In this document: positions 1 through 64,000 of the stretch, one piece after another
Layout of the letters: every line of letters starts with the position of its first letter
How positions within the stretch are numbered: the first letter of the stretch is position 1
Source of the DNA: an uncultured Erysipelotrichaceae bacterium
GTDB lineage: Bacteria > Bacillota_I > Bacilli_A > RFN20 > DUOF01
Length of the DNA: 64,000 bases
Assembly (NCBI GenBank): GCA_964442785.1
Contig: CAYTZW010000002.1
Span: 2,457-66,456 of the forward strand
Reading direction: 5' to 3'
Position numbers and translations under genes: made by a program
Notes under the pieces: generated by a model
The model's database searches: none
Told to the model about the DNA's origin: nothing
What the model saw: the letters and a program-made list of their open reading frames with translations, nothing else

Positions 1-562
1 CAACTTCTACAGGAGTTTCTCTACCAAAGAAAATAGCACTTACGACAACCATTTTTCTTGTCATATCAATAGATTGAACAGTTCCTTGACTTCCTGCCAA
101 AGGACCATTAAGAATTCTAACATCATCGCCTGCTTGATAACCACAGAACATATCTTCTTCAACCATACCCATTCTTTTTAAGACAGGCTCAATTTGTTCT
201 TTAGGTAAAGGGAAAGGTTTAGCTCCTCTACCAGAAGAACCAACGAATCCTGTTACTCCAGGAGTATTTCTTACTACATACCAAGCTTCATCAGTCATTA
301 TCATTTCAATGAAAACATAGCCAGGGTAAGTATTTTTCATTTTAACTTTTCCAGTACTTACTCCGTCTTTCATAACAGGTATTTCTTGTTCAGCAACAAT
401 TACTCTAAAAATGTAATCTTGCATATTCATACTTTCAATTCTTCTAATAAGATTGTCTTTTACTTTATTTTCGTGTCCTGAATAAGCATTTACAACATAC
501 CATTTTTTTTCATTAGAAACTTTTTCTTCTAAAATTTCTTCATTTATTCTGTTTTCTTCCAT
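1..562 (-). CDS. nusG: Transcription termination/antitermination factor NusG. The C-terminus is truncated by the window edge.
   Basis: Reverse-strand translation starts MEENRINEEILEEKVSNEKKWYVVNAYSGHENKV and reaches the KOW region (FGRETPVEV). It sits in the conserved secE-nusG arrangement. Confidence 0.9.
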   Translation of the reverse strand, partial: MEENRINEEILEEKVSNEKKWYVVNAYSGHENKVKDNLIRRIESMNMQDYIFRVIVAEQEIPVMKDGVSTGKVKMKNTYPGYVFIEMIMTDEAWYVVRNTPGVTGFVGSSGRGAKPFPLPKEQIEPVLKRMGMVEEDMFCGYQAGDDVRILNGPLAGSQGTVQSIDMTRKMVVVSAIFFGRETPVEV

Positions 563-573
563 ATTTTCACCCA

Positions 574-765
574 CTACATACTTAAGCCTATCATCTTAAA
601 CAATTCAATAATGACAGCATTTAAAATATAAAATACTAAACCAAAAAATACTAAATATAATAATACTTTTAAAGTTGTAACCACGATTTCTTTAGGTTTT
701 GCCCATCTAACTTTAGTAGATTCATAAGCAACTCCTCTAAAATATCTTCCTATTGCCTTAAACAT
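574..765 (-). CDS. secE: Preprotein translocase subunit SecE
   Basis: 63-aa single-TM protein immediately upstream of nusG, in the canonical rpmG-secE-nusG order. Confidence 0.85.
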   Translation of the reverse strand: MFKAIGRYFRGVAYESTKVRWAKPKEIVVTTLKVLLYLVFFGLVFYILNAVIIELFKMIGLSM

Positions 766-777
766 TTATATTCCTCC

Positions 778-924
778 TTATTTACTTTGCTTGTGCAAAG
801 TATGTTCATTACATTTTTTACAAAACTTAACTACTTCAAGTCTTTTATCATCAGAAGACTTAATTGTCGTGGTATAATTTCGTGATAAACACTTTGTGCA
901 TACCAATAAAACTTTTTTTCTCAT
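778..924 (-). CDS. rpmG: 50S ribosomal protein L33
   Basis: My own translation gives a 48-aa product [48 protein letters not shown] with Cys-x2-Cys zinc-ribbon pairs. It is absent from the ORF track only because it is under 60 aa. Confidence 0.85.
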
Positions 925-990
925 ATAAACCACCTTATCAATAAAAATCTAACACATCTAAAAATAATAGTCAATTTTTATTCTTTTTTT

Positions 991-1587
991 TTAGCAATTT
1001 GTTAGTTTTTTCTTCAATTTATAAAGTATATAGTCTACTCTTTTTTCATTAATTCCTAAACAAGAAGCAATTTCTTTGTAACTTTTTCCTTCTTTTTTAA
1101 GTTTAACAACCATTCTTTCTTCCTTACTGAGTTTAGATAAAATGTCACAAAACTTTTCTTGTTTGCTCTTAAAATGATAATTTTCTTCCATTTCATTAAT
1201 AAGATATTTTGATTCAATAGTATCAATATAAGTTAACCCTTCAGAGTCTTGTATGCTAGAATCAAGAGAAACCGCAGTCGTTAAAGCTTTTCTATTATTA
1301 TAATTTAATTCTCGCACACATTTAATAATAATCCTTTCAACACATATTTTAAAATACGCCCTAAAAAAGCCTAAATGACTTTCATATTCATCTATAATCC
1401 CATCAAATTTAGACCATATCAAATAATATATATCTTCAATTTCCAGTTTATTAACATAAATTATATTCTTTTTTTCATTAATCCACTTATAAACTAATTT
1501 GTCATACCTTAATTTTAAAAACCTATAAGCTTCTTTATTTCCTTCTCTTATAAAGGTTATCAATAATTCATCAGGGCATTCATTCAA
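991..1587 (-). CDS. sigH: Sigma-70 family RNA polymerase sigma factor (SigH-like)
   Basis: 198 aa with a C-terminal region-4 HTH (SYKEIASCLGINEKRVDYILYKLKKKL). Position between rlmB and rpmG-secE-nusG matches Bacillus sigH. Confidence 0.75.
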   Translation of the reverse strand: MNECPDELLITFIREGNKEAYRFLKLRYDKLVYKWINEKKNIIYVNKLEIEDIYYLIWSKFDGIIDEYESHLGFFRAYFKICVERIIIKCVRELNYNNRKALTTAVSLDSSIQDSEGLTYIDTIESKYLINEMEENYHFKSKQEKFCDILSKLSKEERMVVKLKKEGKSYKEIASCLGINEKRVDYILYKLKKKLTNC

Positions 1588-1598
1588 TTTTATTCCTC

Positions 1599-2324
1599 CT
1601 ATAATGGATTTTGTTGTGAATGAATTTGATATAAAAGAATTCCTGTAGCGACCGAAACATTTAAAGAATTTACGTGTCCTACCATTGGCAACTTAACTTT
1701 ATAATCACAATGTTTTAATACCAGTTTGGAAATTCCTTTTCCTTCCGAACCGACAACTAGAGCAATTTTACCTTTACAATCAACTTCACGATAATCCAAA
1801 GAATTATCTTCTTCCGCTCCAACAACCCAAAAACCAATAGATTTAAGATTATCAATCAGGTTATTTAGATTAGTAACTTGGCAAACACGAATATGCTCAA
1901 TCGCTCCTGTAGAAACTTTAGCCACTGTTTCACTTAAAGGAGCATTTCCAAACTTTGGAACAAAAACACCGTCAACACCAATAGCATCACAAGTTCTTAA
2001 AATAGCCCCAAAATTATGAGGGTCTTCAATTCCGTCAGCAATAAGAATTATTGAATTTTCTTTGTTCTTTACTATTTTTTCAATACTTTGATAATCAGCG
2101 TATTCATAAGATTTTATCTTCGCAATAATACCTTGATGTAATCCTTTATTAGTCAATTTATTAGCTCTTGCTAAATCAATATATTTAACTTCTAAATGAT
2201 TATCTTCAATTAACTTTAAAATCTTATAATCTTGAAAATTATCAACTAACAAAATTTCTTCAATACCCTTGTTACTTTTTATCCTTTCACTTACAACATT
2301 TTTTCCATATATATATTGTGCCAT
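1599..2324 (-). CDS. rlmB: 23S rRNA (guanosine-2'-O)-methyltransferase RlmB, SpoU/TrmH family
   Basis: SpoU motifs (EDPHNFGAILRTCDAIG, VVGSEGKGIS, NVSVATGILLYQ). Start refined to MAQYIYGKN, which has an AAAGGAG RBS 7 nt upstream; the track ORF starts 19 codons earlier. Confidence 0.8.
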   Translation of the reverse strand: MAQYIYGKNVVSERIKSNKGIEEILLVDNFQDYKILKLIEDNHLEVKYIDLARANKLTNKGLHQGIIAKIKSYEYADYQSIEKIVKNKENSIILIADGIEDPHNFGAILRTCDAIGVDGVFVPKFGNAPLSETVAKVSTGAIEHIRVCQVTNLNNLIDNLKSIGFWVVGAEEDNSLDYREVDCKGKIALVVGSEGKGISKLVLKHCDYKVKLPMVGHVNSLNVSVATGILLYQIHSQQNPL

Positions 2325-2432
2325 AAAACCACTCCTTTTTGGTCTCATCTTTTTCTCAAATAAGTTTACCATTTTATTCAAAAAAGAAAAAGGAACAAAT
2401 GTTTAATTTTCAATTTGTTCCTTTCACAAAAT

Positions 2433-5400
2433 CTAATCAACACTTAGAAAAATAATTTTCTTTAAGGCATTTTTACCACTTGTTGAAGCCTCTAATTCAT
2501 CAATCTTTTCAACGATTAAATCATATAGCATTTTATTCTCAATCATAATTTTCTTATCATCAGGAATATCATTTTCATTAATCATAGAAGTTACAATAAC
2601 AGAATTAGCAAGTCCTACAAATAATCCGTCATCTCCAAATAAATCATTTACGTTATTTTCATTAACACTAAATGTTTCAAATGGTAACATTTCTTCTAAT
2701 TTGTCTTTTATTTGAAGTTCTTTTGTCCAATTAATTTCTACAATATCTAAATCATCAACAAAATTAGCAGTTGTAACCGTAGTAGCATCATTATCTAAAT
2801 CGATATCAGTTAATAAAGTCTTTAACCTATTTTTGATTTGTCTAGTTGCTACAGGTCCAAAAATAGAAGAATTGTTTAAAGTTACTTTAAATTCATCTAA
2901 TGTAGGTCCAAATGAAGAACTATTTTCATCAATATTATCTAAATCTTGTAAATCATCATAAACTTTAAATTCATTTCGATAATTAGCACTAAAAATATCT
3001 AGTGTTTCAAGATAAGACTCATAATCTGCATTTTCTTCCACAGTAGGATTATTTTCATCTTCAAAGAAATAAGGTTTTACACGTTCTTTAATTTCACTAA
3101 GCAAAGTATCTTCAACAATAGCTTTTACAATAGTAGTTTCTCCAGCAGCATTCATTGCTTCAGTCAATTTATCTCCGTCTTCTCCTAAACCATTACTATA
3201 TCCCACTTCTCCAGGATAATTAATAGCTTCAAAATTTGTTTTAGTAGCAACTTCCTTATCCCAATTAACATCTCCGTTGTTATCTTCATCAAAAATATCT
3301 AAGGAATTAATAAATGTTTCACTTAATAAAGCCGTTCCATCAGTTTTCTCTAAATCTTTTAAACCTTCTTTTATTTTCTTAGAAACTAATTCTTTAACAA
3401 TAGTAGTGGCCTTAGCACTTTCAATAAAATCAGGAACCATTTCAATCGTTACTTCTTTTTCTACTTCGTGATTTACATCATCAGTAATGTTCCATAAAAG
3501 TTCATTTACCGCTAAAAGTTCATCATTCCAATCAACATTTTGAGTTAATTCATTTTGTGTTTTCTTTTCATCATTTTCAAATTCTAACAACTCATTAACC
3601 TTATCAGTTATCGTAGGTCCTAATGTTTTTGTTTGTAATAAAGATGATACAATTACACTTAAATCATTAATTCGAGTTTCGGTATCTTTAGCAATAGGAT
3701 CCATTTTACCAAGTTGTTCAAAATCATCAACGGCTTCTTGATTATCTAAAGCTTTCACCAATAATTTAATTTCTTTTTTCCAATCGGCTTTGGTAAAATC
3801 TGCCGTGCTTTCACTTTTTAAAACTTCACCGTCAAACTCAAAAGAACTAAGTTCATCATTAATACGATTTGTTACGACCAAATAAATTATTTCCGAACTA
3901 AATAAAGTATCAATACTAGCATCATCTTTTAAAATATCAATCATAACCTCACTAACATCTACTTCATCTTCAAACAAGCCTTCAGTAGCTAGTAATCTAT
4001 ACGCTCTTAATAAACTGGTAATTTCATTTTTCCAAACAATATCATCATAATTAATTGAATCATCAATAGTTTCAATTTGTGATTTAATAATATCAGGGAA
4101 TATAGCCATAAATACTTCTGAATTAGTTATTGCATTACTAAGTTCTAAAACTTCATCTTTTTCACTATTAACTTCTAAAGTAGCAATATAATCATTAACA
4201 TCGAAATCATCTTCAAAAGCTCCACCGTCATAGAAGAATTTAGCAGCTATTAAAAGATTTTTCATTTCACTTGACCAATCAATATCTTCAGGTAAAGTCG
4301 CTGTTCCATTTTCCATCATAGACGTTAAGACATCTTCCAAAGTAGGTTCCACAATTTCAGGTACTAAAGATGTAATAATCTTAGATTGCCCCATTTTTTC
4401 ACCCATTACTTCAATAACATCGTTGTCTTTAGATAAAACCGCTTCTAATAATTCAACATCATTTTCAATATCTTCAATAACACCTTCATTTGATAAAAGA
4501 ATTGCTAAAGACACAACATTTTTAAGTTCACTAGACCAAACAACATCATCTAATTCTAAATCGCTTGAAGTATAATTTTTATCTAATGTTTCATTAAAAT
4601 ATTTCAATATAAAGGTTTCAGAAACATCACCCAATACTTGAGAAATCAAAGTAGACTCAAATAAATTATCAATCAATTCATCAACCTTTTCTTCATTAAG
4701 TTCTGATAAAAGTTCACTTCCCTTAGCAGACAATTCATATTCATTACTTTCTTCATTTAAAGTAATAATTCCCGCATCTTTTATTTTAGCAATAGAGTTT
4801 AAAATAGTTTTTAATTCACCTGCCAAAGTACTTTCTTCCACTGCAAGAGTAACCGTTTTTTCGCCACCCATATCTTCAATAAAATTATTAACAACTTTTT
4901 CAAACTTAGGTATCAAATAAGTATCATACAATTCATTTAATAAATCAGATTTTTCAATGTAAGAAACCAAAGAATCAACATATTCACTATCAAGTGTAGC
5001 GATAACATTATAGTAATTATCCGTGATTTCCGTTCCTTCAAAAACAGGTAATTTGACAATTTCTCCAATAATATTAAAGAAATTTTCAATTTCCTTAGCA
5101 AAATTAATTTTAGCAATATCAAATCCTTCTGGTAATTTCGTTTCTTTTTCAATCACTTTAACTCCAACATTGTCCATTAAAGTAACAAGTAAATCAACAC
5201 TAGCGATTTTATCACCTAAAAGTTGGAATTCTTCAGAACTTAAGCGACTTAAAATAGCCACCAAATCAATTTCACCACTTATAGATAAACCTTTACTTTC
5301 TAAAAGAATATAAGTATCAAAAGTAGCACTCAAATCACTTTGAAGATTAACTTTTTTTCCATATAATTTCATATTAGACATTACTTTAAAAAGATTTTTA

Positions 5401-5987
5401 TCCATATCAGCAACCGAAACTACCTTAGAAAAACTAGAATCCGTATAATATTTAGTTATTTCACAACTATTAAAATCATCAGAAACAAGACATTTAGTTT
5501 CACCATTATCTTCTCTTAAAGTTGAAATAGTACCCACAAAAGGAGTAGTTACCAATAAAACTATCAAAAAAGCATTTAAAGTACTAATCGCACTACCACC
5601 AAATCGAGATGCCCAAGTTTTTGGTTTTTTCTCTCCACTAAAGATAATTTTTCTAAAAATCCTTCTAAATATTAATTTAATAGGGAAAAGAACAATCATA
5701 AGAACTATCCAAACAAGTCCTGAAAAGAAAATTCTTAATAATCCCGATAAAGCTTCTTTCAGTTCTGCATTTGACATATATTCCGCTAATTCACTTTTCG
5801 TTTCTTCAGGAATGAAATCTACTATCAAACTAGAAAAAGTAGGAAGTACTATCCAAATAACTAAAAACAGAATTAAATTAAAGCACAAACCAAAAGTGGA
5901 TTTATACATTCCTTTCCATAATCCCCATAAAAATGAAAGACCTAAAAAAGCAAAAAATACTACATCTATAATCATTGAAATTTCCAT
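2433..5987 (-). CDS. Giant (1184 aa) acidic membrane protein: N-terminal CvpA-like 4-TM domain followed by about 1000 aa of Asp/Glu-rich internal repeats
   Basis: N-terminus MIIDVVFFAFLGLSFLWGLWKG resembles the CvpA family. Downstream there are about 8 repeats of 75-95 aa, each starting with D-x-x-W-[SKND]-x-E-[LIM]. Confidence 0.6.
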   Translation of the reverse strand: MEISMIIDVVFFAFLGLSFLWGLWKGMYKSTFGLCFNLILFLVIWIVLPTFSSLIVDFIPEETKSELAEYMSNAELKEALSGLLRIFFSGLVWIVLMIVLFPIKLIFRRIFRKIIFSGEKKPKTWASRFGGSAISTLNAFLIVLLVTTPFVGTISTLREDNGETKCLVSDDFNSCEITKYYTDSSFSKVVSVADMDKNLFKVMSNMKLYGKKVNLQSDLSATFDTYILLESKGLSISGEIDLVAILSRLSSEEFQLLGDKIASVDLLVTLMDNVGVKVIEKETKLPEGFDIAKINFAKEIENFFNIIGEIVKLPVFEGTEITDNYYNVIATLDSEYVDSLVSYIEKSDLLNELYDTYLIPKFEKVVNNFIEDMGGEKTVTLAVEESTLAGELKTILNSIAKIKDAGIITLNEESNEYELSAKGSELLSELNEEKVDELIDNLFESTLISQVLGDVSETFILKYFNETLDKNYTSSDLELDDVVWSSELKNVVSLAILLSNEGVIEDIENDVELLEAVLSKDNDVIEVMGEKMGQSKIITSLVPEIVEPTLEDVLTSMMENGTATLPEDIDWSSEMKNLLIAAKFFYDGGAFEDDFDVNDYIATLEVNSEKDEVLELSNAITNSEVFMAIFPDIIKSQIETIDDSINYDDIVWKNEITSLLRAYRLLATEGLFEDEVDVSEVMIDILKDDASIDTLFSSEIIYLVVTNRINDELSSFEFDGEVLKSESTADFTKADWKKEIKLLVKALDNQEAVDDFEQLGKMDPIAKDTETRINDLSVIVSSLLQTKTLGPTITDKVNELLEFENDEKKTQNELTQNVDWNDELLAVNELLWNITDDVNHEVEKEVTIEMVPDFIESAKATTIVKELVSKKIKEGLKDLEKTDGTALLSETFINSLDIFDEDNNGDVNWDKEVATKTNFEAINYPGEVGYSNGLGEDGDKLTEAMNAAGETTIVKAIVEDTLLSEIKERVKPYFFEDENNPTVEENADYESYLETLDIFSANYRNEFKVYDDLQDLDNIDENSSSFGPTLDEFKVTLNNSSIFGPVATRQIKNRLKTLLTDIDLDNDATTVTTANFVDDLDIVEINWTKELQIKDKLEEMLPFETFSVNENNVNDLFGDDGLFVGLANSVIVTSMINENDIPDDKKIMIENKMLYDLIVEKIDELEASTSGKNALKKIIFLSVD

Positions 5988-5990
5988 TTT

Positions 5991-6449
5991 TTATTCCTCC
6001 TCTTTTTTATTCTTGGAATTTAAAAATTCTACATACATTTTTTTGTAAAAAATTATTCCAAACAACATATATGCAAGAAAAATGAAATGAATCAAGAAAC
6101 TAACAACATCATATGAAAAGAAATACAAAAACATATCTAAAAAATAGAAAATAACGAAACTAATAAAAACTTTTATTCTTCCTTTTTGAGTTTCTTTCCA
6201 AATAAAAAAAATCATTAAAGATATACTAATGCTAATTGACAAATCAACTAAAATTCCTAATGCTGTAGAAGTATCAGAAATAATTCCCCCTAATTGATTA
6301 ACTAATCGATTAATTTCTAACAAATAAATCATTGTTTCATTGTTAAAGTAATAGAATATAGACCTTACCACCACAAAAATAGCAATAATCAACAAACTAT
6401 TTGTTGCTTTTAAATATTTCAAACGATACTTTTCAACTTCATCATTCAT
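5991..6449 (-). CDS. Small polytopic membrane protein of unknown function
   Basis: 152-aa ORF with several hydrophobic segments. Confidence 0.5.
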   Translation of the reverse strand: MNDEVEKYRLKYLKATNSLLIIAIFVVVRSIFYYFNNETMIYLLEINRLVNQLGGIISDTSTALGILVDLSISISISLMIFFIWKETQKGRIKVFISFVIFYFLDMFLYFFSYDVVSFLIHFIFLAYMLFGIIFYKKMYVEFLNSKNKKEEE

Positions 6450-6636
6450 TTTTTTATCACCTAATAATATTATATATTATTTTATTTTGATATGAAACAT
6501 TTTTTCTTTTTTCAGCACTAATGTAAACATTCTTTCAATATTTAATGAAAAAAAGCAAAAGTAATACACATTTATTAATTTTGATATTGTTAAAATTTTT
6601 TTACCCTTATAAAATAAGTTGCGTGAGGTGAAACCT

Positions 6637-7911
6637 ATGTATTTAAAAAGCAGAATTTTCAAAATTGCAACTTTCTTAATCGGACTTGCAATGCTATTGG
6701 GTATTGGTTTTGTAGTTTACGATAATTGGGATAACATTAAATATTCAACTAGAAAAACTATGGACAACAATACCAAAAATAGTTATATCAAAATCAATGA
6801 CGGAAAAAGGAACACTAATTCTTTAGATGTTGAAGTAAGAATTAGTACTACCAATATGAAAGCTAACTATATTTCTTATACAACTTGTTTTGACCCAACC
6901 GACGGAAAAATGGTTTGTAATGATTGGTCTAATTATGAAGATAATCCTTTTATTAATTACACTGGAAAAAACATCAACTCTGATGCTGCTTGGAAAAAAA
7001 CCATAAGACTATATGATGCTTTACCAGATGAGCAACTACAAGGAAGACACGTTGTTAAAGTAAAGTATTATTCACTAGAAAAACTTATTCCAGGAACTTC
7101 AGGAACTATTGAGTTACTAGAAACCAAATCAAATTATATTTACTACGATTCAATAGCCCCTAAAATATCTACCAATTCTGTAAATGCTTGGACAAACAAT
7201 GAATATTTAGAAGTAAAATATAGTGATCCTTCAAATCCAAGTTATGCTGCTTCAGGAGTTAAATCTATAAAATACAAATTATGTCTAGAATTTGAAAGTG
7301 TTAATAATAAAACAACTTGTACTGAAGAAGCACCTGAAGTAACAGTCAAAAAATCAGTAAACAACAAATTCAAAATCAACCTTGAATTACCAAAAACTTA
7401 CGTTACAATTACCGTTACTGATAAAGCAGGAAATCAAACAGTATTTTCCCAAATTCTAAGAAAAGATGATACTTCACCTGTGGTAACTATCAACCAAAAT
7501 AAAGATGAAGAAACCGGAAGATTATTATCAATAAGTGTTTCTGCAAGCGATACAAACTCAATGCTAAATACTTTAAAATATACATTCTCTAATAGTGATA
7601 TAAGGCCAAATGAAGCTGAATTTACAAACGAATTATTCGAATATGACAATGTCAATATTGACATTCCTACCAAAAATAAAACTTATTATCTATGGATAAG
7701 AGCAGAAGACTTTGCTGGAAATGTTACTTATAAAAATAGTGGTCCTTTATATATTTGTGATAGTGTCGAATCCTGTGCTAAACTAACAAACAAAAAAAGA
7801 GATTATACTTCTTTACTTTATGTATCATTAGGAGTTGCTGTTGTTGCTACTGTTTCAATCGGAGTAATTCTAGCATCTAATAACAAAAAAAAGAAAAAAG
7901 AAGAACAATAA
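6637..7911 (+). CDS. Surface protein with N-terminal signal anchor, HYR/DUF5011-like Ig-fold region and C-terminal TM anchor plus a basic tail
   Basis: Start refined to MYLKSR after a GAGGTGA RBS. Carries the motif YYLWIRAEDFAGNVTY shared with the paralogs at 31.8-39 kb. The C-terminus LGVAVVATVSIGVILASNNKKKKKEEQ is a TM segment followed by a basic tail. Confidence 0.6.
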   Translation: MYLKSRIFKIATFLIGLAMLLGIGFVVYDNWDNIKYSTRKTMDNNTKNSYIKINDGKRNTNSLDVEVRISTTNMKANYISYTTCFDPTDGKMVCNDWSNYEDNPFINYTGKNINSDAAWKKTIRLYDALPDEQLQGRHVVKVKYYSLEKLIPGTSGTIELLETKSNYIYYDSIAPKISTNSVNAWTNNEYLEVKYSDPSNPSYAASGVKSIKYKLCLEFESVNNKTTCTEEAPEVTVKKSVNNKFKINLELPKTYVTITVTDKAGNQTVFSQILRKDDTSPVVTINQNKDEETGRLLSISVSASDTNSMLNTLKYTFSNSDIRPNEAEFTNELFEYDNVNIDIPTKNKTYYLWIRAEDFAGNVTYKNSGPLYICDSVESCAKLTNKKRDYTSLLYVSLGVAVVATVSIGVILASNNKKKKKEEQ

Positions 7912-7962
7912 AAGAATATAAAAACTAGTTTTAAAAGTGAAAACTCTCAAAACTAGTTTTTT
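7912..7962. terminator. Bidirectional terminator between convergent genes
   Basis: Two copies of the self-complementary AAAACTAGTTTT sequence, followed by a T-run. Confidence 0.5.
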
Positions 7963-8952
7963 CTATTTTAAGCCCAAGGCTATTGTTGCTCTATCAAGAG
8001 TTTGTGATGCCACTACTTTTGCTTTTTTAGCCCCGTCTGATAAAATTTGATTTAACAATTTTTCATCATTATATTTATAATACTTACTTTGAATATCAAG
8101 AAGAAGTTTGGCTACATTTTCAGCGACTTCTTTTTTTAATTCTCCATATCCTTTGCCTTCATATCTTTTTTCGATACTTTCAAAAGTTTCATCAGTTATT
8201 TTACTTAGAATACTCATAAGATTAGAAATACCAGGCTGATTTAATTCATCAAAATGAACTTTGTTCAAACTATCTGTTTTTGCCAACATAATTTTCCTTT
8301 TAGCAACTTCAATATTATCCATTAAAAAAATAGTTCCCTTATTATTTCCATTATCGGATTTATTCATTTTTTCTAATGGATTTTGTAAATTCAATATTTT
8401 ATTTCCAACCGGAGCTACATATACATCTGGCATAATAAATGTTTTTCCATATCTTTTATTAAATCTTTCTGCTAAATCACGAGTAAGTTCCACGTGCTGT
8501 TGTTGGTCTTTGCCTACTGGAACAATAGAAGTATCATAAAGCAGGATATCCGCAACCATTAAAGTAGGATAGACAAGCAAACCCGTATCAACACCTTCTT
8601 TACTTTGTTGTTGTGATTTATACTTAAATTGGGTCATCCGAGAAAGTTCTCCCATTTTAGTTTGAAAAGTCATTATAAAACCAAGTGTCCCGTGTTCTAA
8701 AACATCACTTTGTTTAAAAATAGTTGTGATATTAGGATTAATCCCACAAGCCAAATACATTGCCACTGAATCCATAACAGCACTTTTTAACCTACTTGGC
8801 TCAATATAACTTGTTATAGCGTGTAAATCCGCAATAAAAATGTAACTATTATACTTTTCTTGCCTATCAACAAAATTTTTAATTGCTCCTAAATAATTTC
8901 CTAATGTTAGATTTCCACTAGGTCTAACTCCTGTTAACATTGTTTTTTTCAT
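7963..8952 (-). CDS. trpS: Tryptophan--tRNA ligase
   Basis: 329 aa with class I aaRS motifs (PSGNLTLGNYLGA, KMNKS). Confidence 0.85.
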   Translation of the reverse strand: MKKTMLTGVRPSGNLTLGNYLGAIKNFVDRQEKYNSYIFIADLHAITSYIEPSRLKSAVMDSVAMYLACGINPNITTIFKQSDVLEHGTLGFIMTFQTKMGELSRMTQFKYKSQQQSKEGVDTGLLVYPTLMVADILLYDTSIVPVGKDQQQHVELTRDLAERFNKRYGKTFIMPDVYVAPVGNKILNLQNPLEKMNKSDNGNNKGTIFLMDNIEVAKRKIMLAKTDSLNKVHFDELNQPGISNLMSILSKITDETFESIEKRYEGKGYGELKKEVAENVAKLLLDIQSKYYKYNDEKLLNQILSDGAKKAKVVASQTLDRATIALGLK

Positions 8953-9230
8953 AATATAAAATCTCCTTTATTCAAATAAAAACCCGTTGATTGTTTTACG
9001 AAACAAAACATACCAACGGGTGTAGATTTTATATTTCAATATTTAATCCATTTATATGTTTTGTGAGTACTAAAAAGCATTCACAAAACATAACTATTTT
9101 TGTGAACACTAAATTAGATACGCCACCAAATAAATGAATTAAACATAAATAAACTCCTTTCAAAATATATAATTATTGTATGAAAAGTTTTTCTAAAAGT
9201 CAACTTAAGTACTCAAAGATGACTATATCA
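8953..9230 (-). promoter_or_regulatory. Structured 278-nt leader of trpS with an intrinsic terminator hairpin just 5' of the RBS; a T-box riboswitch is a candidate
   Basis: On the minus strand the hairpin ACCCGTTGG...CAACGGGT is followed by TTTTTATTT, directly before AAAGGAG and the ATG. There are further stem-loops upstream. The T-box consensus itself was not clearly recognisable. Confidence 0.45.
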
Positions 9231-10043
9231 CTAACCATTATTTTCTTCTAAAGCCTTTTTTACTCTATCACGATTAGATTTCACAATGGTATTTAATATC
9301 AAACCAATATAAATACAAATACCAATAATTTGGAATAACAACAATAAAATAAGCAACCAAGTCAAAGGCCCATAACTATTATTGAAATTGCTCAAATATT
9401 TACTATATAAGCCAAATAAAGATATAGCAATAGTAATACTAACCGCACTAAATAATGCTCCTTGCCATATTTCTTTTAATTTCAAAAATTTATCACTAGC
9501 TAATGAATATAATAAACAAGTCATAATAAATAACATTCCAAATTCCAAGAATATTTGTAAAACTGAACCGATTGTTTTCACTTTGCTTTCTCCAATTAAA
9601 TATGCCATTAAAGCACTTAAAGTAAAAAACAAAAACAATAAAACAATAAAACAACCTGTAAGAGCTAAAGACCTTAACTTTTTTTTGATAAAAGTATTTT
9701 TTTTGTCATATAAATTATTACTAACATTAATAAAAGTGTTGAAACCATTAGAAATAATTACCATAGAAACTAAAAGGTTAAATAACAAAGATATAACATT
9801 TTCCCAAGAATGACTATTACTTAAAAAGTCAATCAAACTAGTAGCAATATTATTAGGAAAAAGTATTTTTAAATAGTTTTGTAAAAAATCTGCAGGAATA
9901 GTAAATAAGGATAAAAAGAATTGCATAATAGTTAAAGAAGGTACTAAAGCAAAAATCATATAAAACGCAAAACTAGAAGGAAATAATGACCCTTTAGTAT
10001 TTTTCATTCCTTTTACTATCTTTTTTAAAACCTCATCATACAT
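9231..10043 (-). CDS. YihY/BrkB family membrane protein
   Basis: 270 aa, polytopic; the N-terminus and hydropathy pattern resemble the YihY family. Confidence 0.55.
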   Translation of the reverse strand: MYDEVLKKIVKGMKNTKGSLFPSSFAFYMIFALVPSLTIMQFFLSLFTIPADFLQNYLKILFPNNIATSLIDFLSNSHSWENVISLLFNLLVSMVIISNGFNTFINVSNNLYDKKNTFIKKKLRSLALTGCFIVLLFLFFTLSALMAYLIGESKVKTIGSVLQIFLEFGMLFIMTCLLYSLASDKFLKLKEIWQGALFSAVSITIAISLFGLYSKYLSNFNNSYGPLTWLLILLLLFQIIGICIYIGLILNTIVKSNRDRVKKALEENNG

Positions 10044-10157
10044 TTACACATCACCACACTAATATAGTATAGTGCTTTTTTTTACTAAAAAACAACAAAA
10101 AAAGAACTAAGTCAACCAACTAACCTAGTTCTTTACTAATCATTATCTAATTTTTTC

Positions 10158-10598
10158 TTATTTTTTTTCTACTTCTTCTTTAATAACTCCAACAAACATT
10201 TTTATATGTTCAGGAGATAATTTAATTGTTTTTTCTAATCCTTTTTCATCAATATAGTCTAAAACTACTATTTCTTTTTTTACTTTTTTTAAGAATATCC
10301 ATTTTTCTTCAATTCTTACTTCTTTGATATCAGCATAATTGATGTTTTTCTTTGCAAATACATATCTATATACTTCCATTCCTTCTTTATCTAATTTGTA
10401 GAAATCATCAAATAAAAGAACATAAATAGAGAATAACAAGAAATAATCAATAACGATAAACAAAGATAAAGAAATCATTGTTCCAAACATAGAAATTTCC
10501 ATTTTTCTAGTTAATAAAACGACTACAAGAAGAACTACAAAGCTAGAACCAAAGACAATCATCATCTTGTTCCAATTAATAAAAGACTTAAATTTCAT
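10158..10598 (-). CDS. Small membrane protein of unknown function
   Basis: Start refined to MKFKSF, which has a GAGGTGA RBS. Two TM segments. Confidence 0.45.
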   Translation of the reverse strand: MKFKSFINWNKMMIVFGSSFVVLLVVVLLTRKMEISMFGTMISLSLFIVIDYFLLFSIYVLLFDDFYKLDKEGMEVYRYVFAKKNINYADIKEVRIEEKWIFLKKVKKEIVVLDYIDEKGLEKTIKLSPEHIKMFVGVIKEEVEKK

Positions 10599-10772
10599 AT
10601 AAATCACCTCAACACACTTAAAACTATACCATTTAAACCAATTTATTGCAATTCTAATAAAACTAATTGTGAATAAATTCCCAAAGAAGAAAAATCCCAC
10701 TAAAAAAAGGTCATTCTATTGACTAATAATTCTATATAAAATATACTAAATATAGTAGGTGGTGATTCTTTT

Positions 10773-12002
10773 ATGAAAAGAAAACTATTCAGTTTATTTG
10801 TTAATATAGCAATGATTTTCGCTTGCTTTTTACCTTTAACTACCGGTTGTTCACGTGAAATATCAAAATCCGATAGAGACCTTTATTTGACAGCTTGTAA
10901 TGCCGTAAATGATTACGCTAGTAATTCTTCTGTTTCTAATAATTTAGTTAAAACATCATTTAATTCCACAAAACCTTTAACTTGTAAAGAAAGCAATCTT
11001 GATAAGTCAAGCATTAAGAAATCATTAGTAGTTACTGATATTCAAAGTATTTCTCAAGAAGGTCCTTTATCAGTTACTGTTACTTTTAAAGCTCCTCTTA
11101 AAAGCAGTGGCTCTAATGCTTTGTTGTCTGTTCGTTTAGTCTTTAAAATTAAAAATTATAATGCCTATAAATCTTTAACAGAATATATTTATTGTACCAC
11201 AAAATATAATGGTGGCGATGCAAGAAATGTTTGTAATGATTATGATACTTCTGGAAAAGTAGCATATACTTCTAGTAACGTAACCGAAATAATAAAAACA
11301 GGAGCCTACAAAAAAGTTTCTACAAATCACCAGTCTTTTGATAAAGCTGCTGCTGATACAACATTTAGTTTTAAAACAGGAATTGAACTTCTTAATGGAA
11401 ACGTAAATTATAATGGAGAAGAAACCCAAGTCTACAATGGAATTGCTCAAATTGCTATTAACGTTTCCATAGATGATAGTTATGAAAGTCCAGAACAAAC
11501 AATTATTGCCCTTGCTGAAGAAGGATTAAATGTTTTATATTCATCTAAAAATATGAATAGTAATTCTTACACTTACTTAGATGCTGCAGTAAAAAGACTT
11601 GAAAAAATAGGAATTGATTCTTCTTATTTTAAAACTGAAAAACTAGCAAAAACTAAAATTACCTATACTTTAGATGAAGCAGATATCACTGCTAATGTAG
11701 ATAGTGGAATTTATTATACTACTCAAATCGTCCAATCTGAAGGTACCCTAATTTATTCAATGGTCAGTTTTAAATACCAAATCAAAGTATTCTATGCCAA
11801 TGCAACTTTTGCTTCTTCATATTCTGATACCATTATCTTAGGAAAAATTGAAAATTCTGCTAACGGATCTGCTACCTGGTATATATTAAAAGATGATAAG
11901 TGGAGCGATGACTCAGGATTTAGTACAAACGATGCTACTAAAATAGAAACTGGTGATGATTATCGCTGTCCAGGTGAAAAACATTGTTCTTATTCTGACT
12001 AA
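10773..12002 (+). CDS. Lipoprotein of unknown function
   Basis: Signal peptide with lipobox LTTGC; 409-aa Ser/Asn-rich mature part. Confidence 0.6.
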   Translation: MKRKLFSLFVNIAMIFACFLPLTTGCSREISKSDRDLYLTACNAVNDYASNSSVSNNLVKTSFNSTKPLTCKESNLDKSSIKKSLVVTDIQSISQEGPLSVTVTFKAPLKSSGSNALLSVRLVFKIKNYNAYKSLTEYIYCTTKYNGGDARNVCNDYDTSGKVAYTSSNVTEIIKTGAYKKVSTNHQSFDKAAADTTFSFKTGIELLNGNVNYNGEETQVYNGIAQIAINVSIDDSYESPEQTIIALAEEGLNVLYSSKNMNSNSYTYLDAAVKRLEKIGIDSSYFKTEKLAKTKITYTLDEADITANVDSGIYYTTQIVQSEGTLIYSMVSFKYQIKVFYANATFASSYSDTIILGKIENSANGSATWYILKDDKWSDDSGFSTNDATKIETGDDYRCPGEKHCSYSD

Positions 12003-12095
12003 AATTTTCAAACCTCTAAATTGAATTTTAGAGGTTTTTATTTGCAATTATTACCACTTTATTATTACAATATATAAGAAGTGCAGGTGTTAACA

Positions 12096-13934
12096 ATGAA
12101 AAACAAAGAAAGAACTAACAATTCTTTTAAATACTTTTTTAATTTATATAAACCATATCGTTATTCATATATCGTAATTCTTTTATTATCCTTTGCTGTT
12201 GCAGCTTCTTATTTTTTATTTACTCAAGCTTCTAAACTTTTGATAGATTATTGTATAGACTACAATCCTTCTGCTTTAAAATCTAGCAATGTTTTTAATT
12301 TCCTTTTAAATGGCACTTTTGGTGAACCAAAATCAAAACTTTTATTAGCAACCATTATATTAACAATGATTTTATTAGTACTTTTAAAAAATGCTGCTAG
12401 ATATGCAAAATCCTTATTTTCAGTCAAAATAAATGTCAAATATTTTGAAGCAGATTTAAGAAGTTTAGCTTACGAAAAAATGCTTAAAATGAATCAAAGT
12501 GAAATCAATAATTTTACCACAGGAGAAATATTAGCAATCATCAACACCGACACTACAGAAACCAAAACATTAATAGGACAAAATATAAATAATATTCTTT
12601 ACCACATAATTATGATTATTTCTTCTACCATTTATCTTTATATGATTAATCCTATTCTTTGTATTGTACCCCTTATTGGTATTCCAATAATCATCATTAC
12701 CCTTTTTAAACAACTTGGAAAATCTCAAAAATTTGGTCGAGAAAAAAGAGAAACTTCAAAAAGAATTAATAATGTTGTATCTGAAAACATTGCTGGTATA
12801 AGAACTGTTAAAGCCTATGCAGCAGAAGAAACAGAAATCCAAAAGTTTGATGATTGTAATCAAGGTTTTCACGATGTTTCTCAAAAGTTTTCACTAGCTT
12901 GGAATAAATATTGGCTATCCGCTCAATTAATTAGAAGTACCATTCACGTAATTAGTTTATTTTTAGGAACAAAACTTATTTTTGAAGGAAAAATAAGCAC
13001 TGGTAGTTACTTTATCTTTTTAAGTTATGTTTCTAGCATTATTAGTAATACTAACAGTCTAACGAGAATTGTTTTTAATTCCCTTTATCAAGTAACAAGT
13101 ATGAATAAATTATACAACTTCTTAACTTATCAAGAAAACATCAAAGATTGTCAAAAAACAGCAAAAGAAATTAATAATACTCCTAGTATTGAATTTAAAA
13201 ATGTTTCTCTAACCATAAATGATAATAAAATAATTGATAATATTTCCTTTAAAATTCCTTATGGTAAAAAGATTGCTATTATGGGAGCTACAGGAAGTGG
13301 AAAAACTGTTTTATTTATGCTTTTAAATCGTTTCCTTGACCCAACAGAAGGAGAAATACTTATCGATGGTCAAAACATTAAAAATTTAGACCTAAACTAC
13401 CTAAGAAGTCATTTCAGTTATGTTATGCAAAATACTTTCTTATATTCAAATTCTATCTATAATAATATATCTTACTATGCTGATGACTATGTTGATGAAG
13501 AAAGACTTTATAGTGTTTCCAAAATTGCGTACGCTCACGATTTTATTGAAAAACTAGACCAAAAATATGACACCATTGTTGGAGAAAGAGGATATGGATT
13601 ATCAGGCGGTCAAAAGCAAAGAGTTACTATCGCTAGAGCCTTATATAAAGATGCTCCTATTTTTCTCTTTGATGAAGCTTTCTCTGCTTTAGACCAAAAA
13701 ACTGAAAGTCAATTAATCGACAATTTACATAACAATTATGATGCTCGAACTTGGATAATTACTTCACATCGAGCAAATACCGCTAAAGAAATGGATTTAA
13801 TTATCATCTTAGATAATGGTTCTATTAAAGAAATGGGAACTTTTGAAGAACTAATGAAGCTAGAGGGTGTCTATTATAATATTTATTCATACCAAGAAAC
13901 CTTAAAGAAAGAAGGTGAAAATTATGCAAAATAA
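12096..13934 (+). CDS. ABC transporter permease/ATP-binding protein, exporter half-transporter 1
   Basis: 6-TM domain plus NBD (GATGSGKT, LSGGQKQRVTIARAL, LFDEA). Start refined to the ATG after an AGGTG RBS. Confidence 0.8.
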   Translation: MKNKERTNNSFKYFFNLYKPYRYSYIVILLLSFAVAASYFLFTQASKLLIDYCIDYNPSALKSSNVFNFLLNGTFGEPKSKLLLATIILTMILLVLLKNAARYAKSLFSVKINVKYFEADLRSLAYEKMLKMNQSEINNFTTGEILAIINTDTTETKTLIGQNINNILYHIIMIISSTIYLYMINPILCIVPLIGIPIIIITLFKQLGKSQKFGREKRETSKRINNVVSENIAGIRTVKAYAAEETEIQKFDDCNQGFHDVSQKFSLAWNKYWLSAQLIRSTIHVISLFLGTKLIFEGKISTGSYFIFLSYVSSIISNTNSLTRIVFNSLYQVTSMNKLYNFLTYQENIKDCQKTAKEINNTPSIEFKNVSLTINDNKIIDNISFKIPYGKKIAIMGATGSGKTVLFMLLNRFLDPTEGEILIDGQNIKNLDLNYLRSHFSYVMQNTFLYSNSIYNNISYYADDYVDEERLYSVSKIAYAHDFIEKLDQKYDTIVGERGYGLSGGQKQRVTIARALYKDAPIFLFDEAFSALDQKTESQLIDNLHNNYDARTWIITSHRANTAKEMDLIIILDNGSIKEMGTFEELMKLEGVYYNIYSYQETLKKEGENYAK

Positions 13935-15693
13935 TCGTGTCTTTTTTGAAGATGAAAAAGTAGAAGTAAAATTCAATTTCAAATACTTAATGCGAATACT
14001 AAGATATGCTTTTCCTTTTAAATTTTGGATAGGAGTAATCTTTGCTTGTTTACTTGGTCTATCCATTATTGAACTAGTAACACCTTTGTTAGAGTCAAGA
14101 ATTATTGAAAAAGTAGTTCCTACAGGTAAATATTCAGAATTAGTAACTATTTTAGTGGTCATTGCTTTTTTAGAAGTATTAAAATGTTTCCTTGATATCT
14201 TCCAAAATTATATTTCTTACAAATGTGAACATAAAATAATTTACAAAATAAGAAAAGATTTATTCGAAAAATTACAAAAACTTTATTTTGATTATTTTGA
14301 CAAAGTTCCTTCTGGAAAAATATTGGTAAGACTGACAAGTTATGTAAATCAACTAGACGGCTTCTTTGCTTATTATGCAATTCATACTGTTTTTAGTTTT
14401 TTAAAAATACTATTAGTCGTTATTTTTGCTTTTAGAATCAATGTTATTTTTACTCTTATTGTCATTGGCTATATGATAATTCTAATGGTGGTAGCGATTG
14501 GTTTAAGGTCAATAATGAAAGAAAAAAATCGTATTCATAAAAACAAAAATACCAACCGAGTTGCTTTTGTCAATGAAACCATTATAGGTAATACTGTCAG
14601 CAATGCTTTTGAAAAAAACGAAAGCAACGCCAAAACTTTCAAAGAATTAAATAATCTATCTAAAAACAGTTATTACGAAGTTGTCAAATTAAGAGAAAAA
14701 TATAACGCTACTGTATCAGTTATTTGGAACTCTATTAATATCACTTTATATGCCGTTGCCTTTTTCTTAATGTTAAAAGGAGAAGCTGTCTTGGGAGCTA
14801 TCTTAGCATTTTCTTCTTATACTGACTTATTTTACGACCCTATTATGCTTATCATAGAAGCCTTACAAGTATTTTCCGAAAAAAGTGTCAACTTAGAAAG
14901 AATATTTGAATTATTAGATTATCCTGTTAGTGTAAAAGAAAGCCCTAATGCTTATCCTTTACCTCAAGTAAAAGGAAATATCAAATATGATAATATTACA
15001 TTTGGTTATAATAAAGATTTTGCCATTTTAGAAAATTTTTCCTTAGATGTTAAAGCAGGGCAAATGATTGCTCTTGTTGGTCCTACAGGAGCAGGAAAAT
15101 CTACAGTTGTTAATTTACTAAATCGTTTTTATGACCCTGATAAAGGAAATATTTATATTGACGGACATAACATAAAAGAGGTAACCACCCATTCTTTAAG
15201 AAAACAAGTTGGTGTTATGATGCAAGACTCCTTTATCTTTAGAGGTACCATTATGGATAATATCCGCTATGGCTCTCCGCTAGCTACTGATGAAGAATGT
15301 ATTGAAGCAGCCAAAAAAATTGGAGCTAATCAATTAATAGAAAAACTACCAAATAGTTATTATGAAGAAGTTGGAGAAAATGGTGAAGGATTATCTTCAG
15401 GAGAAAAACAACTTATTTGTTTTGCAAGAATTGTCCTTAATAATCCTAAAGTGCTTATCCTTGATGAAGCAACTAGTAATATTGATAGTTTAACTGAAAA
15501 AAGAATAATGGCTGCTCTTGATATTATTACCAAAGATAGAACTTGTTTTGTTATTGCTCATCGACTTTCTACCATTAGAAAAGCTGATAAAATCTTAGTT
15601 ATCAATAATAAAGGTATTCAAGAACAAGGAACTCACGAAGAATTAATGAAATTAAAAGGACAATATTTTAAATTAGTAAATCACCAAATATAA
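13915..15693 (+). CDS. ABC transporter permease/ATP-binding protein, exporter half-transporter 2
   Basis: TMD plus NBD (GPTGAGKST, LSSGEKQL, LILDEATS). Overlaps the partner by 20 nt, consistent with a heterodimeric pair. Confidence 0.8.
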   Translation: MKIMQNNRVFFEDEKVEVKFNFKYLMRILRYAFPFKFWIGVIFACLLGLSIIELVTPLLESRIIEKVVPTGKYSELVTILVVIAFLEVLKCFLDIFQNYISYKCEHKIIYKIRKDLFEKLQKLYFDYFDKVPSGKILVRLTSYVNQLDGFFAYYAIHTVFSFLKILLVVIFAFRINVIFTLIVIGYMIILMVVAIGLRSIMKEKNRIHKNKNTNRVAFVNETIIGNTVSNAFEKNESNAKTFKELNNLSKNSYYEVVKLREKYNATVSVIWNSINITLYAVAFFLMLKGEAVLGAILAFSSYTDLFYDPIMLIIEALQVFSEKSVNLERIFELLDYPVSVKESPNAYPLPQVKGNIKYDNITFGYNKDFAILENFSLDVKAGQMIALVGPTGAGKSTVVNLLNRFYDPDKGNIYIDGHNIKEVTTHSLRKQVGVMMQDSFIFRGTIMDNIRYGSPLATDEECIEAAKKIGANQLIEKLPNSYYEEVGENGEGLSSGEKQLICFARIVLNNPKVLILDEATSNIDSLTEKRIMAALDIITKDRTCFVIAHRLSTIRKADKILVINNKGIQEQGTHEELMKLKGQYFKLVNHQI

Positions 15694-15703
15694 GCGATAT
15701 TTT

Positions 15704-18280
15704 CTATATCGCTTTTTCATTGTTAATTTTTTTAATGATTTCCATTACTAAAATAGGAGAAAAAGCTAATAATAAGGAAATTAAATAATAATTAAAAGGT
15801 AAATGAACAAGTCCAAAAATAGAAGCTAAACTAGGAATAAAAAGGATAATACCGATTAAAAAGAAAGAAACAATACTAGCTCCAACCATATATTTATTTG
15901 AGAAAACACCTATTTTAAATAGAGAATGAGAACTTCTCATATTATAAGCTTGAAAAATCTGTGTTGTTGACAAAGTAATAAAAGCCATTGTTTGTCCTGC
16001 TTTTAAAGAAAGATTGCTTTTTCCAAAATAAAAAGATAATAAAGTTAAAAAAGAAAACATTAAACCTTGAAGCATTATTTTTTTAACTAATCCATTAGCA
16101 AAAATATCTTCATCTTTAGGTTTAGGAGGATTATTCATAATATCAGCTTCTTGTTTTTCTACTCCTAAAGAAAGGGCAGGTAAAGTATCCGTTACTAAAT
16201 TAACCCACAATAATTGCATTGAAATAAGAGGAGTTTCTTTCCAAAGTAACATTGCAAAAAACATTGTAAATATTTCTCCCATATTTGTTCCTAATAAGAA
16301 TTCAATCGTTTTACGAATGTTATCATAAATACAACGACCTTCTTTTACACTTTCCACGATAGTAGAAAAATTATCATCAGTTAAAATCATATCAGAAGCT
16401 CTTTTAGCAACTTCAGTACCTGTTTTTCCCATAGAACAACCAATATCAGCTGCTTTTAAAGCAGGAGCATCATTAACTCCATCTCCTGTCATTGCAACTA
16501 CTTCATTTTGTTTTTGCCAAGCTTTTACAATTCTTAATTTATCCTTTGGAGTAACCCTAGCATAAACTTTTATACCACGTACTTTCTTACTTAGTTCATC
16601 ATCGGAAAGATGTTCTAATTCAGTTCCTGTTATGGCTTGAGCAGAAGATGAAGCAATACCAATTTTTTTAGCAATCGCCGTAGCTGTCAAAACATTATCC
16701 CCCGTAATCATAACAGTTTGAATACCTGCTTTTTTACATTCTTTTAAAGCTTCGATTACTTCTTCTCTTGGAGGGTCAATCATTGCCATAAGTCCTAGAA
16801 AAATCAAATCATTTTCGACTTTAGAAATATCCATTTTAGGTAAAACATCAACTTCTTTATAGGCTAGTGCTAAAACACGATTACCTTCGCTTGACATCTT
16901 CAAACATTGTTTTTCATAATCATTGCTAACTTTATTACATTTTTTTACTAATTGTTCATAAGCACCTTTAACTATTATCAAATATTTTCCATTGTATTTA
17001 TGAATAGTTGTCATTAGTTTCCTATCAGAATCAAAAGGAATTTCTCTTTCTTTAGGATAGTTATCTCGAACTTTTTTTACGGAAATTCCTACTTTTTTAG
17101 CACCTTGAATAATCGCTATTTCAGTAGGATCTCCCACATCTTCACTAGCATTAGAGCAAAGAATTGCAAATTCCAACATTTTCTTGGATTCACTTGTTAA
17201 ATTAGAACTTATTTTTTCAATTTTCTCTTTAGTATAAACTTCTGTTAAAGTCATTTTATTTTGAGTTAAAGTTCCCGTTTTATCAGAACAAATAACCGAA
17301 GCACTACCTAAAGTTTCAACTGCTGGAAGTTTCCTTATAATTGCATTTCTTTTAGCCATTCTTTGTACACTAAAAGCAAAAATAATGGTAACAATAGCAG
17401 GTAATCCTTCTGGAATAGCAGCAACTGCCAAAGAAATAGAAATCATAAAAATTTCTAAAGGTTTCATTTTTTCAAATAAACCTATTGAAAAAATAATAGC
17501 ACAAATGCTTATCGCCATTACTCCTAAAAACTTTCCTAAATTATCTAACTTTTTTTGCAAAGGAGTTTCATTTTTTTCTTGCTCATTTAACAAAGAAGCC
17601 ACATTTCCAATTTCCGTTTTCATTCCCGTGCTGACAACAATCATTTTACCACTACCAGCAACTACACTACTTCCACTATAGCACATATTACTTCTTTCAG
17701 CGACAGGAGTACTTGCAGGAACATATAAACTAATGTTTTTTTCTACAGGAAAAGACTCTCCTGTTAAACTAGATTCATCAACTTTTAAAGAATTTGCTTC
17801 TAGTAAGCGACCGTCCGCACAAACATAATCACCAGTTTCTAAAAAAACAATATCACCAACGACTACTTTATCAATTTCCAAATTTATCTTTTTTCCACCT
17901 CTTAAAACAGAAGTATGGGAAGCACTCATTTTTTGTAAGGCTTCCATTGCTTTCTCCGCCTTTGATTCCTGAATAACTCCTAAAGTAGCATTCATAAAAA
18001 CAATTACCAAGATAACAATAGGTTCTATATAATCAGTAGATTCTTTTGATTCAATCGCCACAAAAAAAGAAATAATCGCTGCAATTATTAAAATAATAAC
18101 CATTATATCTTTAAATTGGTCAATAAATTTAAAAAATACATTTTTCTTTTTTCCAGATTTTAAAACATTAAAGCCATCTCTTTTTAATCTAATTTCAGCT
18201 TCTTTTTCCTCTAAACCTTTTTCTTCATTAGATTGTAATTCTTTTACTACCTCAAAACTTCTTTTCGTATGCCAATCCAT
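15704..18280 (-). CDS. Cation-transporting P-type ATPase (Ca2+-type, P2A-like)
   Basis: 858 aa carrying DKTGTLT, TGDN, GDGVNDAPAL and PEGL motifs. Confidence 0.85.
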   Translation of the reverse strand: MDWHTKRSFEVVKELQSNEEKGLEEKEAEIRLKRDGFNVLKSGKKKNVFFKFIDQFKDIMVIILIIAAIISFFVAIESKESTDYIEPIVILVIVFMNATLGVIQESKAEKAMEALQKMSASHTSVLRGGKKINLEIDKVVVGDIVFLETGDYVCADGRLLEANSLKVDESSLTGESFPVEKNISLYVPASTPVAERSNMCYSGSSVVAGSGKMIVVSTGMKTEIGNVASLLNEQEKNETPLQKKLDNLGKFLGVMAISICAIIFSIGLFEKMKPLEIFMISISLAVAAIPEGLPAIVTIIFAFSVQRMAKRNAIIRKLPAVETLGSASVICSDKTGTLTQNKMTLTEVYTKEKIEKISSNLTSESKKMLEFAILCSNASEDVGDPTEIAIIQGAKKVGISVKKVRDNYPKEREIPFDSDRKLMTTIHKYNGKYLIIVKGAYEQLVKKCNKVSNDYEKQCLKMSSEGNRVLALAYKEVDVLPKMDISKVENDLIFLGLMAMIDPPREEVIEALKECKKAGIQTVMITGDNVLTATAIAKKIGIASSSAQAITGTELEHLSDDELSKKVRGIKVYARVTPKDKLRIVKAWQKQNEVVAMTGDGVNDAPALKAADIGCSMGKTGTEVAKRASDMILTDDNFSTIVESVKEGRCIYDNIRKTIEFLLGTNMGEIFTMFFAMLLWKETPLISMQLLWVNLVTDTLPALSLGVEKQEADIMNNPPKPKDEDIFANGLVKKIMLQGLMFSFLTLLSFYFGKSNLSLKAGQTMAFITLSTTQIFQAYNMRSSHSLFKIGVFSNKYMVGASIVSFFLIGIILFIPSLASIFGLVHLPFNYYLISLLLAFSPILVMEIIKKINNEKAI

Positions 18281-18414
18281 TTTTTACCTCCAATTAAATT
18301 TATTCTTAGGATTTTTAGAATATTCAAACAATTAATAATTAGGAGGGGATTTATAAAAATTTTATTTCAATTCTATCAGTAAATTTTTAACAAAAAAGAA
18401 AAAAGGAGAAAAAA

Positions 18415-20025
18415 ATGAAAAAACTAATTTTACTAACTACAATATTAACAAGTATTATCCAACCAATGACTTTTGTTAATGTCAAAGCTCAAGAAAATTC
18501 CTCAACTGGTGCAACAGTAACGATTGAAACAAAAGAATTAGAATTACCTACAACTATCTATGTAATTGATGTTATAGAAGTACAATTTATCGATGAACTC
18601 GGTGCTTATGGAGGAAGTGGAGATATTGAATATACTTATTCTAATGAAAAAGAATATTACCTTACCGACAACCAAAGCCTTCAAGCCTTAAATGATTTAT
18701 TCTATCAATATAATGAAGGTCGTAATTATGAATGTGATAAATGTGACGGAAGCGATTATGCTTATATAAAAACTACCAAAAGGATAAATGTAATATACAC
18801 CACTAAAACTTCCAACAACTACACAGGTAGAATTATTCCTAAAACTACAAGACAAAACACCAAAACACCTTATACAATAACTTATAATTCTTTAGATAAT
18901 TACTCTCCTGTTGTATCAGGAAAATTAAATTACGTAACTAATCCTCAAAACATTATTACTTTAGAACAAATCATCGCCAATATTTCCGTTATTGATGAAA
19001 CCGACGGTGAAATAGAATTAACAAGCAACAACATCACTTTAAATGAATATGAAAACAACCAAACTACTTTAGGAAATCATAATATTGTTTTTGAAGTGTC
19101 TGACAAAGCAGGAAATAAAGCAACCTTAACGATTACCATTATGGTAATCGATACTCTTTCTCCAATCATTTCAGGACCTGAAACAGTCAATTCTTATATG
19201 TCTAATAGTTTAACTATTCAAGATATAAAAAATTTGCTTTCCGTAGAAGATGATTGTGATGACCTAAAAGTAACTGATATTCAAATAAAAAAAGATGATT
19301 ATACCGAAAACAAAGACAAAATAGGAGAATATGAAATTGTTTTTAGTATTTATGATTTAGCGGGAAATGAAGGTACTCATCAAATGACAATAAACGTTAT
19401 CGATGATATAAAACCTACTATCACAGGAACTTCATCATATCAAAAAGGAAGTACTGATTTAACTTTAACCTTAGAAAAAATACTAAATGATTTAAAAATA
19501 GAAGATAATATTTCAACTTTAGATAAATCTAATCTTAATATTGTAAAAAACACTTATAGTGAAAATTTCTCTAAAGTCGGTACTTGGGAAATAATCCTAA
19601 ATGTTAAAGACCAAGCTGGTAATACCTCAAATGATTTTACCATTCAAATTCAAGTATTAGATGACATTGCTCCTGTTTTTTGGGCTAACAACAGCTTTTT
19701 TGTATACGTAGACACATCTACGCCATTATCATCATCACAAATAGGACAGATAGCCAAAAACATAGGAATTATCGATAAAAAAGCGACAAACATTCAAATA
19801 ATTTCCAATGAATACGAAGGAAATGAAACCATAGAAGGAGAATATCAAATATCTGTATTAGCAATAGATAAAAATGGTAAAGAAAGTGCCGGTTCTTTTA
19901 CTCTAAAGGTTAACACCAATTATGATAAATTGAATTTAGTGAAAAAGACTAAAAAGAAGCTAAAATGGTATCAAAAAATATGGAAAACCATTAAAAATAT
20001 TTTCAGTTTTAAATGGATAAAATAA
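18415..20025 (+). CDS. Secreted protein with four or more tandem DUF5011/HYR-like Ig-fold domains
   Basis: Signal peptide. Repeats of about 95 aa each end in D-x-AGN-x(7)-I-x-V-x-D and the next begins D-x-x-x-P-x-I (DTLSPIISGP, DDIKPTITG, DDIAPVFW). Confidence 0.65.
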   Translation: MKKLILLTTILTSIIQPMTFVNVKAQENSSTGATVTIETKELELPTTIYVIDVIEVQFIDELGAYGGSGDIEYTYSNEKEYYLTDNQSLQALNDLFYQYNEGRNYECDKCDGSDYAYIKTTKRINVIYTTKTSNNYTGRIIPKTTRQNTKTPYTITYNSLDNYSPVVSGKLNYVTNPQNIITLEQIIANISVIDETDGEIELTSNNITLNEYENNQTTLGNHNIVFEVSDKAGNKATLTITIMVIDTLSPIISGPETVNSYMSNSLTIQDIKNLLSVEDDCDDLKVTDIQIKKDDYTENKDKIGEYEIVFSIYDLAGNEGTHQMTINVIDDIKPTITGTSSYQKGSTDLTLTLEKILNDLKIEDNISTLDKSNLNIVKNTYSENFSKVGTWEIILNVKDQAGNTSNDFTIQIQVLDDIAPVFWANNSFFVYVDTSTPLSSSQIGQIAKNIGIIDKKATNIQIISNEYEGNETIEGEYQISVLAIDKNGKESAGSFTLKVNTNYDKLNLVKKTKKKLKWYQKIWKTIKNIFSFKWIK

Positions 20026-20064
20026 AAGACCTTTCGTACTTCATTTAAGTACAAAAAGTCTTTT

Positions 20065-20907
20065 TTACTTTATGAATTTTTTAACCTTTTCAATTACTTC
20101 TAAAGCATCATCAAATCCTGCTTGATACAAATCTTTAATCTTCGAAATATCTTTTTCTAATCTTCCTACCTTAACAGGTTCTTTGGGTTGAATAACTAAA
20201 CACTTATTTTCATTTTCCATTTTTTCAATAAAAGATAACGTACTATTATACATATTATGTCTTTCTTTTATTGCTTCTACTAAATTAGGATAATGTCGAT
20301 ATTTAATTTTTGACAATTTCAAAGAAGAACTTGGCTTTTTTTGATAACCTTTTTGTCTTGTCAAAACTACCAAACATTTATCATATCCATCTTCAAAGGC
20401 CTTTTTTACAGGAATAGAATCCGCCATTCCACCGTCAAGATACCAATGATTATCAATCAGCACAAATCTTGAAACAATAGGTAAAGAAGCTGAAGCTTGG
20501 ACATAAATCATTTCGGTATCTAAATCTTTTACTTGATGATAACAAGCTTTTCCTGTTTCTACATCAGTCATAACTACTAAAAACTTTGTTTTTGATTTTG
20601 AAAAAGTTTCTTTATCAATAGGATAAATTTCATTTGGTAAAACATTATATAAAAAGTCATTATCCAAATAATTTCCTGTGGTTAAAAGTTTTCTCAAACT
20701 TCCCATTTTTTTCTCAGGATTATGAGTTAACAAAGCCAAAGACCTACCATATTGTTTAGATAAATAACTACAAGCATTGATAGCCCCTGCACTAACACCA
20801 TAACAAGCAGAAACTTCAATATTATGTTTAATAAAGCAATCAATTACCCCAGCGGTATATGCTCCTCGCATTCCACCACCTTCTAAAACCAATGCCACTT
20901 TTCCCAT
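20065..20907 (-). CDS. Patatin-like phospholipase
   Basis: GGGMRG oxyanion motif, GVSAG (GxSxG) and a DGG catalytic Asp. Confidence 0.8.
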   Translation of the reverse strand: MGKVALVLEGGGMRGAYTAGVIDCFIKHNIEVSACYGVSAGAINACSYLSKQYGRSLALLTHNPEKKMGSLRKLLTTGNYLDNDFLYNVLPNEIYPIDKETFSKSKTKFLVVMTDVETGKACYHQVKDLDTEMIYVQASASLPIVSRFVLIDNHWYLDGGMADSIPVKKAFEDGYDKCLVVLTRQKGYQKKPSSSLKLSKIKYRHYPNLVEAIKERHNMYNSTLSFIEKMENENKCLVIQPKEPVKVGRLEKDISKIKDLYQAGFDDALEVIEKVKKFIK

Positions 20908-20950
20908 TTTCTTAACCTCTTTTCAAATAAAAAAGGATTTTAAATCCTTT

Positions 20951-21403
20951 CTATAATTCTTTAATTGAAGCAAAAATATTATATAATTCAGCTTCGTTTT
21001 TATCTCTTTCTGCACCTATTACAATAGAAGCACTGATAAGAATTTTTTTCACTCTTGTGAAATAAACACAGAATTTCAAATCTTTAAAAACACAAATAGT
21101 TTTATCAATACGACGACCACTTTCAGTAGTAATAAAACTTCTATTTAAAATTTCCATTCCCATTTTTTGCATATTATTAATGTTTAATTGAATTAATTGC
21201 AAATATTGAGAATCTTGAGGACATTCATCATCTCTATTCATTGAAATACTCTTAGGAGTTTTTCCTTCTAATTTAGTAAAAACATGTAAAGTAGTTTCAT
21301 CTAAATGAAATTTCTTATAATCTTCTTTATTTACTTCTGTATAACTATCAGAAATTTCAAAACTAAAGCCATAATCATTATTTATAATTTTCATATCAAA
21401 CAC
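20951..21403 (-). CDS. Hypothetical protein
   Basis: 150-aa ORF with no recognisable motifs. Confidence 0.35.
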   Translation of the reverse strand: MFDMKIINNDYGFSFEISDSYTEVNKEDYKKFHLDETTLHVFTKLEGKTPKSISMNRDDECPQDSQYLQLIQLNINNMQKMGMEILNRSFITTESGRRIDKTICVFKDLKFCVYFTRVKKILISASIVIGAERDKNEAELYNIFASIKEL

Positions 21404-21468
21404 CTCATTGAACTAATTATACCATATTTTTTTCTTATTAAAAATAATTTTAAAAATATTATTCCAAA

Positions 21469-22557
21469 TTATTCTATCCATTTATCAGGAAGAACTCTAT
21501 TTTTCTTAAACCATTCACTATTTTTTAAAATCGTATCATTATTAGAACATTCAATTTTAATTCCTTTTTTAGAAGAAGTAAAAACAATATTTCCATTAAA
21601 AGAAGCAAAACTATTCTCACCAGTATATCCTTCCGCTCCTATCGAAGTAACATAAACCTTATCGGTATATAAAGAAATTCTATCAATAAATGCTTGAGAA
21701 GGAAATTGATTATCTTTATTAGTCGTATATTCCGAATTTCCTGCACAACAACAAACAACAATATATTTAGGTTTAATTACCGATAATAAAACATCATTAG
21801 AAGAAGTAATCGAACCGTGATGTCCTGCTTTAAACAACTCCACTTCAGGCAAATCATTCAATTCTACCAAATATTCTTCCCCACTTTTTTCTAAATCTCC
21901 TGTAAATAAAAAATGTTTATCCCCTTGATTAATTAAAACACAAACCGAATAGTTATTTTCTGAAGTAGAACTATTGTAATAATAGTAACTATCTAATATT
22001 TCCATTTCAATACCATTTCCTAAATCAAAAACCTTTTTAGCATCATTTTCTCCTTTTATACACTCCGCAGCAGTATAATGATTAGCACCATTTTCAATTT
22101 CCAAATCCCTTTGAGTAATATAATTATTATACATTGTTTTTCCAACATTATTACTTAAAGAAAAATCAATAATATTATTTACCTGATATTCCGTAAAAAT
22201 ATTAACTTCCGTTGTAAAATTAACATAATGGTCTTCGTGAGCGTGAGTTACTACAACATATTCAATAATATTATCCGAAATATGTTCATCTAAATATTTA
22301 TTTACCGTTTCAAAACTCGACTTTTTAGAACCTGCATCAATTAAAACATCGGTATTGCCAACTTGCAACAAAATACAATCTCCCGTATTAGCATTTCCTA
22401 ACTCCAAAAAATGAATTTTTAAATTTCCACTTATATAAATATCGCCATTATCTTTAGGATAAGATAAGAAAGAAATAAAAGCAAAACCACTAACAAAACC
22501 TAGACAAAAAACAATAACAATCGTCAAAAACTTTTTAAGTTTATTCATTATTATCAA
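21469..22557 (-). CDS. Membrane-anchored MBL-fold metallo-hydrolase (ComEC C-terminal-like lactamase_B domain)
   Basis: N-terminal TM segment. Motifs GDCILLQ...LIDAGS, VVTHAHEDH and HHGS. Confidence 0.65.
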   Translation of the reverse strand: MIIMNKLKKFLTIVIVFCLGFVSGFAFISFLSYPKDNGDIYISGNLKIHFLELGNANTGDCILLQVGNTDVLIDAGSKKSSFETVNKYLDEHISDNIIEYVVVTHAHEDHYVNFTTEVNIFTEYQVNNIIDFSLSNNVGKTMYNNYITQRDLEIENGANHYTAAECIKGENDAKKVFDLGNGIEMEILDSYYYYNSSTSENNYSVCVLINQGDKHFLFTGDLEKSGEEYLVELNDLPEVELFKAGHHGSITSSNDVLLSVIKPKYIVVCCCAGNSEYTTNKDNQFPSQAFIDRISLYTDKVYVTSIGAEGYTGENSFASFNGNIVFTSSKKGIKIECSNNDTILKNSEWFKKNRVLPDKWIE

Positions 22558-22909
22558 CCACCTTAACTTTTCTAATCAACTTATAAGAAGCATATTTAGA
22601 AGAACTAACTTGGTAAATAATCGTATATTCATTCTCTATTTCTGTATTAACTTCCATAACTTCTTCATCTTCTTGGTCATATATCACAATTTTAGCAGTT
22701 TCTGAAATATTTTTTCCATAAGCAACAACTTTAACCCCTTTTTCTGTATATATATCATTTATACCTAAGGTTATTTCTTTATTTCCATTTAGAACAAAAC
22801 AATCATTTTTAGTTAAAAAATACGCTGTAATACTTCCAATCAAAAAACTAAATACAAAAAGAAAGATAACAAATTTAGGAATTTTTTTCTTACGTTTTGC
22901 CATTTTCAT
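22541..22909 (-). CDS. Small membrane-anchored protein with a single Ig-like (DUF5011-like) domain
   Basis: N-terminal TM. C-terminus YTIIYQVSS...KLIRKVKVVD matches the end of a DUF5011/HYR domain. Its end overlaps the MBL gene start by 17 nt. Confidence 0.45.
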   Translation of the reverse strand: MKMAKRKKKIPKFVIFLFVFSFLIGSITAYFLTKNDCFVLNGNKEITLGINDIYTEKGVKVVAYGKNISETAKIVIYDQEDEEVMEVNTEIENEYTIIYQVSSSKYASYKLIRKVKVVDNNE

Positions 22910-22986
22910 TCACTCCTTTAATAATACTTATAAAATAACATAATTATTTTAATTACTCCACAGAAAACAAAAAGACATTATTCATT

Positions 22987-23475
22987 TTGAATAATATCAT
23001 TAAATCTACATATAATAGTAGTATGAAAAAGACAAGTGATTTATTATTTTATGTATTTACTCCCCTGCTTATAGGAACAATAATAGGATTAGTTTTCAAA
23101 GACTATACTTCCTACATTCAAACTTTAAACCGAAACATCAAAGTTCCAAGTCTTGTATTTCCACTTGCGTGGAGCATTTTATACCTAGTCATCGGTATTT
23201 GGTATTACTTTTATCAAAAAAAGGCTACCGATAAAAACAAATTTTTATACTACATTTTATTAATTCTCAATTATTTATTTACCCCTTTATTATTTTATTT
23301 CAATCAAATAGCCTTATCTTTAATACTAGTTTTCCTTCTTATCGTTGGAAATAGTTATTTATTCTATGACTTTCTTCAAAAAGATAAAAAAAGTTATATC
23401 TTAACACCTTATTTAATTTGGCTCATTTTTGCCCAAATACTAATGATAGATTTATTCATTAACAATGTTATTTAA
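22987..23475 (+). CDS. tspO: TspO/MBR family tryptophan-rich sensory protein
   Basis: 5-TM, 162 aa. LVFPLAWSILYLVIGIWYY and PYLIWLIFAQILMIDLF match TspO signatures. Confidence 0.7.
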   Translation: MNNIIKSTYNSSMKKTSDLLFYVFTPLLIGTIIGLVFKDYTSYIQTLNRNIKVPSLVFPLAWSILYLVIGIWYYFYQKKATDKNKFLYYILLILNYLFTPLLFYFNQIALSLILVFLLIVGNSYLFYDFLQKDKKSYILTPYLIWLIFAQILMIDLFINNVI

Positions 23476-23557
23476 AAGTCGACAAAGTAAATTATCTATA
23501 TTTTATCAATGAAAAAATTTTTCTTTTGTGTAATAATATAAAAAAGGGGTTTTGACA

Positions 23558-23995
23558 ATGGTTTTAGAATATAGAAAAGCAGATAAAACTTTTAAAGAAT
23601 TTGTATTTAATGAATTTGTAAAAATGGTTTATGATTACGAAGATTTAAGTTTAATTGACATTAATGAAGTTCAAAGATGGGAAAAAAGTAAATTAACAAA
23701 AAACATCAAAAACTATACTCTTGTCTACAATGAAAATGTATTTATGGGTTGTTTTTGGTTAAAAGAAGAAGAAAATTACTTTGAACTCGATGATTTTTAT
23801 ATAAAAAAAGAAAGAAGAAATCAAGGTATTGGTTCCGTGGTTTTAGGTCGTTGTATCGATACTGCTAGAAAAAACAAAAAAGCACTTCAATTAACGGTAT
23901 TTAAGAAAAACATTGGAGCAGTTAGATTTTATGAAAGATATGGTTTCTCTATTTTAGAAGATTTAGGAACTAGACTTAGAATGATTTTAAGATAG
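23558..23995 (+). CDS. GNAT family N-acetyltransferase
   Basis: RRNQGIGSVVLGRCI...AVRFYERYGF. Start taken at the ATG after an AAAAGGGG RBS rather than the track TTG. Confidence 0.7.
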   Translation: MVLEYRKADKTFKEFVFNEFVKMVYDYEDLSLIDINEVQRWEKSKLTKNIKNYTLVYNENVFMGCFWLKEEENYFELDDFYIKKERRNQGIGSVVLGRCIDTARKNKKALQLTVFKKNIGAVRFYERYGFSILEDLGTRLRMILR

Positions 23996-24003
23996 TAGGT
24001 TTT

Positions 24004-24918
24004 ATGATGCAAAAAAAAGGAACAAGAAAAAAAGAAGAATTAAAAGAATATAAAGTAAACAAAGATATTGGTTTACTTGATTTTTTATTAGAAAAATTAA
24101 CGAATAAATCTCGAAATAACATTAAATCATTATTAACTCATAAAATGATTTCCGTTGACGGTAACATTGTTTCTCAATATGATTTCCAATTAAGCAAAGG
24201 AGATACTGTTGCTATTGGTAAAACAACTATGAAACAAAAAGACCAAGCCAAAAAAACAAAATTAAATATTATTTATGAAGATGATGATTTTATCGCTATT
24301 AACAAACCTTCTGGACTTTTATCTATCGCAACCGAAAAAGAAAGAGAATTTACTGCTTACCATTATTTAATGGATTATATTCGCGCAGGTAATTTAAAAA
24401 ATAGAGTTTTTGTCGTTCATAGAATTGACAAAGACACTTCAGGAGTATTAATTGTCGTCAAAAACAGCAAACTAAAAGATAAATTACAACTAAATTGGAA
24501 TGAACTTGTTAGTGAAAGAAAATATATCGCTATCGTAGAAGGAACCTTAAAGAAAAAAGAAGGAACTATTAAAACGTGGTTAAAAGAAGGAAATAATACA
24601 ACAATGTATTCTTCTCACGTTAAAGACGACGGCCAAGAAGCAATAACCCATTACAAAGTTTTAAAAGAAAATGGCAAATATTCAATGCTTGAAGTAAAAA
24701 TTGATACTGGTAGAAAAAATCAAATTAGAGTTCATATGATGGAAATGGGACACCCTGTTGTTGGAGATGAAAAATATTTAAGCAAAACTAATCCTTTAAA
24801 AAGACTTGGTTTACACAACAATGTTTTAGAATTAAAACACCCTTTCACTAAAAAAATCTATCGATTTGTCGCTCCAGTTCCTAGTTCATTTAAAGAATTA
24901 TTCAAGGACACAAAATAA
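24004..24918 (+). CDS. rluD: RluA-family 23S rRNA pseudouridine synthase (RluD-like, with S4 domain)
   Basis: N-terminal S4-like region and the catalytic HRIDKDTSGVLIV motif. Confidence 0.8.
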   Translation: MMQKKGTRKKEELKEYKVNKDIGLLDFLLEKLTNKSRNNIKSLLTHKMISVDGNIVSQYDFQLSKGDTVAIGKTTMKQKDQAKKTKLNIIYEDDDFIAINKPSGLLSIATEKEREFTAYHYLMDYIRAGNLKNRVFVVHRIDKDTSGVLIVVKNSKLKDKLQLNWNELVSERKYIAIVEGTLKKKEGTIKTWLKEGNNTTMYSSHVKDDGQEAITHYKVLKENGKYSMLEVKIDTGRKNQIRVHMMEMGHPVVGDEKYLSKTNPLKRLGLHNNVLELKHPFTKKIYRFVAPVPSSFKELFKDTK

Positions 24919-24920
24919 AG

Positions 24921-24950
24921 GTAAGCACACCTTTTATGCTTACCTTTTTA
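24921..24950 (+). terminator. Rho-independent terminator after rluD
   Basis: GGTAAGCA-cacctttt-aTGCTTACC followed by TTTTT. Confidence 0.7.
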
Positions 24951-25191
24951 ATTACACCCTTCTTAATTTTTTATCTTATATTTAAAAAATCACTTTATGA
25001 CTTAATCATTGTGGGCAAGATGACTTCTTCCCTTTCTCTCTAATACGACTATTTTAAACATAAGATTTTTGTTTCCTTTATTCATCTTCCCCTCCTTCTA
25101 ACTACATTCTAACAAAAGAAAAATGAAAAAAGATAAAAATTTTTGATGTTATCAACAATTATTTTATTTATAATATAGCTAGGGTGATTTT

Positions 25192-25761
25192 ATGATAAAC
25201 AAAACAATAAAAAAATTTCTAAATGAACTAGAATCCAAAAATGAAAATGTCGGATATGGTTCATCTTCCTCTTTACTAGGTTCATTGTCTTTATCTTTAG
25301 CAAATAAAGCAATTATACTAACTCAAAATTCCAAAGAATTTAATAGTTATGATAATCATAGAAAAGAATTACTAGAAGAAAGTTCAATGAAAATTAACAC
25401 TTTTAAAGCATCTTTTGATAGACTTATAAATGAATATATTAAAGCAAATGAAGAATATCAAAAGAAAAAAGATGAAAATACCTTAGGAATTTTAATTAAT
25501 AATTCTTATTCTATGGCTTTAAATTGTATCGAAACCATTATCACTTTTGATAGTTTAAAAGAAAACCTAAGCCAAAAATATTTAGATTATCTTTTAATTG
25601 CAACAAATCAAATAAAAGAAGTTTACCAATTTTCAATACTAGATTTAAAAATGAAAGCAAGTAACAACTTAAGTGATGATTTAGCAGACTTTTTAATTCA
25701 AAAAGAAAAAATATTAAGTGATGTAAAAGCAATAACAACTTATTGTGAAAGAAAAATATAA
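25192..25761 (+). CDS. Cyclodeaminase/cyclohydrolase (FTCD C-terminal-like) family protein
   Basis: VGYGSSSSLLGSLSLSLANKAI resembles the glycine-rich FTCD_C motif; otherwise alpha-helical, 189 aa. Confidence 0.45.
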   Translation: MINKTIKKFLNELESKNENVGYGSSSSLLGSLSLSLANKAIILTQNSKEFNSYDNHRKELLEESSMKINTFKASFDRLINEYIKANEEYQKKKDENTLGILINNSYSMALNCIETIITFDSLKENLSQKYLDYLLIATNQIKEVYQFSILDLKMKASNNLSDDLADFLIQKEKILSDVKAITTYCERKI

Positions 25762-25805
25762 AAATTACTTCTTTGTCCATAATATGACAAAGGAGTTTTT
25801 TATTA

Positions 25806-26645
25806 ATGAAAACATTAAAAAAATTATTTAAGAAATTAGGTTTTCCTTTGTTTTTATCAAATTTATCCATTATTATTATCAAAATATTTTTACTTTATTT
25901 TTCAATTAAACTCATCTCTTTGTTTTTATTATATTGTTCTAAAAGATATTTCATCAAAAAAGGTAAAATAGACGGAATAATCTATGATAGAAGACAAAGA
26001 ACTATTGATGATATGTTACATTCCCTGTTTCAATATATGAGTTTACCCATTTTGATAATTGGAATTTTAGATATTTTGAAAGTTGATACCACTACTTTAC
26101 TAACAGGAGCAGGTTTATTTGGAGTAGCTTTTGGTTTTGCCTTTCAAGATTTACTCAAAGATATCGTTTCTGGCTTTTTTATAGTTATTGAAAATGTTTT
26201 TTCAGTTGGCGATTACATTTCCATTAATGATTACACTGGTACCGTTTTAAAAATTGGTATCAAATCAACCACTTTAGAAGCTTACACGGGAGAAAAATAT
26301 ATCATTAGTAACCGTGAAATAACGAAAGCCACTAACTTCACTTCTTCTAAGTTTTTTCTTAACATTAATTGTTTCAATATCAGTTTTGAAACTGATTTCG
26401 ATAAATTATATAAAACACTTCAAGAATTTTTAGACAATTTTCCTACCGATGAAAGATTTATCAGCAAACCTTATCTTAAAGGAATTGACAAAACTAACGA
26501 CTTTTTTGCTACCATTCAAATTGAAACTAAAGTAAAACCAATGACCCAATTTGCCATTAATGGACAAATACAAAAAGAAATATTGCAATTTTTGCAAAAA
26601 AAAGATATAAAAATAGCATATCCAATTTTAAAACTAAGGAGATAA
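25806..26645 (+). CDS. mscS: Small-conductance mechanosensitive channel (MscS family)
   Basis: GAGLFGVAFGFAFQDLLKDIVSGFFIVIEN...VGDYISI core. Confidence 0.8.
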   Translation: MKTLKKLFKKLGFPLFLSNLSIIIIKIFLLYFSIKLISLFLLYCSKRYFIKKGKIDGIIYDRRQRTIDDMLHSLFQYMSLPILIIGILDILKVDTTTLLTGAGLFGVAFGFAFQDLLKDIVSGFFIVIENVFSVGDYISINDYTGTVLKIGIKSTTLEAYTGEKYIISNREITKATNFTSSKFFLNINCFNISFETDFDKLYKTLQEFLDNFPTDERFISKPYLKGIDKTNDFFATIQIETKVKPMTQFAINGQIQKEILQFLQKKDIKIAYPILKLRR

Positions 26646-26649
26646 AAAA

Positions 26650-26841
26650 ATGGAATATGAATTAAATGATTTAGTAGAAATGAAAAAAGAACACCCTTGT
26701 GAGAAAAGAAGTAAGCAATTTCAAATCATTAGGTTAGGTGCTGATATTAAAATCAAATGTCTAGGCTGTGGAAATGTCATTATGCTTTCAAGACACAATT
26801 TTGAAAAAAGTCTTAAAAAAGTTTTAGGAAAAGAAAAATAA
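26650..26841 (+). CDS. DUF951-family small protein
   Basis: 63 aa with HPC...RLGADIKIKCLGCG. Confidence 0.5.
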   Translation: MEYELNDLVEMKKEHPCEKRSKQFQIIRLGADIKIKCLGCGNVIMLSRHNFEKSLKKVLGKEK

Positions 26842-26872
26842 TTCCCTTATTAATAAATGAGGGGATTTTATT

Positions 26873-28123
26873 TTGATTATCAAAAATTTAACGTATAAGT
26901 ATAAAAACAATTCAATATTGGATAATATTTCTATCACACTAGGAAAAGGACTATATCAATTAAAAGGTGTTTCAGGCTCGGGAAAATCTACTTTTTTCTA
27001 TTTACTAAAAGGAACTATTCCTAAAATAAAACATAAATATCAAATCAGTTTAATGTGTCAAGAAATCTTTTTAAAAGAAAACTTAACAATTTATCAAAAT
27101 TTAAAATATGTCAGCAAAGATATCAAAAAAATAAATAATTTATTAGAAGATTTTTCCTTAAATGGCTTTAAAAAAGTTAAAAACCTTTCCTTAGGCCAAA
27201 AACAAATAGTAAGTTTTATTCAAACAATCTTAAAAGATGCTGATATTTACCTTTTTGATGAACCTTATAGTAATCTTGATGAAACTAATGAAAAGAAAAT
27301 CTATCAATATTTAAAAACTTTATCAAACAATCATTGTGTTATTTTTACTACCCATAAGCCTACAAAATATGGTCAAATCATTAAATTAGAAAATCATCAA
27401 ATACACCAAAATAAAACAAATGACAATTTAAAGAAAAACAGCAAATTAAAATGGAAAATTGACTTAAATAACTTAAAATTTTCTTTACCCCTTTATCTTC
27501 TCTTTTTATTTACAATTTCTTTAACAAATAACCTTTTTCAAAAAAAGTCTTCCCCTTATCAAATAAATGATGCCAAAATCGAACATATTACTTTATACAC
27601 TGCAAAACAAAAACAATTATATAATTACTCTTTAAAAGGCATTAATAACTATTTTGAAGGTTTTATCATTAATGATGTCGCTAGCAATAAATTTTCTTTA
27701 AACAAAAATGATTATTTATACGATGAAACCCAAAAATATCAAATCGTCGATATTATCGAAGACAATTATCTTGAACCTGTTATTTATCTTAGTACACAAG
27801 GCAATATTGTAGAAAATGAAGATATGCTAAAAGAAGTAAAATCTAACATCTACAAATTATTAAACATTTTAAAAATCACTATTTTTTTCTGTTTCTTATT
27901 ACTACTTCTTTTAATAATTGAAAAAAATATTAAAAACTATCTCTGTATTGATATTTTATATAATTCCCTATCTTTAAAATTATCTATTTTCAGTGAATTT
28001 TTCATTACTTCCTTACTTTTAATTTCCAACCCATTTTTCCTAACATTAAATATTATCTTTGGTTTTTTTGCTTATTTTTATATTAAAAAAAGAGAACTAT
28101 TTCTTTTAAGGAACGCCCAATGA
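26873..28123 (+). CDS. MacB-like fused ABC transporter: N-terminal NBD plus C-terminal FtsX-like 4-TM permease
   Basis: TTG start after GAGGGGA. GVSGSGKST, LSLGQKQ, LFDEP and TTHKP motifs, then TM1, a loop of about 130 aa and TM2-4. Confidence 0.6.
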   Translation: MIIKNLTYKYKNNSILDNISITLGKGLYQLKGVSGSGKSTFFYLLKGTIPKIKHKYQISLMCQEIFLKENLTIYQNLKYVSKDIKKINNLLEDFSLNGFKKVKNLSLGQKQIVSFIQTILKDADIYLFDEPYSNLDETNEKKIYQYLKTLSNNHCVIFTTHKPTKYGQIIKLENHQIHQNKTNDNLKKNSKLKWKIDLNNLKFSLPLYLLFLFTISLTNNLFQKKSSPYQINDAKIEHITLYTAKQKQLYNYSLKGINNYFEGFIINDVASNKFSLNKNDYLYDETQKYQIVDIIEDNYLEPVIYLSTQGNIVENEDMLKEVKSNIYKLLNILKITIFFCFLLLLLLIIEKNIKNYLCIDILYNSLSLKLSIFSEFFITSLLLISNPFFLTLNIIFGFFAYFYIKKRELFLLRNAQ

Positions 28124-29340
28124 AACTAGAAAAAATCGAAAAATATTATGATAAATTTTTATTTAGTTGCCAATTTTTAGAAATCAATAAAAATGGAATA
28201 TATTATTTAAAAGGGAAAAATGGAGTTGGCAAAAGCACTCTACTAAAGATGATATCAGGTCAAGATTTAAACTACGAAGGTCAAATAAAAGAAGTTACTT
28301 CTGTTAGTATTTATCAACAAAATTCTCTTTTTTTACCCCATTTAACTTTCAAACAAAATTTAGATTTAATAGAGCCCTACAACAAAAACATAGTCCAAGA
28401 ATTGCTAAATTTATTAGAAGTAGCTCATTTAACCAACAAGAAAAGTTCTTGCCTTTCCTTAGGAGAAAAACAAAGACTAGAACTTATTTTAGCCTTGTCT
28501 AAAGATGTTTCTATTTATTTACTTGATGAACCTTTTTCTTCCTTAAATTCAAAATATATTAATGAAATTAAAACTTTTTTAGAAAAAATGTCATTACAAA
28601 AAATAATCATTATTAGTTCTCATACTAAATTATCCTTTTCTTTCACAGGCATTATTTCTATTTCTAATCGAAAAATAGAATTGATAAAACAACAAGAAGG
28701 AATAGTAAATACTAAAACTTTCTCTAATAATAAAAATAAAATATCTTTAAAAAAACTAAAATATTTCATTTTTAACAAAGGTCTCTTTTTTCTCAGTTTT
28801 ATTAACCTTATCAGTGCTTTTGCTTTATTACTTATTTCCCTTAATTTTCAAAAAGAAATCTTTAAAAACATTGAAAAAGAAAACAATTTCACTAATGTTT
28901 ATGTTATTGAAAAATATAATCGTGAAGGAAATGTTGACCAATTTTTATCTAGTTTAAGAAACTATGAATGTCATAACAATATATGTTCTTTTCAATTAAA
29001 AGGAAATCAAGAAACTTTGAATAAATTAAATAAAGAATACCCTTATTTATATTTTTATAGTTTAGAAAATGAAGCCATAGATAATATAAAGATAAAATTA
29101 GAAAACATTTTACAAAAATTTGAATACATCTTATTAATTACCTTTTTGTTTTCTTTTATGATTATTTTCCTTAGTGAATTTTTATCATATATACTAAATA
29201 AGAAAAAACATCTTATTTTAAAATATCATTTAGACCAATACTGGCAATATTTAATCATCTATTATGCTATATTAATTTTATCATCTTTCTTAATATCCAA
29301 AATTTTAGTAAAAATTCTTTACAAATTTCTATTATCTTAA
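28120..29340 (+). CDS. MacB-like fused ABC transporter (paralog): NBD plus FtsX-like permease
   Basis: GKNGVGKST, LSLGEKQRL, LLDEP and SSHTK motifs with a C-terminal 4-TM domain. Starts in an ATGA overlap with the upstream paralog. Confidence 0.6.
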   Translation: MKLEKIEKYYDKFLFSCQFLEINKNGIYYLKGKNGVGKSTLLKMISGQDLNYEGQIKEVTSVSIYQQNSLFLPHLTFKQNLDLIEPYNKNIVQELLNLLEVAHLTNKKSSCLSLGEKQRLELILALSKDVSIYLLDEPFSSLNSKYINEIKTFLEKMSLQKIIIISSHTKLSFSFTGIISISNRKIELIKQQEGIVNTKTFSNNKNKISLKKLKYFIFNKGLFFLSFINLISAFALLLISLNFQKEIFKNIEKENNFTNVYVIEKYNREGNVDQFLSSLRNYECHNNICSFQLKGNQETLNKLNKEYPYLYFYSLENEAIDNIKIKLENILQKFEYILLITFLFSFMIIFLSEFLSYILNKKKHLILKYHLDQYWQYLIIYYAILILSSFLISKILVKILYKFLLS

Positions 29341-29398
29341 AATTAAAAGTGCTATAATATTTAACGTATCAAAAGATACACGAAAGGGATTTATATAA

Positions 29399-29608
29399 AT
29401 GGACAACGTAGTAAAAGGAACAGTAAAAATGTTCAACAAAGATAAAGGATTTGGCTTTATCACCACAGAATCAGGAGAAGATGTATTTTTCCATTATTCT
29501 GCACTTGTAATGGAAGGATACAAAACAACTGAAGCAGGAAAAAATGTTGAATTCCAAATTGAAAACGGAGATAGAGGAGCTAAAGCTGTTAATATACATT
29601 TAGTATAA
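29399..29608 (+). CDS. cspA: Cold-shock protein, CspA family
   Basis: 69 aa; KGFGFI and VFFHYS RNP motifs. Confidence 0.9.
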   Translation: MDNVVKGTVKMFNKDKGFGFITTESGEDVFFHYSALVMEGYKTTEAGKNVEFQIENGDRGAKAVNIHLV

Positions 29609-29616
29609 TCTTTAAA

Positions 29617-29645
29617 CTAGCCACTAAAGTGGCTTTTTTATTTCC
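29617..29645 (+). terminator. Rho-independent terminator after csp
   Basis: AGCCACTaaaGTGGCT followed by TTTTTTATTT. Confidence 0.75.
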
Positions 29646-29680
29646 CAAAATTTTGTATAATAATATAAAGAGGTGAGAAA

Positions 29681-30175
29681 ATGAACCTTGAACAATCTAT
29701 TTATATCAAAAGAATTTCTTTTGATGATGACCCTATAATTGATTTTATTTTAAGAGAATATATAGATTTAGTTACTTTATATGATGATTTTAGTGAAGAA
29801 ACATTAGAAGAATTAGTAGAAAAAGAACAAGATTTTATTTCTAATCACATAAAAAACTTTTTTGCTGTCTATGATAGAAATGAATTCATTGGAATTTTTA
29901 GCCTTTTATTACAACAAGACTTTTATTTAATTAGAGATTTTTACATCTCTGCTGATTTAAGAAGTAAAGGCTATGGAACGGAAACCCTAAATTTTTGCAT
30001 CAGTAAAGCCAGATATGACGTCAAAAACTTAAGTATTTTGCTCTATAAAACTAATACAAGAGCAATTAGATTTTTTGAAAGACACAACTTTGAAAAAATA
30101 GGTACCATTAAAAACAAATACTTATACCGACTTGCAATGACCCATATTCAAGAAGTAGAACAATTAAAAAAATAG
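29681..30175 (+). CDS. GNAT family N-acetyltransferase
   Basis: SKGYGTETLNFCI...AIRFFERHNF. Confidence 0.65.
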   Translation: MNLEQSIYIKRISFDDDPIIDFILREYIDLVTLYDDFSEETLEELVEKEQDFISNHIKNFFAVYDRNEFIGIFSLLLQQDFYLIRDFYISADLRSKGYGTETLNFCISKARYDVKNLSILLYKTNTRAIRFFERHNFEKIGTIKNKYLYRLAMTHIQEVEQLKK

Positions 30176-30234
30176 CAATATAAGGTTATTAAAAATTCAT
30201 AAAACTTAAAAAAGAAAGTTATTAGCTTTCTTTT

Positions 30235-30654
30235 TTAAATCCCACATTTATTTATATTATCAGGTTGATAAAAACAATGATTTTTATATTTTCCTGCTAA
30301 TTTACCATAAAATCTACTTGGACAACTCACATTTTTTCCAGGATTTTTAAAAAATAAAGCGTGCGTCGCAGGACTTCCCTTCCAAGAAATTATACAATCC
30401 TTAGCTAATTTTTTTTCACTGCTAGAAGCAGGTCCATAAAACAATTTTTGCTTTGTTCCGTCAAAAGCATTCTTTTGATAAACCGCTTTATAAATCGTAT
30501 TGATATTCTTAAAACCAGAACATTTAGTAACTACCCTATTTATTACAACATTTCCTGTTAGTTTCATTCCATACTTACCTTCTCCAACTGCTTCACTTCT
30601 CATAAGTCTACCTAAAAGATTAATATCAGAACTGTTGTATTTACATCTCGCCAA
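30235..30654 (-). CDS. Cell-wall hydrolase of the SleB/CwlJ (Hydrolase_2) family
   Basis: LLGRLMRSEAVGEG...GNVVINRV matches the Hydrolase_2 N-terminal signature. Confidence 0.6.
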   Translation of the reverse strand: MARCKYNSSDINLLGRLMRSEAVGEGKYGMKLTGNVVINRVVTKCSGFKNINTIYKAVYQKNAFDGTKQKLFYGPASSSEKKLAKDCIISWKGSPATHALFFKNPGKNVSCPSRFYGKLAGKYKNHCFYQPDNINKCGI

Positions 30655-31058
30655 TTAAAACACCTCACTTATTATATGAGATGTTAATTTATATTGTTAC
30701 TATAATCCATATTGACTTTTTCCGACCAAAATGGAATTGCATTCCAGAAAAGTCGTGATTTCACAAATTTAAAGTGTACCCTAAAAATACCCTATAGCTT
30801 ATTTCAAAATAGTCTATAAATAATTAGACCTTAATCTAGTTAAAAATAGATTTAATACTCACTGTAATTTTTTACATTCATCATATCTATTATCGTTCAT
30901 ATCATACTATAAAATTTCATTATTTTTCACTATTTTTTCACTATTTTTCAAATATATTAATGACTAAATTCACTTTCTAAAGTTATGAAATCATTTTTAT
31001 ATGTAACTATTTTTTACATTTAATTTTTTTATGTTATAATATTTCTCGGAGATGCTTT

Positions 31059-31730
31059 ATGAAAGAAAAAATTATTTATTACTTTAAAAAATATCACATT
31101 TGGTACGCATTATTAATTGCTGCCCTATACTATGGAAAACTAATGATGTATAAATTTTCCAATCGTGTTAATACAAACTACCATTATATCAATATGAAAA
31201 TAGATGACTTAATCCCATTTTGTAAATACTTTATGTTTTTCTATTTTACTTACTATTGGTTTTCTCAATTACAATTATGGTTTGTCAGCTATGGAAACAA
31301 AAGAAAATTTTATCGAATGTTAATCGCTGCTGCTATAACTTGCGTTGCTTGTAATATTTGCTTTTTATGTTACCAAGTAAGAATGATTAGACCTGAAGTA
31401 ACTGGAAATGACCCTTTTGATTTATGGGTAAAATGGATTTATAATCGAGATGCCAAAGCAATGAATTGTTGTCCTTCGATCCACGCCGTTATGGGAACCT
31501 TAATGGTAATCGGAGGATTTAAAAGCAGTAACCTACCAAAATGGTTAAATATAGTTAGTGTCATCTTTGGTGTAGGTTGTATTGTATCAACAGTATTTGT
31601 TAAACAACATTACTTTATCGATATGGTTCTTGGAGTTATTTTTATGACAATATTCTACCTTATTGTAGTTTTTGTAGATAATAAAATACTCAAGAAAAAA
31701 GAAATGAATACTATAAAAAATGAAATCTAA
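31059..31730 (+). CDS. PAP2-like membrane phosphatase family protein
   Basis: Polytopic. CCPSIHAV resembles the PSGH motif and KQHYFIDMV resembles SRx5Hx3D. Confidence 0.45.
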   Translation: MKEKIIYYFKKYHIWYALLIAALYYGKLMMYKFSNRVNTNYHYINMKIDDLIPFCKYFMFFYFTYYWFSQLQLWFVSYGNKRKFYRMLIAAAITCVACNICFLCYQVRMIRPEVTGNDPFDLWVKWIYNRDAKAMNCCPSIHAVMGTLMVIGGFKSSNLPKWLNIVSVIFGVGCIVSTVFVKQHYFIDMVLGVIFMTIFYLIVVFVDNKILKKKEMNTIKNEI

Positions 31731-31746
31731 CAAATAAAAATATGCA

Positions 31747-31778
31747 AGGGGTGTTTTGCATATTTTTTAATCTATTAC
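31747..31778. terminator. Bidirectional terminator between the PAP2 gene and surface-protein paralog A
   Basis: ATATGCAAggggtgttTTGCATAT flanked by A/T runs. A near-identical copy lies at 35584-35615. Confidence 0.7.
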
Positions 31779-31782
31779 GAAA

Positions 31783-34305
31783 TTAGTTATGTGCTTTTTT
31801 GTGTTTTTTAATGACAATTACTTCAATAGCTAACAAAGAAGAAATTATAATCATTGAAACAAATATCATATAGTTAGATTTTGTAATATTTTCTTTAATT
31901 ACAATGTTAGAAGTAGATAAGGTAACAGGTTTAGTACTTTCTTCTTCAACAGGAGTTTCAGTTTCTAATTCGAGAGCAAATGTTATAGTAGAATTGCCAC
32001 TATTTGTAATATTAATAGACCTAGATTTAGTGAAAATAGTTGCTAAGTTTGTACCACTTAATTCTACATACAACTTGACTTCCCCTATTAATCCTTGTGG
32101 AGTAACTAAAGAAGATGTAAAGAAAGAAGAAGCAGCGATGCTAACCCCATATTTATCAAAAGCATCACTTAAATTACTATCATATAAATCAGGTTTACCG
32201 ATAAAATATCTGATAGTTCCATTTTTATATGCTTCTTGAATACTGTTAGAAGTTGCTTTTGTAAAAGTTATTTTTCCATTGCTAATGGAAGCGGTTGCAA
32301 AAATATTACTCATTGTAGGTGGCAGTATTGTATACGAATATCTTAAATAAGAAGATGCAAAAGACATACTGGTGTCAGGAACTTTTCCTGAATAGGTTGC
32401 AACATTATCAGCATTATCCTTTCCTACATTATAAATCCATAAATAATAAGTTCCTTGTTCTGAAACTATAGGAGCTGTAGTAGTAAAAGAAACATTATAA
32501 GCTGTATTTGATGTAAATGTTCTTACAAAACTCGAATAAGAAGGAGCGGAAGTTGAATTGTTCCAAGCATACATATATTGAGTAGGAGAAGAACAATCAT
32601 ATATACCAGAACTAGCTGATTGATTTTTTTCTTCTGTTAATTGAAAACTTATTGAGGAACCTGAACTAATAGTAGAAACATTACTTGTATACCAAACAGG
32701 TTTTGTTTTATCAATAGTTAAATATACAGATACACCATTTCCTGTTTTATCACTGACTAAGATTTCATAAATTCCTTCATCAGATAAAGTTCCATATGTA
32801 TAACTCGTTCCTGCTGAGTCTAAACTTGTATATTCTTCATAAGCACTAAGTGTTTCAGAAACAGTAACGCCTAAAAGAGCTTGATTATCAGTAATTATTA
32901 AAGAACAAGATGCATTTTTATAAGTAGGAGAACTTGAAGAAGTAGACAACACTGTTCCACCACAAGTAACACTAGGAGCGGTATTATCAATAACTAAATA
33001 TCCAGTCGTAGTATTACCAGTGGCGTCTTTGACGATAATTTTATAACTACCTTCAGTAGATAAAGTACCATAGGTGAATTTTGTCCCTGAAATTGCATCT
33101 GTTACATCTCCATAAATTTCATATTGTGATAATGCTTTATTATCGGTAAATACTAAAGAACAAGATTTGCTATAACTTGGAGAAGTAGATGAAGACGAAA
33201 GGGTAATTGAACCACATTTAATCACAGGAGCTGTTGTATCTAAAATAAGGGTAAAAAGAACTTCGGTATAGTTTCCTGATGTATCATAAACCGTAAAAAG
33301 ATTTCCACCCTCAAGTAAAGAACCATAGGTATAACTAGTACCTGATATTTCTTTATCCGAATAAGAGCCATTTTCTATTTCTGCAGTAAATTCTGATAAT
33401 CCAATATTATCTTTAAAAATTACTGTACAAGATGAATACAAGGTTACACTTGTGGTGGTAGAATAGGTATTACTACCACAAGTAATGGTAGGTGGAGTTG
33501 TATCTGATGATACAGTAAGGTGAACAATAAAAGAAATTTCTCCTTTACTATAATATATACCAGCAGTAATTTTATAGGTACCTGGGGATAAAGTATAAGC
33601 ATTTTCATAAATAGTTAAGCTATCAGTAACAGTTTTTCCAAAAGTAGTGGTTCCTGAAATTTCAAAATGGTCTCCACTTAACATAACATTCGTGGCAGAA
33701 GTAGTTAAGTATAATTCTTTTCCTTTTTGTTCAAGAACATAATAATATGTTCCGTCAACACCTATGAGACTATCAATTCCATTGTATACATTTGTTTCTA
33801 TGTAAACATTTAAAGTAATTTCACATATCCAATAATAATCATAACTGTCATTAATAAGTGTAACATCAGCTACTACAATATTAAAAGAACCTTCATATAA
33901 ATAAATTTCAAACTCTCCACAAAAATAATCAGAAGGGTCATCATTACCCATATATTCATAGTTAGAACCACTGCTAGCAGAAAATCCACCGTCATCTGTA
34001 TATGCGTGTAACATAACAAAATCGCCTTCCCTTATAATTATATCTTCGGTAAAAGAATAATATCCACTATCATCAGGATCATATAAATTTTCATTCCATT
34101 TAAAATCATAAGCATTATTATATAACTTTTGTCTAAAACTATTATCAGAATGAACATTTGCTGTTGCAGCTGCGTTTCCTGTTTCATTTGGAACATCTCC
34201 AGACCAGTCATTAGCTTTTGCCATATTATTTGACAAAAATACTAGACTTATAAAGGACAAGCATAACGATAATAAAATTATTCCTACTCTATTCTCCTTT
34301 TTCAT
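31783..34305 (-). CDS. Surface protein paralog A: signal peptide, HYR/DUF5011-like Ig-fold repeats, conserved C-terminal module with TM anchor and basic tail (KKHKKAHN)
   Basis: Start refined to MKKENRV, which has a GGGGGTG RBS. Repeats of about 95 aa begin DTTAPxIxCG and carry D-x-x-GN motifs. The C-terminal roughly 200 aa is near-identical to paralog B. Confidence 0.7.
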   Translation of the reverse strand: MKKENRVGIILLSLCLSFISLVFLSNNMAKANDWSGDVPNETGNAAATANVHSDNSFRQKLYNNAYDFKWNENLYDPDDSGYYSFTEDIIIREGDFVMLHAYTDDGGFSASSGSNYEYMGNDDPSDYFCGEFEIYLYEGSFNIVVADVTLINDSYDYYWICEITLNVYIETNVYNGIDSLIGVDGTYYYVLEQKGKELYLTTSATNVMLSGDHFEISGTTTFGKTVTDSLTIYENAYTLSPGTYKITAGIYYSKGEISFIVHLTVSSDTTPPTITCGSNTYSTTTSVTLYSSCTVIFKDNIGLSEFTAEIENGSYSDKEISGTSYTYGSLLEGGNLFTVYDTSGNYTEVLFTLILDTTAPVIKCGSITLSSSSTSPSYSKSCSLVFTDNKALSQYEIYGDVTDAISGTKFTYGTLSTEGSYKIIVKDATGNTTTGYLVIDNTAPSVTCGGTVLSTSSSSPTYKNASCSLIITDNQALLGVTVSETLSAYEEYTSLDSAGTSYTYGTLSDEGIYEILVSDKTGNGVSVYLTIDKTKPVWYTSNVSTISSGSSISFQLTEEKNQSASSGIYDCSSPTQYMYAWNNSTSAPSYSSFVRTFTSNTAYNVSFTTTAPIVSEQGTYYLWIYNVGKDNADNVATYSGKVPDTSMSFASSYLRYSYTILPPTMSNIFATASISNGKITFTKATSNSIQEAYKNGTIRYFIGKPDLYDSNLSDAFDKYGVSIAASSFFTSSLVTPQGLIGEVKLYVELSGTNLATIFTKSRSINITNSGNSTITFALELETETPVEEESTKPVTLSTSNIVIKENITKSNYMIFVSMIIISSLLAIEVIVIKKHKKAHN

Positions 34306-34361
34306 AAATAACACCCCCAAGATTGCATCTTTTGTAAGTATACATCTCTTTTACATTGTAC

Positions 34362-34390
34362 ATTATATATATATATATATATAAATGCAA
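34362..34390 (-). promoter_or_regulatory. Predicted sigma-A promoter of paralog A: TTGCAT, then a 17-nt spacer made of T plus (TA)n, then TATAAT
   Basis: Read directly from the sequence. The (TA)10 tract at 34364-34383 forms the spacer and the 5' part of the -10 hexamer. Confidence 0.55.
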
Positions 34391-34414
34391 CTTTTCAAAA
34401 TTTGATAAAAAATT

Positions 34415-34434
34415 TATATATCTTTAGATATATA
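34415..34434. promoter_or_regulatory. Perfect palindrome TATATATC-TTTA-GATATATA 24 nt upstream of the paralog A -35
   Basis: An identical palindrome sits at the same distance upstream of the paralog B promoter (39173-39192). Confidence 0.4.
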
Positions 34435-34527
34435 AAAATATATAGGTATTGTTATATTCGCAAATTTTAAAATTTTATTATCTATTTAACCATTAAATGT
34501 TTTATAATTGTGCTAGGAGGGTAATTA

Positions 34528-35559
34528 ATGGATAATAAACCAATGAAAAGCAGTATTGAAATTGATGACATTTTTGTCAACATTAAAGAATTAGTAATTA
34601 ATAGTAGGAATAAAGTATACCAAACGGTAAATACTGAAATGCTTAATTTGTATTAGAATATAGGAAAAGCAATTATTGGAATACAATTAGGCGATGAAAG
34701 AGCAAATTATGGTGATGCTGTTTTGGAAAAGTTGTCAGAAAAATTAACTAGTGAATTTGGAAAAGGATTTTCTAAGAGAAATCTTGAAAGAATGCGAAAA
34801 TTTTATATATGTTTCCCAATTACGACAACAGTGTCGTCGCAATTAAGCTGGTCTCATTATTTAGAACTTATCAAAATTGAAGAAGAACCAAAAAGAAATT
34901 TTTATTTTAATGAATGTATTAATTCTAAATGGAGTGTTCGAGAACTCCAAAGACAAAGAAACTCCCTGCTTTATGAAAGATTGATTTTATCCGCTGATAA
35001 AGAAAAAGTATTGGAATTATCGGAAAAAGGTCAAATATTGAAAACAAGTAAAGACTTAGTAAAAGACCCTTTTGTATTAGAATTTTTGGATATAAAAGAA
35101 AATACCAATTATTTAGAATTTGATTTAGAAAAAAATATTATAGAACATTTAAAAGAATTTTTGCTTGAACTTGGAAAAGGATTTAGTTATGTCGGAAATC
35201 AAATGAGATTAACATTAGAAGAAGACCATTTTTATCCTGATTTAGTATTTTACAATAGACTTTTAAAGTGTTTTGTAATCATTGATTTAAAAATAGGAAA
35301 AGTATCACATCAAGATATTGGACAAATGCAAATGTATGTAAATTATTATGATAGAGAAATTAAGCAAGCTGATGAAAACGCAACAGTTGGAATTTTACTT
35401 TCAACAGATAAAAATGAAACTGTCGTAAAATACACTTTACCTAAAGATAATAAAACTATTTTTTCTTCAGAATTCAAATTGCATATGCCAACTGAAGAAG
35501 AATTAATTAATGCCATAGAAGAAGAAAAGAAGAACTTTAAATTGAATGAAAAATAATAA
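34528..35559 (+). pseudogene. DUF1016/YhcG-like (PD-(D/E)XK nuclease family) gene with an in-frame amber stop at codon 43
   Basis: AGGAGG RBS, then ATG at 34528. The product reads ...EMLNLY*NIGKAIIG..., whereas the family has LYWEIGK, so TGG (Trp) has become TAG at 34654-34656. Downstream are DUF1016 motifs FGKGFSKRNLERMRKFY and QLSWSHYLEL. The track ORF 34723-35556 is the 3' portion. Confidence 0.6.
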
Positions 35560-35583
35560 AGATTTATCTGATAAGAAAAGCAA

Positions 35584-35615
35584 AAAATATGCAAGGGGTG
35601 TTTGCATATTTTTTA
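35584..35615. terminator. Terminator hairpin, copy of the 31747-31778 element
   Basis: ATATGCAAggggtgttTGCATAT followed by TTTTTT. Confidence 0.65.
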
Positions 35616-35700
35616 AATCTATACGAAATTAGTTGTGTGCTTTTTTATGTTTTCTTTATGACAATTAAACCACATAGACATTATTTCTATTAGATATGTA
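35616..35700 (-). pseudogene. Remnant of the 3' end of a third surface-protein paralog
   Basis: The minus strand encodes ...GLIVIKKT* followed by the same 3' flank as paralogs A and B (compare EVIVIKKHKKAHN* and EVIVIKKHKKAL*). No upstream ORF. Confidence 0.5.
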
Positions 35701-35831
35701 ACTATGACTTTAATACATTTTTTTTGCATATTATCAATCAAACAGTTTTCGCAGTTAATTACGAAAACTATTGTGTTTTTAAAACTTTTCGTTCATTTTT
35801 GCAAAATAAGTTTTTTCATTATTTTAAACTA

Positions 35832-38800
35832 TTATAATGCTTTTTTATGTTTCTTTATGACAATTACTTCAAGTGCTAACAAAGAAGAAATTATTATCAT
35901 TGAAACAAATAACATATAATTAGGTTTTCTAATATTTTCTTTAATTACGATGTTAGAAGTAGATAAGGTTATTTCTTTAACTTCATTACTAGCCACTTCA
36001 GTTTCTGAAGAATTAAAGATTATATTAGCACTACCAGTATTAGTTATATTAATACTACCTGATTTAAGAATAAGAGGATTTGTATCTTTATCATCTAATT
36101 TAAGCATAATGTATAACTCAACATTTCCTATTAATCCTTGAGGAGTAGTTATTGCTCCTTTTTCAAAGAATTTAGACGCTGGCATATTATTGGAAGGACT
36201 ATAAGTAACTCCATATTTTTTAAATCCGTCTTCTAATAAAACATCAGTAGAATAGTTACCATATTTACCTACAAAATAAACCGCTATTCCATTTTTATAT
36301 TCTTCTTGGATATTATTATTTCCTGATATAGTAAAGGATATTTGTCCATTGTTAAGCTTAGCATCGTTTATAATAGCCTTACTAGGAACGGTTCCGTCAT
36401 CATTTATCTCAATAGCAATAGAAGTCATATTACCTGCATAATCATAAGCACTAATACTATATGAACCTGCTGAAGATATAATATATCTATCTCCTGTTCC
36501 TGTGTAATTATCCGCTCCTGATACTACATAGTTTTTAAACATTTTATCTTCAAAAAATAACGTTAAGGGAACATTACTATGATAACTTATTTGCTTATCT
36601 TCTAGTACTTCTCCACTAGAAGAATTAAGTCGTATATTAGGAGATGTGGTATCTGCTAAAATAGTGTATTTATATTTTAATGTACCATAATATATTTCAC
36701 TATAATAATGAGGAGTTTTCCCTGAAAAAATTGCAACATTGCCTGAAGTATCTGCTCCTCGATTGAAAATCCAAAGATAATATGTCGTATTTTGAGTAAC
36801 TTTTGGAGCAGTTGTCATAAATGAAACTTTTGTAGTAGTGGTAGATATAAATGCTGGCTTTAAATCCCAAGTTGGTGATTCAGTATCGCTTATTGACCAA
36901 TCGTACCAATAAGTATAAGTACCATTATACAATTCAATATTATCTGTAATTTCAAAATAAATAGGGGTATTTGTTACTACTTCATTTATATCTTCAGTAT
37001 ACCAAACTGGTGGTTCTGTATCTGCATCAGTATCTGTATCTGTATTAGAGCCACTTGAAACATTAATAGTATATTTGTATTTAACATAATCAGTATAATA
37101 TGAAGTTGAATAATAAGGCTCTTTTCCTGAAAAAGTCGAAATATTGCCTACATAGTCTTTTCCTATGCTAGAAATCCATAAGTAATAGGTTTTACTATAA
37201 GTAACCATTGGTGCTGTAATTGAAAAAGAAACTTTTGTAGCAGATGTTTCTATAAAAGTGGTTAACCAAGTAGGTTTAGAATTTTTTGTAGTAGACCAGC
37301 CATAACAATAAAATTCACTTGCAGTTAGAAAACTATATAGACGTCTATTATCGGTTAATTGTACATATACACTATCTCCTGAATTGATTTCCGTTACATC
37401 TTCAGTATACCAAACTGGAGCTTCTGTATCATTACTATCTGCCAAAACAGTATAGTTATATATAACTTTGCTACTATAAGAAGTGTTACTAGATGCTGGG
37501 GATTTTCCCTTAAAAGTTGCAAGATTGCCAGCAGCATCTTTTCCTTGGTAATAAATATAAAAACTATATACAGCATCTTCTGTTACATATGGTGCTTTTA
37601 TGCTGAAACTAATAGTATTTGAAGTTTGCAAAGTGAAATTTGATTCAAGAGTGGAAGTATACCAACCATATTTATAATAAGTTGATGCAGATGAAAAACC
37701 CCATATTTTTTTATTATCAGTTAATTGAAAATTAAGAATAGTTCCTGAGTTGATTTCCGTTATATCTTCTGTATACCAAACTGGAGCTTCATTATCTTCT
37801 TTAATGTGATATTCATATATAAGGTATAAATAATCCCCGCAAGAATATGGTTCTTTTCCTGAAAATGTTGCAACATTACCTGCTAAATCCTTGCCTCTCT
37901 TATAAATCCATAAATAATAATTTGTATTAGATTTTACAAATGGTGCAGTTGTAGTAAAAGAAATCTTTGTTGGCGATACTATAGAATATTTATACGACCA
38001 AGAAGATGGAGTTTCAGTAGAACTAGTGGACCAACTATAGCCATAATAGGAATAGTCTCTATTAGCATACCTATAATATTCTATTTCAAATAAGTCTGTT
38101 AATTGAAAATTTAATTCTTGACCTGATTCTATTTCATAAATATCATCTGTATACCAAATTGGTGCCTCATCATCACCAATAATATAATATTCATACACAA
38201 CACACGAGTCATATGTATCTCCATATGAAATAGGTTGTTTTCCTGAAAATGTTGCAAGATTTCCTGAATCATCTTTACCTCTATGTTGAAGCCACAAATA
38301 ATATATTCCACTTTCAACTTTACTTGGTGTTGTTTTAAAATGATACATACTTGAAGAATGACCAATATATTGTTCGGACCAATATGATGGTTTTGTGGAA
38401 GAACTAGTAGACCAACCATATCGGTAATAATATGAATAGTAAGTAGAAGTAGAAGTTTCTTCTTCAATATAAATATTTGTTCCTGTTAATTTAAATTCAA
38501 GAGGTGTCCCACTATATATTTTATACAAATCATTAGTATTCCAAACAGGAGCGGTCGAAGAAGTAGTTCCACCAGAACTGCTTGACCCACCTGAAGAACC
38601 AGAACTGCCTGATTCACTCGAACTACCCGAACTACTTTCTATTATTTTTGTAACTGTTATCGTGATATTATAAGTAACATAAACTTCCTTATTGGAGCCA
38701 TAATAATCAATAACAGTAAAAGTATAAGTTCCTGTTGTATTTAAATTATAGTAATAATCTCCTCTTAAAGTTACACAAGAAGAATAATATCCACAATAAG

Positions 38801-39057
38801 AGCCATTATCGGCAACTATAGTAACTGAAACTGGTCCTTTTAAACTAAGACTTTTGGTAACAACATCACCTTTTTCATACATAACGCCATAATATTCATA
38901 TGAATTTCCTTCAGCATCATCTATCATAATGCAAGCATTTTCTTCCAAAACATCATCAACTCCTGCTTTTATGTTTTGACTTGTTACCAAAAACATACCT
39001 AAAAAAGCCATAAATAAGGCTAATAAAGCTACTTTTTCCTTTTTCATATATAACACC
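35832..39057 (-). CDS. Surface protein paralog B (about 1075 aa): signal peptide, Ser/Gly-rich linker, 5-6 repeats of about 115 aa of a HYR/DUF5011-like module, conserved C-terminal anchor module
   Basis: Start refined to MKKEKVALL, which has a GGGGGTG RBS. Repeats read APVWYTEDIxEIxSG...QLTD...YYLWI..GKD.AGN.ATFSGK. The C-terminal module is near-identical to paralog A. Confidence 0.7.
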
Positions 39058-39109
39058 CCCAAGATTATGTCTTTCACACCCAAAAGTACATATCTTTTTC
39101 ACAAAGTCC

Positions 39110-39148
<39 letters not shown>

Positions 39149-39172
39149 CTTTTTAAAATTACAAGAAAGGTT

Positions 39173-39192
39173 TATATATCTTTAGATATATA
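39173..39192. promoter_or_regulatory. Palindrome TATATATC-TTTA-GATATATA, second copy
   Basis: Identical sequence and spacing (24 nt from the -35) as at 34415-34434. Confidence 0.4.
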
Positions 39193-39232
39193 AAAAAGAT
39201 ATTAGCACCTATCCTTTAGTATCACTAATATC
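39186..39232 (-). terminator. Terminator after psd
   Basis: AAGATATTAG stem, 19-nt loop, CTAATATCTT stem, followed on the minus strand by TTTTTTAT. Confidence 0.5.
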
Positions 39233-40081
39233 TTATTTTTTAATTCCTATTTTTTCTCCACATAAAACATAAGTTTCTACTTCTGCTTGAGTATTTATAA
39301 AAAACTCCTCATCAAGTTTTATTTTATTTTCTTCAACTAGCACTACAATCGTAGAGCCACCAAATTCAAATTTGCCTTTTTCCATACCTTTTTGGAAAGA
39401 CCCTTCATTGTGATAATTAACAATTCTTCCTACCATCATTGCCCCTACTTCCACTTGAGTTACATCTCCAAAGTTTTTTGTATGCATTATTGTATATTCA
39501 CGACAATTTTCACTAAAAACTTTTCTTTTTGACAAAGCAAAAGGTTGTACCGTATGTAATTTCCCTTTAATAAAAACATTTTCCCCTTTATCGCAATCAT
39601 CAAGATAAAAATATCGATGATAATCTTCCACTGCTAATCTAAAAACTAAACACAAACCATTTTGATATTTAGCGGCAAGTTCTTTATTTTGTAATAACGT
39701 TTCAACATTATACTTAAAATCTTTTATAACAAACTCCGTTTTCTCATTTATAGGAAAAACAGTCATTTTCCCGTCGCAAGGAGCAATAAAAGCATCATCA
39801 CTATAATCAAATGGTCTTTTATTTTCTTTTATTTTACGGGTGAAAAAATCATTAAAACTAACATACTCTTTTTCTTCAAATTGATTCATATCAATATTAT
39901 TATTTTTTATGTATTTTCCAATTCTTCTTTTAGACAATTTGCTATCTAAATATTTACCCACTAATTTAGAAATCCACCTTTGAGTTAAAAAATACAAACA
40001 TAAGTTTCCTAATAAAGTATTATATAAAAATTTAACGGATTTAGGGGTTTTTAGTTCTTCTTTTTTTAAAGTCTTACGCAT
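39233..40081 (-). CDS. psd: Phosphatidylserine decarboxylase proenzyme
   Basis: 282 aa with the FGGST self-cleavage motif and other PSD-family conservation. Confidence 0.8.
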   Translation of the reverse strand: MRKTLKKEELKTPKSVKFLYNTLLGNLCLYFLTQRWISKLVGKYLDSKLSKRRIGKYIKNNNIDMNQFEEKEYVSFNDFFTRKIKENKRPFDYSDDAFIAPCDGKMTVFPINEKTEFVIKDFKYNVETLLQNKELAAKYQNGLCLVFRLAVEDYHRYFYLDDCDKGENVFIKGKLHTVQPFALSKRKVFSENCREYTIMHTKNFGDVTQVEVGAMMVGRIVNYHNEGSFQKGMEKGKFEFGGSTIVVLVEENKIKLDEEFFINTQAEVETYVLCGEKIGIKK

Positions 40082-40082
40082 T

Positions 40083-40763
40083 CTAAATTACCCAAAATTT
40101 TAAAACTGCTAAGAATATTAATAGTAAAGCAACACCCAACAAAATCTTCATAATGGTTTTGAACCCAACTTTTGGTATTCTAAATTTCAAAATGAAAGCG
40201 AATGCTACTACTATATATCCTATTAGCATTGTTAAAGTATAGCCTAAAGACCCATTTGAAAACATAGTTGCTATTAAATAACAAGCCGGTATGATAACAG
40301 CAGCATTAGTTACTGGTAATCCGTCATAATATTTTCTTTTGCCACAATCTTCTTTTTCGGTTCTTAATATTTCAGTTACATCAAAATACGCTAATCTAAT
40401 TAAAGCACACAAAACATAAAGAATGAAAATAGGAAGAAAATACCACCTGTTAATTCCCATACCAAACATAATCGCCGTAGGTGCTAAACCAAAAGCAATT
40501 AAATCTGATAAGGAATCAATTCTTTCACCAAACATTAAATCTTCTTTACTTCTATTTTTTCTAGTTCTGGCAACCATTCCATCAAAGGAATCGCATATTC
40601 CTGAAATAAGTAAACAAATAACTCCAATATATGGTAAAGGTTCTTTATTCCCCCCCCACCGAGAAGTAAATTCCAACCACACCTGCCGCAACAGACATAT
40701 AAGTTAAAATAACTCCATAATGATAAAATCCTAAAAAAGGACATTTTGATTTACTTTGCATAA
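40083..40763 (-). pseudogene. pssA: CDP-diacylglycerol--serine O-phosphatidyltransferase (pssA) interrupted by a +1 frameshift in a G8 tract
   Basis: The N-terminus MQSKSKCPFLGFYHYGVILTYMSVAAGVVGIYFSVGG is in one frame and stops after the G8 run at 40650-40657 on the coding strand. The track ORF 40083-40691 (GGNKEPLPYIGV...CDSFDGMVAR, a CDP-alcohol phosphotransferase motif) follows in another frame. Removing one G gives a continuous protein. Confidence 0.6.
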
Positions 40764-40775
40764 TACAACCTCCAA

Positions 40776-41819
40776 TTAAATTTCTTTAATAACCTTTTCT
40801 TTTTTATAAAACAAATGATAGCAAATCGTAAAAATACCACTTATAAGCATATTCAAATAATAAGCTATGATTCTTGTAATCATTACGGCTACCACTATAA
40901 AACTTTCTGAAAAAAACAATCCAAATATATTAAGATATAAATACTCATACGCTATTGAACCACCTGGCAAAGGTATTGAATTATAGCCTAACAAAACTAA
41001 TGATTGTAGAATAAATACTTCCCAAAAAGAACAATCTATTCCAGCCTTACAAACAAAACAAGAAATCATAACTTGTGAAGACCTTTGAGCCACATTTAAA
41101 ACTACAACAGGCAACAATATCTTTTTATGTTTTTTCAATTCTTCATAACAACTGCTATATTTATCAATAACACCATCTATTTTTCCTAACCATTTATCTT
41201 TTCTTCTAACTATTCTTATTTTAGAAAGAAAATTAACCATTCCATAGCAAAACTTTTTAACCAAAGAGGCCTTGCATATACAAAGAACAAAAAAGCTTAA
41301 CAACAAAATTTGAGAAACAAATCCTAAAATAATTAAAGTTTTTACAAAAGCCGATAATTGTAAAAAGGTATCAAATCCGAAAATCATTGCTACGCTACCA
41401 ATAATAAGAATAGCTAAAGTATAACCTATAAGATTAAAAATCAAAGAAAATCCGGTTGTACCACCTGAAATTCCATCTCTTACCATATAGAAAGCACTTG
41501 CGGGTTGACCTCCAGTAGCAGAAGGTGTAATCGCTGAATAATATGTATCCGCAGTAGTATAAGCTATTGAAGATATAAATCGAGGTTTATATCCAAATTT
41601 ATTTAAAATGACATCTAAACTTATAGCTTCAAATAAAATGAATAAAAGCCAACAGCAAAAAGCTAAGACTAAATATTCTATCTTAGCAGAAAAGAAAAAG
41701 TTTTTAATATTAGAGAAATTAAGCTCTCCTGTATTTTTAGATAATATATAAATCGTTAACACTAAAAGCAGAACTACAAAAAGAATATTTGCTAACTGTT
41801 TTTTTACATTTTTCTTCAT
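40776..41819 (-). CDS. Polytopic membrane protein, UPF0104 / lysylphosphatidylglycerol-synthase TM-domain-like (flippase-like)
   Basis: 347 aa with 8-10 TM helices, directly upstream of pssA-psd. Confidence 0.45.
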   Translation of the reverse strand: MKKNVKKQLANILFVVLLLVLTIYILSKNTGELNFSNIKNFFFSAKIEYLVLAFCCWLLFILFEAISLDVILNKFGYKPRFISSIAYTTADTYYSAITPSATGGQPASAFYMVRDGISGGTTGFSLIFNLIGYTLAILIIGSVAMIFGFDTFLQLSAFVKTLIILGFVSQILLLSFFVLCICKASLVKKFCYGMVNFLSKIRIVRRKDKWLGKIDGVIDKYSSCYEELKKHKKILLPVVVLNVAQRSSQVMISCFVCKAGIDCSFWEVFILQSLVLLGYNSIPLPGGSIAYEYLYLNIFGLFFSESFIVVAVMITRIIAYYLNMLISGIFTICYHLFYKKEKVIKEI

Positions 41820-42024
41820 TAAAAGTTCTCCTTTTTTGTTTTTATTCTAACAATTTTCGACAGCAAAATCAATTATATATATATATATATATGCAGAACT
41901 AACAAATATTTTGTTTTAATTTACCATTTCAAAGATTTTTTGTTCACTTTTTAATTGAAAATCAAAACTTTCCCATTGATATATATATATATATTAAAAT
42001 TAAATCAAAGGGGAGGAAACTTTT

Positions 42025-42690
42025 ATGAAAAAGAAAAATTTTTTATTAATTTTATTTTTAGGACTTAGTTTAAGTTTATTTGGTGGTTGCAAAATAGGTG
42101 ATAACTTCTTCAATGACGGCAATGATACACCAACAGTTTCTGAAAAAGATCAAAAATATGATGTCTATCTAATGGCAGTTGAAGAAGGATTAACTTCTTT
42201 AACATATGAAGATTGGCTAGATACCATTAAAGGAGAAATTGGACCTGAGGGTCCTGCTGGTAAGAAATTATTACTAAATATAAGTTCTACACATATTCAA
42301 TATAAATATGAAGGTGACCTTACGTGGACAAATTTAATTTCATTAAATAAGTTAAAAGGCGAAGATGGCACTGATGGCAGAGAAGTTAAATTTTGTACGA
42401 CAGACACTGCTATACGATGGAAATATGAAGATTATAATTACATTAAAAAATGTGACGAATGGAATTTTCTAATATCTTTCAATGAACTTAAAGGTGAAGC
42501 CGGTAAAGACGGTAAAGATGGTGCAACTTGGCATACTGGAGAAGGAGAACCCCTCTACAATCCAAATATACATAATGACGGTGATTTATACCTAGATAGT
42601 AAAACCGGTATTATTTATGAATGCAACGTCGTTTATTGGACAAAAGTAATTGATTTAACTGAAATAAAAAAAGAAAAAAATAACTGTTAA
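42025..42690 (+). CDS. Lipoprotein with collagen-like G-x-y triplet motifs; apparent 5' fragment of a larger surface-protein gene
   Basis: AAAGGGGAGG RBS. Lipobox LFGGC. Three repeats of the LKGExGxDG type (GEIGPEGPAG, GEDGTDG, GEAGKDGKDG). Ends in a poly-A tract. Confidence 0.55.
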   Translation: MKKKNFLLILFLGLSLSLFGGCKIGDNFFNDGNDTPTVSEKDQKYDVYLMAVEEGLTSLTYEDWLDTIKGEIGPEGPAGKKLLLNISSTHIQYKYEGDLTWTNLISLNKLKGEDGTDGREVKFCTTDTAIRWKYEDYNYIKKCDEWNFLISFNELKGEAGKDGKDGATWHTGEGEPLYNPNIHNDGDLYLDSKTGIIYECNVVYWTKVIDLTEIKKEKNNC

Positions 42691-43219
42691 TTTTGATACC
42701 AATTTACCCGCATATATGTATGAATTTGATGATTATATTGAAAATAATGAAAATTTGAAAGAAACAACTATTGATAAAGGTTCTTGGCTACAATTAGAAA
42801 CTTTTAAAAATACTAAACTGAAAGAATATTTTTTAGGTTGGTACATTGGTGAAGGTGTGGATGAAACAAAAATTACTAGCTATACTAGCATCAACGAAGA
42901 TTGCACATTAACAGCAAAATGGGATTATGAAAAGATTGATGAAACTTACACTAGTCTCGGAGTAGAAATGTATTCAAATATTTATGATGCTTATGCAAAA
43001 CTAACTTCTAGTTGTGGTGATGTTGTTCATATTGCTAAGACTTATAAAGAAGTACCTATAACATATGTGAGGGATTTTGCTGCTGCTACAAGCACCTCTG
43101 AAATATTACTTCCAGGTTCTGCTAGTGCCTTAATATTCCCTAAAGAAAGTATTAATGAAAGTAATATTGATTTAACTCTTACCTATCTATCTAAAATAAA
43201 AAAAATACTAGCCTTTTAA
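42668..43219 (+). pseudogene. Flg_new (Listeria-Bacteroides repeat) domain segment, out of frame with the upstream lipoprotein ORF
   Basis: The frame opens inside AAAAAAAGAAAAAAA at the end of the 42025 ORF. TVNFDTN...FLGWYIGEG...CTLTAKW is a Flg_new repeat. The track ORF 42716-43219 is part of it. Confidence 0.5.
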
Positions 43220-43716
43220 AAGTTTCGTGGTACGGAGAAATAACAGCAGATACCATTGGTTTTGGAGCATTTTATAATTGTACTGCTTTAACTGATATCG
43301 ATATTCCTGAAACGATTACAGAGATTGGAGATTATGCTTTCTATAACTGTACAAGTTTGAAACGGTTATTATTTAAAAACGTAGAAACTATAGGTGATTA
43401 TGCTTTCTATAATTGTTCAGCATTAAAAGGTTATGGGATGGTTTTTTGGATTTTTGAATCTTTAAAAAGTATAGGTGATCATGCTTTTGAAGGTTGTACT
43501 TCTTTAAAATCAATTGACATTAATTCAGATGAAATTGCAAATTTAGAAGATAATAACAGTTACTTATTTAGTTATGCAAATACAATTTATATTAAACGTT
43601 CTATTACTACTGAAACTACAGCTTACTTAGATGAAACCCAAGGACATTTTACTGGAGATAGAAAAACTGATAACTTCAATTCGCATTATAAGATAACCAA
43701 AGTAAAAGAAAACTAA
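43192..43716 (+). pseudogene. BspA-type leucine-rich-repeat (LRR_5) segment, out of frame with the preceding piece
   Basis: The frame opens at the A8 tract. Repeats read IGFGAFYNCTALTDIDIPETITEIGDYAFYNCTSLKRL.. and ..IGDHAFEGCTSLKSIDI. The track ORF 43357-43716 is the 3' part. Confidence 0.5.
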
Positions 43717-43871
43717 TTACTATTTTTTCTAAAAAGAAAAGTAGACTATTGACAAAACAATTTTTGTTAATAGTCTTTTTATTTATAAAAAATATCCTAA
43801 CAAAAGAAAAACTTGCTTATCATTTGTTAAATAATTTGACTTATGCTTCTTACATTTTCAATAGTTATCTA

Positions 43872-44705
43872 TTATCTATTCTTAATATTGCAATGTTGTT
43901 GCATTGATATTTCACACATTACAATCGTCGTAGAAACACTTACATTCAAAGAATCACAGTTTCCCAACATTGGAATGGATATTAGTTTAGTATCTTGAGA
44001 GTACCACCCTCGATTAATACCATATCTTTCATTTCCTGCCACAAAAGCAACATTACCTTGATAATTTTCTTGATAATATCTTTTTGTCGCTCTAGTATCA
44101 GTCAAATAAGTAACAAATTTATGTTCTTGTAACCACTTTTGACATTCCACCATATCATTCCATTCAATAATAGGAACAAAGAAACAACCACCCATAGCAC
44201 TCTTTATTGTTTTAATACTATTGATTTTAGCTCTTTTGTTGGTAATAAAAATAGCATCTACTCCAAATCCTTCAGCAGCCCTTATAACCGTTCCTATATT
44301 ACCAGAAGTTTCTAATCCGTCTAAAATTACAATTTGATTATTTTCCTTCTTTAACAACTTTTCCAAATCCCAAGAAGGAAATTTTCCCATAACCATAACT
44401 CCGTCAGGTCCGTCAAAAGTAGAAATTTTATCAAATACTTTCTTAGAAACTGAAATAAGTTCTATTTCTCTTTCAAATAATTGTTCCAAAACTTCACAAG
44501 TTTTCTCATTATTTAAGTATTCTTCACAATATAAAATACTAATTATTTTAATCTCACTTTTAGTCAAATAATCTAAGCACCAAACTCCCTCAACAACAAA
44601 AGTATCGTTGCTTTTTTCTTTACCATTTATCATTTCCTGAAACATTTTAACCTTTTCATTAGAATGACCAGCAACAACTATTCTATCTTTAAACTTTTCA
44701 AACAT
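43872..44705 (-). CDS. TrmH/SpoU family RNA 2'-O-methyltransferase
   Basis: LETSGNIGTVIRAAEGFGVD, VAGNERYGI and GNCDSLNVSVSTTIVMCE. Confidence 0.7.
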   Translation of the reverse strand: MFEKFKDRIVVAGHSNEKVKMFQEMINGKEKSNDTFVVEGVWCLDYLTKSEIKIISILYCEEYLNNEKTCEVLEQLFEREIELISVSKKVFDKISTFDGPDGVMVMGKFPSWDLEKLLKKENNQIVILDGLETSGNIGTVIRAAEGFGVDAIFITNKRAKINSIKTIKSAMGGCFFVPIIEWNDMVECQKWLQEHKFVTYLTDTRATKRYYQENYQGNVAFVAGNERYGINRGWYSQDTKLISIPMLGNCDSLNVSVSTTIVMCEISMQQHCNIKNR

Positions 44706-44706
44706 T

Positions 44707-45381
44707 TTACATTCCTCCTTTTATCAAAAACAATATTGCAATATGCAAAGGATAATAAGCATAAAAAGCATATTTCCATTTAGGGTGATACAATCCTCTT
44801 TCTCCATTATAAAGATATATTAAAACAATCGGTAAAAGAAGAAAATAGCCTTCTTCTAAATACATATTAAAAATGGAAAACCTTTGTAAATAAACCGCTA
44901 AAATAGTCCAAACAAAATAGACAACAAGGCTTAATTCAATATTAGAATAAAATAGATAAAAAATCAAAATAGTTATTAATCCAAAGATTTTATATTGAGT
45001 TAAACTATATTCGGACATTGTCGATACTAATATTAAAACTAACAATATTTGAGCAAAAACATTTTTCTTATATAACAAGAAACAACATAAAGCTCCTAAT
45101 CCTAAATCTATAAAAGCATTAGGTACTAAACTTTTATTTATCAAGGAAGCTACTAGACTAAAAAGCAAACCACAGCCTAGTAATATGGAAATGTATTTAC
45201 ACTTATTTTTACTATATTGCATAGTTATGGCGGTTAAAAAAGCAAACAAAGGTAAAGCAATTCTTCCAATAATTCTAAAAAGGCGAATTTCAGGAAAAAG
45301 AAAATACCCAATATGGTCTATAGTCATTGCGATTAAGGCAATTATTTTCAAAGAGAAAGAACTAAATATTTTTTTCATCAC
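44707..45381 (-). CDS. TraX-family membrane protein
   Basis: The N-terminus LKIIALIAMTIDHIGYF is typical of the TraX family; polytopic. Confidence 0.5.
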   Translation of the reverse strand: MMKKIFSSFSLKIIALIAMTIDHIGYFLFPEIRLFRIIGRIALPLFAFLTAITMQYSKNKCKYISILLGCGLLFSLVASLINKSLVPNAFIDLGLGALCCFLLYKKNVFAQILLVLILVSTMSEYSLTQYKIFGLITILIFYLFYSNIELSLVVYFVWTILAVYLQRFSIFNMYLEEGYFLLLPIVLIYLYNGERGLYHPKWKYAFYAYYPLHIAILFLIKGGM

Positions 45382-45434
45382 AAAACCTCTTACATATTAT
45401 ACAACATTATTTTTCTACCACAAAATTATTTATT

Positions 45435-46310
45435 ATGATAAAATATCTAAGAGGTGGATTTATGAGTAGAATTGCAATAAGCTGTGATAGTACTTGCTCT
45501 ATTGATAGAAGTGAGGCTTTAAAAGAAGGAATATATATTTTACCTTTAAATGTTATTGTCGATGATATTGAATATCACGACGGTATCGATATTGACCAAA
45601 AGAAGTTAGCTCCAATGATGCGAAATGGTTCAATAATAAAAACTTCTACTCCAACACTAGGAGAATTAAAAAATTATTTTGATAACATATTTGAGCAAAG
45701 ATACGACCATATCATTCATATTTGTATTTCCAGCAAATTAACAAGTATTTACAATATGACTACCAAATTTTGTCAAGAAAACTATGGTGATAAAGTAACC
45801 GTAATTGACAGTTTAAACGTTTGTAGTTTTATGGGAAACTTAGTTAGATACGCTAATGAATTAGCCAAAAAAGAGTATAATGTACCAGAAATAGTTAAAG
45901 GAGTAACCAGCAGAATTCAAGAAACCGAAATCTACTTTTGTCCAGAAACTTTAACCTACTTAAAAAAAGGTGGTCGTATAAGTCCTGCTATTGCTTTATT
46001 AGGTAATTTAATTGGAATTAAGCCAATTCTAAAATTTGTCAATGGAGGACTTGAAAAAGAAGGAACAACTCACGTAGTAAAAAAAGAATGCGAAAAAATC
46101 CTTAAACATTTAAAAGAAAAAAATTACGATACTAACCTTTATGAACTGCATATTTTATCATTTGATTGTCCTGAATTAGAAGAATATGTCTTCCAAAAAA
46201 CAATGGAAATATTACCTTGTATTGAAATAAAAAGAACTGTCTTATCCATAAATGTTTGTGCCCACGCAGGACCAGGTACTATTGGAATAGGAATTTGTTT
46301 AAAAATATAA
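45435..46310 (+). CDS. DegV family fatty-acid-binding protein
   Basis: IAISCDSTCSI...GIYILPLNVIVDD... is DegV-like. Confidence 0.7.
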   Translation: MIKYLRGGFMSRIAISCDSTCSIDRSEALKEGIYILPLNVIVDDIEYHDGIDIDQKKLAPMMRNGSIIKTSTPTLGELKNYFDNIFEQRYDHIIHICISSKLTSIYNMTTKFCQENYGDKVTVIDSLNVCSFMGNLVRYANELAKKEYNVPEIVKGVTSRIQETEIYFCPETLTYLKKGGRISPAIALLGNLIGIKPILKFVNGGLEKEGTTHVVKKECEKILKHLKEKNYDTNLYELHILSFDCPELEEYVFQKTMEILPCIEIKRTVLSINVCAHAGPGTIGIGICLKI

Positions 46311-46380
46311 TATTTAATAAAAAAGTTACCTTGAACCACCCAACTTTTTGGGTTTTCATCAAAAGGTAACTTTTTTTTAA

Positions 46381-47187
46381 TTAAGACAATAAATCTTCAA
46401 AAGTTTCTCCTATTGTATCTTCAATACTAGCAATACTAACATAGCTAATACCAACAATTTCTCCTGGATATTCTAAAATATATTTTCCAACAGGATAAGA
46501 AAAATTCAAAGTAAATAAATCTGAAGATATCATTTTAATGGAATAATCTTTACTAATAACAACTTTTAAATTTTCTTCTGTTTCTATATTAATAATGTAT
46601 TCATAATTATCGATAATAAATGATGTTTCTCCTAAATTTAATAAATAATCTAAAAAATATAAAAGATAATTTTCTCTATTAAATATTTGGACATAATCTT
46701 CACTTGTTAAGTTTTCTAACATTGTTAAATCAAGAGAATTAACAAATAAAGGTAAATATAATAATAAATCATCAACGTATTCTTTAATTCCTAATTTCAA
46801 ATCACTATCTATTCCCATATCTTTCAAAGGAACTTTAAAATAAAGATTTTTATTTCTCAAATTCAATTTTAAATTATAGAAATCTATTTTATTAAATTCT
46901 AAACTAAAGGAACTATTTTTAATGGTATCTCTATTAATCATTTTTAAAGAAATAGTCGAATTATCAATCATCTCTCCATTTATTTCAAAAGCTTGAGTAA
47001 CCATTAATTTCTTTTGAATATTCTCAATTAAAGAATTGGTATTATAAGGTTTGCTATATTCATTACTATCTTTTATAATTTCAACTTCATCTTTAGGATA
47101 AAAAGAAAAATCACAACCAAAAAGAGTAGCACCAGAAAGTGCTATTAGCAAAACTAATACAGATACCCTTTTTAGAATTTTTTTCAT
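46381..47187 (-). CDS. Lipoprotein of unknown function
   Basis: Signal peptide with lipobox LFGCD. Confidence 0.5.
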   Translation of the reverse strand: MKKILKRVSVLVLLIALSGATLFGCDFSFYPKDEVEIIKDSNEYSKPYNTNSLIENIQKKLMVTQAFEINGEMIDNSTISLKMINRDTIKNSSFSLEFNKIDFYNLKLNLRNKNLYFKVPLKDMGIDSDLKLGIKEYVDDLLLYLPLFVNSLDLTMLENLTSEDYVQIFNRENYLLYFLDYLLNLGETSFIIDNYEYIINIETEENLKVVISKDYSIKMISSDLFTLNFSYPVGKYILEYPGEIVGISYVSIASIEDTIGETFEDLLS

Positions 47188-47200
47188 TTTTATACCTCAA

Positions 47201-47530
47201 CTATTTCAAAATATTAATAACGCTTTCTGGAAAGAAGATAACCGCAACAAAGCAAATGATAATAACTAAATAAATAATAAATAAAATACCTGCTCCATTT
47301 TTAGTCTTTCCTACTAAAATTTGACTTAAAGACAAAAGTGATAAAATATATATCCCATATTTACAAATGTAAGAGTACATTTGAGAAAACCATTCTCCTG
47401 TTGGAGTAATTACTACTGAAGAACCAGACAATAGCAAACACTTTTGTAAAGCACTAACTCCTAAAACATAAATAATTATGGCTGCTAATATTCCTGATAA
47501 AATACCACAAATCTTTCCTAAATTATTCAT
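47201..47530 (-). CDS. Small membrane protein
   Basis: 109-aa ORF with 3 TM segments. Confidence 0.4.
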   Translation of the reverse strand: MNNLGKICGILSGILAAIIIYVLGVSALQKCLLLSGSSVVITPTGEWFSQMYSYICKYGIYILSLLSLSQILVGKTKNGAGILFIIYLVIIICFVAVIFFPESVINILK

Positions 47531-47663
47531 AAAAACTTCCTCCCATTAAATATTTGCCAAAATTGTACTTCAAAAAAACAATTTTGTCATAAAGATATCG
47601 TTATTTGTGAATAACTAGGCTACATTATAACTTATTTAGAAAAATTAATAAAGATAACTTTTT

Positions 47664-48128
47664 TTAATCCGTTAAATCAACAAGTTCAAATTTCAACACT
47701 TTTTCTAAACTAGATAAAGAAAGTTCTACTTGATAGCCTATTTTTCCACCACTAAAAATTATTGTATTATAACAACCAGCACTTATATCAATAAAAGTTG
47801 GAAAAGCCTTTTTCATTCCAAGAGGAGAACAACCACCGTGAACATATCCTGTCAAAGAAAGTAAATCTTTCATCTTAATCATCTCAACACTTTTTTCTTT
47901 GACTACTTTAGCAGCTTTTTTTAAATTAAGATTTTTTTCTACAGGTATTAAAAAAACATAATAATGATTACCACCTTTAGTTACCAAAGTTTTAAATACT
48001 TGCAAAGGATTTTGATTTAAAGCCTTAGCGACATCTATTCCACTTATCGCACCACTTTCAAGGTAATTATGACTAATATATTCTATTTTATGCTGGTCTA
48101 AAATTCTCATTACATTTGTTTTTTCCAT
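47664..48128 (-). CDS. ybaK: Cys-tRNA(Pro)/Cys-tRNA(Cys) deacylase YbaK
   Basis: 154 aa; GYVHGGCSPLGMKK is YbaK-like. Confidence 0.7.
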   Translation of the reverse strand: MEKTNVMRILDQHKIEYISHNYLESGAISGIDVAKALNQNPLQVFKTLVTKGGNHYYVFLIPVEKNLNLKKAAKVVKEKSVEMIKMKDLLSLTGYVHGGCSPLGMKKAFPTFIDISAGCYNTIIFSGGKIGYQVELSLSSLEKVLKFELVDLTD

Positions 48129-48208
48129 TTTTTCTTCCTTTTTTCTATTTTTGTGATTAATTTTAACTCATTGCCTTTTTTCTTTCAATTAAATATAATG
48201 TAAAAGAG

Positions 48209-48619
48209 GTGTTTAGTATGAAAGTTTTATCCCTTAAAGAACCTTTTGCAACTTTAATAAAAGAAAAAAAGAAACTTATTGAAACAAGAAGTTGGAAAAC
48301 ATCATATCGAGGAGAATTATACATTCACGCCAGTATCAGTAAAATTGCCACTAACATTAAAGAAAACCAAGAATTAATGGATTTAGTAGGTGATACCCCT
48401 TTTTCCTATGGACACATAATTTGTAAATGTAATTTAATAGATTGTATTTATATGACCAAAGAATTTGTCAATGAAATTAAAAATAATAACCCTCAAGAAT
48501 ATATATGTGGACATTACAAAGAAGGAAGATATGCTTGGATATTAGAGGATATCACTCCTTTAAAAGAACCTATCAAAGCCAAAGGACAATTAAGTATTTG
48601 GAATTATAAAAAAGAATAG
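48209..48619 (+). CDS. ASCH-domain (PUA-like) protein
   Basis: LIETRSWKTSYRGELYIHAS resembles the ASCH core. Confidence 0.5.
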   Translation: MFSMKVLSLKEPFATLIKEKKKLIETRSWKTSYRGELYIHASISKIATNIKENQELMDLVGDTPFSYGHIICKCNLIDCIYMTKEFVNEIKNNNPQEYICGHYKEGRYAWILEDITPLKEPIKAKGQLSIWNYKKE

Positions 48620-48622
48620 TTT

Positions 48623-49528
48623 TTAAAACCATTCTTCCATTTCTTTAGCCATTATCATTTTAACATCTTCTTTTAGAACTTTGAAGTGAGCAGAACCAAC
48701 AAGACCTTCTTCTCCGTCTAAGTTCCAAACTCTTTTTTCTTCAAATTCAATATCACACTCTGGAACGGTGAATTTTTTAATATTTCTATCTTTTAATCTT
48801 ACTATTCCAAATGTGAACATTTTAAGTATTTTAAATAATCCATTTAAAAATGATTTTTTGATTAAAATGACATCAACTTTTCCGTCATTTAATTTAGCGT
48901 TATCATTTAATCTAAAGCCTCCAATAGAGGTTGTATTAGCCACAAAGACATACGAATATTCTCCTTCGTATACTTGATTATCAATAGTAACCTTAATATT
49001 CATTGGCTTGTTTTTAACCTTGAAAACTAAACCTACTCCGTGAGTAAAATACGCTAATTTACCTAAAGCTTTTTTTGAAGAAGATTTTAATCCATAAGAT
49101 ATAGCAGTATAACCTCCAATAGCGGCAACATAAATAAAGTATTTGTCATTTATTTGACATACATCGTGAGTAACCACATCTCCTGTCAAAATTAAATTGA
49201 CACTTTTTTTAACATTTTTAGACATTTTAAGGTTTCTAGCCATATCACAAACAGTTCCACACGGAATATACCCCAAAACTGGAGAATTTGGTTTATTAGC
49301 AACTCCATTAATTACTTCATTAAAAGTTCCGTCTCCCCCACATAAAATCAAATAGTCATATTTACCACAAGCTTCATTAGCAATTTTTGTTGCGTGTCCT
49401 TCATATTGAGTAGGAACAATATCTAAAACAGAAAACTTTTCTCCAAGTTTTGCTTTAATATAATCAAGTTTTTTTGTAAGTTTTTTAGAAGAACCACTAT
49501 TAGGATTATAAATTAATATACATTTCAT
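48623..49528 (-). CDS. Diacylglycerol-kinase-family lipid kinase (DagK/YegS-like), copy 1
   Basis: The GGDGT motif (LILCGGDGTFNEVINGV) and DAGK catalytic-domain layout. Confidence 0.75.
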   Translation of the reverse strand: MKCILIYNPNSGSSKKLTKKLDYIKAKLGEKFSVLDIVPTQYEGHATKIANEACGKYDYLILCGGDGTFNEVINGVANKPNSPVLGYIPCGTVCDMARNLKMSKNVKKSVNLILTGDVVTHDVCQINDKYFIYVAAIGGYTAISYGLKSSSKKALGKLAYFTHGVGLVFKVKNKPMNIKVTIDNQVYEGEYSYVFVANTTSIGGFRLNDNAKLNDGKVDVILIKKSFLNGLFKILKMFTFGIVRLKDRNIKKFTVPECDIEFEEKRVWNLDGEEGLVGSAHFKVLKEDVKMIMAKEMEEWF

Positions 49529-50187
49529 CTTTTTTCACTCTTTTCATCATTAAATTGTAAATATAATTTTATCATTTCATCACAAGCAGAATTAACCAAA
49601 CCATTATTAATATATGCTTGTTGATAGATTTCTAAATATTTTTTATTTTTTCTAACCATATTAAAGATAATACAATTATCATTACCTAACATATTATAAT
49701 TATTATTTGAGTTAATTAAAAGAGCAAAATCATAATTAGACATAAATACTAAAGGTAAATTCTCTTTAAATTCCCATATTTTTTCTACATAATCTGCTTC
49801 ATTTTCAATTATTTTAGTTTCCACTTCTTTATTATCAAGATATTTTTTCAAAATAATTCTTATTAAATATTCTTTATTATCTTCCACTTTTTCTTGTAAA
49901 TGAACATAAACAAAGGAATTATAACTATTTTTATTAGACAATTTCTTTACTTTTTTGAAAGTTTTCATATCAATATAATTAACTTTTAGATAATTCTTTA
50001 AAATCAACAAAAAAGAAAAACCAAGCACTAGTAAAATAAAAGCAAAAATTCCTAAAAAGATATAAAAAACAAATTTCAAATAAAAAAAGGAATACAAAAT
50101 CAAAGTCACTAAAATGATAACAAGCAACATATTAAGAAGTTTTTTCATTATGATTACCTCTTTTCCTAAAATAAAGATACAAAGCAT
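49525..50187 (-). CDS. Membrane protein of unknown function, co-operonic with the lipid kinase
   Basis: ATGA overlap with the kinase start; 2 TM segments. Confidence 0.4.
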   Translation of the reverse strand: MLCIFILGKEVIIMKKLLNMLLVIILVTLILYSFFYLKFVFYIFLGIFAFILLVLGFSFLLILKNYLKVNYIDMKTFKKVKKLSNKNSYNSFVYVHLQEKVEDNKEYLIRIILKKYLDNKEVETKIIENEADYVEKIWEFKENLPLVFMSNYDFALLINSNNNYNMLGNDNCIIFNMVRKNKKYLEIYQQAYINNGLVNSACDEMIKLYLQFNDEKSEKR

Positions 50188-50926
50188 TTAACTTTTCAAT
50201 TTCACTAAAAAAATAATTTCTAACAAAAAACTTATTATAGTTGTCTTCTATATATTGATGAATTTTTGTATCTTTACTAACGAGTATTTTTTTATCATTT
50301 AACATATTATCTAAGGAAATAGAATGTTTCAAAGTCAAATTATAATATTCGGCACTTAAAACAACAACACTTAAAGAACTATATAACTTTTTAAATTCCA
50401 AATAACTTTCATAATCTTTAAATACCAACAATTCATTTTTTAAAACAGCATCATAATCAAAAGCATTAACTCTATTAAATGGTATTAAATAACACTTTTG
50501 AAAAAAATCATTTTCATAAAAATACAAACCAATAGAAGCAATCTTTTTACTTTTAGGAAGATAAACTACTTCCACGATTACATAATCTTTTTCTTTCTTT
50601 GCTTGATATTTTTCAAAATACTCCAATTCAGATTCTTTTTCTTTTAAACTAGTGAATTTAAAAAACAAAAATAAGGTCAAAATGATAAAAAAAATCCAAT
50701 ACGAGAAAGATAACAAAGTATTATTATGACTTAAACCAGTTTGAAAAAAAGCATTAATTAAGCCTATTATCATCACTTCCACCATTAAAAAAGCTAAACT
50801 TCCAAAAAAACCTAATAAAAGTGATAAAAAGAACAAAAAAAGAATCTTTAAAAGTAATTTCATAAATTTCACCAAAAGTATTATAACATTTTCTTTTTTA
50901 AACATAAAGATTTCATATTTTTCCAA
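50132..50926 (-). CDS. Membrane protein of unknown function
   Basis: 264-aa ORF; N-terminal TMs; the true start may be internal. Confidence 0.35.
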   Translation of the reverse strand: MEKYEIFMFKKENVIILLVKFMKLLLKILFLFFLSLLLGFFGSLAFLMVEVMIIGLINAFFQTGLSHNNTLLSFSYWIFFIILTLFLFFKFTSLKEKESELEYFEKYQAKKEKDYVIVEVVYLPKSKKIASIGLYFYENDFFQKCYLIPFNRVNAFDYDAVLKNELLVFKDYESYLEFKKLYSSLSVVVLSAEYYNLTLKHSISLDNMLNDKKILVSKDTKIHQYIEDNYNKFFVRNYFFSEIEKLNALYLYFRKRGNHNEKTS

Positions 50927-50959
50927 AAGAAAAACATAGCCTTTAAGACTATGTTAGCA

Positions 50960-51349
50960 TTATTTTTTTTCTTCTTTTCTTTTATCTATTTTTTTCTTTA
51001 AAGATGTTGCAATCGCAACTCCTTCTCTTTCTTCATCAACTTCTACTTTAAGTTTCCACCTTGCTACTACTGCCATTGTGGTTCTTATAAGAACTAACAA
51101 AGCAACAAATTTTAAATCTTTGATATTTTCAACAATAATCGTTCTTAAAATTTCGCCACATAACAAAACATCTAAACCTAAACAAACAGTTTTTCCTAAA
51201 GTGATATTTTCATTTTTTTGGTTAAAAAGATGATACACTGCAATTACTAAACCTATTAAAATGACAATTACTCCTAAAATATCAATTATACCAATTACCC
51301 AAGGTAAAATATCAACTAAAAATTCTTCGATCGCATTACTTAAAAACAT
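50960..51349 (-). CDS. Small membrane protein (DUF1622-like)
   Basis: 129 aa, 3 TM, charged C-terminus. Confidence 0.35.
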   Translation of the reverse strand: MFLSNAIEEFLVDILPWVIGIIDILGVIVILIGLVIAVYHLFNQKNENITLGKTVCLGLDVLLCGEILRTIIVENIKDLKFVALLVLIRTTMAVVARWKLKVEVDEEREGVAIATSLKKKIDKRKEEKK

Positions 51350-51386
51350 AATATGTCCTCCTGATTTGTTTTATTGTACCATAAAT

Positions 51387-52967
51387 TTAATTTTGAGTAA
51401 ATTCAAGATAATCATCATACGTACACATTTTATCAATAATTGTTTTTTCATCAACAATATCAATAATACGATTAGCGACTGTTTGCATTATTTCGTGGTC
51501 GTGAGTAGTAAATAAAAGTACTCCTTTGTAATTTTCCATTCCTTTATTTAAAGCCGTAATAGATTCCAAATCCAAATGATTTGTAGGTTCGTCCATTACT
51601 AATACATTACCTGCTGTTAACATCATTCTCGCTAACATACATCGAACTTTTTCTCCTCCAGAAATAACTTTAGCACTTTTTAAAGCTTCTTCACCAGAGA
51701 AAAGCATTCTTCCTAACCAACCACGAACATAAGATTCACTTTTATCTTTTGAATATTGTCTTAACCAATCTGTTAAAGATAAATCGCAATTATCAAAGAA
51801 AGAATGATTATCATTTGGTAAATAAGTAGGAGTTATGGTAAGTCCCCATTTTACTGTACCGGAATCAGCTTCTTCAAGTCCCATTAAAATATTAAATAAA
51901 GTAGTCGTAACTTGACTGTTACTACTTAAAAAAGCTACTTTATCTTTTTTATTCAAAGTAAAAGACAGATTTTCAAATAAACCTTTTTTAGTTAAGTTTT
52001 TTACTTCTAAAACATCATTTCCAATTTCTTGTTCATATTTAAAATCAATATAAGGATACTTTCTTGAAGAAGGTTTTAAATCCTCTAAAGTGATTTTCTC
52101 TAATTCTTTTTTTCTACTAGTAGCTTGTTTTGACTTTGAAGCATTAGCGGCAAATCTAGCAATAAATTCTTGTAACTCTTTAATTCTAGCTTCTTGCTTT
52201 TTATTCAAATCCTTAGCTTGTTTAGCAAGTAATTGACTAGTTTCATACCAAAAATCATAATTTCCAACATACATACTAATTTTTCCAAAATCAACATCAC
52301 AAATATGAGTACAAACCTTGTTTAAGAAATGTCGGTCGTGAGAAACAACAATAACCGTATTTTCAAAATTGTATAAGAAGTTTTCTAACCACAAAGTTGC
52401 TTTAGCATCTAAGTTGTTGGTAGGCTCATCTAAAACTAAAATATCAGGATTTCCAAATATTGCTTGAGCAAGCAAAACTTTAACTTTTTCTTTTCCGTCT
52501 AACTCTCCCATTAAAGTATAATGCTTATCTTCTCCAATACCTAAACCATTAAGAAGTGAAGCTGCATTACTTTCAGCATTCCAACCGTCCATATCTTCAA
52601 ATTCACCTGATAGTTCCGCAATTCTAATACCGTCTTCATCATTAAAATCAGGTTTACTATATAATCTTTCTTGTTCTTCCATTATTTCTACTAATCTTTT
52701 ATGGCCTAATAAAACAGTTTTTAAAACAGTTTGGTCATCATAAGCATTTTGATTTTGTTTTAAAACTGACATTCTTTCTTTAGCGTCATAAATAATATGT
52801 CCATCTGTTGGTTCTAACTCACCTGATAACAGCTTCAAAAAAGTCGATTTTCCTGCTCCATTAGCACCGATAATACCATAACAATTACCATTACTAAACT
52901 TCAAATTAACATCTTTAAATAAAACACGGCTTCCAAATTGAAGCCCTACATTAATTACCTGTATCAT
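51387..52967 (-). CDS. ABC-F family ATPase (two NBDs, no TMD)
   Basis: Two Walker A motifs (GANGAGKST and a second), LSGGE signatures and an inter-domain linker; 526 aa. Confidence 0.8.
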   Translation of the reverse strand: MIQVINVGLQFGSRVLFKDVNLKFSNGNCYGIIGANGAGKSTFLKLLSGELEPTDGHIIYDAKERMSVLKQNQNAYDDQTVLKTVLLGHKRLVEIMEEQERLYSKPDFNDEDGIRIAELSGEFEDMDGWNAESNAASLLNGLGIGEDKHYTLMGELDGKEKVKVLLAQAIFGNPDILVLDEPTNNLDAKATLWLENFLYNFENTVIVVSHDRHFLNKVCTHICDVDFGKISMYVGNYDFWYETSQLLAKQAKDLNKKQEARIKELQEFIARFAANASKSKQATSRKKELEKITLEDLKPSSRKYPYIDFKYEQEIGNDVLEVKNLTKKGLFENLSFTLNKKDKVAFLSSNSQVTTTLFNILMGLEEADSGTVKWGLTITPTYLPNDNHSFFDNCDLSLTDWLRQYSKDKSESYVRGWLGRMLFSGEEALKSAKVISGGEKVRCMLARMMLTAGNVLVMDEPTNHLDLESITALNKGMENYKGVLLFTTHDHEIMQTVANRIIDIVDEKTIIDKMCTYDDYLEFTQN

Positions 52968-53481
52968 TTACTACTACCTCATCTTCCTTAAACATCTCTA
53001 TCAACTCTTGAAGTTCTGAAATTGCTTTAAATCCTTTTCCATTCTTTTTCAAAGAAAAACGAACCCCAATTCCTCCTGCTTCTTCCCATAAACGAAGATT
53101 AGGAGTATAGTCATCAACTAAAATTGCCCCTTTTGGATTAACAATCGTATTTTTATCAAAAGTTTTAGGAACAATTACAACATCTAAAATAGGATAATGT
53201 TTTTTCATAAAAGCAATCTTTTCTTCAGCTTCAGCGATAGATAAAACGTGAGTCAAAATTTTAATTCTAAACATATTAGTTTCCATTAATTTACCTATTT
53301 GTTCCAAACTATTATTAATAGCTAAAGCATTATCAAGGATATTTTTAAAATCAATTTGTTTTAAAAACTCAGTTTTAGATTTAGTATCTTCTAAATCGAT
53401 ATTACTTGCTTCCATTTGTTCGTGTAATAAAACATTAGTATTCATAAGAACTCCATCAAAATCTAAATAAAGTTTTTTCAT
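52951..53481 (-). CDS. HAD-superfamily 5'(3')-deoxyribonucleotidase-like protein
   Basis: LDFDGVL as HAD motif I; 176 aa. Confidence 0.5.
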   Translation of the reverse strand: MKKLYLDFDGVLMNTNVLLHEQMEASNIDLEDTKSKTEFLKQIDFKNILDNALAINNSLEQIGKLMETNMFRIKILTHVLSIAEAEEKIAFMKKHYPILDVVIVPKTFDKNTIVNPKGAILVDDYTPNLRLWEEAGGIGVRFSLKKNGKGFKAISELQELIEMFKEDEVVVNDTGN

Positions 53482-53572
53482 TTTCTACACCTCTGTCTTT
53501 ATTATATTAACATTTATTACAACTTAATTCCATAAAAAAAGCTACTTATTCAGTAGCTAGTTGATACTTGTA

Positions 53573-54130
53573 TTAATAACCTTTTTCCTTATATTCATCA
53601 TACAATTCTTTAAAACGATTATAATGCACAATTTCTCTTTGTCGTAAAAACTCTAAAGGCCCTTTAACATCAGGGTCATCAGTTAAATTAATTAAATGCT
53701 CATAAGTAACTCTGGCTTTTTCTTCTGCAGCAACATCTTCCGCCAAATCCGCAACAGGATTTCCTGTTCCACCGATGTTAGCAAAAGTAAATGGTACTCC
53801 ACCCGCATCAAGAGGATATAAACCATACCCGTGTTCACTATAATAACCGTCTAATCCAGCTTTTTTCATTTCATCTAAAGTTGCCCCTTTTAATAATTGC
53901 CTTACCATTGTACAAATCATTTCAACGTGTCCTAATTCTTCCGTTCCAATATCAGTTAATAAAGCCTTTCCTTTGTCATCAGGCATTGTATATCTTTGAT
54001 TTAGATACCTTAAAGCTGCTCCAAGTTCTCCATAAGGGCCACCATATTGAGTTAAAATTGCTTTAACCATTTTAATATCTTTATTTTTTATATTAATCGG
54101 GTATTGTAAACTTTTTTGATAAAGCCACAT
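53573..54130 (-). CDS. cotJC: Spore coat protein CotJC (manganese-catalase family)
   Basis: MWLYQKSLQYP...YGGPYGELGAALRYLNQRYTMP...LTDIGTEELGHVEM...AAEEKARVTYE has strong CotJC-like conservation. Start refined to MWLYQ. Confidence 0.8.
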   Translation of the reverse strand: MWLYQKSLQYPINIKNKDIKMVKAILTQYGGPYGELGAALRYLNQRYTMPDDKGKALLTDIGTEELGHVEMICTMVRQLLKGATLDEMKKAGLDGYYSEHGYGLYPLDAGGVPFTFANIGGTGNPVADLAEDVAAEEKARVTYEHLINLTDDPDVKGPLEFLRQREIVHYNRFKELYDEYKEKGY

Positions 54131-54131
54131 T

Positions 54132-54590
54132 TTATTTACCCCCTTCCCAAGGCCACGGACCATTATTCCAAGGCCAATAAACATCGACTTTTGTCCCATA
54201 TAATCCTAAAGGACCATATTTACTCTCATAAACTCTTAAAGCAGATAAATATTCATTTCGATAATTATTAAATAATTCCATTGCTTTTCCGTCCGAAGGA
54301 TTATTGTTAAGATACAAATTCAAATCATTAACCGCAAAGGCATATTTTTGGACATTTAAAAGGTCTTTCTCCCTTTCTGAGTAAACACTTGGCACAGAAG
54401 GAATATAGTTCTTATAAGCCTTGTATTCGTCTTTTTTTAGGTTTCCTTTGACAAATCCTTCTTGAGAATCATAAAACATCGAAGAATTATTCTCTTTTTC
54501 TCTTATTTCTTTTTGATACTCATTATTGAAATCAGGATATCCATTCCAATAATTCATATAATAAAATTCATTCATTTTTCCTACCTCCAT
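54132..54590 (-). CDS. cotJB: Spore coat protein CotJB (possibly a fused CotJA-CotJB)
   Basis: The C-terminal half FAVNDLNLYLNNNPSD...YESKYGPL matches CotJB. Located directly upstream of cotJC. Confidence 0.6.
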   Translation of the reverse strand: MEVGKMNEFYYMNYWNGYPDFNNEYQKEIREKENNSSMFYDSQEGFVKGNLKKDEYKAYKNYIPSVPSVYSEREKDLLNVQKYAFAVNDLNLYLNNNPSDGKAMELFNNYRNEYLSALRVYESKYGPLGLYGTKVDVYWPWNNGPWPWEGGK

Positions 54591-54652
54591 TAGATAATAT
54601 AACTAAAATTCAAAAATGGTATAGGCGAAGGTATAAAAAAGAAAAAAATAGA

Positions 54653-55186
54653 TTAATAACTATATTTATGACTATTCATATCATAAAAAAGAGGAATTTT
54701 AAAAGGATAAAAAGTCATTATTAAATAAAAAACAAAAAGGAAAATAAAAGAAAACAAAAGAACTTTAAAAGAAACTTTTTTCTTTTCATTATAAAACTTC
54801 GAAGCCAAAATTTGTCCTAAAAAAAGAGAAAACAACAAAGAAAAAACATTCACAAAAGCAATATTTTTCCCTAAAACACCAGAATAAGTATAATAAAAAA
54901 CAATCATTGTCAAAACCGAAACACTTATTGAAACTAATAAAGATGTAAACCAACTTTCTTTATCTAACAAATATTTATTTTTATACAAAAAATAATAAAG
55001 CAAATAAAAAAGAAAAAGTGGCAAAACTAAAAGTTTCGTATGCTCCCAAATACTTTCATTAATAGGAAAAAAAGGTGCTAAGAAATAAAGTGAACCAAAC
55101 CATTTAAAAACAAAATGAAAAACCGAACCCACTAAAAAAAGCAAAGGTATTGAAACAAATAAATCTCTTTCTATTTTTCTTTCCAT
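54653..55186 (-). CDS. Membrane protein of unknown function
   Basis: 177 aa with 5 or more TM segments. Confidence 0.4.
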   Translation of the reverse strand: MERKIERDLFVSIPLLFLVGSVFHFVFKWFGSLYFLAPFFPINESIWEHTKLLVLPLFLFYLLYYFLYKNKYLLDKESWFTSLLVSISVSVLTMIVFYYTYSGVLGKNIAFVNVFSLLFSLFLGQILASKFYNEKKKVSFKVLLFSFIFLFVFYLIMTFYPFKIPLFYDMNSHKYSY

Positions 55187-55236
55187 TAAAAAATCACCAT
55201 ATTTTATTATAGTGATTAATTTAAAAAGATATTCAA

Positions 55237-56112
55237 TTAATAAACTAAATTTAAAGCTTTTGGTAATATTAAAACTTCAATTTTATCCGAAAAAATCATT
55301 TCTCCGTCTAAACTAATACTCATTTTTTCCTTAGATTGAATTTCTACTTTTTGACATTTTCGATAACAATAAATAGAAGGCTTTACTTTTTCAAAATAAG
55401 TTCCTGCTTTATAACTCTTAACAACCCTTAAAAAAGTAAATCTTGATATTTTCTTAATAGCACAAAAATCAATCAAACCATCATCAATTTTAGCAAAAGG
55501 AGCACACTTAAAACCTCCACCATAAAAACTAGCATTAGCACAAGTAAACAGAATAAAAGAACCTTCTAAAACTTCTTTATCATCAATAGTAATTTTATAT
55601 TCATTATGAAATTTCTTTAAAAAACATTTTATTAAAGATTTGTTATAAGCCTTTTCAATGCTCATTTTCTTCTTCAAAGAAATAACTCCTGCATTAACAT
55701 CAGCATCAAATCCTATATTAGCCACATTAATACTATAAAAGTCATTAACTTTTAAAATATCAACAGGTTTTGCTTCTTTATTTAAAAGACTTTTAATATC
55801 TTTAAAATCCGTTTGAAAATAACGAACAAAATCATTTCCAGAACCATAAGGATATGGCACTAAAGAAGCATTAGTAACATTAACCAGTCCGCTAGCCACT
55901 TCATTTATCGTTCCGTCCCCACCACAAGCAAAAAAACGAAGTTCCTCCTTATTATTTTGACATACTTCTTTCACATATCTAGTAGCGTCTTTTTCACATT
56001 TTGTTTCATAAATTACATAATCTAAATCTTTACAAGTTGTTTCAATTTCTTTTTTCAAATCAAATGATTTTTCTTTCCCTGCCGCAGGATTAATTATAAA
56101 ATAGTATTTCAT
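55237..56112 (-). CDS. Diacylglycerol-kinase-family lipid kinase (DagK/YegS-like), copy 2
   Basis: The GGDGT motif (FFACGGDGTINEV). Confidence 0.7.
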   Translation of the reverse strand: MKYYFIINPAAGKEKSFDLKKEIETTCKDLDYVIYETKCEKDATRYVKEVCQNNKEELRFFACGGDGTINEVASGLVNVTNASLVPYPYGSGNDFVRYFQTDFKDIKSLLNKEAKPVDILKVNDFYSINVANIGFDADVNAGVISLKKKMSIEKAYNKSLIKCFLKKFHNEYKITIDDKEVLEGSFILFTCANASFYGGGFKCAPFAKIDDGLIDFCAIKKISRFTFLRVVKSYKAGTYFEKVKPSIYCYRKCQKVEIQSKEKMSISLDGEMIFSDKIEVLILPKALNLVY

Positions 56113-56981
56113 TTCAAACGATACAAACGATCACTAGGATATTTGTCTTTCCTTTTAAATTTTAAATTAATGAAACAACCGCCAAAACCACTAACCAAAG
56201 CTAAAATAAACGAAGTTGAAATTTTAAAAGTTTCCTTTGTTAACAAAGTAGGTAAATAATAAGCTCCCCATATAGACAAAAAAGTAGCCCCTACAATAAA
56301 GATTAATTTAATTAAATAACTATTATATCCGTCGCAAACTTCATAATAAAAATGAGCTAACATTCCCGTAAGAATTCCTAAGATAAAAATAGGATAACCA
56401 ATAAAAACAGATAAAAGCAATAAAATAGAACCAATAACAGCACCATACAAACAGCCAACCAAACCACTAACAAGTTTTCCATTATTATAATGCTTTTTAG
56501 TATTAATACCGTTAACTTTATTATATTCTTCCATACAATGTTCGTGAGCTAAAACGGCAAAACCATCAAGACAAAAAAGAGAAGAATCTTGATTATTTAA
56601 ACGATGACAATAAAAACAAACATTAGAGCCATTAATTTCTCCATTTTTAAGTCTTAAAATAAAATCATTTAAAAACTTATCCATTCTAGCAACAGTTTTC
56701 TTGCCACTACTTGTTTGAAAGCATATTTCAATATTATTATCATTCCACCTAAATTTAGAAATACGATAATTAATAATATTATCATTAACAAAAGTTTCAA
56801 TTTCTCGTTTTCTAATCAAATCAACATCTCCAGAAATAGAAACCACAATTCTTTTATATCCATATTCTTCTGACAAAGTAACATAATATTTATCTATCAA
56901 TTTATAGGCTCTACCATTTTTAATGATATAGTCATTACTCGAAGCATACGTAAGCAAAGGTCCTTTTATCATATAGTTCAC
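56109..56981 (-). CDS. Hypothetical protein with a Cys/His cluster and C-terminal 3-4 TM segments
   Basis: CFYCH...FCLDGFAVLAHEHC followed by TM helices. ATGA overlap with the downstream kinase. Confidence 0.4.
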   Translation of the reverse strand: MNYMIKGPLLTYASSNDYIIKNGRAYKLIDKYYVTLSEEYGYKRIVVSISGDVDLIRKREIETFVNDNIINYRISKFRWNDNNIEICFQTSSGKKTVARMDKFLNDFILRLKNGEINGSNVCFYCHRLNNQDSSLFCLDGFAVLAHEHCMEEYNKVNGINTKKHYNNGKLVSGLVGCLYGAVIGSILLLLSVFIGYPIFILGILTGMLAHFYYEVCDGYNSYLIKLIFIVGATFLSIWGAYYLPTLLTKETFKISTSFILALVSGFGGCFINLKFKRKDKYPSDRLYRLK

Positions 56982-57260
56982 CTCTAACTATAATTTTAAC
57001 AAATTTATTTTTTTTAGTAAACACACAGAGAAAAATTATAAATATTATTCATTTTTTAGAAAGTTAAACAAAGCCACTACGGATTTATTATTTATAATGA
57101 TTAAATATTTTCCTACAAAATTAGAAATTATTTCTAGCAACACTCATTTTTTCACTATTGTGGAGAATTTTTTTCATAAGCAAAAGAATGTATAAAAAAT
57201 GTCAAAATTTAGATGTAAGTAATTTCTATTTATGCTAAAATGTGTTCAAAGGAGATCACA

Positions 57261-57857
57261 TATGTCTAACATTAAAATTTTTGAGGACAAAAAAATCAGA
57301 ACTGCTTGGAACGAGCAGTAAAAAGATTGGTATTTTTCAGTTGTAGATGTAATTAATATTTTAACCAACAAGGATTATAATAGTAGTGGAAAGTATTGGA
57401 AATTTTTTTAAAGGAAGGAAATGAGTTGGTATCATTTTGTTACCAACTGAAATTACTATCTAGTGACGGAAAATTTTATAGCACAGACATTCTTAACACA
57501 AAAGGTATTTTACGACTTTGCCAAAAGCAAAACCTTTTAAGAATTACGATAGTAGTAAATTTTAAAGGGAAGACTAAAAAAAGAAAGAAGTGAACTGGTA
57601 TCATTTTGTTACCAGTTGAAATTAACACCATTGAACTCGTTTTAAATATGCTTGCAGAAGTTACAACAACCGCAATGAGCAAAGAACAAAAACCCAGTAA
57701 TATGGAAGAACATAAAAGAATTGCAAAAGAAGGTGGAGAAGTAGCAAAAACTGCAAAAATTGCTTATGAACAAAGAGTAGGCAAAAGTGCGGTTTCTTCA
57801 CTTAATGCTCAAAATAAAAATTTATTAGAAATAAAATCCGAGGATAAAGAAAGTTAA
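57261..57857 (+). pseudogene. Decayed dinD-like (DNA-damage-inducible protein D / Bro-N-type) prophage-associated gene
   Basis: GGAG RBS and ATG at 57261. The product reads MSNIKIFEDKKIRTAWNEQ*KDWYFSVVDVINIL...KYWKFF*, then out-of-frame SDGKFYSTDILNTKGILRL, then the track ORF 57606-57857 (LAEVTTTAMSKEQKP...GKSAVSSLNAQN), which resembles the DinD C-terminus. Multiple stops and frame changes. Confidence 0.5.
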
Positions 57858-57971
57858 AGACATATGTAGGTGTTTACATATGTTTTTTTATAAAGTCAAA
57901 TTATATATAAAACATTTTTTGTATTCATTTTCTTTTTCTCTTTTGTTAAAATAAAAAAAAGGTGTGGTTTT

Positions 57972-58358
57972 ATGAATAAAATTACCAAAGTAAAAGTTAA
58001 AAAATATTTATCTATTATTAAAAACGGCAAAAAGAAACATTTTGATGTTGCTTCCCTATCTTCATCAACAGGAATTAATGAAGATAGTTTAAGAGAAGAA
58101 TTAGCCTATTTTGACCCTTTAATTCGTCTTATGGAAGATTACAACCTAAAAGATATAATTCCAGAGCTAGAAAATTATTTAACCAAACCAATGGTTAAAA
58201 GAGCCAAGTTAACTTCTAAATACAATTCCATTTTAGATTTTGTTGTCAAAAATATGACTTCAAATGGAGATTTAATAGATAAATATGTAAAACTAAACAA
58301 AACACAACTAAAAGACTTAGAAATCTTAGTAAAAAGGGAGATTAGAAAAGCAAAATGA
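57972..58358 (+). CDS. Hypothetical protein
   Basis: 128-aa ORF, Lys-rich, with a GGTG RBS. Confidence 0.4.
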   Translation: MNKITKVKVKKYLSIIKNGKKKHFDVASLSSSTGINEDSLREELAYFDPLIRLMEDYNLKDIIPELENYLTKPMVKRAKLTSKYNSILDFVVKNMTSNGDLIDKYVKLNKTQLKDLEILVKREIRKAK

Positions 58359-58711
58359 AAAAACTAATAGAAAAAATTAAAATCAAAGATTTAAAAACCT
58401 TATTAAAAATTGGAATAATAGTTCTCATATCTAACATTATTTCCTTAATATTTTTCTTTATATACAAAATGGATTTATTAAAATATTACGATTTCCTATT
58501 TGTAATTTCCTTTTTTATCTTTGCCTTTGGTTATTTATATGGAAATTATAAAATCAACAAAATTAGGAAAAAAACTAAAAATTGGGATCAACCTTTAAAA
58601 GAGGAAGAAAAAGCAACATACGCTCCTAAAAGATTTATTTGCTATTATGCCTCTTTCCTTAATATGTGTATTTATTTAATAGTTTTCCTTATCGAATTAA
58701 TCGTAAAGTAA
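58355..58711 (+). CDS. Small membrane protein
   Basis: 118 aa, 3 TM; ATGA overlap with the upstream ORF. Confidence 0.4.
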   Translation: MKKLIEKIKIKDLKTLLKIGIIVLISNIISLIFFFIYKMDLLKYYDFLFVISFFIFAFGYLYGNYKINKIRKKTKNWDQPLKEEEKATYAPKRFICYYASFLNMCIYLIVFLIELIVK

Positions 58712-58770
58712 GGTATTAAATAAATACCTTTTTTTATAAAAAAAATGTAAGCACATTTGTACTTACATAA

Positions 58771-60315
58771 TTATTTTAATATTTTTTTATATTCTTTTAT
58801 TTCTTCCTCTGTTGCTAAAACAAAATGGCCTTTTTTAACTTCCCTTAATTCTCTACCCATAACATTATCAGGAACATATTTTATAATCTTTTTGTTTCTT
58901 TCAAGTTCAGGATTAGGTTGAGGTACAGCGGATAATAAAGACTTAGTATAAGGGTGCAATGGATTAATAAACAACTCATCAGAAGGAGCAAGTTCCACGA
59001 TTTTACCTTTGTAAATAACGGCTATTCTATCCGCTACAAATCTAACTACGGATAAATCGTGAGCAATAAACAAATATGTTAATCCATAGTCTGCTTGAAA
59101 TTTCTTTAGCAAATTCAATACTTGAGCACGAATAGAAACATCTAAAGCACTTATTGGTTCATCTGCAATAATAAGTTCTGGTTTCATAACAATGGCTCGA
59201 GCAATTCCTATTCTTTGCCTTTGTCCTCCTGAAAATTCGTGAGGATACCTTGATAAATGTTCAGGCAATAAACCAACACTTTTAATTGCTTCGTGAACTT
59301 TCTTTTCACGGTCTTTTTCATTTTCATACAAATGGAAACTTCTAAGTCCTTCTGAAATAATATAATCTACTGTAGTTCTTTCATTTAAACTTGCCGCAGG
59401 GTCTTGGAAAATCATTTGAATACCTTTTTTAACTTCTTGTTTTACCTTTGGTGATATCGTCCCATTTATAACTTTATCGTGGAAAATTATCTTACCTTCT
59501 CTTACTTTATTAATTCCAACAATTGTTCTACCAATAGTGGTTTTACCAGAGCCACTTTCTCCCACAAGACCTAAGGTTTCACCTTTGTAAATGTCCAATG
59601 ATAAATTAGGAACAACATTAAAGAAATTCAAACCACGATAAAATCCAATATTAACATTTTCCATTCTTAATAAAACATCTTTAGGTAATTCTATCTTTTC
59701 CGAATTTAATTCATATTCCATTACATCTAAAGATTTCAATGAAAATATAGAACAAAAAAATGAAGTGAAAGAAATAGGTAATAATAACCAATTGGTAACT
59801 TTTAAAATTTTGCCTATTTTTATTAACTTTTTTTCTTTTAAACATAATAAAATAATGTAGAAAATAATTAATGATATTCTTATTAAGTTTAGAATATTAA
59901 AAACCAACTCTTTTTCTTCTTTAGAAGCACTTATTAAATAACATATTAATACTTTTGTTAATTTTAAAGTCCAAGTAGAAGTTAATAATACCTCTAGAAT
60001 AAAAATAAAGAAAAGTTTAATAGAACTAATTTTGTTAGATTCTTGATTATAAAGGTATAATCCATATGCTAATACAATTGCATTTAGAGAAATTATTGAA
60101 CCTCCTAATAATAGATTCAATAGTTTTTCATTTTTTTCAAAATCATAATTTTTATTTTGTATCATTATATTTGTAAATGTTAATACACTTATAAAACCTG
60201 CAATTAATAAAATTAAATTATGAATTGTTGGATTCTTAAAATAAATAAAAATATTAACAATTTCAAATACACTAGTAAGTGAGAAAAGATAAATGATAGA
60301 ATTATTCTTTTTCAT
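58771..60315 (-). CDS. oppF: Oligopeptide ABC transporter ATP-binding protein OppF-type, with an N-terminal membrane-domain extension of about 200 aa
   Basis: The C-terminal 310 aa form an OppF-like NBD ([28 protein letters not shown]). The N-terminal 5-6 TM segments are in the same frame, with no stop and no RBS at the internal Met. Confidence 0.65.
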
Positions 60316-62104
60316 TTTTCTTCACTCCTTTCTTAACTGCTGTTGCTTTCTTAGTAACTATTTTAATTTCTTTTACTTTATTGGTTATATTAGAAGCAAC
60401 AGATTTTGCTTGTTCTTCTAAATTCATTTTTAAATTAGCCACTTGCTTTGGCATTTCAACTTTTGGTGCTCTTTGATCAAGTAGCCAAGTTTTAGCCCAG
60501 TGAGTTGTTGATATAACAAATACTGGTGGTTCTTCTTTAAAATCAATAGCTAATGCATATGGATTTCTAGGGGCAAATGCATCTCCATTTATCTTTTGTT
60601 TTAATGATGGAGGTGTCCCTTTAATTGCAAATAAATCTTGACCTTTTATACCCAATTGGGGTAAAGAAGATAATAAAGCCCAGGTATAAGGGTGTGCGGG
60701 TTCATAAAATATTTCATTCACTAATCCATATTCGACTATTTGTCCACTATACATAACTGCAACTTTATCCGCAACGTTGGCAACTACTCCTAAATCGTGA
60801 GTAATATAAACTGTTGTGAAACCGTACTCTTTTTGCAAATCTTTAATAAGTTCTAGTATTTGTGCTTGAATTGTAACATCTAACGCTGTTGTAGGTTCAT
60901 CACATATTAATATTTTAGGATGACAAGCAAGTGCAATTGCTATTACCACTCTTTGTCTCATACCTCCAGAATATTGATAAGGTAAATCATTATATCTATT
61001 AGCAGCATCGGGAATTCCAACTCTAGTTAATAAATTAATAGCTTCTTTTTTAGCTAGTCTTCTACTCATCTTACTATGAATTCTTAAAACTTCACTAATT
61101 TGGTATCCAATTGATAGCAAAGGGTTCAATGATGTCATAGGATCTTGAAAAACCGTAGCAATCATTTTTCCTCTTATTTTTGACCATTCTTTATTAGTTT
61201 TAAACTTAGAAATATTTTGTCCTAAAAATATGACGCTTCCTGAATCAATCCACCCATTTGCATCTAACATTCCGGTAAATGTTTTAGTTAAAACTGATTT
61301 TCCAGATCCTGATTCCCCTACAATTGCTAAGCATTCATCTTTATATAATGATAAACTCACTTTTCTTAATGCAGTTAAATCATCTCCTCTAACTTTGAAT
61401 TTGACGACCAAATCTTTTACTTCTAAGATTGGCAATTCTTTTTTTAACTCATCCGGTTTTCCTTCTTCTACAATTCTTCCATCATAAAAGATTGCTATTC
61501 TGTTACAATACTTCTTAGCTAATTCAATATTAGAAGTTGAAATTAATAAAGTGTATTTCAATTCTTGTTGAAATTTTTTTAGAATATTTAATATTTCTTC
61601 ATTTTCAGAATCATCTAATTGTTTAGGCAAATCTATAACTATTAAATTTGGTTTCTGTTCCATAATGCTTAAAATATGCATTTTATATTTAGTAATTGGA
61701 TACGCTTTTTTAGATTTTAATTTCCAAACACTTTCAGGTAAATTAATATCTGCTAGAGTGTACTTTTGAAAAGCAAAATGTGATTTTAAAGATAAAACAT
61801 CATCATATTTTTCAATTGAATGTGAATTAACCAAAAAAACTTTATTTTCTTTTGGTTTATGTCTTGTATATGGATTTTTTAATTCTTCTCCATTTATTAA
61901 AGTTTTGCCACTCAAAACTAGAGAATTTTTTTCTAATTCAGAAGTAATGTATCTAACTAAAATAGATTTTCCTGCTCCTGTATTACCGACAATACCATAT
62001 GTTTCTCCTTTTTCTACTTTAAAAGAAACATTATTAACAGAAATAAAAGTTGATTTATTGATAGTGGTTTGAATTTTCAAATCTTTAACAACTAAATTTT
62101 CCAT
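60302..62104 (-). CDS. oppD: Oligopeptide ABC transporter ATP-binding protein OppD-type with an extra degenerate N-terminal NBD
   Basis: NBD1 has GNTGAGKS, no signature motif and Walker B IVIDLP. NBD2 is canonical ([27 protein letters not shown]). There is a C-terminal Lys-rich extension. Confidence 0.65.
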
Positions 62105-62115
62105 CAGTACACCTC

Positions 62116-63063
62116 CTATCTATGATTTTTAGGGTCAGTAGCATCTGCCAAATTAAGCCCTAGAGTAAAGAATGAAATTGTTAATGATACAACTACAAAG
62201 GCGGAGAAAATAATAACGTAAGGTTTTTCAATCCAAACACCACTACTGGCCGCATTATTCAAAACCCTTCCTATTGTTATTGCTTCATCACTCGCAAAAC
62301 TAAGTCCAAAGAAACTTAATCCAACCTCTGCAGAAATAGCTTCTGGAATTGCAGTAGAAATAACTGTAACAATAACTGAAACTAAATATGGTAATAAATT
62401 ATGTGTAATAACTTTTAAAGGTTTAGATCCTAAGGTATTTGATGCAATATTGTATTCTCTATTTTGAATAATAATAATCTGATTTCTAACAAAGTTTGCT
62501 AATCCCATCCACCCAAATAAAGTAAGAATGAAAACTAATGTCCAAAAAGATCTAGGCAAAACAAATAATAGCAACACGTACAATAACAATGATGGAATGT
62601 TATAGATAAAATTTCTAAGTTCAATCATAATTGGGTCTATTTTTTTAAAGAAGCCCCAAATTGAACCAATAATAATTCCTAAAACTGTATTTATCAAAGC
62701 TACTATTACAGCAAATGATAGTGAAGTTCTAGTACCTGTCCAAACCAAAGTCCACATATCTCTGCCCATACCATCTGTTCCAAACCAATGCTTTGAATTA
62801 GGACCCAAGTAAGCATTAGCTGAACTGGGACTGAAATTTAATACATCATATTTACTAAACATAGGCGCAAATACTGAAAATAGGACAATAATAAGAATAA
62901 TTGATAAGCTTATGATTGCACTTGGCTTTTTTATTACTGATTTAAAAACCGATTTCCAATATGAATATTTTTCAACAGAAATTTCTTCTATTTTACTATC
63001 TTCAAGTTCTACTCTTTTGAATAAATCTTCAACATTATGTTTGACAATAAACTCTTTTTTCAT
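62116..63063 (-). CDS. oppC: Oligopeptide ABC transporter permease OppC
   Basis: 315 aa, 6 TM, binding-protein-dependent permease fold. Confidence 0.75.
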   Translation of the reverse strand: MKKEFIVKHNVEDLFKRVELEDSKIEEISVEKYSYWKSVFKSVIKKPSAIISLSIILIIVLFSVFAPMFSKYDVLNFSPSSANAYLGPNSKHWFGTDGMGRDMWTLVWTGTRTSLSFAVIVALINTVLGIIIGSIWGFFKKIDPIMIELRNFIYNIPSLLLYVLLLFVLPRSFWTLVFILTLFGWMGLANFVRNQIIIIQNREYNIASNTLGSKPLKVITHNLLPYLVSVIVTVISTAIPEAISAEVGLSFFGLSFASDEAITIGRVLNNAASSGVWIEKPYVIIFSAFVVVSLTISFFTLGLNLADATDPKNHR

Positions 63064-63065
63064 AT

Positions 63066-64000
63066 TTATTCCTCCTCCGTTAATGAAACACGTGGATCAG
63101 CAAGTGCTGTTAGAATATCACCTATTAAATATGATACTGTAGAAATAAATGCATAAATGATAACTAATGCTAATACCACATTGTTATCTTGTTTTCCAAC
63201 TGCTTTAATAAGTGTTTGTCCTAATCCTGGAATAGAATAAAGATTTTCAATGAAATAAGATCCTGTTAATGCAAATAATATTGCAGATGGGAAAGTTCTT
63301 ACAAGTGGTACCACAGCATTTCTTAAAACGTGGACAAACATAATTCTATTATTTGATAATCCTTTTGCCTGTGCAAACTTAACATAATCAGAATTCATTT
63401 CATCTACCATATACCTTCTTACCCAAATAGCTATACCTGGAATGCCAGCTACTACAAGAGATATAATTGGTGCAATCCAAGTTTTCATATCATCCTTTCT
63501 AAATCCAATGCTCAACCCGAATTTTTGAAATAAAAATAGCAACAATAAAAAATATACTAAAGAAGGTATAGAATCAACTAATATTGTATATGCCTTTCCT
63601 AACTTATCAATTATCTTATCTTTTCTCATTGCCATTATAACTCCTAAAGGATAAGCAATAATCATCTCTATTACCACAGCAATTATTCCAATCAAGAATG
63701 AAACAGTAGCTTTTTCAAAAATAATATCCAAAACAGGAACATTAGTTTGTAAACTTAAAGAAACATCAAAGTATGTGTAGACAGTTTTATAAGATTGATA
63801 TGTTAATTCTCCTGTCATTGAATCAATATACAGACCTACACCTATTTTCTTCGGAATTGGTAGCAGTTTGTAATAATAATCGAATAATTGTTGAATTAAT
63901 CTTTTATCAAAACCCAAATTACTTCTAACTCTAGCAATGTAGGCTGCTTTACTTGATTCAGGTAGTTTATTAACTACATGAATATAGTATGTTTCTTCTG
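63066..64000 (-). CDS. oppB: Oligopeptide ABC transporter permease OppB. The N-terminus lies beyond the window edge.
   Basis: The permease core reads ...SFLIGIIAVVIEMIIAYPLGVIMAMRK...; the frame stays open to the window end. Confidence 0.7.
   Translation of the reverse strand, partial: EETYYIHVVNKLPESSKAAYIARVRSNLGFDKRLIQQLFDYYYKLLPIPKKIGVGLYIDSMTGELTYQSYKTVYTYFDVSLSLQTNVPVLDIIFEKATVSFLIGIIAVVIEMIIAYPLGVIMAMRKDKIIDKLGKAYTILVDSIPSLVYFLLLLFLFQKFGLSIGFRKDDMKTWIAPIISLVVAGIPGIAIWVRRYMVDEMNSDYVKFAQAKGLSNNRIMFVHVLRNAVVPLVRTFPSAILFALTGSYFIENLYSIPGLGQTLIKAVGKQDNNVVLALVIIYAFISTVSYLIGDILTALADPRVSLTEEE

What the first reader, a model, noticed from the sequence alone, without database searches (positions are those of the whole stretch)
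2433..5987. 1184-aa protein fusing a CvpA-like membrane domain to about 1000 aa of acidic tandem repeats with a recurring D-x-x-W-x-x-E motif
Immediately downstream of rlmB lies a protein whose first 160 aa look like CvpA (4 TM). The remainder is extremely Asp/Glu-rich with about 8 degenerate repeats of 75-95 aa, each opening with D-[DV]-x-W-[SKND]-x-E-[LIM]-x-x-L (for example DDVVWSSELKNVV, EDIDWSSEMKNLL, DDIVWKNEITSLL, KADWKKEIKLL, NVDWNDELLAV, DVNWDKEV, EINWTKELQI). I do not recognise this repeat family. Such a polyanionic, membrane-tethered protein could bind cations, bind cell-wall polymers, or act as a scaffold.
Basis: seen in the sequence. Interest (0 to 1): 0.55.

Follow-up and report, generated by a model that had tools for sequence, protein, structure and literature searches.

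The report
Membrane-anchored acidic helical-repeat surface protein
This is a real, conserved gene for a membrane protein that anchors through a CvpA-type four-helix domain and most likely displays a long, rigid, strongly acidic rod of previously undescribed helical repeats outside the cell; its function is unknown, but it is probably a structural or binding scaffold, not an enzyme.

Summary
Window 2433..5987 (minus strand) encodes an 1184-aa protein. It has four N-terminal membrane helices of the CvpA/Colicin_V type and a 1,024-residue tail with 21.5% Asp+Glu and net charge -134.

The tail is not disordered low-complexity sequence. AlphaFold2 predicts an all-alpha repeat structure (pLDDT 79 for the full length; 88.5 and pTM 0.85 for three repeats).

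Profile comparisons show seven clear repeats of about 85 aa (residues 206-811). Four degenerate units follow (812-1184); three keep the W-x-x-E opening.

The repeat matches nothing in Pfam, NCBIfam, PHROGs, PADLOC or PDB sequences. Foldseek finds only generic HEAT/ARM-like solenoids at non-significant scores.

Charge statistics on 41 relatives place the tail outside the cytoplasm, as predicted for CvpA and accepted for MarP.

The family is small: 38 representatives among 1.84 billion proteins. Named members come from Erysipelotrichaceae, Acholeplasmataceae and Eubacteriales MAGs and are all annotated hypothetical.

In the close clade the gene follows a conserved 152-aa membrane protein and precedes rlmB-sigH-secE-nusG.

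My best reading is a non-enzymatic extracytoplasmic scaffold or spacer. It is a new variant of a known kind, of moderate interest.

The parts
6469..6496 (-). Promoter-like site (TTCATA-16-TATAAT, 10 of 12 matches) upstream of the small membrane-protein gene; likely start of a two-gene operon
   Evidence: (consensus match only; such sites are not enriched over shuffles)
5991..6449 (-). 152-aa multi-pass membrane protein with no family match. It is conserved immediately upstream of the large gene in the close clade, and its stop lies 3 nt before the large gene's ATG. Candidate partner.
   Evidence: alignment A5 at 29-70% identity
5523..5987 (-). Residues 1-155: CvpA/Colicin_V-type four-helix membrane domain. 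Family-invariant motifs are G22-x-x-[KR]-G26, R128-x-x-G131 and P149. Predicted topology is N-out/C-out.
5373..5522 (-). Residues 156-205: juxtamembrane alpha/beta element. It carries a Cys166/Cys175 pair (conserved in the close clade only) and the family-wide D196-x-x-x-F200 motif. Together with the membrane domain and the first repeat it is the part shared by all distant relatives.
3555..5372 (-). Residues 206-811: seven clearly homologous helical repeats of about 85 aa, each with 4-5 helices. Consensus core: DWKEELKNLLNAIKTLAKNGILEENFDLNKLLSTLDDEEIDELVDSLFSSKLISSVITEILEE. Motif Trp at 484, 571, 652 and 736.
   Evidence: (hhalign E 1e-8 to 1e-14 against the family repeat profile, which includes this clade's own units)
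2436..3554 (-). Residues 812-1184: four degenerate helical units. Three keep the W-x-x-E opening (W820, W909, W1087); one has lost the Trp. Matches to the repeat profile are weak but mostly in register.
   Evidence: E 0.005-0.06
2380..2427 (-). 13-bp hairpin followed by UUUUUCUUUUUU directly after the stop codon: a terminator-like element between the large gene and rlmB
   Evidence: -12.9 kcal/mol, z = -2.98. The terminator scan missed it because the loop is 12 nt.

Best explanation
The gene encodes a cytoplasmic-membrane protein. Its CvpA-type four-helix domain anchors it with both ends outside. Its roughly 1,030-residue C-terminal part folds into a continuous, rigid, strongly acidic all-alpha repeat rod (a solenoid of about 11 units of about 85 aa) on the outer face of the membrane.

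It most likely works as a non-enzymatic extracytoplasmic scaffold or spacer. In this reading it is a CvpA-family envelope protein whose variable C-terminal partner-binding segment has been expanded into a long interaction surface. It is probably made and used together with the small membrane protein encoded just upstream.

Shown or predicted here: gene reality, domain layout, repeat homology, helical fold, topology by charge bias, family distribution.

Inferred: rod-like geometry, scaffold or spacer role, partnership with the 152-aa protein.
For: - Membrane domain: Pfam Colicin_V in the window protein at E=6.5e-4 and in 33 of 41 relatives, best 2.3e-11. Relative P0009 scores 39.1 bits, above the cutoff.
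- Topology: over 41 relatives, loops 1 and 3 have K+R of 39% and 26%. The N-terminus, loop 2 and the post-TM4 segment have 1%, 4.7% and 6%. This matches the predicted periplasmic C-terminus of E. coli CvpA, whose variable C-terminus was proposed to bind periplasmic partners (bioRxiv 10.1101/2020.09.25.314492). It also matches MarP, which has 4 TM helices plus a periplasmic domain (PMC4992679).
- Fold: AF2 gives pLDDT 79.1 for the full length, all helical after residue 215 apart from two short beta-hairpins (205-214, 408-419) and a few isolated bridge residues. The three-repeat fragment gives pLDDT 88.5 and pTM 0.85, which implies fixed packing between repeats.
- Repeat homology. An HMM seeded only from residues 475-726 finds units in Acholeplasmataceae and other relatives and none in 275 shuffled controls.
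- Not an enzyme: His is 0.1% and there are two Cys in the tail. No catalytic family matched. The recurring repeat positions are W/E/L/G/S.
- Charge under selection: all 41 relatives have acidic tails (D+E 12-23% against K+R 5-13.5%) despite 13-19% identity for most.
- Operon: the upstream gene is conserved, a terminator-like hairpin follows the large gene, and the ribosome-binding site is strong.
Against: - No ligand, partner or phenotype is known for any member.
- The window protein's own Pfam score is below the gathering cutoff.
- Topology rests on the positive-inside rule and on analogy, not on experiment.
- AF2 confidence comes from a shallow alignment for the tail: about 6 informative sequences.
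- The whole-chain pTM is 0.43, so the overall shape is not defined.
- I had no access to model coordinates, so rod length and surface charge were not measured.
- Gene neighbourhoods of distant members differ, so context gives no functional clue across the family.
Confidence: 0.55

Rival explanations
1. Polyanionic cation buffer. The exposed acidic rod mainly binds and concentrates divalent cations (Mg2+/Ca2+) or polyamines at the membrane surface, as a protein counterpart of teichoic acids.
For: - Net charge is -134, and acidity is kept in all 41 relatives.
- Acidic loops of the type G-x-F-E-D-D-F-D follow the first helix of units 5 and 6.
- A P-type cation ATPase lies about 10 kb away in conserved synteny.
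Against: - No recurrent EF-hand, dockerin or DxDxDG-type loop is present. The acidic loop residues are not kept in Acholeplasmataceae units (S-E-T-F-D-F).
- Other exported proteins of this organism are also acidic, so low pI is partly a compartment trait.
- A folded 11-unit solenoid kept without indels at 62% identity is more than a charge reservoir needs.
Confidence: 0.18
2. Surface adhesin or shield. The rod projects from the cell to bind host or substrate surfaces, or to block phage and antimicrobial access. Repeat number tunes its reach.
For: - Two Acholeplasmataceae variants differ by exactly one 77-aa unit (P0011 1420 aa, P0050 1497 aa).
- That homologue sits among large Flg_new/LRR surface-protein genes.
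- Tail length varies from about 90 to about 1,230 aa across the 41 aligned relatives and exceeds 1,700 aa in P0045.
Against: - In the window's clade, length and sequence are tightly conserved.
- The gene lies in a housekeeping neighbourhood: rlmB, a sigH-like gene, secE in the related loci, and nusG.
- No known adhesin or wall-anchoring domain is present.
- No PADLOC match.
Confidence: 0.15
3. The tail is cytoplasmic (N-in/C-in) and serves as an intracellular scaffold tethered to the membrane, like eukaryotic HEAT/ARM proteins.
For: - The nearest Foldseek matches are cytosolic or nuclear solenoids.
- The neighbouring genes concern translation and transcription.
Against: - The charge bias of the loops points the other way in all 41 relatives.
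- CvpA predictions and MarP both place the C-terminus outside.
- The Foldseek matches are non-significant (E >= 1e-3, TM <= 0.15; fragment E >= 1.6).
Confidence: 0.07
4. Artefact or junk: an assembly chimera, or a fast-evolving disordered low-complexity ORF with no specific function.
For: Annotated only as a hypothetical protein. Few relatives were found.
Against: - Full-length co-linear homologues occur in independent assemblies at 62-83% identity with almost no indels.
- Synteny is conserved.
- No DNA-level repeats are present.
- The fold is predicted with good confidence.
Confidence: 0.02

Closest known systems
CvpA (colicin V production protein, Pfam PF02674), e.g. E. coli CvpA
   Same: Four-helix inner-membrane domain with a predicted outside C-terminus. 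Glycine-rich motifs are conserved. The C-terminal extracytoplasmic segment varies between species and has been proposed to bind partners.
   Different: Typical CvpA is about 160-200 aa (my knowledge). This protein is 1184 aa, with about 1,030 aa of extra helical repeats. Its own Pfam score is below the cutoff. Its TM1 polar position is Asn/Asp/Ser/Thr across the family, whereas the paper read reports an aspartate conserved at nearly 100% in CvpA; whether that is the same position was not checked. The function of CvpA itself is unknown.
MarP (Rv3671c) of Mycobacterium tuberculosis
   Same: Same architecture principle: four N-terminal membrane helices carry a large extracytoplasmic C-terminal domain. 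One relative (P0026) weakly matches the first 78 positions of the NCBIfam MarP model, E=6.9e-4. That the MarP anchor is Pfam Colicin_V is from my memory.
   Different: MarP's outside domain is a trypsin-like serine protease. Here it is an all-alpha, non-catalytic repeat array with no protease match.
HEAT/ARM/TOG-type alpha-solenoids (importin-beta, SF3B1, CAND1, CLASP TOG)
   Same: A long array of stacked helices. These are the top Foldseek matches for the full-length model and for the fragment.
   Different: - The matches are not significant: E >= 1e-3 with TM <= 0.15 for the full length, and E >= 1.6 with TM <= 0.29 for the fragment.
- The unit here is about 85 aa with 4-5 helices. HEAT/ARM units are about 40-47 aa with 2-3 helices (my knowledge).
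- No HEAT/ARM profile matched.
- This protein is predicted to be extracytoplasmic and bacterial.
Helical repeat modules of Gram-positive giant surface proteins (FIVAR, DUF1542, GA)
   Same: Tandem helical units of about 70-125 aa in exported proteins (my knowledge).
   Different: No match in the window protein. Only one relative hits DUF1542, at E=0.0039. The anchor is a polytopic N-terminal domain, not a signal peptide plus LPXTG.

Membership tests
CvpA / Colicin_V (PF02674) | Match to the Pfam model at or above the gathering score (29.3 bits) | tested here: not met
   The window protein scores 20.2 bits, E=6.5e-4, covering model positions 1-122 of 144.
CvpA / Colicin_V (PF02674) | Homology to the family through relatives (transitive) | tested here: met
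   33 of 41 relatives found with the window protein's profile hit PF02674 at E<=0.01, best 2.3e-11. P0009 scores 39.1 bits.
CvpA / Colicin_V (PF02674) | Four membrane helices with N-terminus and C-terminus outside | tested here: met
   Four hydrophobic segments. The positive-inside bias is consistent in all 41 relatives. This is a prediction only, with no experiment.
CvpA / Colicin_V (PF02674) | Conserved GXXXG, three near-invariant Gly and one Asp, as described for CvpA in bioRxiv 10.1101/2020.09.25.314492 | tested here: inconclusive
   G22-x-x-x-G26 is invariant and G131 is near-invariant (40 of 41) across the 41 sequences. The TM1 polar position 8 is Asn 17, Asp 8, Ser 5, Thr 4. I did not align to a bona fide CvpA sequence, so correspondence of positions is not proven.
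MarP-type membrane protease | C-terminal trypsin-like serine protease domain | tested here: not met
   No protease family in Pfam or NCBIfam. The tail is all-alpha.
HEAT/ARM alpha-solenoid repeats | Sequence profile match to HEAT/ARM repeat families | tested here: not met
   None in Pfam at E<=1 for the window protein and none recurrent among 41 relatives.
HEAT/ARM alpha-solenoid repeats | Significant structural superposition on solved HEAT/ARM proteins | tested here: not met
   Full length: best E=1e-3, TM 0.11-0.15. Three-repeat fragment: best E=1.6, TM <= 0.29. The resemblance is generic only.
Known Gram-positive helical surface repeats (FIVAR, DUF1542, GA) | Profile match to these Pfam families | tested here: not met
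   No hit in the window protein. One relative matches DUF1542 at E=0.0039.
Intrinsically disordered acidic repeat protein | Low predicted order and low hydrophobic content | tested here: not met
   L+I+V+F make up 31.5% of the tail. pLDDT is >= 70 for 995 of 1184 residues, and only 284-324 falls below 50.
Phage or defence-system protein | Match to PHROGs or PADLOC families, or to viral folds | tested here: not met
   PHROGs gives only a 14-residue match at E=0.0074. PADLOC gives none. BFVD best E=0.96.

The most novel reading that the evidence does not exclude
The family is a so-far unrecognised class of bacterial extracytoplasmic alpha-solenoids. In this reading it is a rigid polyanionic rod on a CvpA-type membrane module that, in Mollicutes-related Firmicutes (Erysipelotrichaceae, Acholeplasmataceae), takes over a job usually done by anionic wall polymers. 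That job could be cation homeostasis at the membrane surface, or setting the distance between the membrane and the outer envelope layers. The rod might also couple what it binds outside to the still-unknown activity of the CvpA membrane domain.
Probability: 0.12. Interest if true: 0.65.

Novelty: new variant of a known kind. Interest (0 to 1): 0.4.

Why it matters
CvpA is widespread and matters for gut colonisation and bile resistance in enteric pathogens, yet its mechanism is unknown. Its variable outside C-terminus is suspected to be the working end.

This family shows the extreme case: the C-terminus expanded into a roughly 1,000-residue folded interaction surface. Finding what that surface binds could show what CvpA-type membrane modules do.

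It also adds an undescribed helical repeat (W-x-x-E-[LI] ... G ... S-x-[LI]-[LI]) to the small set of extracytoplasmic solenoids in bacteria. It also gives a tentative description to about 40 sequence clusters that currently have no name or are annotated hypothetical.

The practical importance is limited until a carrier organism can be grown or the ectodomain is studied in vitro.

Tried and rejected
- BLASTP self-comparison gave only the identity hit. I replaced it with profile-profile comparison of segments.
- The first repeat HMM was circular because it was trained on the units it found. I replaced it with a seed limited to three units, tested on other proteins and on shuffled sequences.
- Word-indexed protein searches with the 41-sequence alignment and with the 50-unit repeat alignment added little or nothing. 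All three searches of that kind are now used.
- The genome-collection scan found a single close relative because its peptide patterns were clade-specific.
- PDB sequence searches with the full-length profile and the repeat profile found nothing meaningful.
- Foldseek against PDB (full length and fragment) and against viral models found nothing specific.
- PHROGs, PADLOC and NCBIfam gave no family for the tail.
- Rfam found nothing in the window, and no tRNA genes were found.
- A literature search for recent CvpA work returned mostly unrelated acronyms.
- I looked for EF-hand or dockerin-like loops by eye. DEDNNGDVNWDKE at residues 900-912 is close, but the Glu falls at position 13 where position 12 would be expected, and the motif is not recurrent, so I rejected it as evidence for Ca2+ binding.
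- No paralogue of either the anchor or the repeat occurs elsewhere in the window.
Full report
**What is there.** The ORF at 2433..5987 lies on the minus strand and encodes 1184 aa from an ATG. A strong GAGGAGG ribosome-binding site sits inside the end of the upstream gene.

On that strand the gene order is:
- a 152-aa membrane protein (5991..6449);
- the large gene;
- a 13-bp hairpin followed by a U-run (2380..2427; -12.9 kcal/mol, z = -2.98);
- rlmB (TIGR00186, E=3.9e-76);
- a SigH-like sigma factor, whose NCBIfam scores are below the SigH cutoffs;
- nusG.

So the large gene is upstream of rlmB in the direction of transcription, not downstream. It probably forms a two-gene operon with the small membrane protein.

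**Composition and motif.** Residues 1-158 hold four hydrophobic segments. Residues 161-1184 have 21.5% Asp+Glu, 8.4% Lys+Arg and a net charge of -134. The other ORFs of the window average 11.0% and 11.5%. The window's signal-peptide proteins are mildly acidic (net -11 to -41), so part of the acidity is a trait of exported proteins in this organism. This protein is far more extreme.

The tail has eight Trp. Seven are followed by Glu at +3. These motif Trp lie 81-89 residues apart, with one double spacing. By my arithmetic this is a roughly 2e-6 event given the Glu frequency.

**Are the repeats real?** I cut the alignment of four close homologues into about 85-aa segments and compared them as profiles. 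Units 475/563/643 match each other at E about 5e-7, in register. Pairs 206/289, 289/381, 289/475 and 643/727 match at about 1e-3 in register, and 206/475 and 381/475 match more weakly in register. 812/900 aligns in register over its later helices, and 900/1078 over the opening motif.

An HMM seeded only from residues 475-726 of the four close homologues detects further units:
- residues 206-469 of P0003/P0004 (E 8e-7 to 1e-2);
- the roughly 30%-identical homologues P0005/P0006;
- Acholeplasmataceae proteins P0011/P0050 (E 4e-5 to 7e-3);
- P0026, P0027, P0043 and P0045.

It finds nothing in 275 shuffled sequences.

After iteration, seven units are found in the window protein between residues 213 and 800. 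The four C-terminal segments (812-1184) match the family repeat profile only weakly (E 0.005-0.06), though mostly in register. I count seven clear units plus four degenerate ones.

The consensus core is DWKEELKNLLNAIKTLAKNGILEENFDLNKLLSTLDDEEIDELVDSLFSSKLISSVITEILEE.

No repeat of about 255 nt exists at the DNA level. The duplications are therefore old, and repeat collapse or chimerism is not an issue.

**Is it a real gene?** Independent assemblies carry co-linear proteins of 1179-1184 aa at 83% and 62% identity with almost no indels. One is from an Erysipelotrichaceae MAG (SVBH01000004.1). Homologues at about 30% identity (P0005 1287 aa, P0006 1100 aa) align over most of the length.

Synteny is conserved in this clade: small membrane protein, large gene, rlmB, sigma factor, (rpmG), secE, nusG. 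The small membrane protein is 29-70% identical across these loci and always ends within 0-4 nt of the large gene's start.

**The membrane domain.** Pfam Colicin_V matches residues 7-155 at E=6.5e-4 and 20.2 bits, below the 29.3-bit cutoff.

An exhaustive profile search of 1.84 billion representative proteins found 38 proteins at E<=1e-3. Most share only the first 230 or so residues. Of the 41 sequences aligned, 33 match Colicin_V at E<=0.01, best 2.3e-11, and P0009 scores 39.1 bits.

G22-x-x-[KR]-G26 and P149 are invariant across the family, and R128 and G131 are kept in 40 of 41 sequences. One relative weakly matches the N-terminal 78 positions of the MarP model.

I conclude that the anchor is a divergent CvpA-family domain.

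**Topology.** Across the 41 sequences, loops 1 and 3 contain 39% and 26% Lys+Arg. The N-terminus, loop 2 and the 45-85 residues after TM4 contain 1%, 4.7% and 6%, and are acidic.

By the positive-inside rule the protein is N-out/C-out, with the tail outside the cytoplasm. This agrees with the predicted periplasmic C-terminus of E. coli CvpA, whose variable C-terminus was proposed to bind periplasmic partners (bioRxiv 10.1101/2020.09.25.314492). It also agrees with MarP, which has four N-terminal helices and a periplasmic protease domain (PMC4992679).

**The fold of the tail.** AlphaFold2 on the 41-sequence alignment gives mean pLDDT 79.1, with 995 of 1184 residues at 70 or above. Only residues 284-324 fall below 50. 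Apart from two short beta-hairpins (205-214, 408-419) and a few isolated bridge residues, the tail is helical. Each unit has a roughly 17-residue helix starting at the Trp, one or two short helices, and two longer helices.

A three-unit fragment (residues 470-735) gives pLDDT 88.5 and pTM 0.85. That implies a fixed arrangement of neighbouring units, not beads on a string.

Foldseek against the PDB returns only generic HEAT/ARM solenoids for the full length (SF3B1, importins, CAND1; best E=1e-3, TM <= 0.15). For the fragment nothing is significant (best E=1.6, TM <= 0.29; CLASP TOG, PUF, 14-3-3, TPR). The viral library gives nothing.

Sequence profiles of the whole protein and of the repeat find nothing in the PDB. 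No Pfam, NCBIfam, PHROGs or PADLOC family covers the tail in this protein or its relatives.

The repeat is therefore an undescribed helical repeat whose general architecture is solenoid-like. Whole-chain pTM is 0.43 and I had no coordinates, so overall curvature and length are not established.

**The family.** All 41 relatives combine the four-helix anchor with an acidic tail (D+E 12-23%, K+R 5-13.5%). Tails run from about 90 to about 1,230 aa, and exceed 1,700 aa in P0045.

NCBI names, where present, are 'hypothetical protein' from Erysipelotrichaceae, Acholeplasmataceae and Eubacteriales MAGs.

Two Acholeplasmataceae variants differ by exactly one 77-aa unit (1420 and 1497 aa).

Gene neighbourhoods of distant members differ:
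- P0014 sits in front of rsmH and a PBP gene;
- P0042 sits in front of parE/parC;
- P0050 sits among Flg_new/LRR surface-protein genes.

Context therefore gives no family-wide functional clue. No paralogue is present elsewhere in the window.

**How it most likely works.** The tail has almost no His or Cys. Its recurring positions (W, E, L, G, S) look structural, and no catalytic family matches, so an enzyme is unlikely.

Bulk negative charge is kept while sequence identity falls below 20%, so the charge itself seems to be selected.

The most economical reading is a membrane-anchored, extracytoplasmic, non-enzymatic scaffold or spacer. That would make it a CvpA-type envelope protein with its partner-binding C-terminus expanded into a long acidic interaction surface, possibly working with the co-transcribed small membrane protein.

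Narrower versions are possible but untested: a cation buffer, or an adhesin or shield. I found no recurrent Ca2+-binding loop. The tight length conservation and housekeeping context in this clade argue somewhat against a variable adhesin.

A cytoplasmic location, disorder or an artefact are all poorly supported.

**Verdict.** Its picture of a floppy polyanion should be replaced by a folded helical-repeat rod.

The finding is a new variant of a known kind: a CvpA-family anchor, as in MarP, carrying a novel repeat ectodomain. It is of moderate interest. It is a clean, rare, uncharacterised family that could help explain CvpA, but nothing here yet points to a new mechanism.

Noticed in passing
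window 1599-2381 (-): The mechanical ORF for rlmB starts at a TTG and gives 260 aa. Homologues in related loci are 241-244 aa. The true start is probably the Met of MAQYIYG, 19 codons downstream (about position 2324). That would leave a roughly 108-nt spacer holding the terminator-like hairpin.
   Followed up: partly
window 6619-7911 (+): A divergently transcribed 430-aa protein has an N-terminal membrane helix, weak Ig-like domain hints (Big_3_2, Big_13, E>0.01) and a C-terminal membrane helix with a Lys-rich tail. A gene of similar size and orientation sits at the same place in L002 (423 aa) and L008 (419 aa). No significant family match.
   Followed up: partly
window 31783-34320 (-) and 35832-39083 (-): Two large acidic proteins (845 and 1083 aa, net -41 and -38) with signal-peptide-like N-termini and similar leader sequences have no Pfam match at E<=0.001. 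They may be paralogous surface proteins of unknown type.
   Followed up: no
L009/L010 5001-9494 (P0050) versus P0011: Acholeplasmataceae homologues of the large protein differ by exactly one near-identical 77-aa repeat unit (1497 and 1420 aa). This is recent copy-number change, in contrast with the fixed length in the window's clade.
   Followed up: partly
window 9231-10043 (-) and 15704-18280 (-); L008 1-3067: A BrkB-family membrane protein and a P-type cation ATPase (Cation_ATPase_N/C type) lie within about 12 kb of the large gene, both in the window and in the distant clade member L008. The wider neighbourhood is therefore syntenic.
   Followed up: no
window 991-1587 (-): The sigma factor next to rlmB resembles SigH only weakly (TIGR02859 55.8 bits against a cutoff of 294.8). 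It occupies the SigH position of the Firmicutes rlmB-sigH-secE-nusG cluster (gene order from my knowledge of Bacillus).
   Followed up: no
window 1-64000: No tRNA gene (ARAGORN) and no Rfam family at gathering score in the whole 64-kb window. G+C is about 21-34% in the first 10 kb, the only stretch profiled.
   Followed up: yes
window 40776-41819 (-): A 347-aa protein matches the lysylphosphatidylglycerol synthase transmembrane region (LPG_synthase_TM, E=3.2e-30). This hints that the organism modifies its membrane surface charge.
   Followed up: no

What the first reader, a model, noticed from the sequence alone, without database searches (positions are those of the whole stretch)
34305..34440. 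(TA)10 tract forms the exact 17-nt spacer of the paralog A promoter, a candidate slipped-strand phase-variation switch
Reading the minus strand upstream of the 845-aa surface-protein gene gives TTGCAT, then T plus an alternating TA run, then TATAAT, then G, and about 50 nt later the RBS GGGGGTG and ATG. The -35 to -10 spacing is 17 nt and the spacer is built entirely from the (TA)10 microsatellite at 34364-34383. Gaining or losing one TA unit would change the spacing to 19 or 15 nt and should shut the promoter. This is the mechanism known for the Haemophilus hifA/hifB (TA)n switch. It has not, to my knowledge, been described for HYR/DUF5011-type surface proteins of low-GC spore formers.
Basis: partly seen in the sequence, partly recalled or inferred. 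Interest (0 to 1): 0.85.

Follow-up and report, generated by a model that had tools for sequence, protein, structure and literature searches.

The report
TA-repeat promoter spacer, candidate on/off switch
A run of ten TA repeats sits exactly between the two predicted recognition boxes of a surface-protein gene's promoter, so it is probably a slippage-driven on/off switch of a kind already known in Haemophilus and mycoplasmas, but switching has not been shown here.

Summary
On the minus strand, TTGCAT (34390-34385) is followed by a 17-nt spacer made of the (TA)10 tract, then TATAAT (34367-34362), then an RBS and the ATG at 34305.

Long TA tracts are not chance. The window has four (16-30 nt), simulations give none over 12 nt, and all four lie in promoter regions within 7.6 kb.

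New evidence for a switch:
- Paralog B has a homologous upstream cassette with the palindrome, -35, -10 and RBS conserved, but it carries (TA)15, which gives a 27-nt spacer.
- The other two tracts are also bracketed by -35/-10-like hexamers, each with a 13-nt spacer.
- Two assemblies identical over 21.6 kb differ only by one TA unit in one of these tracts.
- A G8 tract frameshifts a neighbouring pssA-like gene.

Weaknesses:
- The -35 matches only 3 of 6 positions.
- TTGNNN-N16-18-TATAAT occurs at chance frequency in this 27% GC DNA.
- No second copy of the (TA)10 tract itself could be found, and there are no TSS or expression data.

The HYR/DUF5011 and spore-former labels are not supported. 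The mechanism is already known for H. influenzae hif and for Mycoplasma Vmm. I judge it a plausible new member of a known kind, of moderate interest.

The parts
34385..34390 (-). -35-like hexamer TTGCAT of the paralog A promoter. It matches TTGACA at 3 of 6 positions (the TTG).
   Evidence: It lies in the block AAAAGTTGC, which is conserved with paralog B.
34364..34383 (.). (TA)10 microsatellite. Together with one flanking T it forms the 17-nt spacer 34368-34384.
   Evidence: TRF. Outlier statistics. Spacer count.
34362..34367 (-). -10 hexamer TATAAT, a perfect consensus match. Its first four bases are the last two TA units of the tract.
   Evidence: TATAATG is 7/7 identical in paralog B.
34413..34436 (.). 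Perfect palindrome TTTATATATCT-AA-AGATATATAAA with 11-nt arms, a candidate operator. Its centre lies about 70 nt upstream of the predicted TSS.
   Evidence: I22; exact 20-mer found only at the two paralog promoters. It is 25/26 identical to paralog B, while the adjacent linker is 16/23.
34308..34324 (-). Conserved RBS block AATCTTGGGGGTGTTAT immediately before the ATG at 34305.
   Evidence: Identical in paralog B and in L012 from another sample. A one-base variant occurs in L011.
31783..34305 (-). Paralog A gene, 840 aa. It has a signal peptide, Ig-like beta-sandwich repeat modules, a conserved C-terminal domain and a C-terminal membrane anchor.
   Evidence: 175 relatives. No Pfam family. Module model with pLDDT 78 and only weak Ig V-like fold hits.
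39110..39148 (-). Homologous paralog B core promoter: TTGCGT (39148-39143), a 27-nt spacer containing (TA)15 (39112-39141), and TATAAT (39115-39110). It is predicted to be at an OFF length.
39171..39194 (.). The same palindrome upstream of paralog B.
   Evidence: (I25).
35832..39047 (-). Paralog B gene, 1071 aa, with five copies of the ~125-aa repeat module and the same C-terminal anchor.
41872..41896 (-). Third TA-tract site, upstream of the LPG_synthase_TM-like gene: CTGCAT-13 nt-TATAAT with (TA)9.5 at 41874-41892. The Logan assembly has one more unit, which gives 15 nt.
   Evidence: A separate TTGATT-17-TGnTAGAAT site lies just downstream.
41976..42000 (+). Fourth TA-tract site, upstream of a 221-aa predicted lipoprotein: TTGATA-13 nt-TAAAAT with (AT)8 at 41979-41994.
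40650..40657 (-). G8 homopolymer that frameshifts the pssA-like CDP-alcohol phosphatidyltransferase gene. G7 would restore one ORF. This is a second type of candidate contingency repeat in the same gene cluster.
   Evidence: The Pfam match starts at profile position 29.

Best explanation
The (TA)10 tract is the spacer of a sigma-70/SigA-type promoter (TTGCAT-17-TATAAT) that drives an 840-aa membrane-anchored surface protein. Dinucleotide tracts gain and lose units by slipped-strand mispairing, so the spacer moves in 2-nt steps (15, 17, 19 and so on). Only the 10-unit state puts the -35 and -10 at a distance RNA polymerase can use.

This gives heritable, reversible ON/OFF expression. Paralog A would currently be ON. 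Paralog B (27-nt spacer) and the two neighbouring TA-tract promoters (13-nt spacers) would be OFF or weak.

The locus is one member of a small set of such promoters serving a multi-paralog surface-protein family and envelope genes. That arrangement would allow combinatorial surface variation.

Shown here: the sequence architecture, its conservation between the paralogs, the tract-length differences, and the excess of TA tracts.

Inferred: that these hexamers are the promoter, that the tract length changes at high frequency at this site, and that expression depends on it.
For: (1) The geometry is exact, a 17-nt spacer with a perfect -10.

(2) Paralog footprint. Between the A and B upstream regions the palindrome block is 25/26 identical, the -35 is 5/6, the -10 plus G is 7/7 and the RBS block is 17/17. 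The linker is 16/23 and the rest of the 5' UTR is about 60% identical. The only indel inside the core promoter is 5 TA units.

(3) The four alternating-AT runs of 16 nt or more are extreme outliers. All lie in promoter regions within 7.6 kb and all are bracketed by -35-like and -10-like hexamers.

(4) Two Logan contigs from SRR10277277 match the window at every one of about 21.6 kb of aligned positions. The only difference is one TA unit in tract 41874-41892. TA tracts are therefore the fastest-changing or most heterogeneous sites.

(5) The products are surface proteins of a family with at least 6 paralogs. The RBS block is conserved even in a distant member from another sample.

(6) A G8 frameshift tract lies in the adjacent pssA-like gene. 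This suggests the organism tolerates or uses simple-repeat contingency loci.

(7) Canonical sigma-70-type promoters exist in the window, for example TTTACA-16-TGnTATAAT before the PAP2 gene.

(8) Precedents are hif (TA)9-11 (PMC2651432) and Vmm dinucleotide indels in the promoter spacer (PMC2628566, PMC10502178).
Against: - The -35 matches only 3 of 6 positions, and the generic scanner does not call the site.
- TTGNNN-N16-18-TATAAT occurs at chance frequency in this DNA.
- A TA tract followed by AT creates TATAAT automatically.
- No second sequence covering tract 34364-34383 could be obtained, so variation at this tract is untested.
- The one-unit difference at 41874-41892 could be an assembly or PCR-stutter artefact. 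It may also come from the same reads.
- Paralog B is five units away from the ON length, which is far for a fast reversible switch.
- The third tract has an ordinary promoter directly downstream, so not every TA tract need be a switch.
- There are no TSS or expression data.
Confidence: 0.55

Rival explanations
1. The TA tracts are mutable but functionally neutral microsatellites that accumulate in AT-rich intergenic DNA. The flanking hexamers are coincidental or are created by the tract itself. Transcription starts from another promoter or by read-through, and is insensitive to TA number.
For: Hexamer pairs of this quality occur at chance frequency. TATAAT arises automatically at the end of a TA tract. 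The third tract lies just upstream of a better promoter, TTGATT-17-TGnTAGAAT. Paralog B follows the psd gene on the same strand with only a weak AT-rich hairpin between them, so read-through could express it.
Against: No other intergenic region of the 64-kb window has a run above 10 nt. The tract has been kept at the same position between conserved -35 and -10 blocks in two paralogs whose surrounding sequence has diverged to 60-70%. Three of the four tracts (A, B, D) have TTG immediately upstream, and the fourth (C) has CTG. Because A and B are paralogs, these amount to only two independent TTG cases.
Confidence: 0.2
2. Tract length acts through an upstream regulator or through DNA structure rather than through sigma-factor spacing. 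A protein bound at the conserved 20-24-bp palindrome must be correctly phased with the -10, or the self-complementary tract melts or extrudes a cruciform under supercoiling. Under this model (TA)10 and (TA)15, which differ by exactly 10 bp or about one helical turn, could both be active states.
For: The palindrome is the best-conserved element of the cassette at 25/26, and the exact 20-mer occurs only at these two promoters. The A/B difference is exactly 10 bp. Single-strand folds of the tract regions are more stable than shuffles, with z = -2.5 and -4.5. Repeat-controlled spacing of distal operators is known for meningococcal nadA (PMC2791445, abstract seen).
Against: The palindrome and the -35 move together, with the same 22-nt gap between palindrome and -35 hexamer in A and B, so the tract separates the -35 from the -10 in both. 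A 27-nt spacer is incompatible with normal -35/-10 recognition. A 10-bp difference is one of only a few possible even values, so it could be coincidence. No regulator gene has been identified.
Confidence: 0.15
3. The tract lengths in the record are assembly or sequencing artefacts, and the true sequence differs. The 17-nt spacing would then be fortuitous.
For: The Logan contig L001 ends inside the paralog B tract. The contigs of two other family members start 18 and 38 nt before the ATG. Two assemblies disagree by one unit at tract 41874-41892.
Against: A 20-nt tract is well within the length of a read and of a k-mer. All non-repeat sequence is identical between the assemblies. An artefact would not create four tracts at promoter positions.
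Confidence: 0.05

Closest known systems
Mycoplasma mycoides Vmm, and TA tracts 5' of surface-protein genes in M. capricolum (Persson 2002 and Wise 2006, as cited in PMC2628566, PMC10502178 and PMC2996958)
   Same: [quoted passage not shown] For M. capricolum, PMC2996958 shows dinucleotide (TA) VNTR tracts 5' of lipoprotein and other membrane-protein genes, and calls them contingency loci. The host is a low-GC relative: OppD and OppF of this window match MMSYN1_0167/0168-type models best.
   Different: The proteins here are large (840-1907 aa) Ig-like repeat proteins with a signal peptide and a C-terminal membrane anchor, not small lipoproteins. The organism uses the standard genetic code and encodes a cell-wall hydrolase domain. 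A conserved palindrome lies upstream of the -35. Switching has not been demonstrated here. That the M. capricolum tracts lie between -35 and -10 is my recollection of Wise 2006, which I could not read.
Haemophilus influenzae hifA/hifB (TA)9-11 fimbrial switch (van Ham 1993, as cited in PMC2651432)
   Same: A TA tract between the -10 and -35 boxes. Unit changes alter the spacing and turn expression on or off. The tract length is about 10 units.
   Different: In hif the tract serves two overlapping divergent promoters. Here it serves one gene. The divergent yhcG-like gene starts 145 nt beyond the tract and carries an in-frame stop codon. The phylum and the gene product also differ.
Homopolymer spacer switches (M. 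hyorhinis vlp poly-A, as cited in PMC10502178; Bordetella fim and Neisseria porA/opc, from my own knowledge)
   Same: A simple repeat in the promoter region changes promoter strength in families of surface proteins. [quoted passage not shown]
   Different: The repeat is a mononucleotide, so the steps are 1 nt and expression is graded. Here the steps are 2 nt and an all-or-none outcome is predicted.
Neisseria meningitidis nadA TAAA-repeat switch (PMC2791445)
   Same: The repeat number changes the geometry between regulator operators and the core promoter. This is relevant to the palindrome-phasing rival.
   Different: The nadA repeat lies upstream of the -35, not inside the spacer.

Membership tests
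Simple-repeat promoter-spacer phase variation (hif / Vmm type) | The repeat tract lies between the -35 and -10 elements of the promoter of the regulated gene. | tested here: met
   TTGCAT-17 nt (TA tract)-TATAAT lies about 43 nt upstream of the RBS. The hexamers are predicted, not mapped.
Simple-repeat promoter-spacer phase variation (hif / Vmm type) | The tract length is polymorphic between clones, strains or reads at the locus. | tested here: inconclusive
   No second copy of tract 34364-34383 could be retrieved. Indirect evidence is that the homologous tract in paralog B has 15 units, and that tract 41874-41892 differs by one unit between two otherwise identical assemblies.
Simple-repeat promoter-spacer phase variation (hif / Vmm type) | Transcription starts downstream of the proposed -10, and expression depends on repeat number. 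| not testable with these tools
   This needs 5'-RACE or dRNA-seq and reporter fusions.
Simple-repeat promoter-spacer phase variation (hif / Vmm type) | Switching is reversible and occurs at high frequency within a clonal population. | not testable with these tools
   This needs colony-level or deep-sequencing assays.
Simple-repeat promoter-spacer phase variation (hif / Vmm type) | The regulated product is a surface-exposed or envelope component, often one of a paralogous family. | tested here: met
   The protein has a signal peptide and a C-terminal membrane anchor, and the repeat module folds as a beta sandwich. The family has at least 6 paralogs or relatives sharing the anchor domain.
HYR (PF02494) / DUF5011 domain proteins | A match to the Pfam model at or above the gathering score. 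| tested here: not met
   Paralog A scores HYR E = 1.3 and 9.9 bits against a cut-off of 21.7. There is no DUF5011 hit, and paralog B has no relevant hit. The only link is transitive: the remote relative P0004 carries Big_13, HYR and PKD domains.
Endospore-forming Firmicutes (the host claim) | Presence of sporulation-specific genes. | tested here: inconclusive
   The only hit is a 139-aa Hydrolase_2 protein scoring 45 bits against the SleB model cut-off of 236. No other sporulation family appears among the proteins scanned or among the Pfam labels of L001 and L010.
Invertible-promoter (recombinase) phase variation | Inverted repeats flank the promoter segment, with a nearby site-specific recombinase. 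| tested here: not met
   The inverted repeats that involve the core promoter are TA-based or are the compact palindrome. No recombinase is found among the neighbouring genes scanned.

The most novel reading that the evidence does not exclude
The 8-kb region would be a coordinated envelope contingency island in a barely sampled, cell-walled, standard-code relative of the Mollicutes. It would comprise four TA-tract promoters and a G8 frameshift tract controlling surface proteins, a lipoprotein and membrane-lipid genes (pssA-like, LPG-synthase-like).

In this reading the tract length gates transcription jointly with a regulator bound at the conserved palindrome, so that states one helical turn apart, (TA)10 and (TA)15, are both functional. 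That would be a hybrid of slippage switching and operator phasing inside a core promoter, which has not been described.
Probability: 0.1. Interest if true: 0.7.

Novelty: new member of a known kind. Interest (0 to 1): 0.45.

Why it matters
If confirmed, it would extend TA-repeat promoter-spacer phase variation beyond Haemophilus and the wall-less mycoplasmas. The new host would be a cell-walled, low-GC lineage that is almost unsampled: every protein checked is a singleton cluster at 90% identity. It would also show that a whole family of large Ig-like surface proteins, and possibly membrane-lipid genes, are under stochastic combinatorial control. That bears on how such organisms evade phages or host immunity. 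It also matters for reading metagenome assemblies, where these promoters repeatedly break contigs. As it stands, the finding is a well-formed hypothesis and not a demonstrated switch.

Tried and rejected
Searches for a second copy of the locus:
- A genome contigs pattern scan with CTAAAGATATATAAA-N18-26-TTGCRT gave 8 loci. The two I read (L004, L008) are chance matches lying next to gene starts, and the other six are from unrelated taxa. None is the source species.
- A metagenome-contig scan with the C-terminal protein alignment found no relative.
- A metagenome-contig scan with the RBS block found no match.

Protein searches:
- The search for homologous proteins with the full protein returned only the query itself.
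- The same tool with the C-terminal alignment and with the C-terminal 185 aa returned nothing.
- The family became visible only with the exhaustive HMMER search.

The look-up of encoding contigs:
- Look-ups for paralogs A and B, three yhcG start variants, P0002, P0006 and P0019 were not on record.
- The contigs that were found stop before the promoters or inside the tract.

Other checks:
- Rfam found no family in the window, so there is no riboswitch or leader RNA.
- I considered a sigma-54 promoter because TTGCA resembles the -12 element. I rejected it because no GG element lies at the -24 position (my reading).
- I considered an invertible element and rejected it.
- I considered an alternative genetic code because of the Mollicutes-like OppD and OppF. 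I rejected it because TGA ends ORFs and TGG makes up 0.84% of codons.
- I looked for the run accessions in the literature and found nothing.
- The primary Vmm and Vmc papers are not held.
- The end of L001 after 9 TA units cannot be interpreted. It does not fit simple 14/15/16-unit heterogeneity and may reflect a coverage drop-out.
Full report
**Observation.**
- TTGCAT lies at 34390-34385.
- The 17-nt spacer is 34384-34368, made of one T followed by alternating TA.
- TATAAT lies at 34367-34362, followed by G.
- GGGGGTG lies at 34318-34312 and the ATG at 34305.
- That ATG opens an 840-aa ORF that ends at 31783.
- TRF reports (TA)10 at 34364-34383.

**Is it more than chance?** The tract clearly is.
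- Alternating A/T runs in the window fall off smoothly: 56 of 6 nt, 21 of 7, 6 of 8, and one each of 9 and 10.
- Four outliers of 16, 19, 20 and 30 nt follow.
- First-order Markov simulations never exceeded 12 nt.
- All four outliers lie in intergenic regions between 34364 and 41994.

The promoter hexamers alone are not beyond chance.
- TTGNNN-N16-18-TATAAT occurs 12 times in the window against 11.1 +/- 3.2 in simulations.
- The generic scanner finds fewer promoter-like sites than in shuffles, 63 against 78.6.
- That scanner does not list this site, because TTGCAT matches the -35 consensus at only three positions.
- Any TA tract followed by AT also creates TATAAT automatically.

The case therefore has to rest on context, not on the hexamers.

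**Context 1, a paralogous promoter.** The 1071-aa ORF at 35832-39047 is a paralog.
- The C-terminal 180 residues are 53% identical to paralog A.
- It shares ~125-aa repeat modules and an almost identical C-terminal membrane anchor.
- Its upstream region is homologous to that of paralog A.

Block by block, the A/B comparison gives:

| Block | Identity |
|---|---|
| 26-nt block around the palindrome TATATATCTAAAGATATATA | 25/26 |
| Linker to the -35 | 16/23 |
| -35 hexamer (TTGCAT vs TTGCGT) | 5/6 |
| TATAATG | 7/7 |
| First part of the 5' UTR | about 60% |
| RBS block AATCTTGGGGGTGTTAT | 17/17 |

- The proposed -35 and -10 therefore coincide with conserved blocks in a diverged background. This is the best in-silico support for calling them a promoter.
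- The only indel within the core is the tract itself: (TA)15 at 39112-39141 against (TA)10.
- Paralog B therefore has a 27-nt spacer. Under the spacer model it is OFF.

**Context 2, two more tracts.** The divergent intergenic region 41820-42025 holds (TA)9.5 and (AT)8. Both are bracketed like the first two.
- On the minus strand, CTGCAT-13 nt-TATAAT precedes an LPG_synthase_TM-like membrane protein.
- On the plus strand, TTGATA-13 nt-TAAAAT precedes a 221-aa protein with a lipoprotein-type signal peptide.
- Each would need two more units to reach 17 nt.
- The first of these also has an ordinary TTGATT-17-TGnTAGAAT site directly downstream. Not every tract therefore needs to be the sole promoter.

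**Context 3, tract instability.** Only one other sample holds this organism.
- Logan contigs L001 and L010 from SRR10277277 align to the window over 10,958 and 10,707 positions with zero mismatches.
- They show a single 2-nt gap. That gap is one extra TA unit in tract 41874-41892, which moves its spacer from 13 to 15 nt.
- Whether the two assemblies derive from the same reads is unknown.
- Either way, a TA tract is the only site that differs in 21.6 kb. This fits hypermutability or within-sample heterogeneity.
- PCR stutter or assembler choice cannot be excluded.
- L001 ends inside the paralog B tract. The contigs of two further family members begin 18 and 38 nt before their ATG. These upstream regions thus repeatedly break short-read assemblies.
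- No retrievable sequence covers the (TA)10 tract of paralog A a second time.

**Context 4, the genes.**
- Neither paralog has a significant Pfam hit. HYR scores E = 1.3.
- An exhaustive HMMER search finds 175 relatives.
- Several share the C-terminal domain and anchor: P0002, P0006, P0007, P0012, P0019, P0050 and P0086.
- P0002, P0006 and P0019 occur only in NCBI, on short contigs, as singleton clusters. They probably belong to the same genome, which would give at least six paralogs.
- Remote relatives such as P0004 are built of Big_13, HYR and PKD domains.
- An AlphaFold model of the repeat module (pLDDT 78) is a beta sandwich with only weak Ig V-like matches.
- 'Ig-like repeat surface protein' is a fair description. 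'HYR/DUF5011-type' is not established.
- The RBS block is identical in P0086 from a different sample, even though that protein is only 24% identical in the C-terminal domain. This suggests a conserved expression cassette for the family.

**The organism.**
- GC content is about 27%.
- It uses the standard genetic code.
- Every protein checked is a singleton cluster at 90% identity.
- OppD and OppF match the Mycoplasma mycoides-type NCBIfam models best. OppD scores 700 bits against a cut-off of 740.
- The only sporulation-related signal is a weak SleB-like domain. 'Spore former' is therefore not established.

**Mechanism.** The best-supported reading is a SigA-type promoter whose spacer is the TA tract.
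- Slipped-strand mispairing changes the spacer by 2 nt per event.
- Only n = 10 gives 17 nt. Nine units give 15 nt and eleven give 19 nt, both outside the usable 16-18 range (established knowledge of sigma-70 promoters).
- Paralog A would be ON, and paralog B and the two 13-nt promoters OFF or weak.
- With a family of such promoters, the population would display combinatorial surface variation.
- I put this at about 0.55.

**Rivals.**
- Neutral microsatellites, with the real promoter elsewhere or read-through from psd for paralog B (0.2).
- Control through phasing with a regulator at the conserved palindrome, or through DNA structure (0.15). The exact 10-bp A/B difference hints at this. It is weakened because the palindrome and the -35 move together.
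- Assembly artefact (0.05).

**Comparison with what is known.**
- Closer precedents exist. [quoted passage not shown]
- M. capricolum carries dinucleotide (TA) VNTR tracts 5' of lipoprotein and other membrane-protein genes as modular contingency loci (PMC2996958, citing Wise 2006).
- The present case works like these, but membership cannot be completed. The position of the tract and the surface product are met. Polymorphism is only indirectly supported. The TSS, expression dependence and reversibility are not testable here.

**Verdict.** This is a real and well-described sequence feature, and its context makes a TA-spacer switch plausible. It would be a new member of a known kind, in a new lineage and a new protein family, but it is not demonstrated. 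I rate the interest at about 0.45.

Noticed in passing
window 40645-40761 (G8 at 40650-40657, minus strand): The pssA-like CDP-alcohol phosphatidyltransferase gene is split by a frameshift at the only G/C homopolymer of 6 or more in the window. The ATG at 40761 gives 38 aa and then a stop, and the 202-aa ORF continues in the +1 frame. G7 would restore one protein of about 236 aa. This could be a phase-variable frameshift, a pseudogene or a sequencing error. The Logan contig carries the same G8.
   Followed up: partly
window 34528-35556 (+), stop at 34654-34656: The divergent yhcG-like PDDEXK nuclease gene has an in-frame TAG (LNLY*NIGKAI). From my recollection of YhcG homologs, not tested here, a Trp (TGG) would be expected at this position. 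This points to a nonsense mutation or pseudogene, or to a base error.
   Followed up: partly
window 41874-41892 vs L001 8190-8215: A single TA-unit difference (9.5 vs 10.5 units) is the only difference between the window and 21.6 kb of Logan contigs from SRR10277277.
   Followed up: yes
window 34413-34436 and 39171-39194: A perfect palindrome, TTTATATATCT-AA-AGATATATAAA, is conserved upstream of both paralog promoters. The exact 20-mer occurs nowhere else in the window. It is a candidate operator for an unidentified regulator.
   Followed up: partly
L011 1-20; L012 1-40: Family members from Logan samples SRR10277277 (P0007) and SRR14160744 (P0086) carry the same RBS block, AATCT(T)GGGGGTGTTATTTATG. 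In both, the contig begins 18-38 nt upstream of the ATG, so the upstream regions seem hard to assemble.
   Followed up: partly
window 41874-41893 and 41974-41993: The two TA tracts of the divergent intergenic region form a 20-nt, 90% complementary inverted pair 80 nt apart. This may simply reflect the self-complementarity of TA repeats.
   Followed up: no
window 58771-62104 (-): OppD (600 aa) and OppF (514 aa) are unusually long. They match the Mycoplasma mycoides JCVI-syn1-type NCBIfam models best, which hints that the organism is related to the Mollicutes despite its standard code and a cell-wall hydrolase domain.
   Followed up: partly
window 2433-6449 (-): The 1184-aa ORF and the 152-aa ORF upstream of it are in the same frame and separated by a single TAA. 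They may be one interrupted gene or just adjacent genes. The 1184-aa ORF has no NCBIfam family; the 152-aa ORF was not scanned.
   Followed up: no
window 39195-39232 (-): After the psd stop codon there is only a weak AT-rich hairpin (GATATTAG...CTAATATC) followed by T6. Read-through from the pssA-psd operon into paralog B is therefore conceivable.
   Followed up: no

What the first reader, a model, noticed from the sequence alone, without database searches (positions are those of the whole stretch)
31783..39057. Locus of paralogous C-terminally anchored surface proteins built from HYR/DUF5011-like repeats with a shared C-terminal module
The two genes (845 and about 1075 aa) differ in their repeat modules but share a near-identical C-terminal module of about 200 aa (TPQGLIG.V.LY...LSTSNIVIKENI.K.NYM.FVSMIIISSLLA.EVIVIKKHKKA). 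Both end in a TM helix plus a basic tail and have no LPXTG sorting motif. The YYLWI...D.AGN signature also occurs in the 6637-7911 gene. The 18415-20025 gene carries the related DxAGN Ig-repeat signature. A variable N-terminal part on a conserved C-terminal module suggests cassette-like diversification by gene conversion. This would be a surface-antigen variation system.
Basis: partly seen in the sequence, partly recalled or inferred. Interest (0 to 1): 0.7.

Follow-up and report, generated by a model that had tools for sequence, protein, structure and literature searches.

The report
Rare modular membrane-anchored surface protein pair
Two neighbouring genes of an uncultured low-GC Firmicute encode long bead-on-a-string surface proteins of a very rare, unnamed family; they share a membrane-anchor module and a promoter, show no sign of an active cassette-swapping system, and carry a (TA)n tract at the promoter that may tune or switch expression.

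Summary
Gene A (31786-34305, 840 aa) and gene B (35835-39047, 1071 aa) are minus-strand paralogs. Each has a Sec signal peptide, repeated modules, a shared C-terminal module, one C-terminal TM helix and a basic tail. Neither has LPXTG or a lipobox. The C-terminal module is 53% identical over 182 aa; only the last ~46 aa are near-identical. No Pfam or NCBIfam family reaches threshold (HYR 15 bits against a cutoff of 21.7), although AlphaFold models show Ig/FN3-like beta-sandwiches. An exhaustive profile search of 1.84 billion representatives found only 9 proteins with the C-terminal module. Gene conversion between cassettes is not supported. No silent copies occur in the window. The longest exact A/B match in coding DNA is 21 nt. 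dS is 0.37-0.86. The only trace of rearrangement is an 85-nt remnant of a gene 3' end. The tract has 10 repeats in A (17-nt spacer), 15 in B (27 nt) and 5 in a related pseudogene. Phase variation through this tract is plausible but untested. Overall this is a new variant of a known kind, of moderate interest.

The parts
31786..34305 (-). Gene A, 840 aa: signal peptide, N region, 3 Cys-containing Ig-like repeats, 1 PVWYT module, C-terminal anchor module
   Evidence: ORF. ATG start preceded by SD GGGGGTG. Identical to database protein P0004.
34213..34305 (-). Gene A signal peptide (residues 1-31, MKKENRVGIILLSLCLSFISLVFLSNNMAKA|N); no lipobox
   Evidence: Sequence; regex check.
33505..34212 (-). 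Gene A N-terminal region (residues 32-267). Residues 176-270 match the family 'N-module' HMM. Residues 32-175 have no detectable relatives.
   Evidence: HMM E=1e-9. AF2 pLDDT is <50 for model residues 1-146 and 60-70 for about 150-235.
32713..33504 (-). Gene A: three ~88-aa 'D.T.P.I.CG...C.L.F.D...SGTSYTYG...D..GN' Ig-like repeats (residues 268-531)
   Evidence: Repeat HMM E 1e-38 to 1e-45. AF2 pLDDT 80-95, all-beta. Foldseek matches tandem bacterial Ig adhesins (SiiE TMt 0.5, GhpA, RTX adhesin). Pfam HYR is sub-threshold only.
32320..32712 (-). Gene A: single PVWYT...YYLWI...GKD.A.N module (residues 532-662)
   Evidence: Module HMM E=5.5e-32. AF2 beta-sandwich with pLDDT ~90.
31786..32319 (-). 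Gene A: family-defining C-terminal module (residues 663-840): beta-sandwich, ~30-aa disordered stalk, TM helix (approx. 31807-31872) with invariant A-x-E-x-I-x-I, and basic tail KKHKKAHN
   Evidence: 53% identical to B. Alignment of 10 homologs. AF2 model. Only 9 proteins at E<1e-30 among 1.84e9 representatives.
35835..39047 (-). Gene B, 1071 aa: signal peptide (38964-39047), N-module (38637-38963), Ser/Gly linker (38562-38636), 5 PVWYT modules (36654-38561), 1 Ig-like module (36393-36653), C-terminal anchor module (35835-36392)
   Evidence: five modules, E 1e-52 to 1e-58; N-module; residues 792-886 hit weakly at 1e-4. Identical to P0001.
34319..34434 (-). Gene A expression cassette: 20-bp palindrome TATATATCT-AA-AGATATATA (34415-34434), TTGCAT (34385-34390), 17-nt spacer containing most of (TA)10 (tract 34364-34383), -10 TATAAT (34362-34367), leader hairpin (34319-34348); the SD GGGGGTG follows
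39061..39192 (-). Gene B expression cassette: the same palindrome (39173-39192), TTGCGT (39143-39148), 27-nt spacer with (TA)15 (tract 39112-39141), -10 TATAAT (39110-39115), leader hairpin (39061-39096)
35583..35667 (-). Remnant of the last ~25 nt of an A-type coding sequence plus stop and terminator hairpin; 92% identical to the 3' end of gene A
   Evidence: D12; blastn, 87 nt, 92%.
34528..35556 (+). YhcG/DUF1016 PDDEXK-nuclease gene between A and B, with an in-frame TAG at codon 43 (34654-34656); probably a pseudogene and not part of the system
   Evidence: Pfam YhcG_C 4.8e-55, DUF1016_N 2.2e-29. Translation.
31733..31763 (.). Hairpin ATATGCAA-N8-TTGCAT AT with T-runs on both strands: shared terminator of gene A and the convergent PAP2-like gene
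   Evidence: read from the sequence. Not picked up by the consensus terminator scan.

Best explanation
A and B are old, diverged tandem paralogs of a very rare, so far unnamed family of cell-surface proteins from uncultured low-GC (27-34% GC) Firmicutes. Inferred mechanism: each protein is exported by Sec through a cleavable N-terminal signal peptide. It is retained by a single C-terminal stop-transfer TM helix with a cytoplasmic Lys-rich tail. A ~30-residue disordered stalk and a conserved membrane-proximal beta-sandwich follow. On these sits a variable string of Ig/FN3-like beta-sandwich modules (three further module types) that projects a variable N-terminal end through the wall, which is an adhesin-like architecture. 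Each gene is its own transcription unit. Both use a family-specific cassette: a 20-bp palindrome (presumed regulator site), a TATAAT box, a 12-bp leader hairpin just 5' of a strong SD, and a terminator. Diversity in the family arose by module duplication and shuffling and by gene birth and death on an evolutionary time scale, not by an active cassette or gene-conversion machine. Shown here: paralogy, module architecture, fold class, rarity, conserved cis elements, and absence of cassettes. Inferred: surface exposure, adhesive role, and regulator binding. Sub-claim (about 0.3): the (TA)n tract abutting the -10 box changes length by slippage and switches or tunes expression of the individual paralogs.
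Against: Surface exposure and any binding function are inferred only. The N-terminal 145 residues of mature A have no relatives and no confident model. The organism is unidentified: the nearest species representatives have only 52-56% Psd identity. Wall thickness and envelope type are therefore assumed from the SleB-like hydrolase in the window and from sporulation genes at a related locus. With only about 10 family members the conservation statistics are thin. The reduced dS in the last 47 codons (0.37 against 0.86) and the 92%-identical 3' remnant show that some recombination between copies has occurred.
Confidence: 0.7

Rival explanations
1. SSR-driven phase variation. The (TA)n tract lies between a TTGCRT -35-like hexamer and the TATAAT box, and slipped-strand mispairing changes the spacer length. 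In this assembly A ((TA)10, 17-nt spacer) would be ON and B ((TA)15, 27-nt spacer) OFF. The population would therefore display alternative surface proteins, as with H. influenzae hifA/hifB and M. mycoides vmm.
For: Tract positions and spacers come from the sequence. Homologous promoters with conserved flanks GTTGCRTT-(TA)n-ATGKAC carry 5, 10 and 15 repeats, so the tract length is evolutionarily unstable. The expected number of 16-nt TA runs in the window is 0.001 and 4 are observed. A further tract, (AT)8, lies 31 nt upstream of a lipoprotein-like gene. Precedents: a (TA)9-11 tract in the hifA/hifB promoter, proposed to alter the -35/-10 spacing (PMC2651432), and dinucleotide insertions or deletions in a repetitive promoter region for Vmm (PMC2628566).
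Against: TTGCAT matches TTGACA at only 3 of 6 positions and was not called by the promoter scan. The two L001 promoters have no long TA tract and no conserved -35. The distance from palindrome centre to -10 box is 47, 57, 58, 58 and 67 nt, i.e. steps of one helical turn. This fits equally well with all alleles being 'in phase' for an upstream activator, so B need not be OFF. No within-population length polymorphism could be examined. TA tracts also occur at another promoter region in this AT-rich window.
Confidence: 0.3
2. One reading: an antigenic-variation system in which variable N-terminal cassettes are exchanged onto a constant C-terminal module by gene conversion between paralogs.
For: The 5' cassette (promoter, leader, start of the signal peptide) and the 3' end (132 nt at 92%) are conserved and flank divergent middles. 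Module composition differs among family members. An 85-nt A-type 3' remnant shows a past rearrangement. dS is lower at the 3' end.
Against: There are no silent copies in 64 kb. The longest exact match is 26 nt (the palindrome) and at most 21 nt in coding DNA, between paralogs or among B's own repeats. dS is 0.37-0.86, so there has been no recent homogenisation. The conserved non-coding elements are equally conserved in other organisms (L001, L008), which indicates functional constraint rather than conversion. No recombinase was found, and the only nuclease gene nearby (YhcG) carries a premature stop.
Confidence: 0.07
3. The conserved C-terminal end is a new tripartite sorting signal, consisting of the motif L-[ST]-x-S-[ND]-I, a TM helix with invariant A-x-E-x-I-x-I, and a basic tail. 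An unknown dedicated enzyme (analogous to sortase, exosortase or rhombosortase) would process it, so the mature protein would not be TM-anchored.
For: Residues in and just before the TM helix are invariant or nearly invariant across 10 homologs, including a membrane-embedded Glu. The preceding stalk is variable. dN is 0.07 in the last 47 codons against 0.53 upstream. The layout resembles known C-terminal sorting signals (own knowledge).
Against: No NCBIfam sorting-domain model hits at E<=1. No candidate processing enzyme is conserved next to the genes in the window, L001 or L008. The signal always comes with the whole ~175-aa module rather than appearing on unrelated proteins, unlike true sorting signals. 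Another TM-anchored Ig-like protein in the window (6637-7911) lacks the motif.
Confidence: 0.07

Closest known systems
C-terminal 'hydrophobic tail' surface proteins of Gram-positive bacteria (e.g. Listeria ActA class)
   Same: An N-terminal Sec signal peptide, a single C-terminal membrane-spanning segment followed by positively charged residues (stop-transfer), and no LPXTG (class described in PMC4010754).
   Different: There is no sequence relationship. Here the anchor is part of a conserved ~175-aa module with a beta-sandwich and an invariant Glu in the helix, and the ectodomain is a string of Ig/FN3-like modules.
Bacterial tandem Ig-like repeat adhesins (SiiE BIg domains, RTX adhesin extender repeats, GhpA; Pfam HYR / Big_13 / DUF5011 families)
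   Same: Predicted beads-on-a-string beta-sandwich repeats of 85-130 aa ending in a 'D.xGN' strand motif. These adhesins are the best structural matches.
   Different: No Pfam model reaches its gathering threshold. The repeats contain a conserved Cys pair or the PVWYT/YYLWI signature. Anchoring is by a C-terminal TM helix in a monoderm, not by T1SS, an outer membrane or sortase.
Promoter-spacer dinucleotide-repeat phase variation (H. influenzae hifA/hifB (TA)9-11; Mycoplasma mycoides vmm)
   Same: A (TA)n tract lies immediately upstream of, and overlaps, the -10 box of surface-protein genes. The tract length differs among homologous promoters (5, 10, 15) (PMC2651432, PMC2628566).
   Different: Switching has not been observed. 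The -35 element is weak. An upstream palindrome keeps helical register in the three alleles. The proteins are unrelated to pili or Vmm lipoproteins.
Mycoplasma variable surface lipoprotein families (Vlp, Vsp, Vsa, Vpma)
   Same: A multigene family with a conserved 5' expression region and signal peptide, variable repetitive bodies, and clustered paralogs.
   Different: There is no lipobox, no site-specific recombinase or inversion sites, the anchor is at the C-terminus, and only two copies occur in the window.

Membership tests
Pfam HYR (PF02494) | HMM score at or above the gathering threshold (21.7 bits) | tested here: not met
   The whole proteins give no hit at E<=1. The A repeat segment scores 15.2 bits, E=0.028, covering only profile positions 2-38.
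Pfam DUF5011 / Bact_surface_Ig-like (PF16403) | HMM match | tested here: not met
   Not reported for A or B at E<=1. Only the separate 18415-20025 protein shows a sub-threshold hit (21.5 bits against a cutoff of 27).
Ig/FN3-like beta-sandwich fold class | Seven-to-nine-stranded two-sheet sandwich, confirmed by structural comparison | tested here: met
Sortase (LPXTG) substrates | LPXTG-type motif immediately before the C-terminal TM helix | tested here: not met
   A regex search found none near the C-terminus of any family member. The only hit is an LPSTA at residue 375 of 825 in P0003, far from the anchor.
Bacterial lipoproteins (incl. mycoplasma Vlp/Vsp type) | Lipobox [LVI][ASTVI][GAS]C at the end of the signal peptide | tested here: not met
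   No lipobox in the first 40 residues.
C-terminal hydrophobic-tail membrane-anchored surface proteins | Cleavable N-terminal signal peptide plus a single C-terminal TM segment followed by basic residues | tested here: met
   Sequence. AF2 helix at model residues 281-308, preceded by a disordered stalk.
C-terminal hydrophobic-tail membrane-anchored surface proteins | Demonstrated exposure on the cell surface | not testable with these tools
   Requires proteomics or immunolabelling.
SSR promoter-spacer phase-variable genes (hif, vmm type) | Repeat tract located between functional -35 and -10 elements | tested here: inconclusive
   The tract abuts and overlaps the TATAAT box. The upstream hexamer TTGCAT/TTGCGT matches only 3 of 6 positions. 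Spacers are 17 nt (A), 27 nt (B) and 7 nt (L008).
SSR promoter-spacer phase-variable genes (hif, vmm type) | Repeat-number polymorphism within a population, correlated with ON/OFF expression | not testable with these tools
   Only differences between paralogs and between species (5, 10, 15 repeats) could be seen. No reads or strains were available.
Gene-conversion cassette antigenic variation (pilE/pilS, vlsE type) | Silent partial copies and long identical tracts that serve as conversion substrates | tested here: not met
   tblastn and blastn of the masked window find only an 85-nt 3' remnant. The longest exact match in coding DNA is 21 nt. Only 64 kb of the genome could be examined.
Site-specific inversion switches (vsa, vpma, fim type) | Recombinase gene and inverted repeats flanking a promoter or gene segment | tested here: not met
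   Inverted repeats in 31000-40000 are TA-tract or low-complexity only. No recombinase domain was found among the neighbouring genes scanned.

The most novel reading that the evidence does not exclude
The family carries a dedicated, previously undescribed expression switch. An unknown regulator binds the 20-bp palindrome. A slippage-prone (TA)n tract sets both the -35/-10 spacing and the helical register between that site and the -10 box; the observed distances are 47, 57-58 and 67 nt. Individual paralogous surface proteins would therefore be turned on and off or graded in a population of an uncultured Firmicute. In addition, the invariant A-x-E-x-I-x-I helix would mark a new type of anchor or sorting signal.
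Probability: 0.2. Interest if true: 0.55.

Novelty: new variant of a known kind. Interest (0 to 1): 0.35.

Why it matters
Surface proteins of uncultured low-GC Firmicutes are poorly catalogued. This locus defines four module types that no Pfam or NCBIfam model captures. One is a C-terminal anchor module found in only about ten proteins among 1.84 billion cluster representatives. The locus also defines a conserved promoter and leader cassette. If the TA tract proves to be a switch, it would be an example of promoter-SSR phase variation of modular surface proteins in this group of bacteria. If it does not, the result is a well-delimited but ordinary adhesin-like gene pair. The practical value is mainly for annotation (new domain models) and as a candidate contingency locus to test in read data.

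Tried and rejected
- Pfam, NCBIfam and PHROGs scans and a PDB sequence search on A and B gave nothing at threshold.
- The word-index homolog search worked only with full-length B, returning 3 proteins. The C-terminal alignment and a 309-aa fragment returned nothing, not even the query's own protein, so those two searches were uninformative.
- Scans with the C-terminal alignment found no relatives in genome contigs, metagenome contigs or viral contigs, and a tblastn of full-length protein A against plasmids gave no match.
- Organism identification through the neighbouring Psd protein gave only 52-56% identical hits: uncultured Clostridia MAGs, Clostridium sp. CAG:307 and an Acutalibacteraceae MAG. 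None of these loci carries the family.
- Scanning metagenomes for the 21-nt palindrome gave 24 loci. None has the family leader or gene downstream, so the palindrome alone is not diagnostic and no regulon could be defined.
- The afdb50 fold library was unavailable.
- A phage or plasmid origin was rejected.
- A role for the intervening YhcG nuclease in recombination was rejected, because the gene has a premature stop and is a common stand-alone gene.
- Rfam found no known RNA in the window.
Full report
**What is there**

The window is 27% GC. Two long minus-strand ORFs lie at 31783-34320 and 35832-39083. Each has an ATG a few codons inside the ORF, at 34305 and 39047. Both ATGs are preceded by the same Shine-Dalgarno context, AATCTTGGGGGTGTTAT. 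These starts give 840 aa (A) and 1071 aa (B), identical to the database proteins P0004 and P0001. Between the genes on the plus strand lies a YhcG/DUF1016 PDDEXK-nuclease gene (Pfam 4.8e-55). Its 343-codon frame is broken by a TAG at codon 43. The surrounding genes are ordinary chromosomal genes: a GNAT acetyltransferase, a SleB-like hydrolase, a PAP2-like protein, Psd, PssA, an LPG-synthase-TM protein, ABC transporters, MscS and RluA.

**Checking the observation**

A and B are clearly paralogs. BLASTP aligns the C-terminal 182 residues at 53% identity (E=5e-45). It also aligns the single ~130-aa 'PVWYT...YYLWI...GKD.AGN' module of A to the modules of B at 33-41% identity. An HMM built from the B modules finds five copies in B (E 1e-52 to 1e-58) and one in A (5.5e-32).

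A also has three ~88-aa repeats of the form 'D.T.P.I.CG...C.L.F.D...SGTSYTYG...D..GN', with two conserved cysteines. Both proteins carry a ~95-aa 'N-module' shared with other family members; A residues 176-270 match at E=1e-9.

Both proteins start with a signal peptide that has an A-x-A type cleavage site. Both end in a hydrophobic helix plus KKHKKA. Neither contains LPXTG or a lipobox.

Only the last 132 nt are 92% identical, and upstream DNA identity falls to roughly 60-65%.

'HYR/DUF5011-like' fails as a family assignment. Neither whole protein hits any Pfam or NCBIfam model at E<=1. The best segment hit is HYR at 15.2 bits against a cutoff of 21.7.

The side remarks hold. The 6637-7911 protein contains KTYYLWIRAEDFAGN and matches the family-wide module HMM at E=4e-6. 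The 18415-20025 protein has real Big_13 and HYR hits.

**Structure**

An AlphaFold2 model of A residues 532-840 was built with an MSA of homologs and internal repeats. It has mean pLDDT 82.6 and pTM 0.70. It shows two beta-sandwiches (the PVWYT module and the C-terminal domain), a disordered stretch of ~30 residues, and a 28-residue helix.

A second model covers A residues 31-531. The three Cys-repeats have pLDDT 80-95 and are all-beta. The first 146 residues have no alignment depth and pLDDT below 50.

**How widespread**

A profile of the C-terminal region was searched exhaustively against 1.84 billion cluster representatives. It found 9 proteins at E<1e-30, including A and B, and nothing convincing beyond them. 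Each is a singleton cluster seen on one or two contigs.

All share the ~175-aa C-terminal module. It has invariant residues A-x-E-x-I-x-I inside the helix and a conserved L-[ST]-x-S-[ND]-I motif before it.

The ectodomains range from 20 or more Ig-like modules (P0002, 1768 aa; P0005, 1907 aa) to unique non-repetitive bodies (P0008; the second gene of L001).

No relatives were found in one-genome-per-species GTDB contigs, JGI metagenome contigs or IMG/VR using the C-terminal alignment, nor in plasmids by tblastn with protein A.

The organism could not be placed. The neighbouring Psd protein is only 52-56% identical to its best hits, which are uncultured Clostridia MAGs and Clostridium sp. CAG:307. 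A related locus, L008, sits beside the sporulation genes spoIIIAH, sigE and sigG.

**The cassette / gene-conversion idea**

I looked for the substrates such a system needs.

- Masking A and B and searching the rest of the window with all family proteins (tblastn) and with the gene regions (blastn) finds only three things: the weakly related 6637 and 18415 genes, the two homologous promoters, and one 85-nt fragment at 35583-35667.
- That fragment is 92% identical to the last ~25 nt of the gene A coding sequence plus its terminator.
- The longest exact match between the A and B regions is 26 nt (the promoter palindrome). It is at most 21 nt in coding DNA, and at most 21 nt among B's own repeats.
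- Nei-Gojobori estimates give dS 0.86 and dN 0.53 for most of the C-terminal module, and dS 0.37 and dN 0.07 for the last 47 codons. This indicates strong purifying selection on the anchor and at most old exchange, not ongoing homogenisation.
- No recombinase and no meaningful inverted repeats are present.

The remnant, the frameshifted family pseudogene in L008 and the varied architectures point instead to gene birth and death and to domain shuffling over evolutionary time.

The upstream regions of A and B are homologous, and so are those of both family genes in L001 and of the L008 pseudogene. The shared elements are:

- a 20-bp palindrome, TATATATCT-AA-AGATATATA, identical in four promoters, degenerate in L008, and present only at these two sites in the window;
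- an invariant TATAAT box;
- a leader hairpin of 12 pairs. It is fully paired in all five sequences and has compensatory changes at 4 pairs, against 35-53% pairing and no compensation when the partners are slid;
- the SD and start context, which is also visible translated as 'LGVLFM' in over-extended database proteins.

In the window genes a (TA)n tract runs into the -10 box. Gene A has (TA)10, giving TTGCAT-17 nt-TATAAT. Gene B has (TA)15, giving TTGCGT-27 nt-TATAAT. L008 has (TA)5 with the same flanks. Runs of this length are not expected by chance: 0.001 expected per window against 4 observed.

Two readings are possible. In the first, the tract is a promoter-spacer switch of the hifA/hifB or vmm kind (PMC2651432; PMC2628566), with A ON and B OFF. 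In the second, the -35 is weak (3 of 6 matches; not called; absent in L001), so the tract instead sets the distance from the palindrome to the -10 box. That distance is 47, 57, 58, 58 and 67 nt, i.e. whole helical turns. All observed alleles may therefore be competent for an upstream activator. Either way, single-unit slippage would perturb expression. No population data were available, so this remains a hypothesis. I put it at about 0.3.

**Comparison with known systems**

The anchoring mode is that of Gram-positive 'hydrophobic tail' proteins such as ActA (PMC4010754). The ectodomain is of the tandem-Ig adhesin kind. The promoter tract resembles SSR contingency loci. Membership in HYR, DUF5011, LPXTG substrates, lipoproteins, cassette-conversion systems and inversion switches was tested and not met. 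The beta-sandwich fold class and the hydrophobic-tail layout were met.

The conserved anchor could in principle be a new sorting signal. However, no processing enzyme is conserved nearby, and the motif never occurs apart from the whole module.

**Verdict**

This is a real, well-delimited pair of paralogous surface-protein genes from a very rare, unannotated family: a new variant of a known kind. The antigenic-variation-by-gene-conversion interpretation is not supported. A TA-tract-based expression switch is the most interesting reading still open. Interest is moderate (0.35).

Noticed in passing
window 40650-40657 (within 40083-~40761, minus strand): The pssA-like CDP-alcohol phosphatidyltransferase gene is frameshifted at a G8 homopolymer (C8 on the plus strand). 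This is the only G/C run of >=7 in the 27%-GC window. With G7, an upstream ATG with a GGAGG SD reads through as MQSKSKCPFLGFYHYGVILTYMSVAAGVVGIYFSVGGNKEPLPYIG... This could be a phase-variable tract or a homopolymer sequencing error.
   Followed up: partly
window 34528-35556 (+), stop at 34654-34656: The YhcG/DUF1016 PDDEXK nuclease gene between the two surface-protein genes has an in-frame TAG at codon 43 (LY*NIGK), so it is a likely pseudogene.
   Followed up: yes
window 35583-35667: An 85-nt remnant (92% identity) of the 3' end and terminator of an A-type gene lies 165 nt downstream of the gene B stop and right after YhcG. This is evidence that a third copy, or a duplicated 3' end, was lost.
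   Followed up: yes
window 41874-41892 and 41979-41994: Two more long TA tracts, (TA)9.5 and (AT)8, lie in the divergent intergenic region between an LPG_synthase_TM-family gene (40776-41819, -) and gene 42025-42690 (+). That gene encodes a lipoprotein-like product (LSLFGGC) with collagen-like GxxGxxG stretches. The (AT)8 tract lies 31 nt upstream of its ATG.
   Followed up: partly
window 34319-34348 and 39061-39096; L001 ~10004-10034 and ~15447-15477; L008 ~9028-9058: A conserved 12-bp stem-loop in the 5' leader sits immediately 5' of the SD. Four pairs show compensatory changes across five sequences. It has no Rfam match. It may be an mRNA stabiliser or a translational regulator.
   Followed up: yes
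window 6637-7911 (+): A 424-aa protein has an N-terminal TM/signal segment, Ig-like modules (one weakly related to the PVWYT module, E=4e-6), and its own C-terminal TM helix plus a KKKKK tail without the A-x-E motif. This is a third TM-anchored Ig-like surface protein in the window.
   Followed up: partly
window 2433-5987 (-): A 1184-aa ORF has N-terminal TM segments and a long acidic, apparently helical, repetitive body. It has no Pfam hit at 1e-5 and only a negligible PHROG hit.
   Followed up: no
L008 9070-10624: The family gene of a related organism (Logan SRR22923253) is broken into at least four frames, so it is a pseudogene or contains assembly errors. It lies just upstream of the genes annotated here, from context, as spoIIGA-sigE-sigG. 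Its promoter has (TA)5 and a degenerate palindrome.
   Followed up: partly
L009, L011, L015, L017, L020, L028 (metagenome Ga0247733): The 21-nt palindrome also lies within a longer, conserved, AT-rich repeated element present on six contigs of one metagenome. This element is unrelated to the surface-protein family.
   Followed up: no

What the first reader, a model, noticed from the sequence alone, without database searches (positions are those of the whole stretch)
35560..35831. Orphan 3' end of a third paralog plus a duplicated terminator: a footprint of recombination within the locus
At 35616-35700 the minus strand encodes the last residues (GLIVIKKT*) of the conserved anchor tail. The downstream flank, including the hairpin terminator ATATGCAAGGGGTGTTTGCATAT, is almost identical to the 3' flank of paralog A at 31745-31800. 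There is no gene body. This remnant sits 130 nt from the true 3' end of paralog B. It is consistent with a deletion or gene conversion that removed most of a third family member.
Basis: seen in the sequence. Interest (0 to 1): 0.55.

Follow-up and report, generated by a model that had tools for sequence, protein, structure and literature searches.

The report
Displaced 3' end of surface-protein gene
A real 87-base leftover, made of a surface-protein gene's last codons plus its terminator, sits just downstream of paralog B; it is most likely B's own original end pushed aside by a 200-base insertion, so it is an ordinary rearrangement scar and not the wreck of a third gene.

Summary
Window 35582-35667 matches the last codons, 3' UTR and hairpin terminator of paralog A (31736-31820) at 92% over 87 columns (E 3e-19). 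The same module follows a family pseudogene in another organism (L003, 85%). The match includes the G+C-containing hairpin loop, so it is not AT-rich noise.

The "third paralog" reading is not supported. Profile searches find two family promoters, two gene bodies and two canonical 3' UTR/terminator modules in the window. B is the only gene without a canonical 3' module. The remnant is the only module without a gene. It lies 170 nt downstream of B in the same orientation.

A 29/30-nt direct repeat (35638-35667 and 35838-35866) brackets a 170-nt spacer with no detectable relative. B ends ...KKHKKAL*, while A and three other family members end ...KAHN*, and the remnant keeps AHN*. Removing the spacer plus one repeat in silico rebuilds a colinear, A-like, canonical 3' end.

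The best reading (about 0.58) is that this is the native 3' end of the B locus, displaced by a 200-nt insertion or duplication. How the insertion happened is unresolved. A deleted third paralog remains possible (about 0.22).

No related genome could be read across this junction. Interest is low.

The parts
35582..35614 (.). Bidirectional intrinsic-terminator hairpin: A-run, a 13-14 bp stem and a T-run. It lies between the convergent YhcG pseudogene (+) and the paralog B transcription unit (-).
   Evidence: The fold gives -12.2 kcal/mol (z -5.7) on the minus strand and -12.8 kcal/mol (z -4.2) on the plus strand. It is homologous to A's terminator at 31736-31769 and to L003 10637-10676. The simple terminator scan did not call it, because the stem has fewer than 3 G-C pairs.
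35615..35637 (-). Canonical 3' UTR plus the last two codons and stop (CAC AAC TAA = H N stop, 35637-35629) of the family's 3' module.
   Evidence: Alignment to A and to L003. The 3' UTR/terminator profile hits 35582-35637 at E 4e-16.
35638..35667 (-). Direct repeat copy DR_R: an orphan copy of the last 8-10 codons of the membrane-anchor tail (IVIKKHKKA), with its frame broken by one extra A.
   Evidence: Exact location. It matches B's tail 29/29 with a 1-nt indel. It matches tail-profile positions 111-139 only.
35668..35837 (-). Spacer X, 170 nt of unrelated DNA. Its first 6 nt in gene orientation (35837-35832, TTA TAA) supply B's present last codon and stop.
   Evidence: No significant similarity to A, B, their promoters or flanks, or anything else in the window. 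No match in the other fetched loci. No Rfam match. No match in phage or plasmid records or viral contigs.
35741..35772 (-). A 13-bp hairpin inside X, followed by only a weak U-tract. It may be a partial terminator for B.
   Evidence: The fold gives -14 kcal/mol, z -4.3. A function is inferred only.
35838..35866 (-). Direct repeat copy DR_B: the in-frame end of paralog B (codons for IVIKKHKKA).
35832..39047 (-). Paralog B, 1071 aa from its ATG. It has a signal peptide, six copies of a domain of about 125 aa, a C-terminal domain and a membrane-anchor tail ending ...KKHKKAL*.
   Evidence: Translation, internal repeats, comparison with A.
31736..31820 (-). The intact reference copy of the module at the 3' end of paralog A: tail, AHN-stop, 3' UTR and terminator.
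34528..35556 (+). YhcG/DUF1016 PDDEXK-nuclease gene with one in-frame TAG (codon 43, 34654-34656). It converges on the remnant's terminator.
   Evidence: Pfam PF06250 at 4.8e-55 and PF17761 at 2.2e-29. Translation.

Best explanation
The remnant is the native 3' end of the gene slot now occupied by paralog B, and not the last piece of a third gene.

Family genes have conserved ends. The upstream end carries a shared promoter, 5' UTR and signal peptide. In A and in the L003 copy, the downstream end carries a shared membrane-anchor tail ending ...KKH[K/Q]KAHN-stop, followed about 20 nt later by an A/T-flanked hairpin terminator.

B once ended in this way at 35582-35667. A rearrangement then placed 200 nt inside its last codons. 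This consisted of 170 nt of unrelated DNA (X) plus a second copy of the last 29-30 coding bases.

The upstream copy of the repeat stays in frame with B. It runs into X, which supplies a new last codon and stop (TTA TAA), giving the aberrant end ...KKHKKAL*. The downstream copy, with the old AHN-stop, 3' UTR and terminator, was left orphaned. It has since gained one A in a homopolymer.

The orphaned terminator probably still works. It would end the convergent YhcG transcript, and any B transcript that reads through the weak hairpin in X.

Shown: the homology, the direct repeat, B's aberrant end, the counts of two for each module type, and the in-silico reconstruction. Inferred: the order of events and terminator use. 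Unresolved: what made the insertion. Candidates are a decayed integrated element with an att-like 30-nt core, templated repair of a break, or an imprecise 3' joint during replacement of the resident gene.
For: 1. The homology is specific: 92% over 87 columns, E 3e-19.
2. The same tail and terminator follow a family pseudogene at an unrelated locus in another organism (L003, 85% over 89 nt). Tail plus terminator is therefore a standard module of the family.
3. Profile searches find two promoters, two 3' UTR/terminator modules, two bodies, and two full tails plus the 30-nt fragment.
4. The direct repeat is 29/29 identical with one indel. The remnant carries B's bases at the three positions where A differs.
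5. A, P0008, P0010 and P0012 end ...KAHN. B alone among these ends ...KAL, and it departs from the canonical sequence exactly at the 3' edge of the repeat.
6. Removing X plus one repeat gives an uninterrupted alignment to A of about 91%, from the terminator into the anchor-coding region, and the product ...LEVIVIKKHKKAHN*.
7. X shows no trace of a family promoter, body or 3' UTR.
8. From reasoning, not a tool: a random deletion inside a gene of about 3 kb would seldom leave only 30 nt, and seldom the very 30 nt that overlap B's point of departure. A duplication at an insertion site predicts exactly that.
Against: - No process is known to me that makes a 30-bp target duplication around a 170-bp insert in one step. 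X has no terminal inverted repeats, no recombinase gene and no second copy in the 64 kb.
- No empty-site allele was seen. In the same strain and in the closest relatives, every contig stops at the family's conserved promoter or tail.
- At two of the three sites where the remnant agrees with B against A, L003 also has the B state. This agreement may therefore be ancestral and not a sign of recent duplication.
- The first 27 nt of X resemble the canonical 3' UTR weakly and colinearly: p 0.04 against A's flank, but 0.12 and 0.24 against the other two copies, and the profile search gives no hit. If that resemblance were real, B would have its own decayed flank and the remnant would be a third module.
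Confidence: 0.58

Rival explanations
1. This is the first reader's view: a third paralog C once lay between B and the YhcG gene. A deletion removed its promoter and body, leaving the last 8-10 codons and the terminator. X is then B's own non-canonical 3' flank plus B-C intergenic DNA.
For: - The family forms multi-copy loci. A and B are adjacent here. P0008 and P0012 share one 13.5-kb contig in another genome.
- Family pseudogenes exist (L003).
- Deletion is a simple, common process.
- The first 27 nt after B's repeat resemble the canonical 3' UTR weakly (p 0.04 against A's flank). This would give B its own decayed flank.
Against: - No third promoter and no body fragment are present. The deletion would have had to remove all of them and stop 30 nt before the stop codon.
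- B's aberrant C-terminus and missing terminator then need a second, independent event at nearly the same position.
- The 3' UTR profile does not recognise B's flank.
- The remnant's coding bases show no substitution relative to B. A and B differ by about 8-10% over the same region.
Confidence: 0.22
2. Cassette replacement with an imprecise 3' joint. An incoming family gene (B, with its own tail and flank X) replaced the resident gene of this slot. Homologous recombination acted in the conserved upstream region, and an illegitimate joint formed inside the resident tail. The resident's last 30 nt and terminator stayed behind. The remnant would then belong to a former occupant of the slot. It would belong neither to B itself nor to a third tandem gene.
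For: - Both ends of the gene are conserved at the DNA level between paralogs and between organisms, while the bodies are very diverged. These ends could serve as homology anchors.
- The B ortholog next to psd in the relative L008 has one internal repeat domain instead of six, so the body of this slot does change.
Against: - It only moves the question of B's non-canonical end and flank X to an unknown donor.
- No donor sequence or second copy of X was found.
- The sequence alone cannot separate it from the best explanation.
Confidence: 0.12
3. The similarity is chance AT-rich matching, or the arrangement is an assembly artefact caused by repeated gene ends.
For: Short-read contigs of the same strain break at 31765, inside A's terminator, and at 39124, inside B's (TA)n tract. 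This shows that the locus is hard to assemble.
Against: - E 3e-19, with 0 of 100 shuffles giving any match to the hairpin pattern.
- The match includes the G+C-containing loop.
- A collapse or chimera through a shared 30-mer would join the flanks through one copy of the repeat. It would not produce repeat-X-repeat with unique DNA on all four sides. The two copies also differ by one base.
Confidence: 0.04

Closest known systems
Orphaned 3' regions downstream of rhs, cdiA and T6SS effector genes (displacement of an old 3' end by incoming DNA; PMC5361080 and the work cited there)
   Same: A short stretch of the conserved part of the gene is present twice in direct orientation. The upstream copy is in frame with the gene and leads into new DNA. 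The downstream copy is promoterless and carries the old 3' end.
   Different: In those systems the displaced piece is a whole toxin-domain and immunity module, and the incoming DNA encodes a new one. Here the displaced piece is 10 codons plus a terminator. The incoming 170 nt encode nothing recognisable. No toxin or immunity function is involved.
attL/attR core duplication left by site-specific integration into the 3' end of a gene (my own knowledge: phages and integrative elements often carry a substitute 3' end for the target gene)
   Same: Direct repeats of a few tens of bases bracket foreign DNA. The gene is kept intact, with a slightly altered C-terminus supplied by the insert. The original end is left downstream.
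   Different: The insert is only 170 nt and has no integrase gene or other element gene. It would have to be the stump of a larger element, and nothing tested here shows that.
Gene fragments (pseudogene relics) in tandem arrays of variable surface-protein genes (my own knowledge, for example 5'-truncated silent pilS copies in Neisseria)
   Same: A promoterless partial copy of a surface-protein gene lies next to expressed paralogs that share conserved ends.
   Different: With only 30 nt of invariant tail and no variable sequence, it cannot serve as a donor of diversity. No evidence was found that a whole gene once stood here.
Bidirectional Rho-independent terminators between convergent genes (my own knowledge)
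   Same: A hairpin flanked by an A-run and a T-run. It folds equally well on both strands and sits between two convergent transcription units.
   Different: The stem is A/T-rich, with two G-C pairs. Termination was not measured.

Membership tests
Relic of a third family paralog | Homology to family coding sequence beyond the shared last codons | tested here: not met
   tblastn finds only A and B. The tail profile matches only positions 111-139 of 139. Local alignment of X against the full A and B regions scores no better than shuffles.
Relic of a third family paralog | Own promoter or 5' remnant in the right order and orientation | tested here: not met
   A profile built from four family promoters hits only 34303-34444 and 39045-39201. 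Nothing falls in 35668-35837 at E up to 100.
Relic of a third family paralog | The neighbouring gene B keeps its own canonical 3' module, so that the remnant is a surplus module | tested here: inconclusive
   The 3' UTR profile finds two modules and none directly after B. An anchored alignment of B's flank gives p 0.04, 0.12 and 0.24 against the three canonical copies.
Relic of a third family paralog | An intact third copy at this position in a related genome | not testable with these tools
   Contigs of the same strain and of relatives end at the conserved promoter or tail. Genome and metagenome scans found nothing.
Insertion with duplication of the target (target-site or att-type) | Direct repeats immediately flanking the inserted DNA | tested here: met
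   35638-35667 and 35838-35866 match 29/29 with one indel. Both edges are sharp.
Insertion with duplication of the target (target-site or att-type) | Removing the insert plus one repeat restores an intact site | tested here: met
   The reconstruction is colinear with A's 3' end at about 91% and encodes ...KKHKKAHN*. A is a paralogous site, not an orthologous one.
Insertion with duplication of the target (target-site or att-type) | The insert carries marks of a mobile element (terminal inverted repeats, a recombinase, other copies) | tested here: not met
   Read directly, the ends of X show no inverted repeats. X has no other copy in the window or the fetched loci. It has no match in phage or plasmid records or viral contigs.
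Insertion with duplication of the target (target-site or att-type) | An orthologous empty site in a relative | not testable with these tools
   The same contig breaks as above.
Rho-independent terminator | A stable hairpin followed by a U-tract on the transcribed strand | tested here: met
   -12.2 kcal/mol, z -5.7, followed by UUUUUU on the minus strand. The plus strand gives comparable values. The consensus scan missed it because it requires at least 3 G-C pairs.
Rho-independent terminator | Transcripts end there | not testable with these tools
   No expression data are available.

The most novel reading that the evidence does not exclude
The conserved promoter/signal-peptide end and the conserved anchor-tail/terminator end of this rare surface-protein family may act as recombination handles. 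Hypervariable gene bodies would then be swapped between loci or strains through these handles, and the orphan tail would be the scar of one such swap with an imprecise 3' joint. Together with the (TA)n tracts in the promoters, this would describe a cassette-exchange and phase-variation system for surface proteins in an uncultured low-G+C Clostridia lineage.
Probability: 0.1. Interest if true: 0.5.

Novelty: new member of a known kind. Interest (0 to 1): 0.2.

Why it matters
On its own this matters little. It is a small rearrangement scar that changes two C-terminal residues of one surface protein and lengthens its 3' UTR.

Its use is as a marker. It shows that the family's tail-plus-terminator module is a discrete unit conserved at the DNA level, and that the 3' boundary of these genes is a site of rearrangement. 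This is relevant to how the variable surface-protein family diversifies.

For annotation, the 40-codon ORF at 35619-35741 should not be called a gene. B's terminator probably lies about 220-250 nt downstream of its stop codon.

Tried and rejected
**Searches for relatives that found nothing**
- A search for relatives of the family's C-terminal domain in genome contigs returned no confirmed locus.
- A wobble-tolerant DNA pattern for the anchor found nothing in genome contigs or metagenome contigs.
- A terminator pattern found nothing in metagenome contigs.
- The search for homologous proteins with B's C-terminal domain found nothing.

**Contig look-ups that did not reach the junction**
- Exact look-ups of A, B, the YhcG product, P0001 and P0008 were not on record.
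- Look-ups through the flanking genes psd and PAP2, and through P0009, P0010, P0004 and P0015, gave contigs. None of these contigs crosses B's 3' end.

**Is X a decayed promoter of a third gene?**
By eye, the 3' end of X resembles the -10 and (TA)n region. The promoter profile gives no hit, and local alignments score no better than shuffles. Rejected.

**Does X begin with a decayed canonical terminator?**
The anchored test is borderline and the profile gives no hit. Left as inconclusive.

**Other ideas rejected**
- X is not a diverged tandem copy of the remnant's flank.
- X matches no known RNA family.
- X matches nothing in phage or plasmid records or viral contigs.
- PAP2 and YhcG are not paralogs, so the repeated unit is not a gene pair.
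- Neither Pfam nor PDB gives an identity for A or B.

Full report
**What is there**

The region lies in a low-G+C (about 28%) bacterial contig. Two paralogous minus-strand genes encode large secreted proteins with a C-terminal membrane anchor. They are A (31783-34305, 840 aa) and B (35832-39047, 1071 aa).

The order on the plus strand is:
- a PAP2-family gene (+, 31059-31730);
- a hairpin terminator;
- A (-) and A's promoter region;
- a YhcG/DUF1016 nuclease gene (+, 34528-35556);
- a second copy of the hairpin terminator;
- the remnant;
- 170 nt of other DNA;
- B (-) and B's promoter region;
- phosphatidylserine decarboxylase, psd (-).

- Window 35583-35667 aligns with A's 3' end and flank (31736-31820) at 92% over 87 columns, E 3e-19. 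The Smith-Waterman score is 131, against a shuffle maximum of 35.
- The hairpin pattern occurs only at these two places in the window.
Compared with B, the remnant has one extra A in a homopolymer. Without it the reading is IVIKKHKKAHN-stop, which is A's C-terminus.
- There is no gene body.

**The tail-plus-terminator is a standard family module**

An exhaustive HMMER search found only 12 proteins of this family among 1.84 billion cluster representatives.

One of them, P0010, lies in a contig from a different sample and a different genomic context (L003). There the gene is fragmented. It is preceded by the same promoter region and followed by the same ...KAHN-stop, 3' UTR and hairpin. That module is 85% identical to the remnant over 89 nt.

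The hairpin folds with z-scores from -5.7 to -8 in all three copies, and on both strands of the remnant. A, P0008, P0010 and P0012 all end ...KAHN. B ends ...KAL.

**Counting the modules**

Profiles were built from four promoters, three 3' UTR/terminator copies and three tails, and searched over both strands of the window.
- Promoters: two, A's and B's.
- 3' UTR/terminator modules: two, A's and the remnant's.
- Tails: two full tails plus the 30-nt fragment.
- Bodies: two.

B is the only gene without a canonical 3' module. The remnant is the only module without a gene. It lies directly downstream of B in the same orientation.

**The junctions**

B's last 29 coding bases (35838-35866) recur at 35638-35667. 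They match 29/29 with the one extra A, and both edges are sharp.
- Upstream of the repeat, B continues into its anchor-coding sequence, while the remnant continues into unrelated DNA.
- Downstream of the repeat, the remnant continues with the canonical CAC AAC TAA, 3' UTR and hairpin, while B continues with TTA TAA and unrelated DNA.

Removing the 170-nt spacer and one repeat in silico gives a sequence colinear with A's 3' end. Identity is about 91% from the terminator into the anchor-coding region, and the product ends ...LEVIVIKKHKKAHN*.

**The spacer**

X (35668-35837) has no detectable relative.
- It matches nothing in A or B, including their upstream regions.
- It matches neither the promoters nor the flanks tested directly.
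- It matches nothing elsewhere in the window or in the other fetched loci.
- It matches no Rfam family.
- It matches nothing in phage or plasmid records or viral contigs.

X contains a 13-bp hairpin (35741-35772; -14 kcal/mol) with a poor U-tract. B transcripts may therefore read on to the orphaned canonical terminator. This is an inference.

**Interpretation**

One event accounts for all of the following:
- the repeat;
- B's aberrant C-terminus;
- B's missing terminator;
- the small size of the remnant;
- the counts of two for each module type.

That event is a 200-nt insertion or duplication inside B's last codons. I give this reading 0.58.

Its weak point is mechanism. A 30-bp duplication is longer than any transposon target duplication I know of. 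X bears no mark of a mobile element, and no empty site could be examined.

First, a deletion that removed a promoter and about 3 kb of gene but stopped 30 nt before the stop codon. Second, a separate change at B's own end. In its favour is a weak, colinear resemblance between the first 27 nt of X and the canonical 3' UTR. This gives p 0.04 against A's flank and 0.12 and 0.24 against the other two copies. The profile search does not confirm it.

A third reading (0.12) is replacement of the resident gene by an incoming family gene with an illegitimate 3' joint. It follows the model proposed for orphaned 3' regions in T6SS and Rhs loci (PMC5361080). The sequence alone cannot separate it from the best reading.

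Chance similarity or an assembly artefact is unlikely (0.04).

**Related genomes**

The same strain is present in sample SRR10277277. Its contigs stop at 31765, inside A's terminator, and at 39124, inside B's (TA)n tract.

The closest relatives have psd at 82% amino-acid identity. They carry the family promoter right after psd. In L008 a B ortholog follows, but the contig stops 35 codons before the end of the gene.

Neither an empty site nor a third copy could therefore be observed.

**Verdict**

This is a real and specific remnant, and an ordinary kind of rearrangement scar. The idea of recombination within the locus is reasonable. The "third paralog" reading is not supported.

Noticed in passing
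window 34303-34444 and 39045-39201; L003 8947-9073; L008 2732-2851: The family promoter region is conserved at the DNA level between paralogs and between organisms. It contains a palindrome (TTTATATATC-N5-GATATATAAA in A and B), then TTGCAT or TTGCGT, then a (TA)n tract running into TATAAT. The tract is (TA)10 in A, which gives a 17-nt spacer. It is (TA)15 in B, which gives 27 nt, and it is much shorter in the two relatives. This looks like a dinucleotide-repeat phase-variable promoter. A short-read contig of the same strain ends inside B's tract at 39124.
   Followed up: partly
window 34528-35556 (+): A YhcG/DUF1016 PDDEXK-nuclease gene is intact except for one in-frame TAG at codon 43 (34654-34656, ...LNLY*NIGK...), at a position where I recall (from memory, not tested) a conserved Trp in this family. 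It is either a recent pseudogene or a base error. It sits between A's promoter and the remnant's terminator, so it may be a later insertion between the two family genes.
   Followed up: partly
window 36640-38550 (-), within paralog B: B contains six tandem copies of a domain of about 125 aa (motifs PVWYT ... YYLWI..GKD..GN.ATFSGK) at about 35-45% identity. A has one copy, plus three other repeats of about 85 aa. The B ortholog in the relative L008 has only one copy. Neither Pfam nor PDB matches either protein.
   Followed up: partly
L003 9072-10624: In another organism a family gene with the canonical promoter and terminator is broken by a stop after MKKEKCI and by frameshifts. It lies in an unrelated neighbourhood, between an M24 peptidase gene and sporulation sigma-factor genes.
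   Followed up: partly
L004 19-1977 (same sample as the window's strain): A third family member (P0004, 652 aa) lies elsewhere, on a contig from the same sample as the window's strain. Its tail is different (...IIQNRKTMIKKYK*) and it has no canonical terminator. A gene with an HA domain follows it.
   Followed up: no
whole family: The family is very rare. Only 12 cluster representatives were found among 1.84 billion, and each of the 10 clusters looked up holds one or two sequences, from a few NCBI and Logan assemblies. Short-read contigs repeatedly end at the family's conserved promoter or tail. The family is therefore probably under-assembled and under-counted.
   Followed up: partly
window 58771-62104 (-): The OppD and OppF ATPases are unusually long (600 and 514 aa). 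Their best matches are the NCBIfam equivalogs defined on the minimal Mycoplasma mycoides genome (MMSYN1_0167 and MMSYN1_0168). The psd relatives, in contrast, are named as Clostridia MAGs.
   Followed up: no
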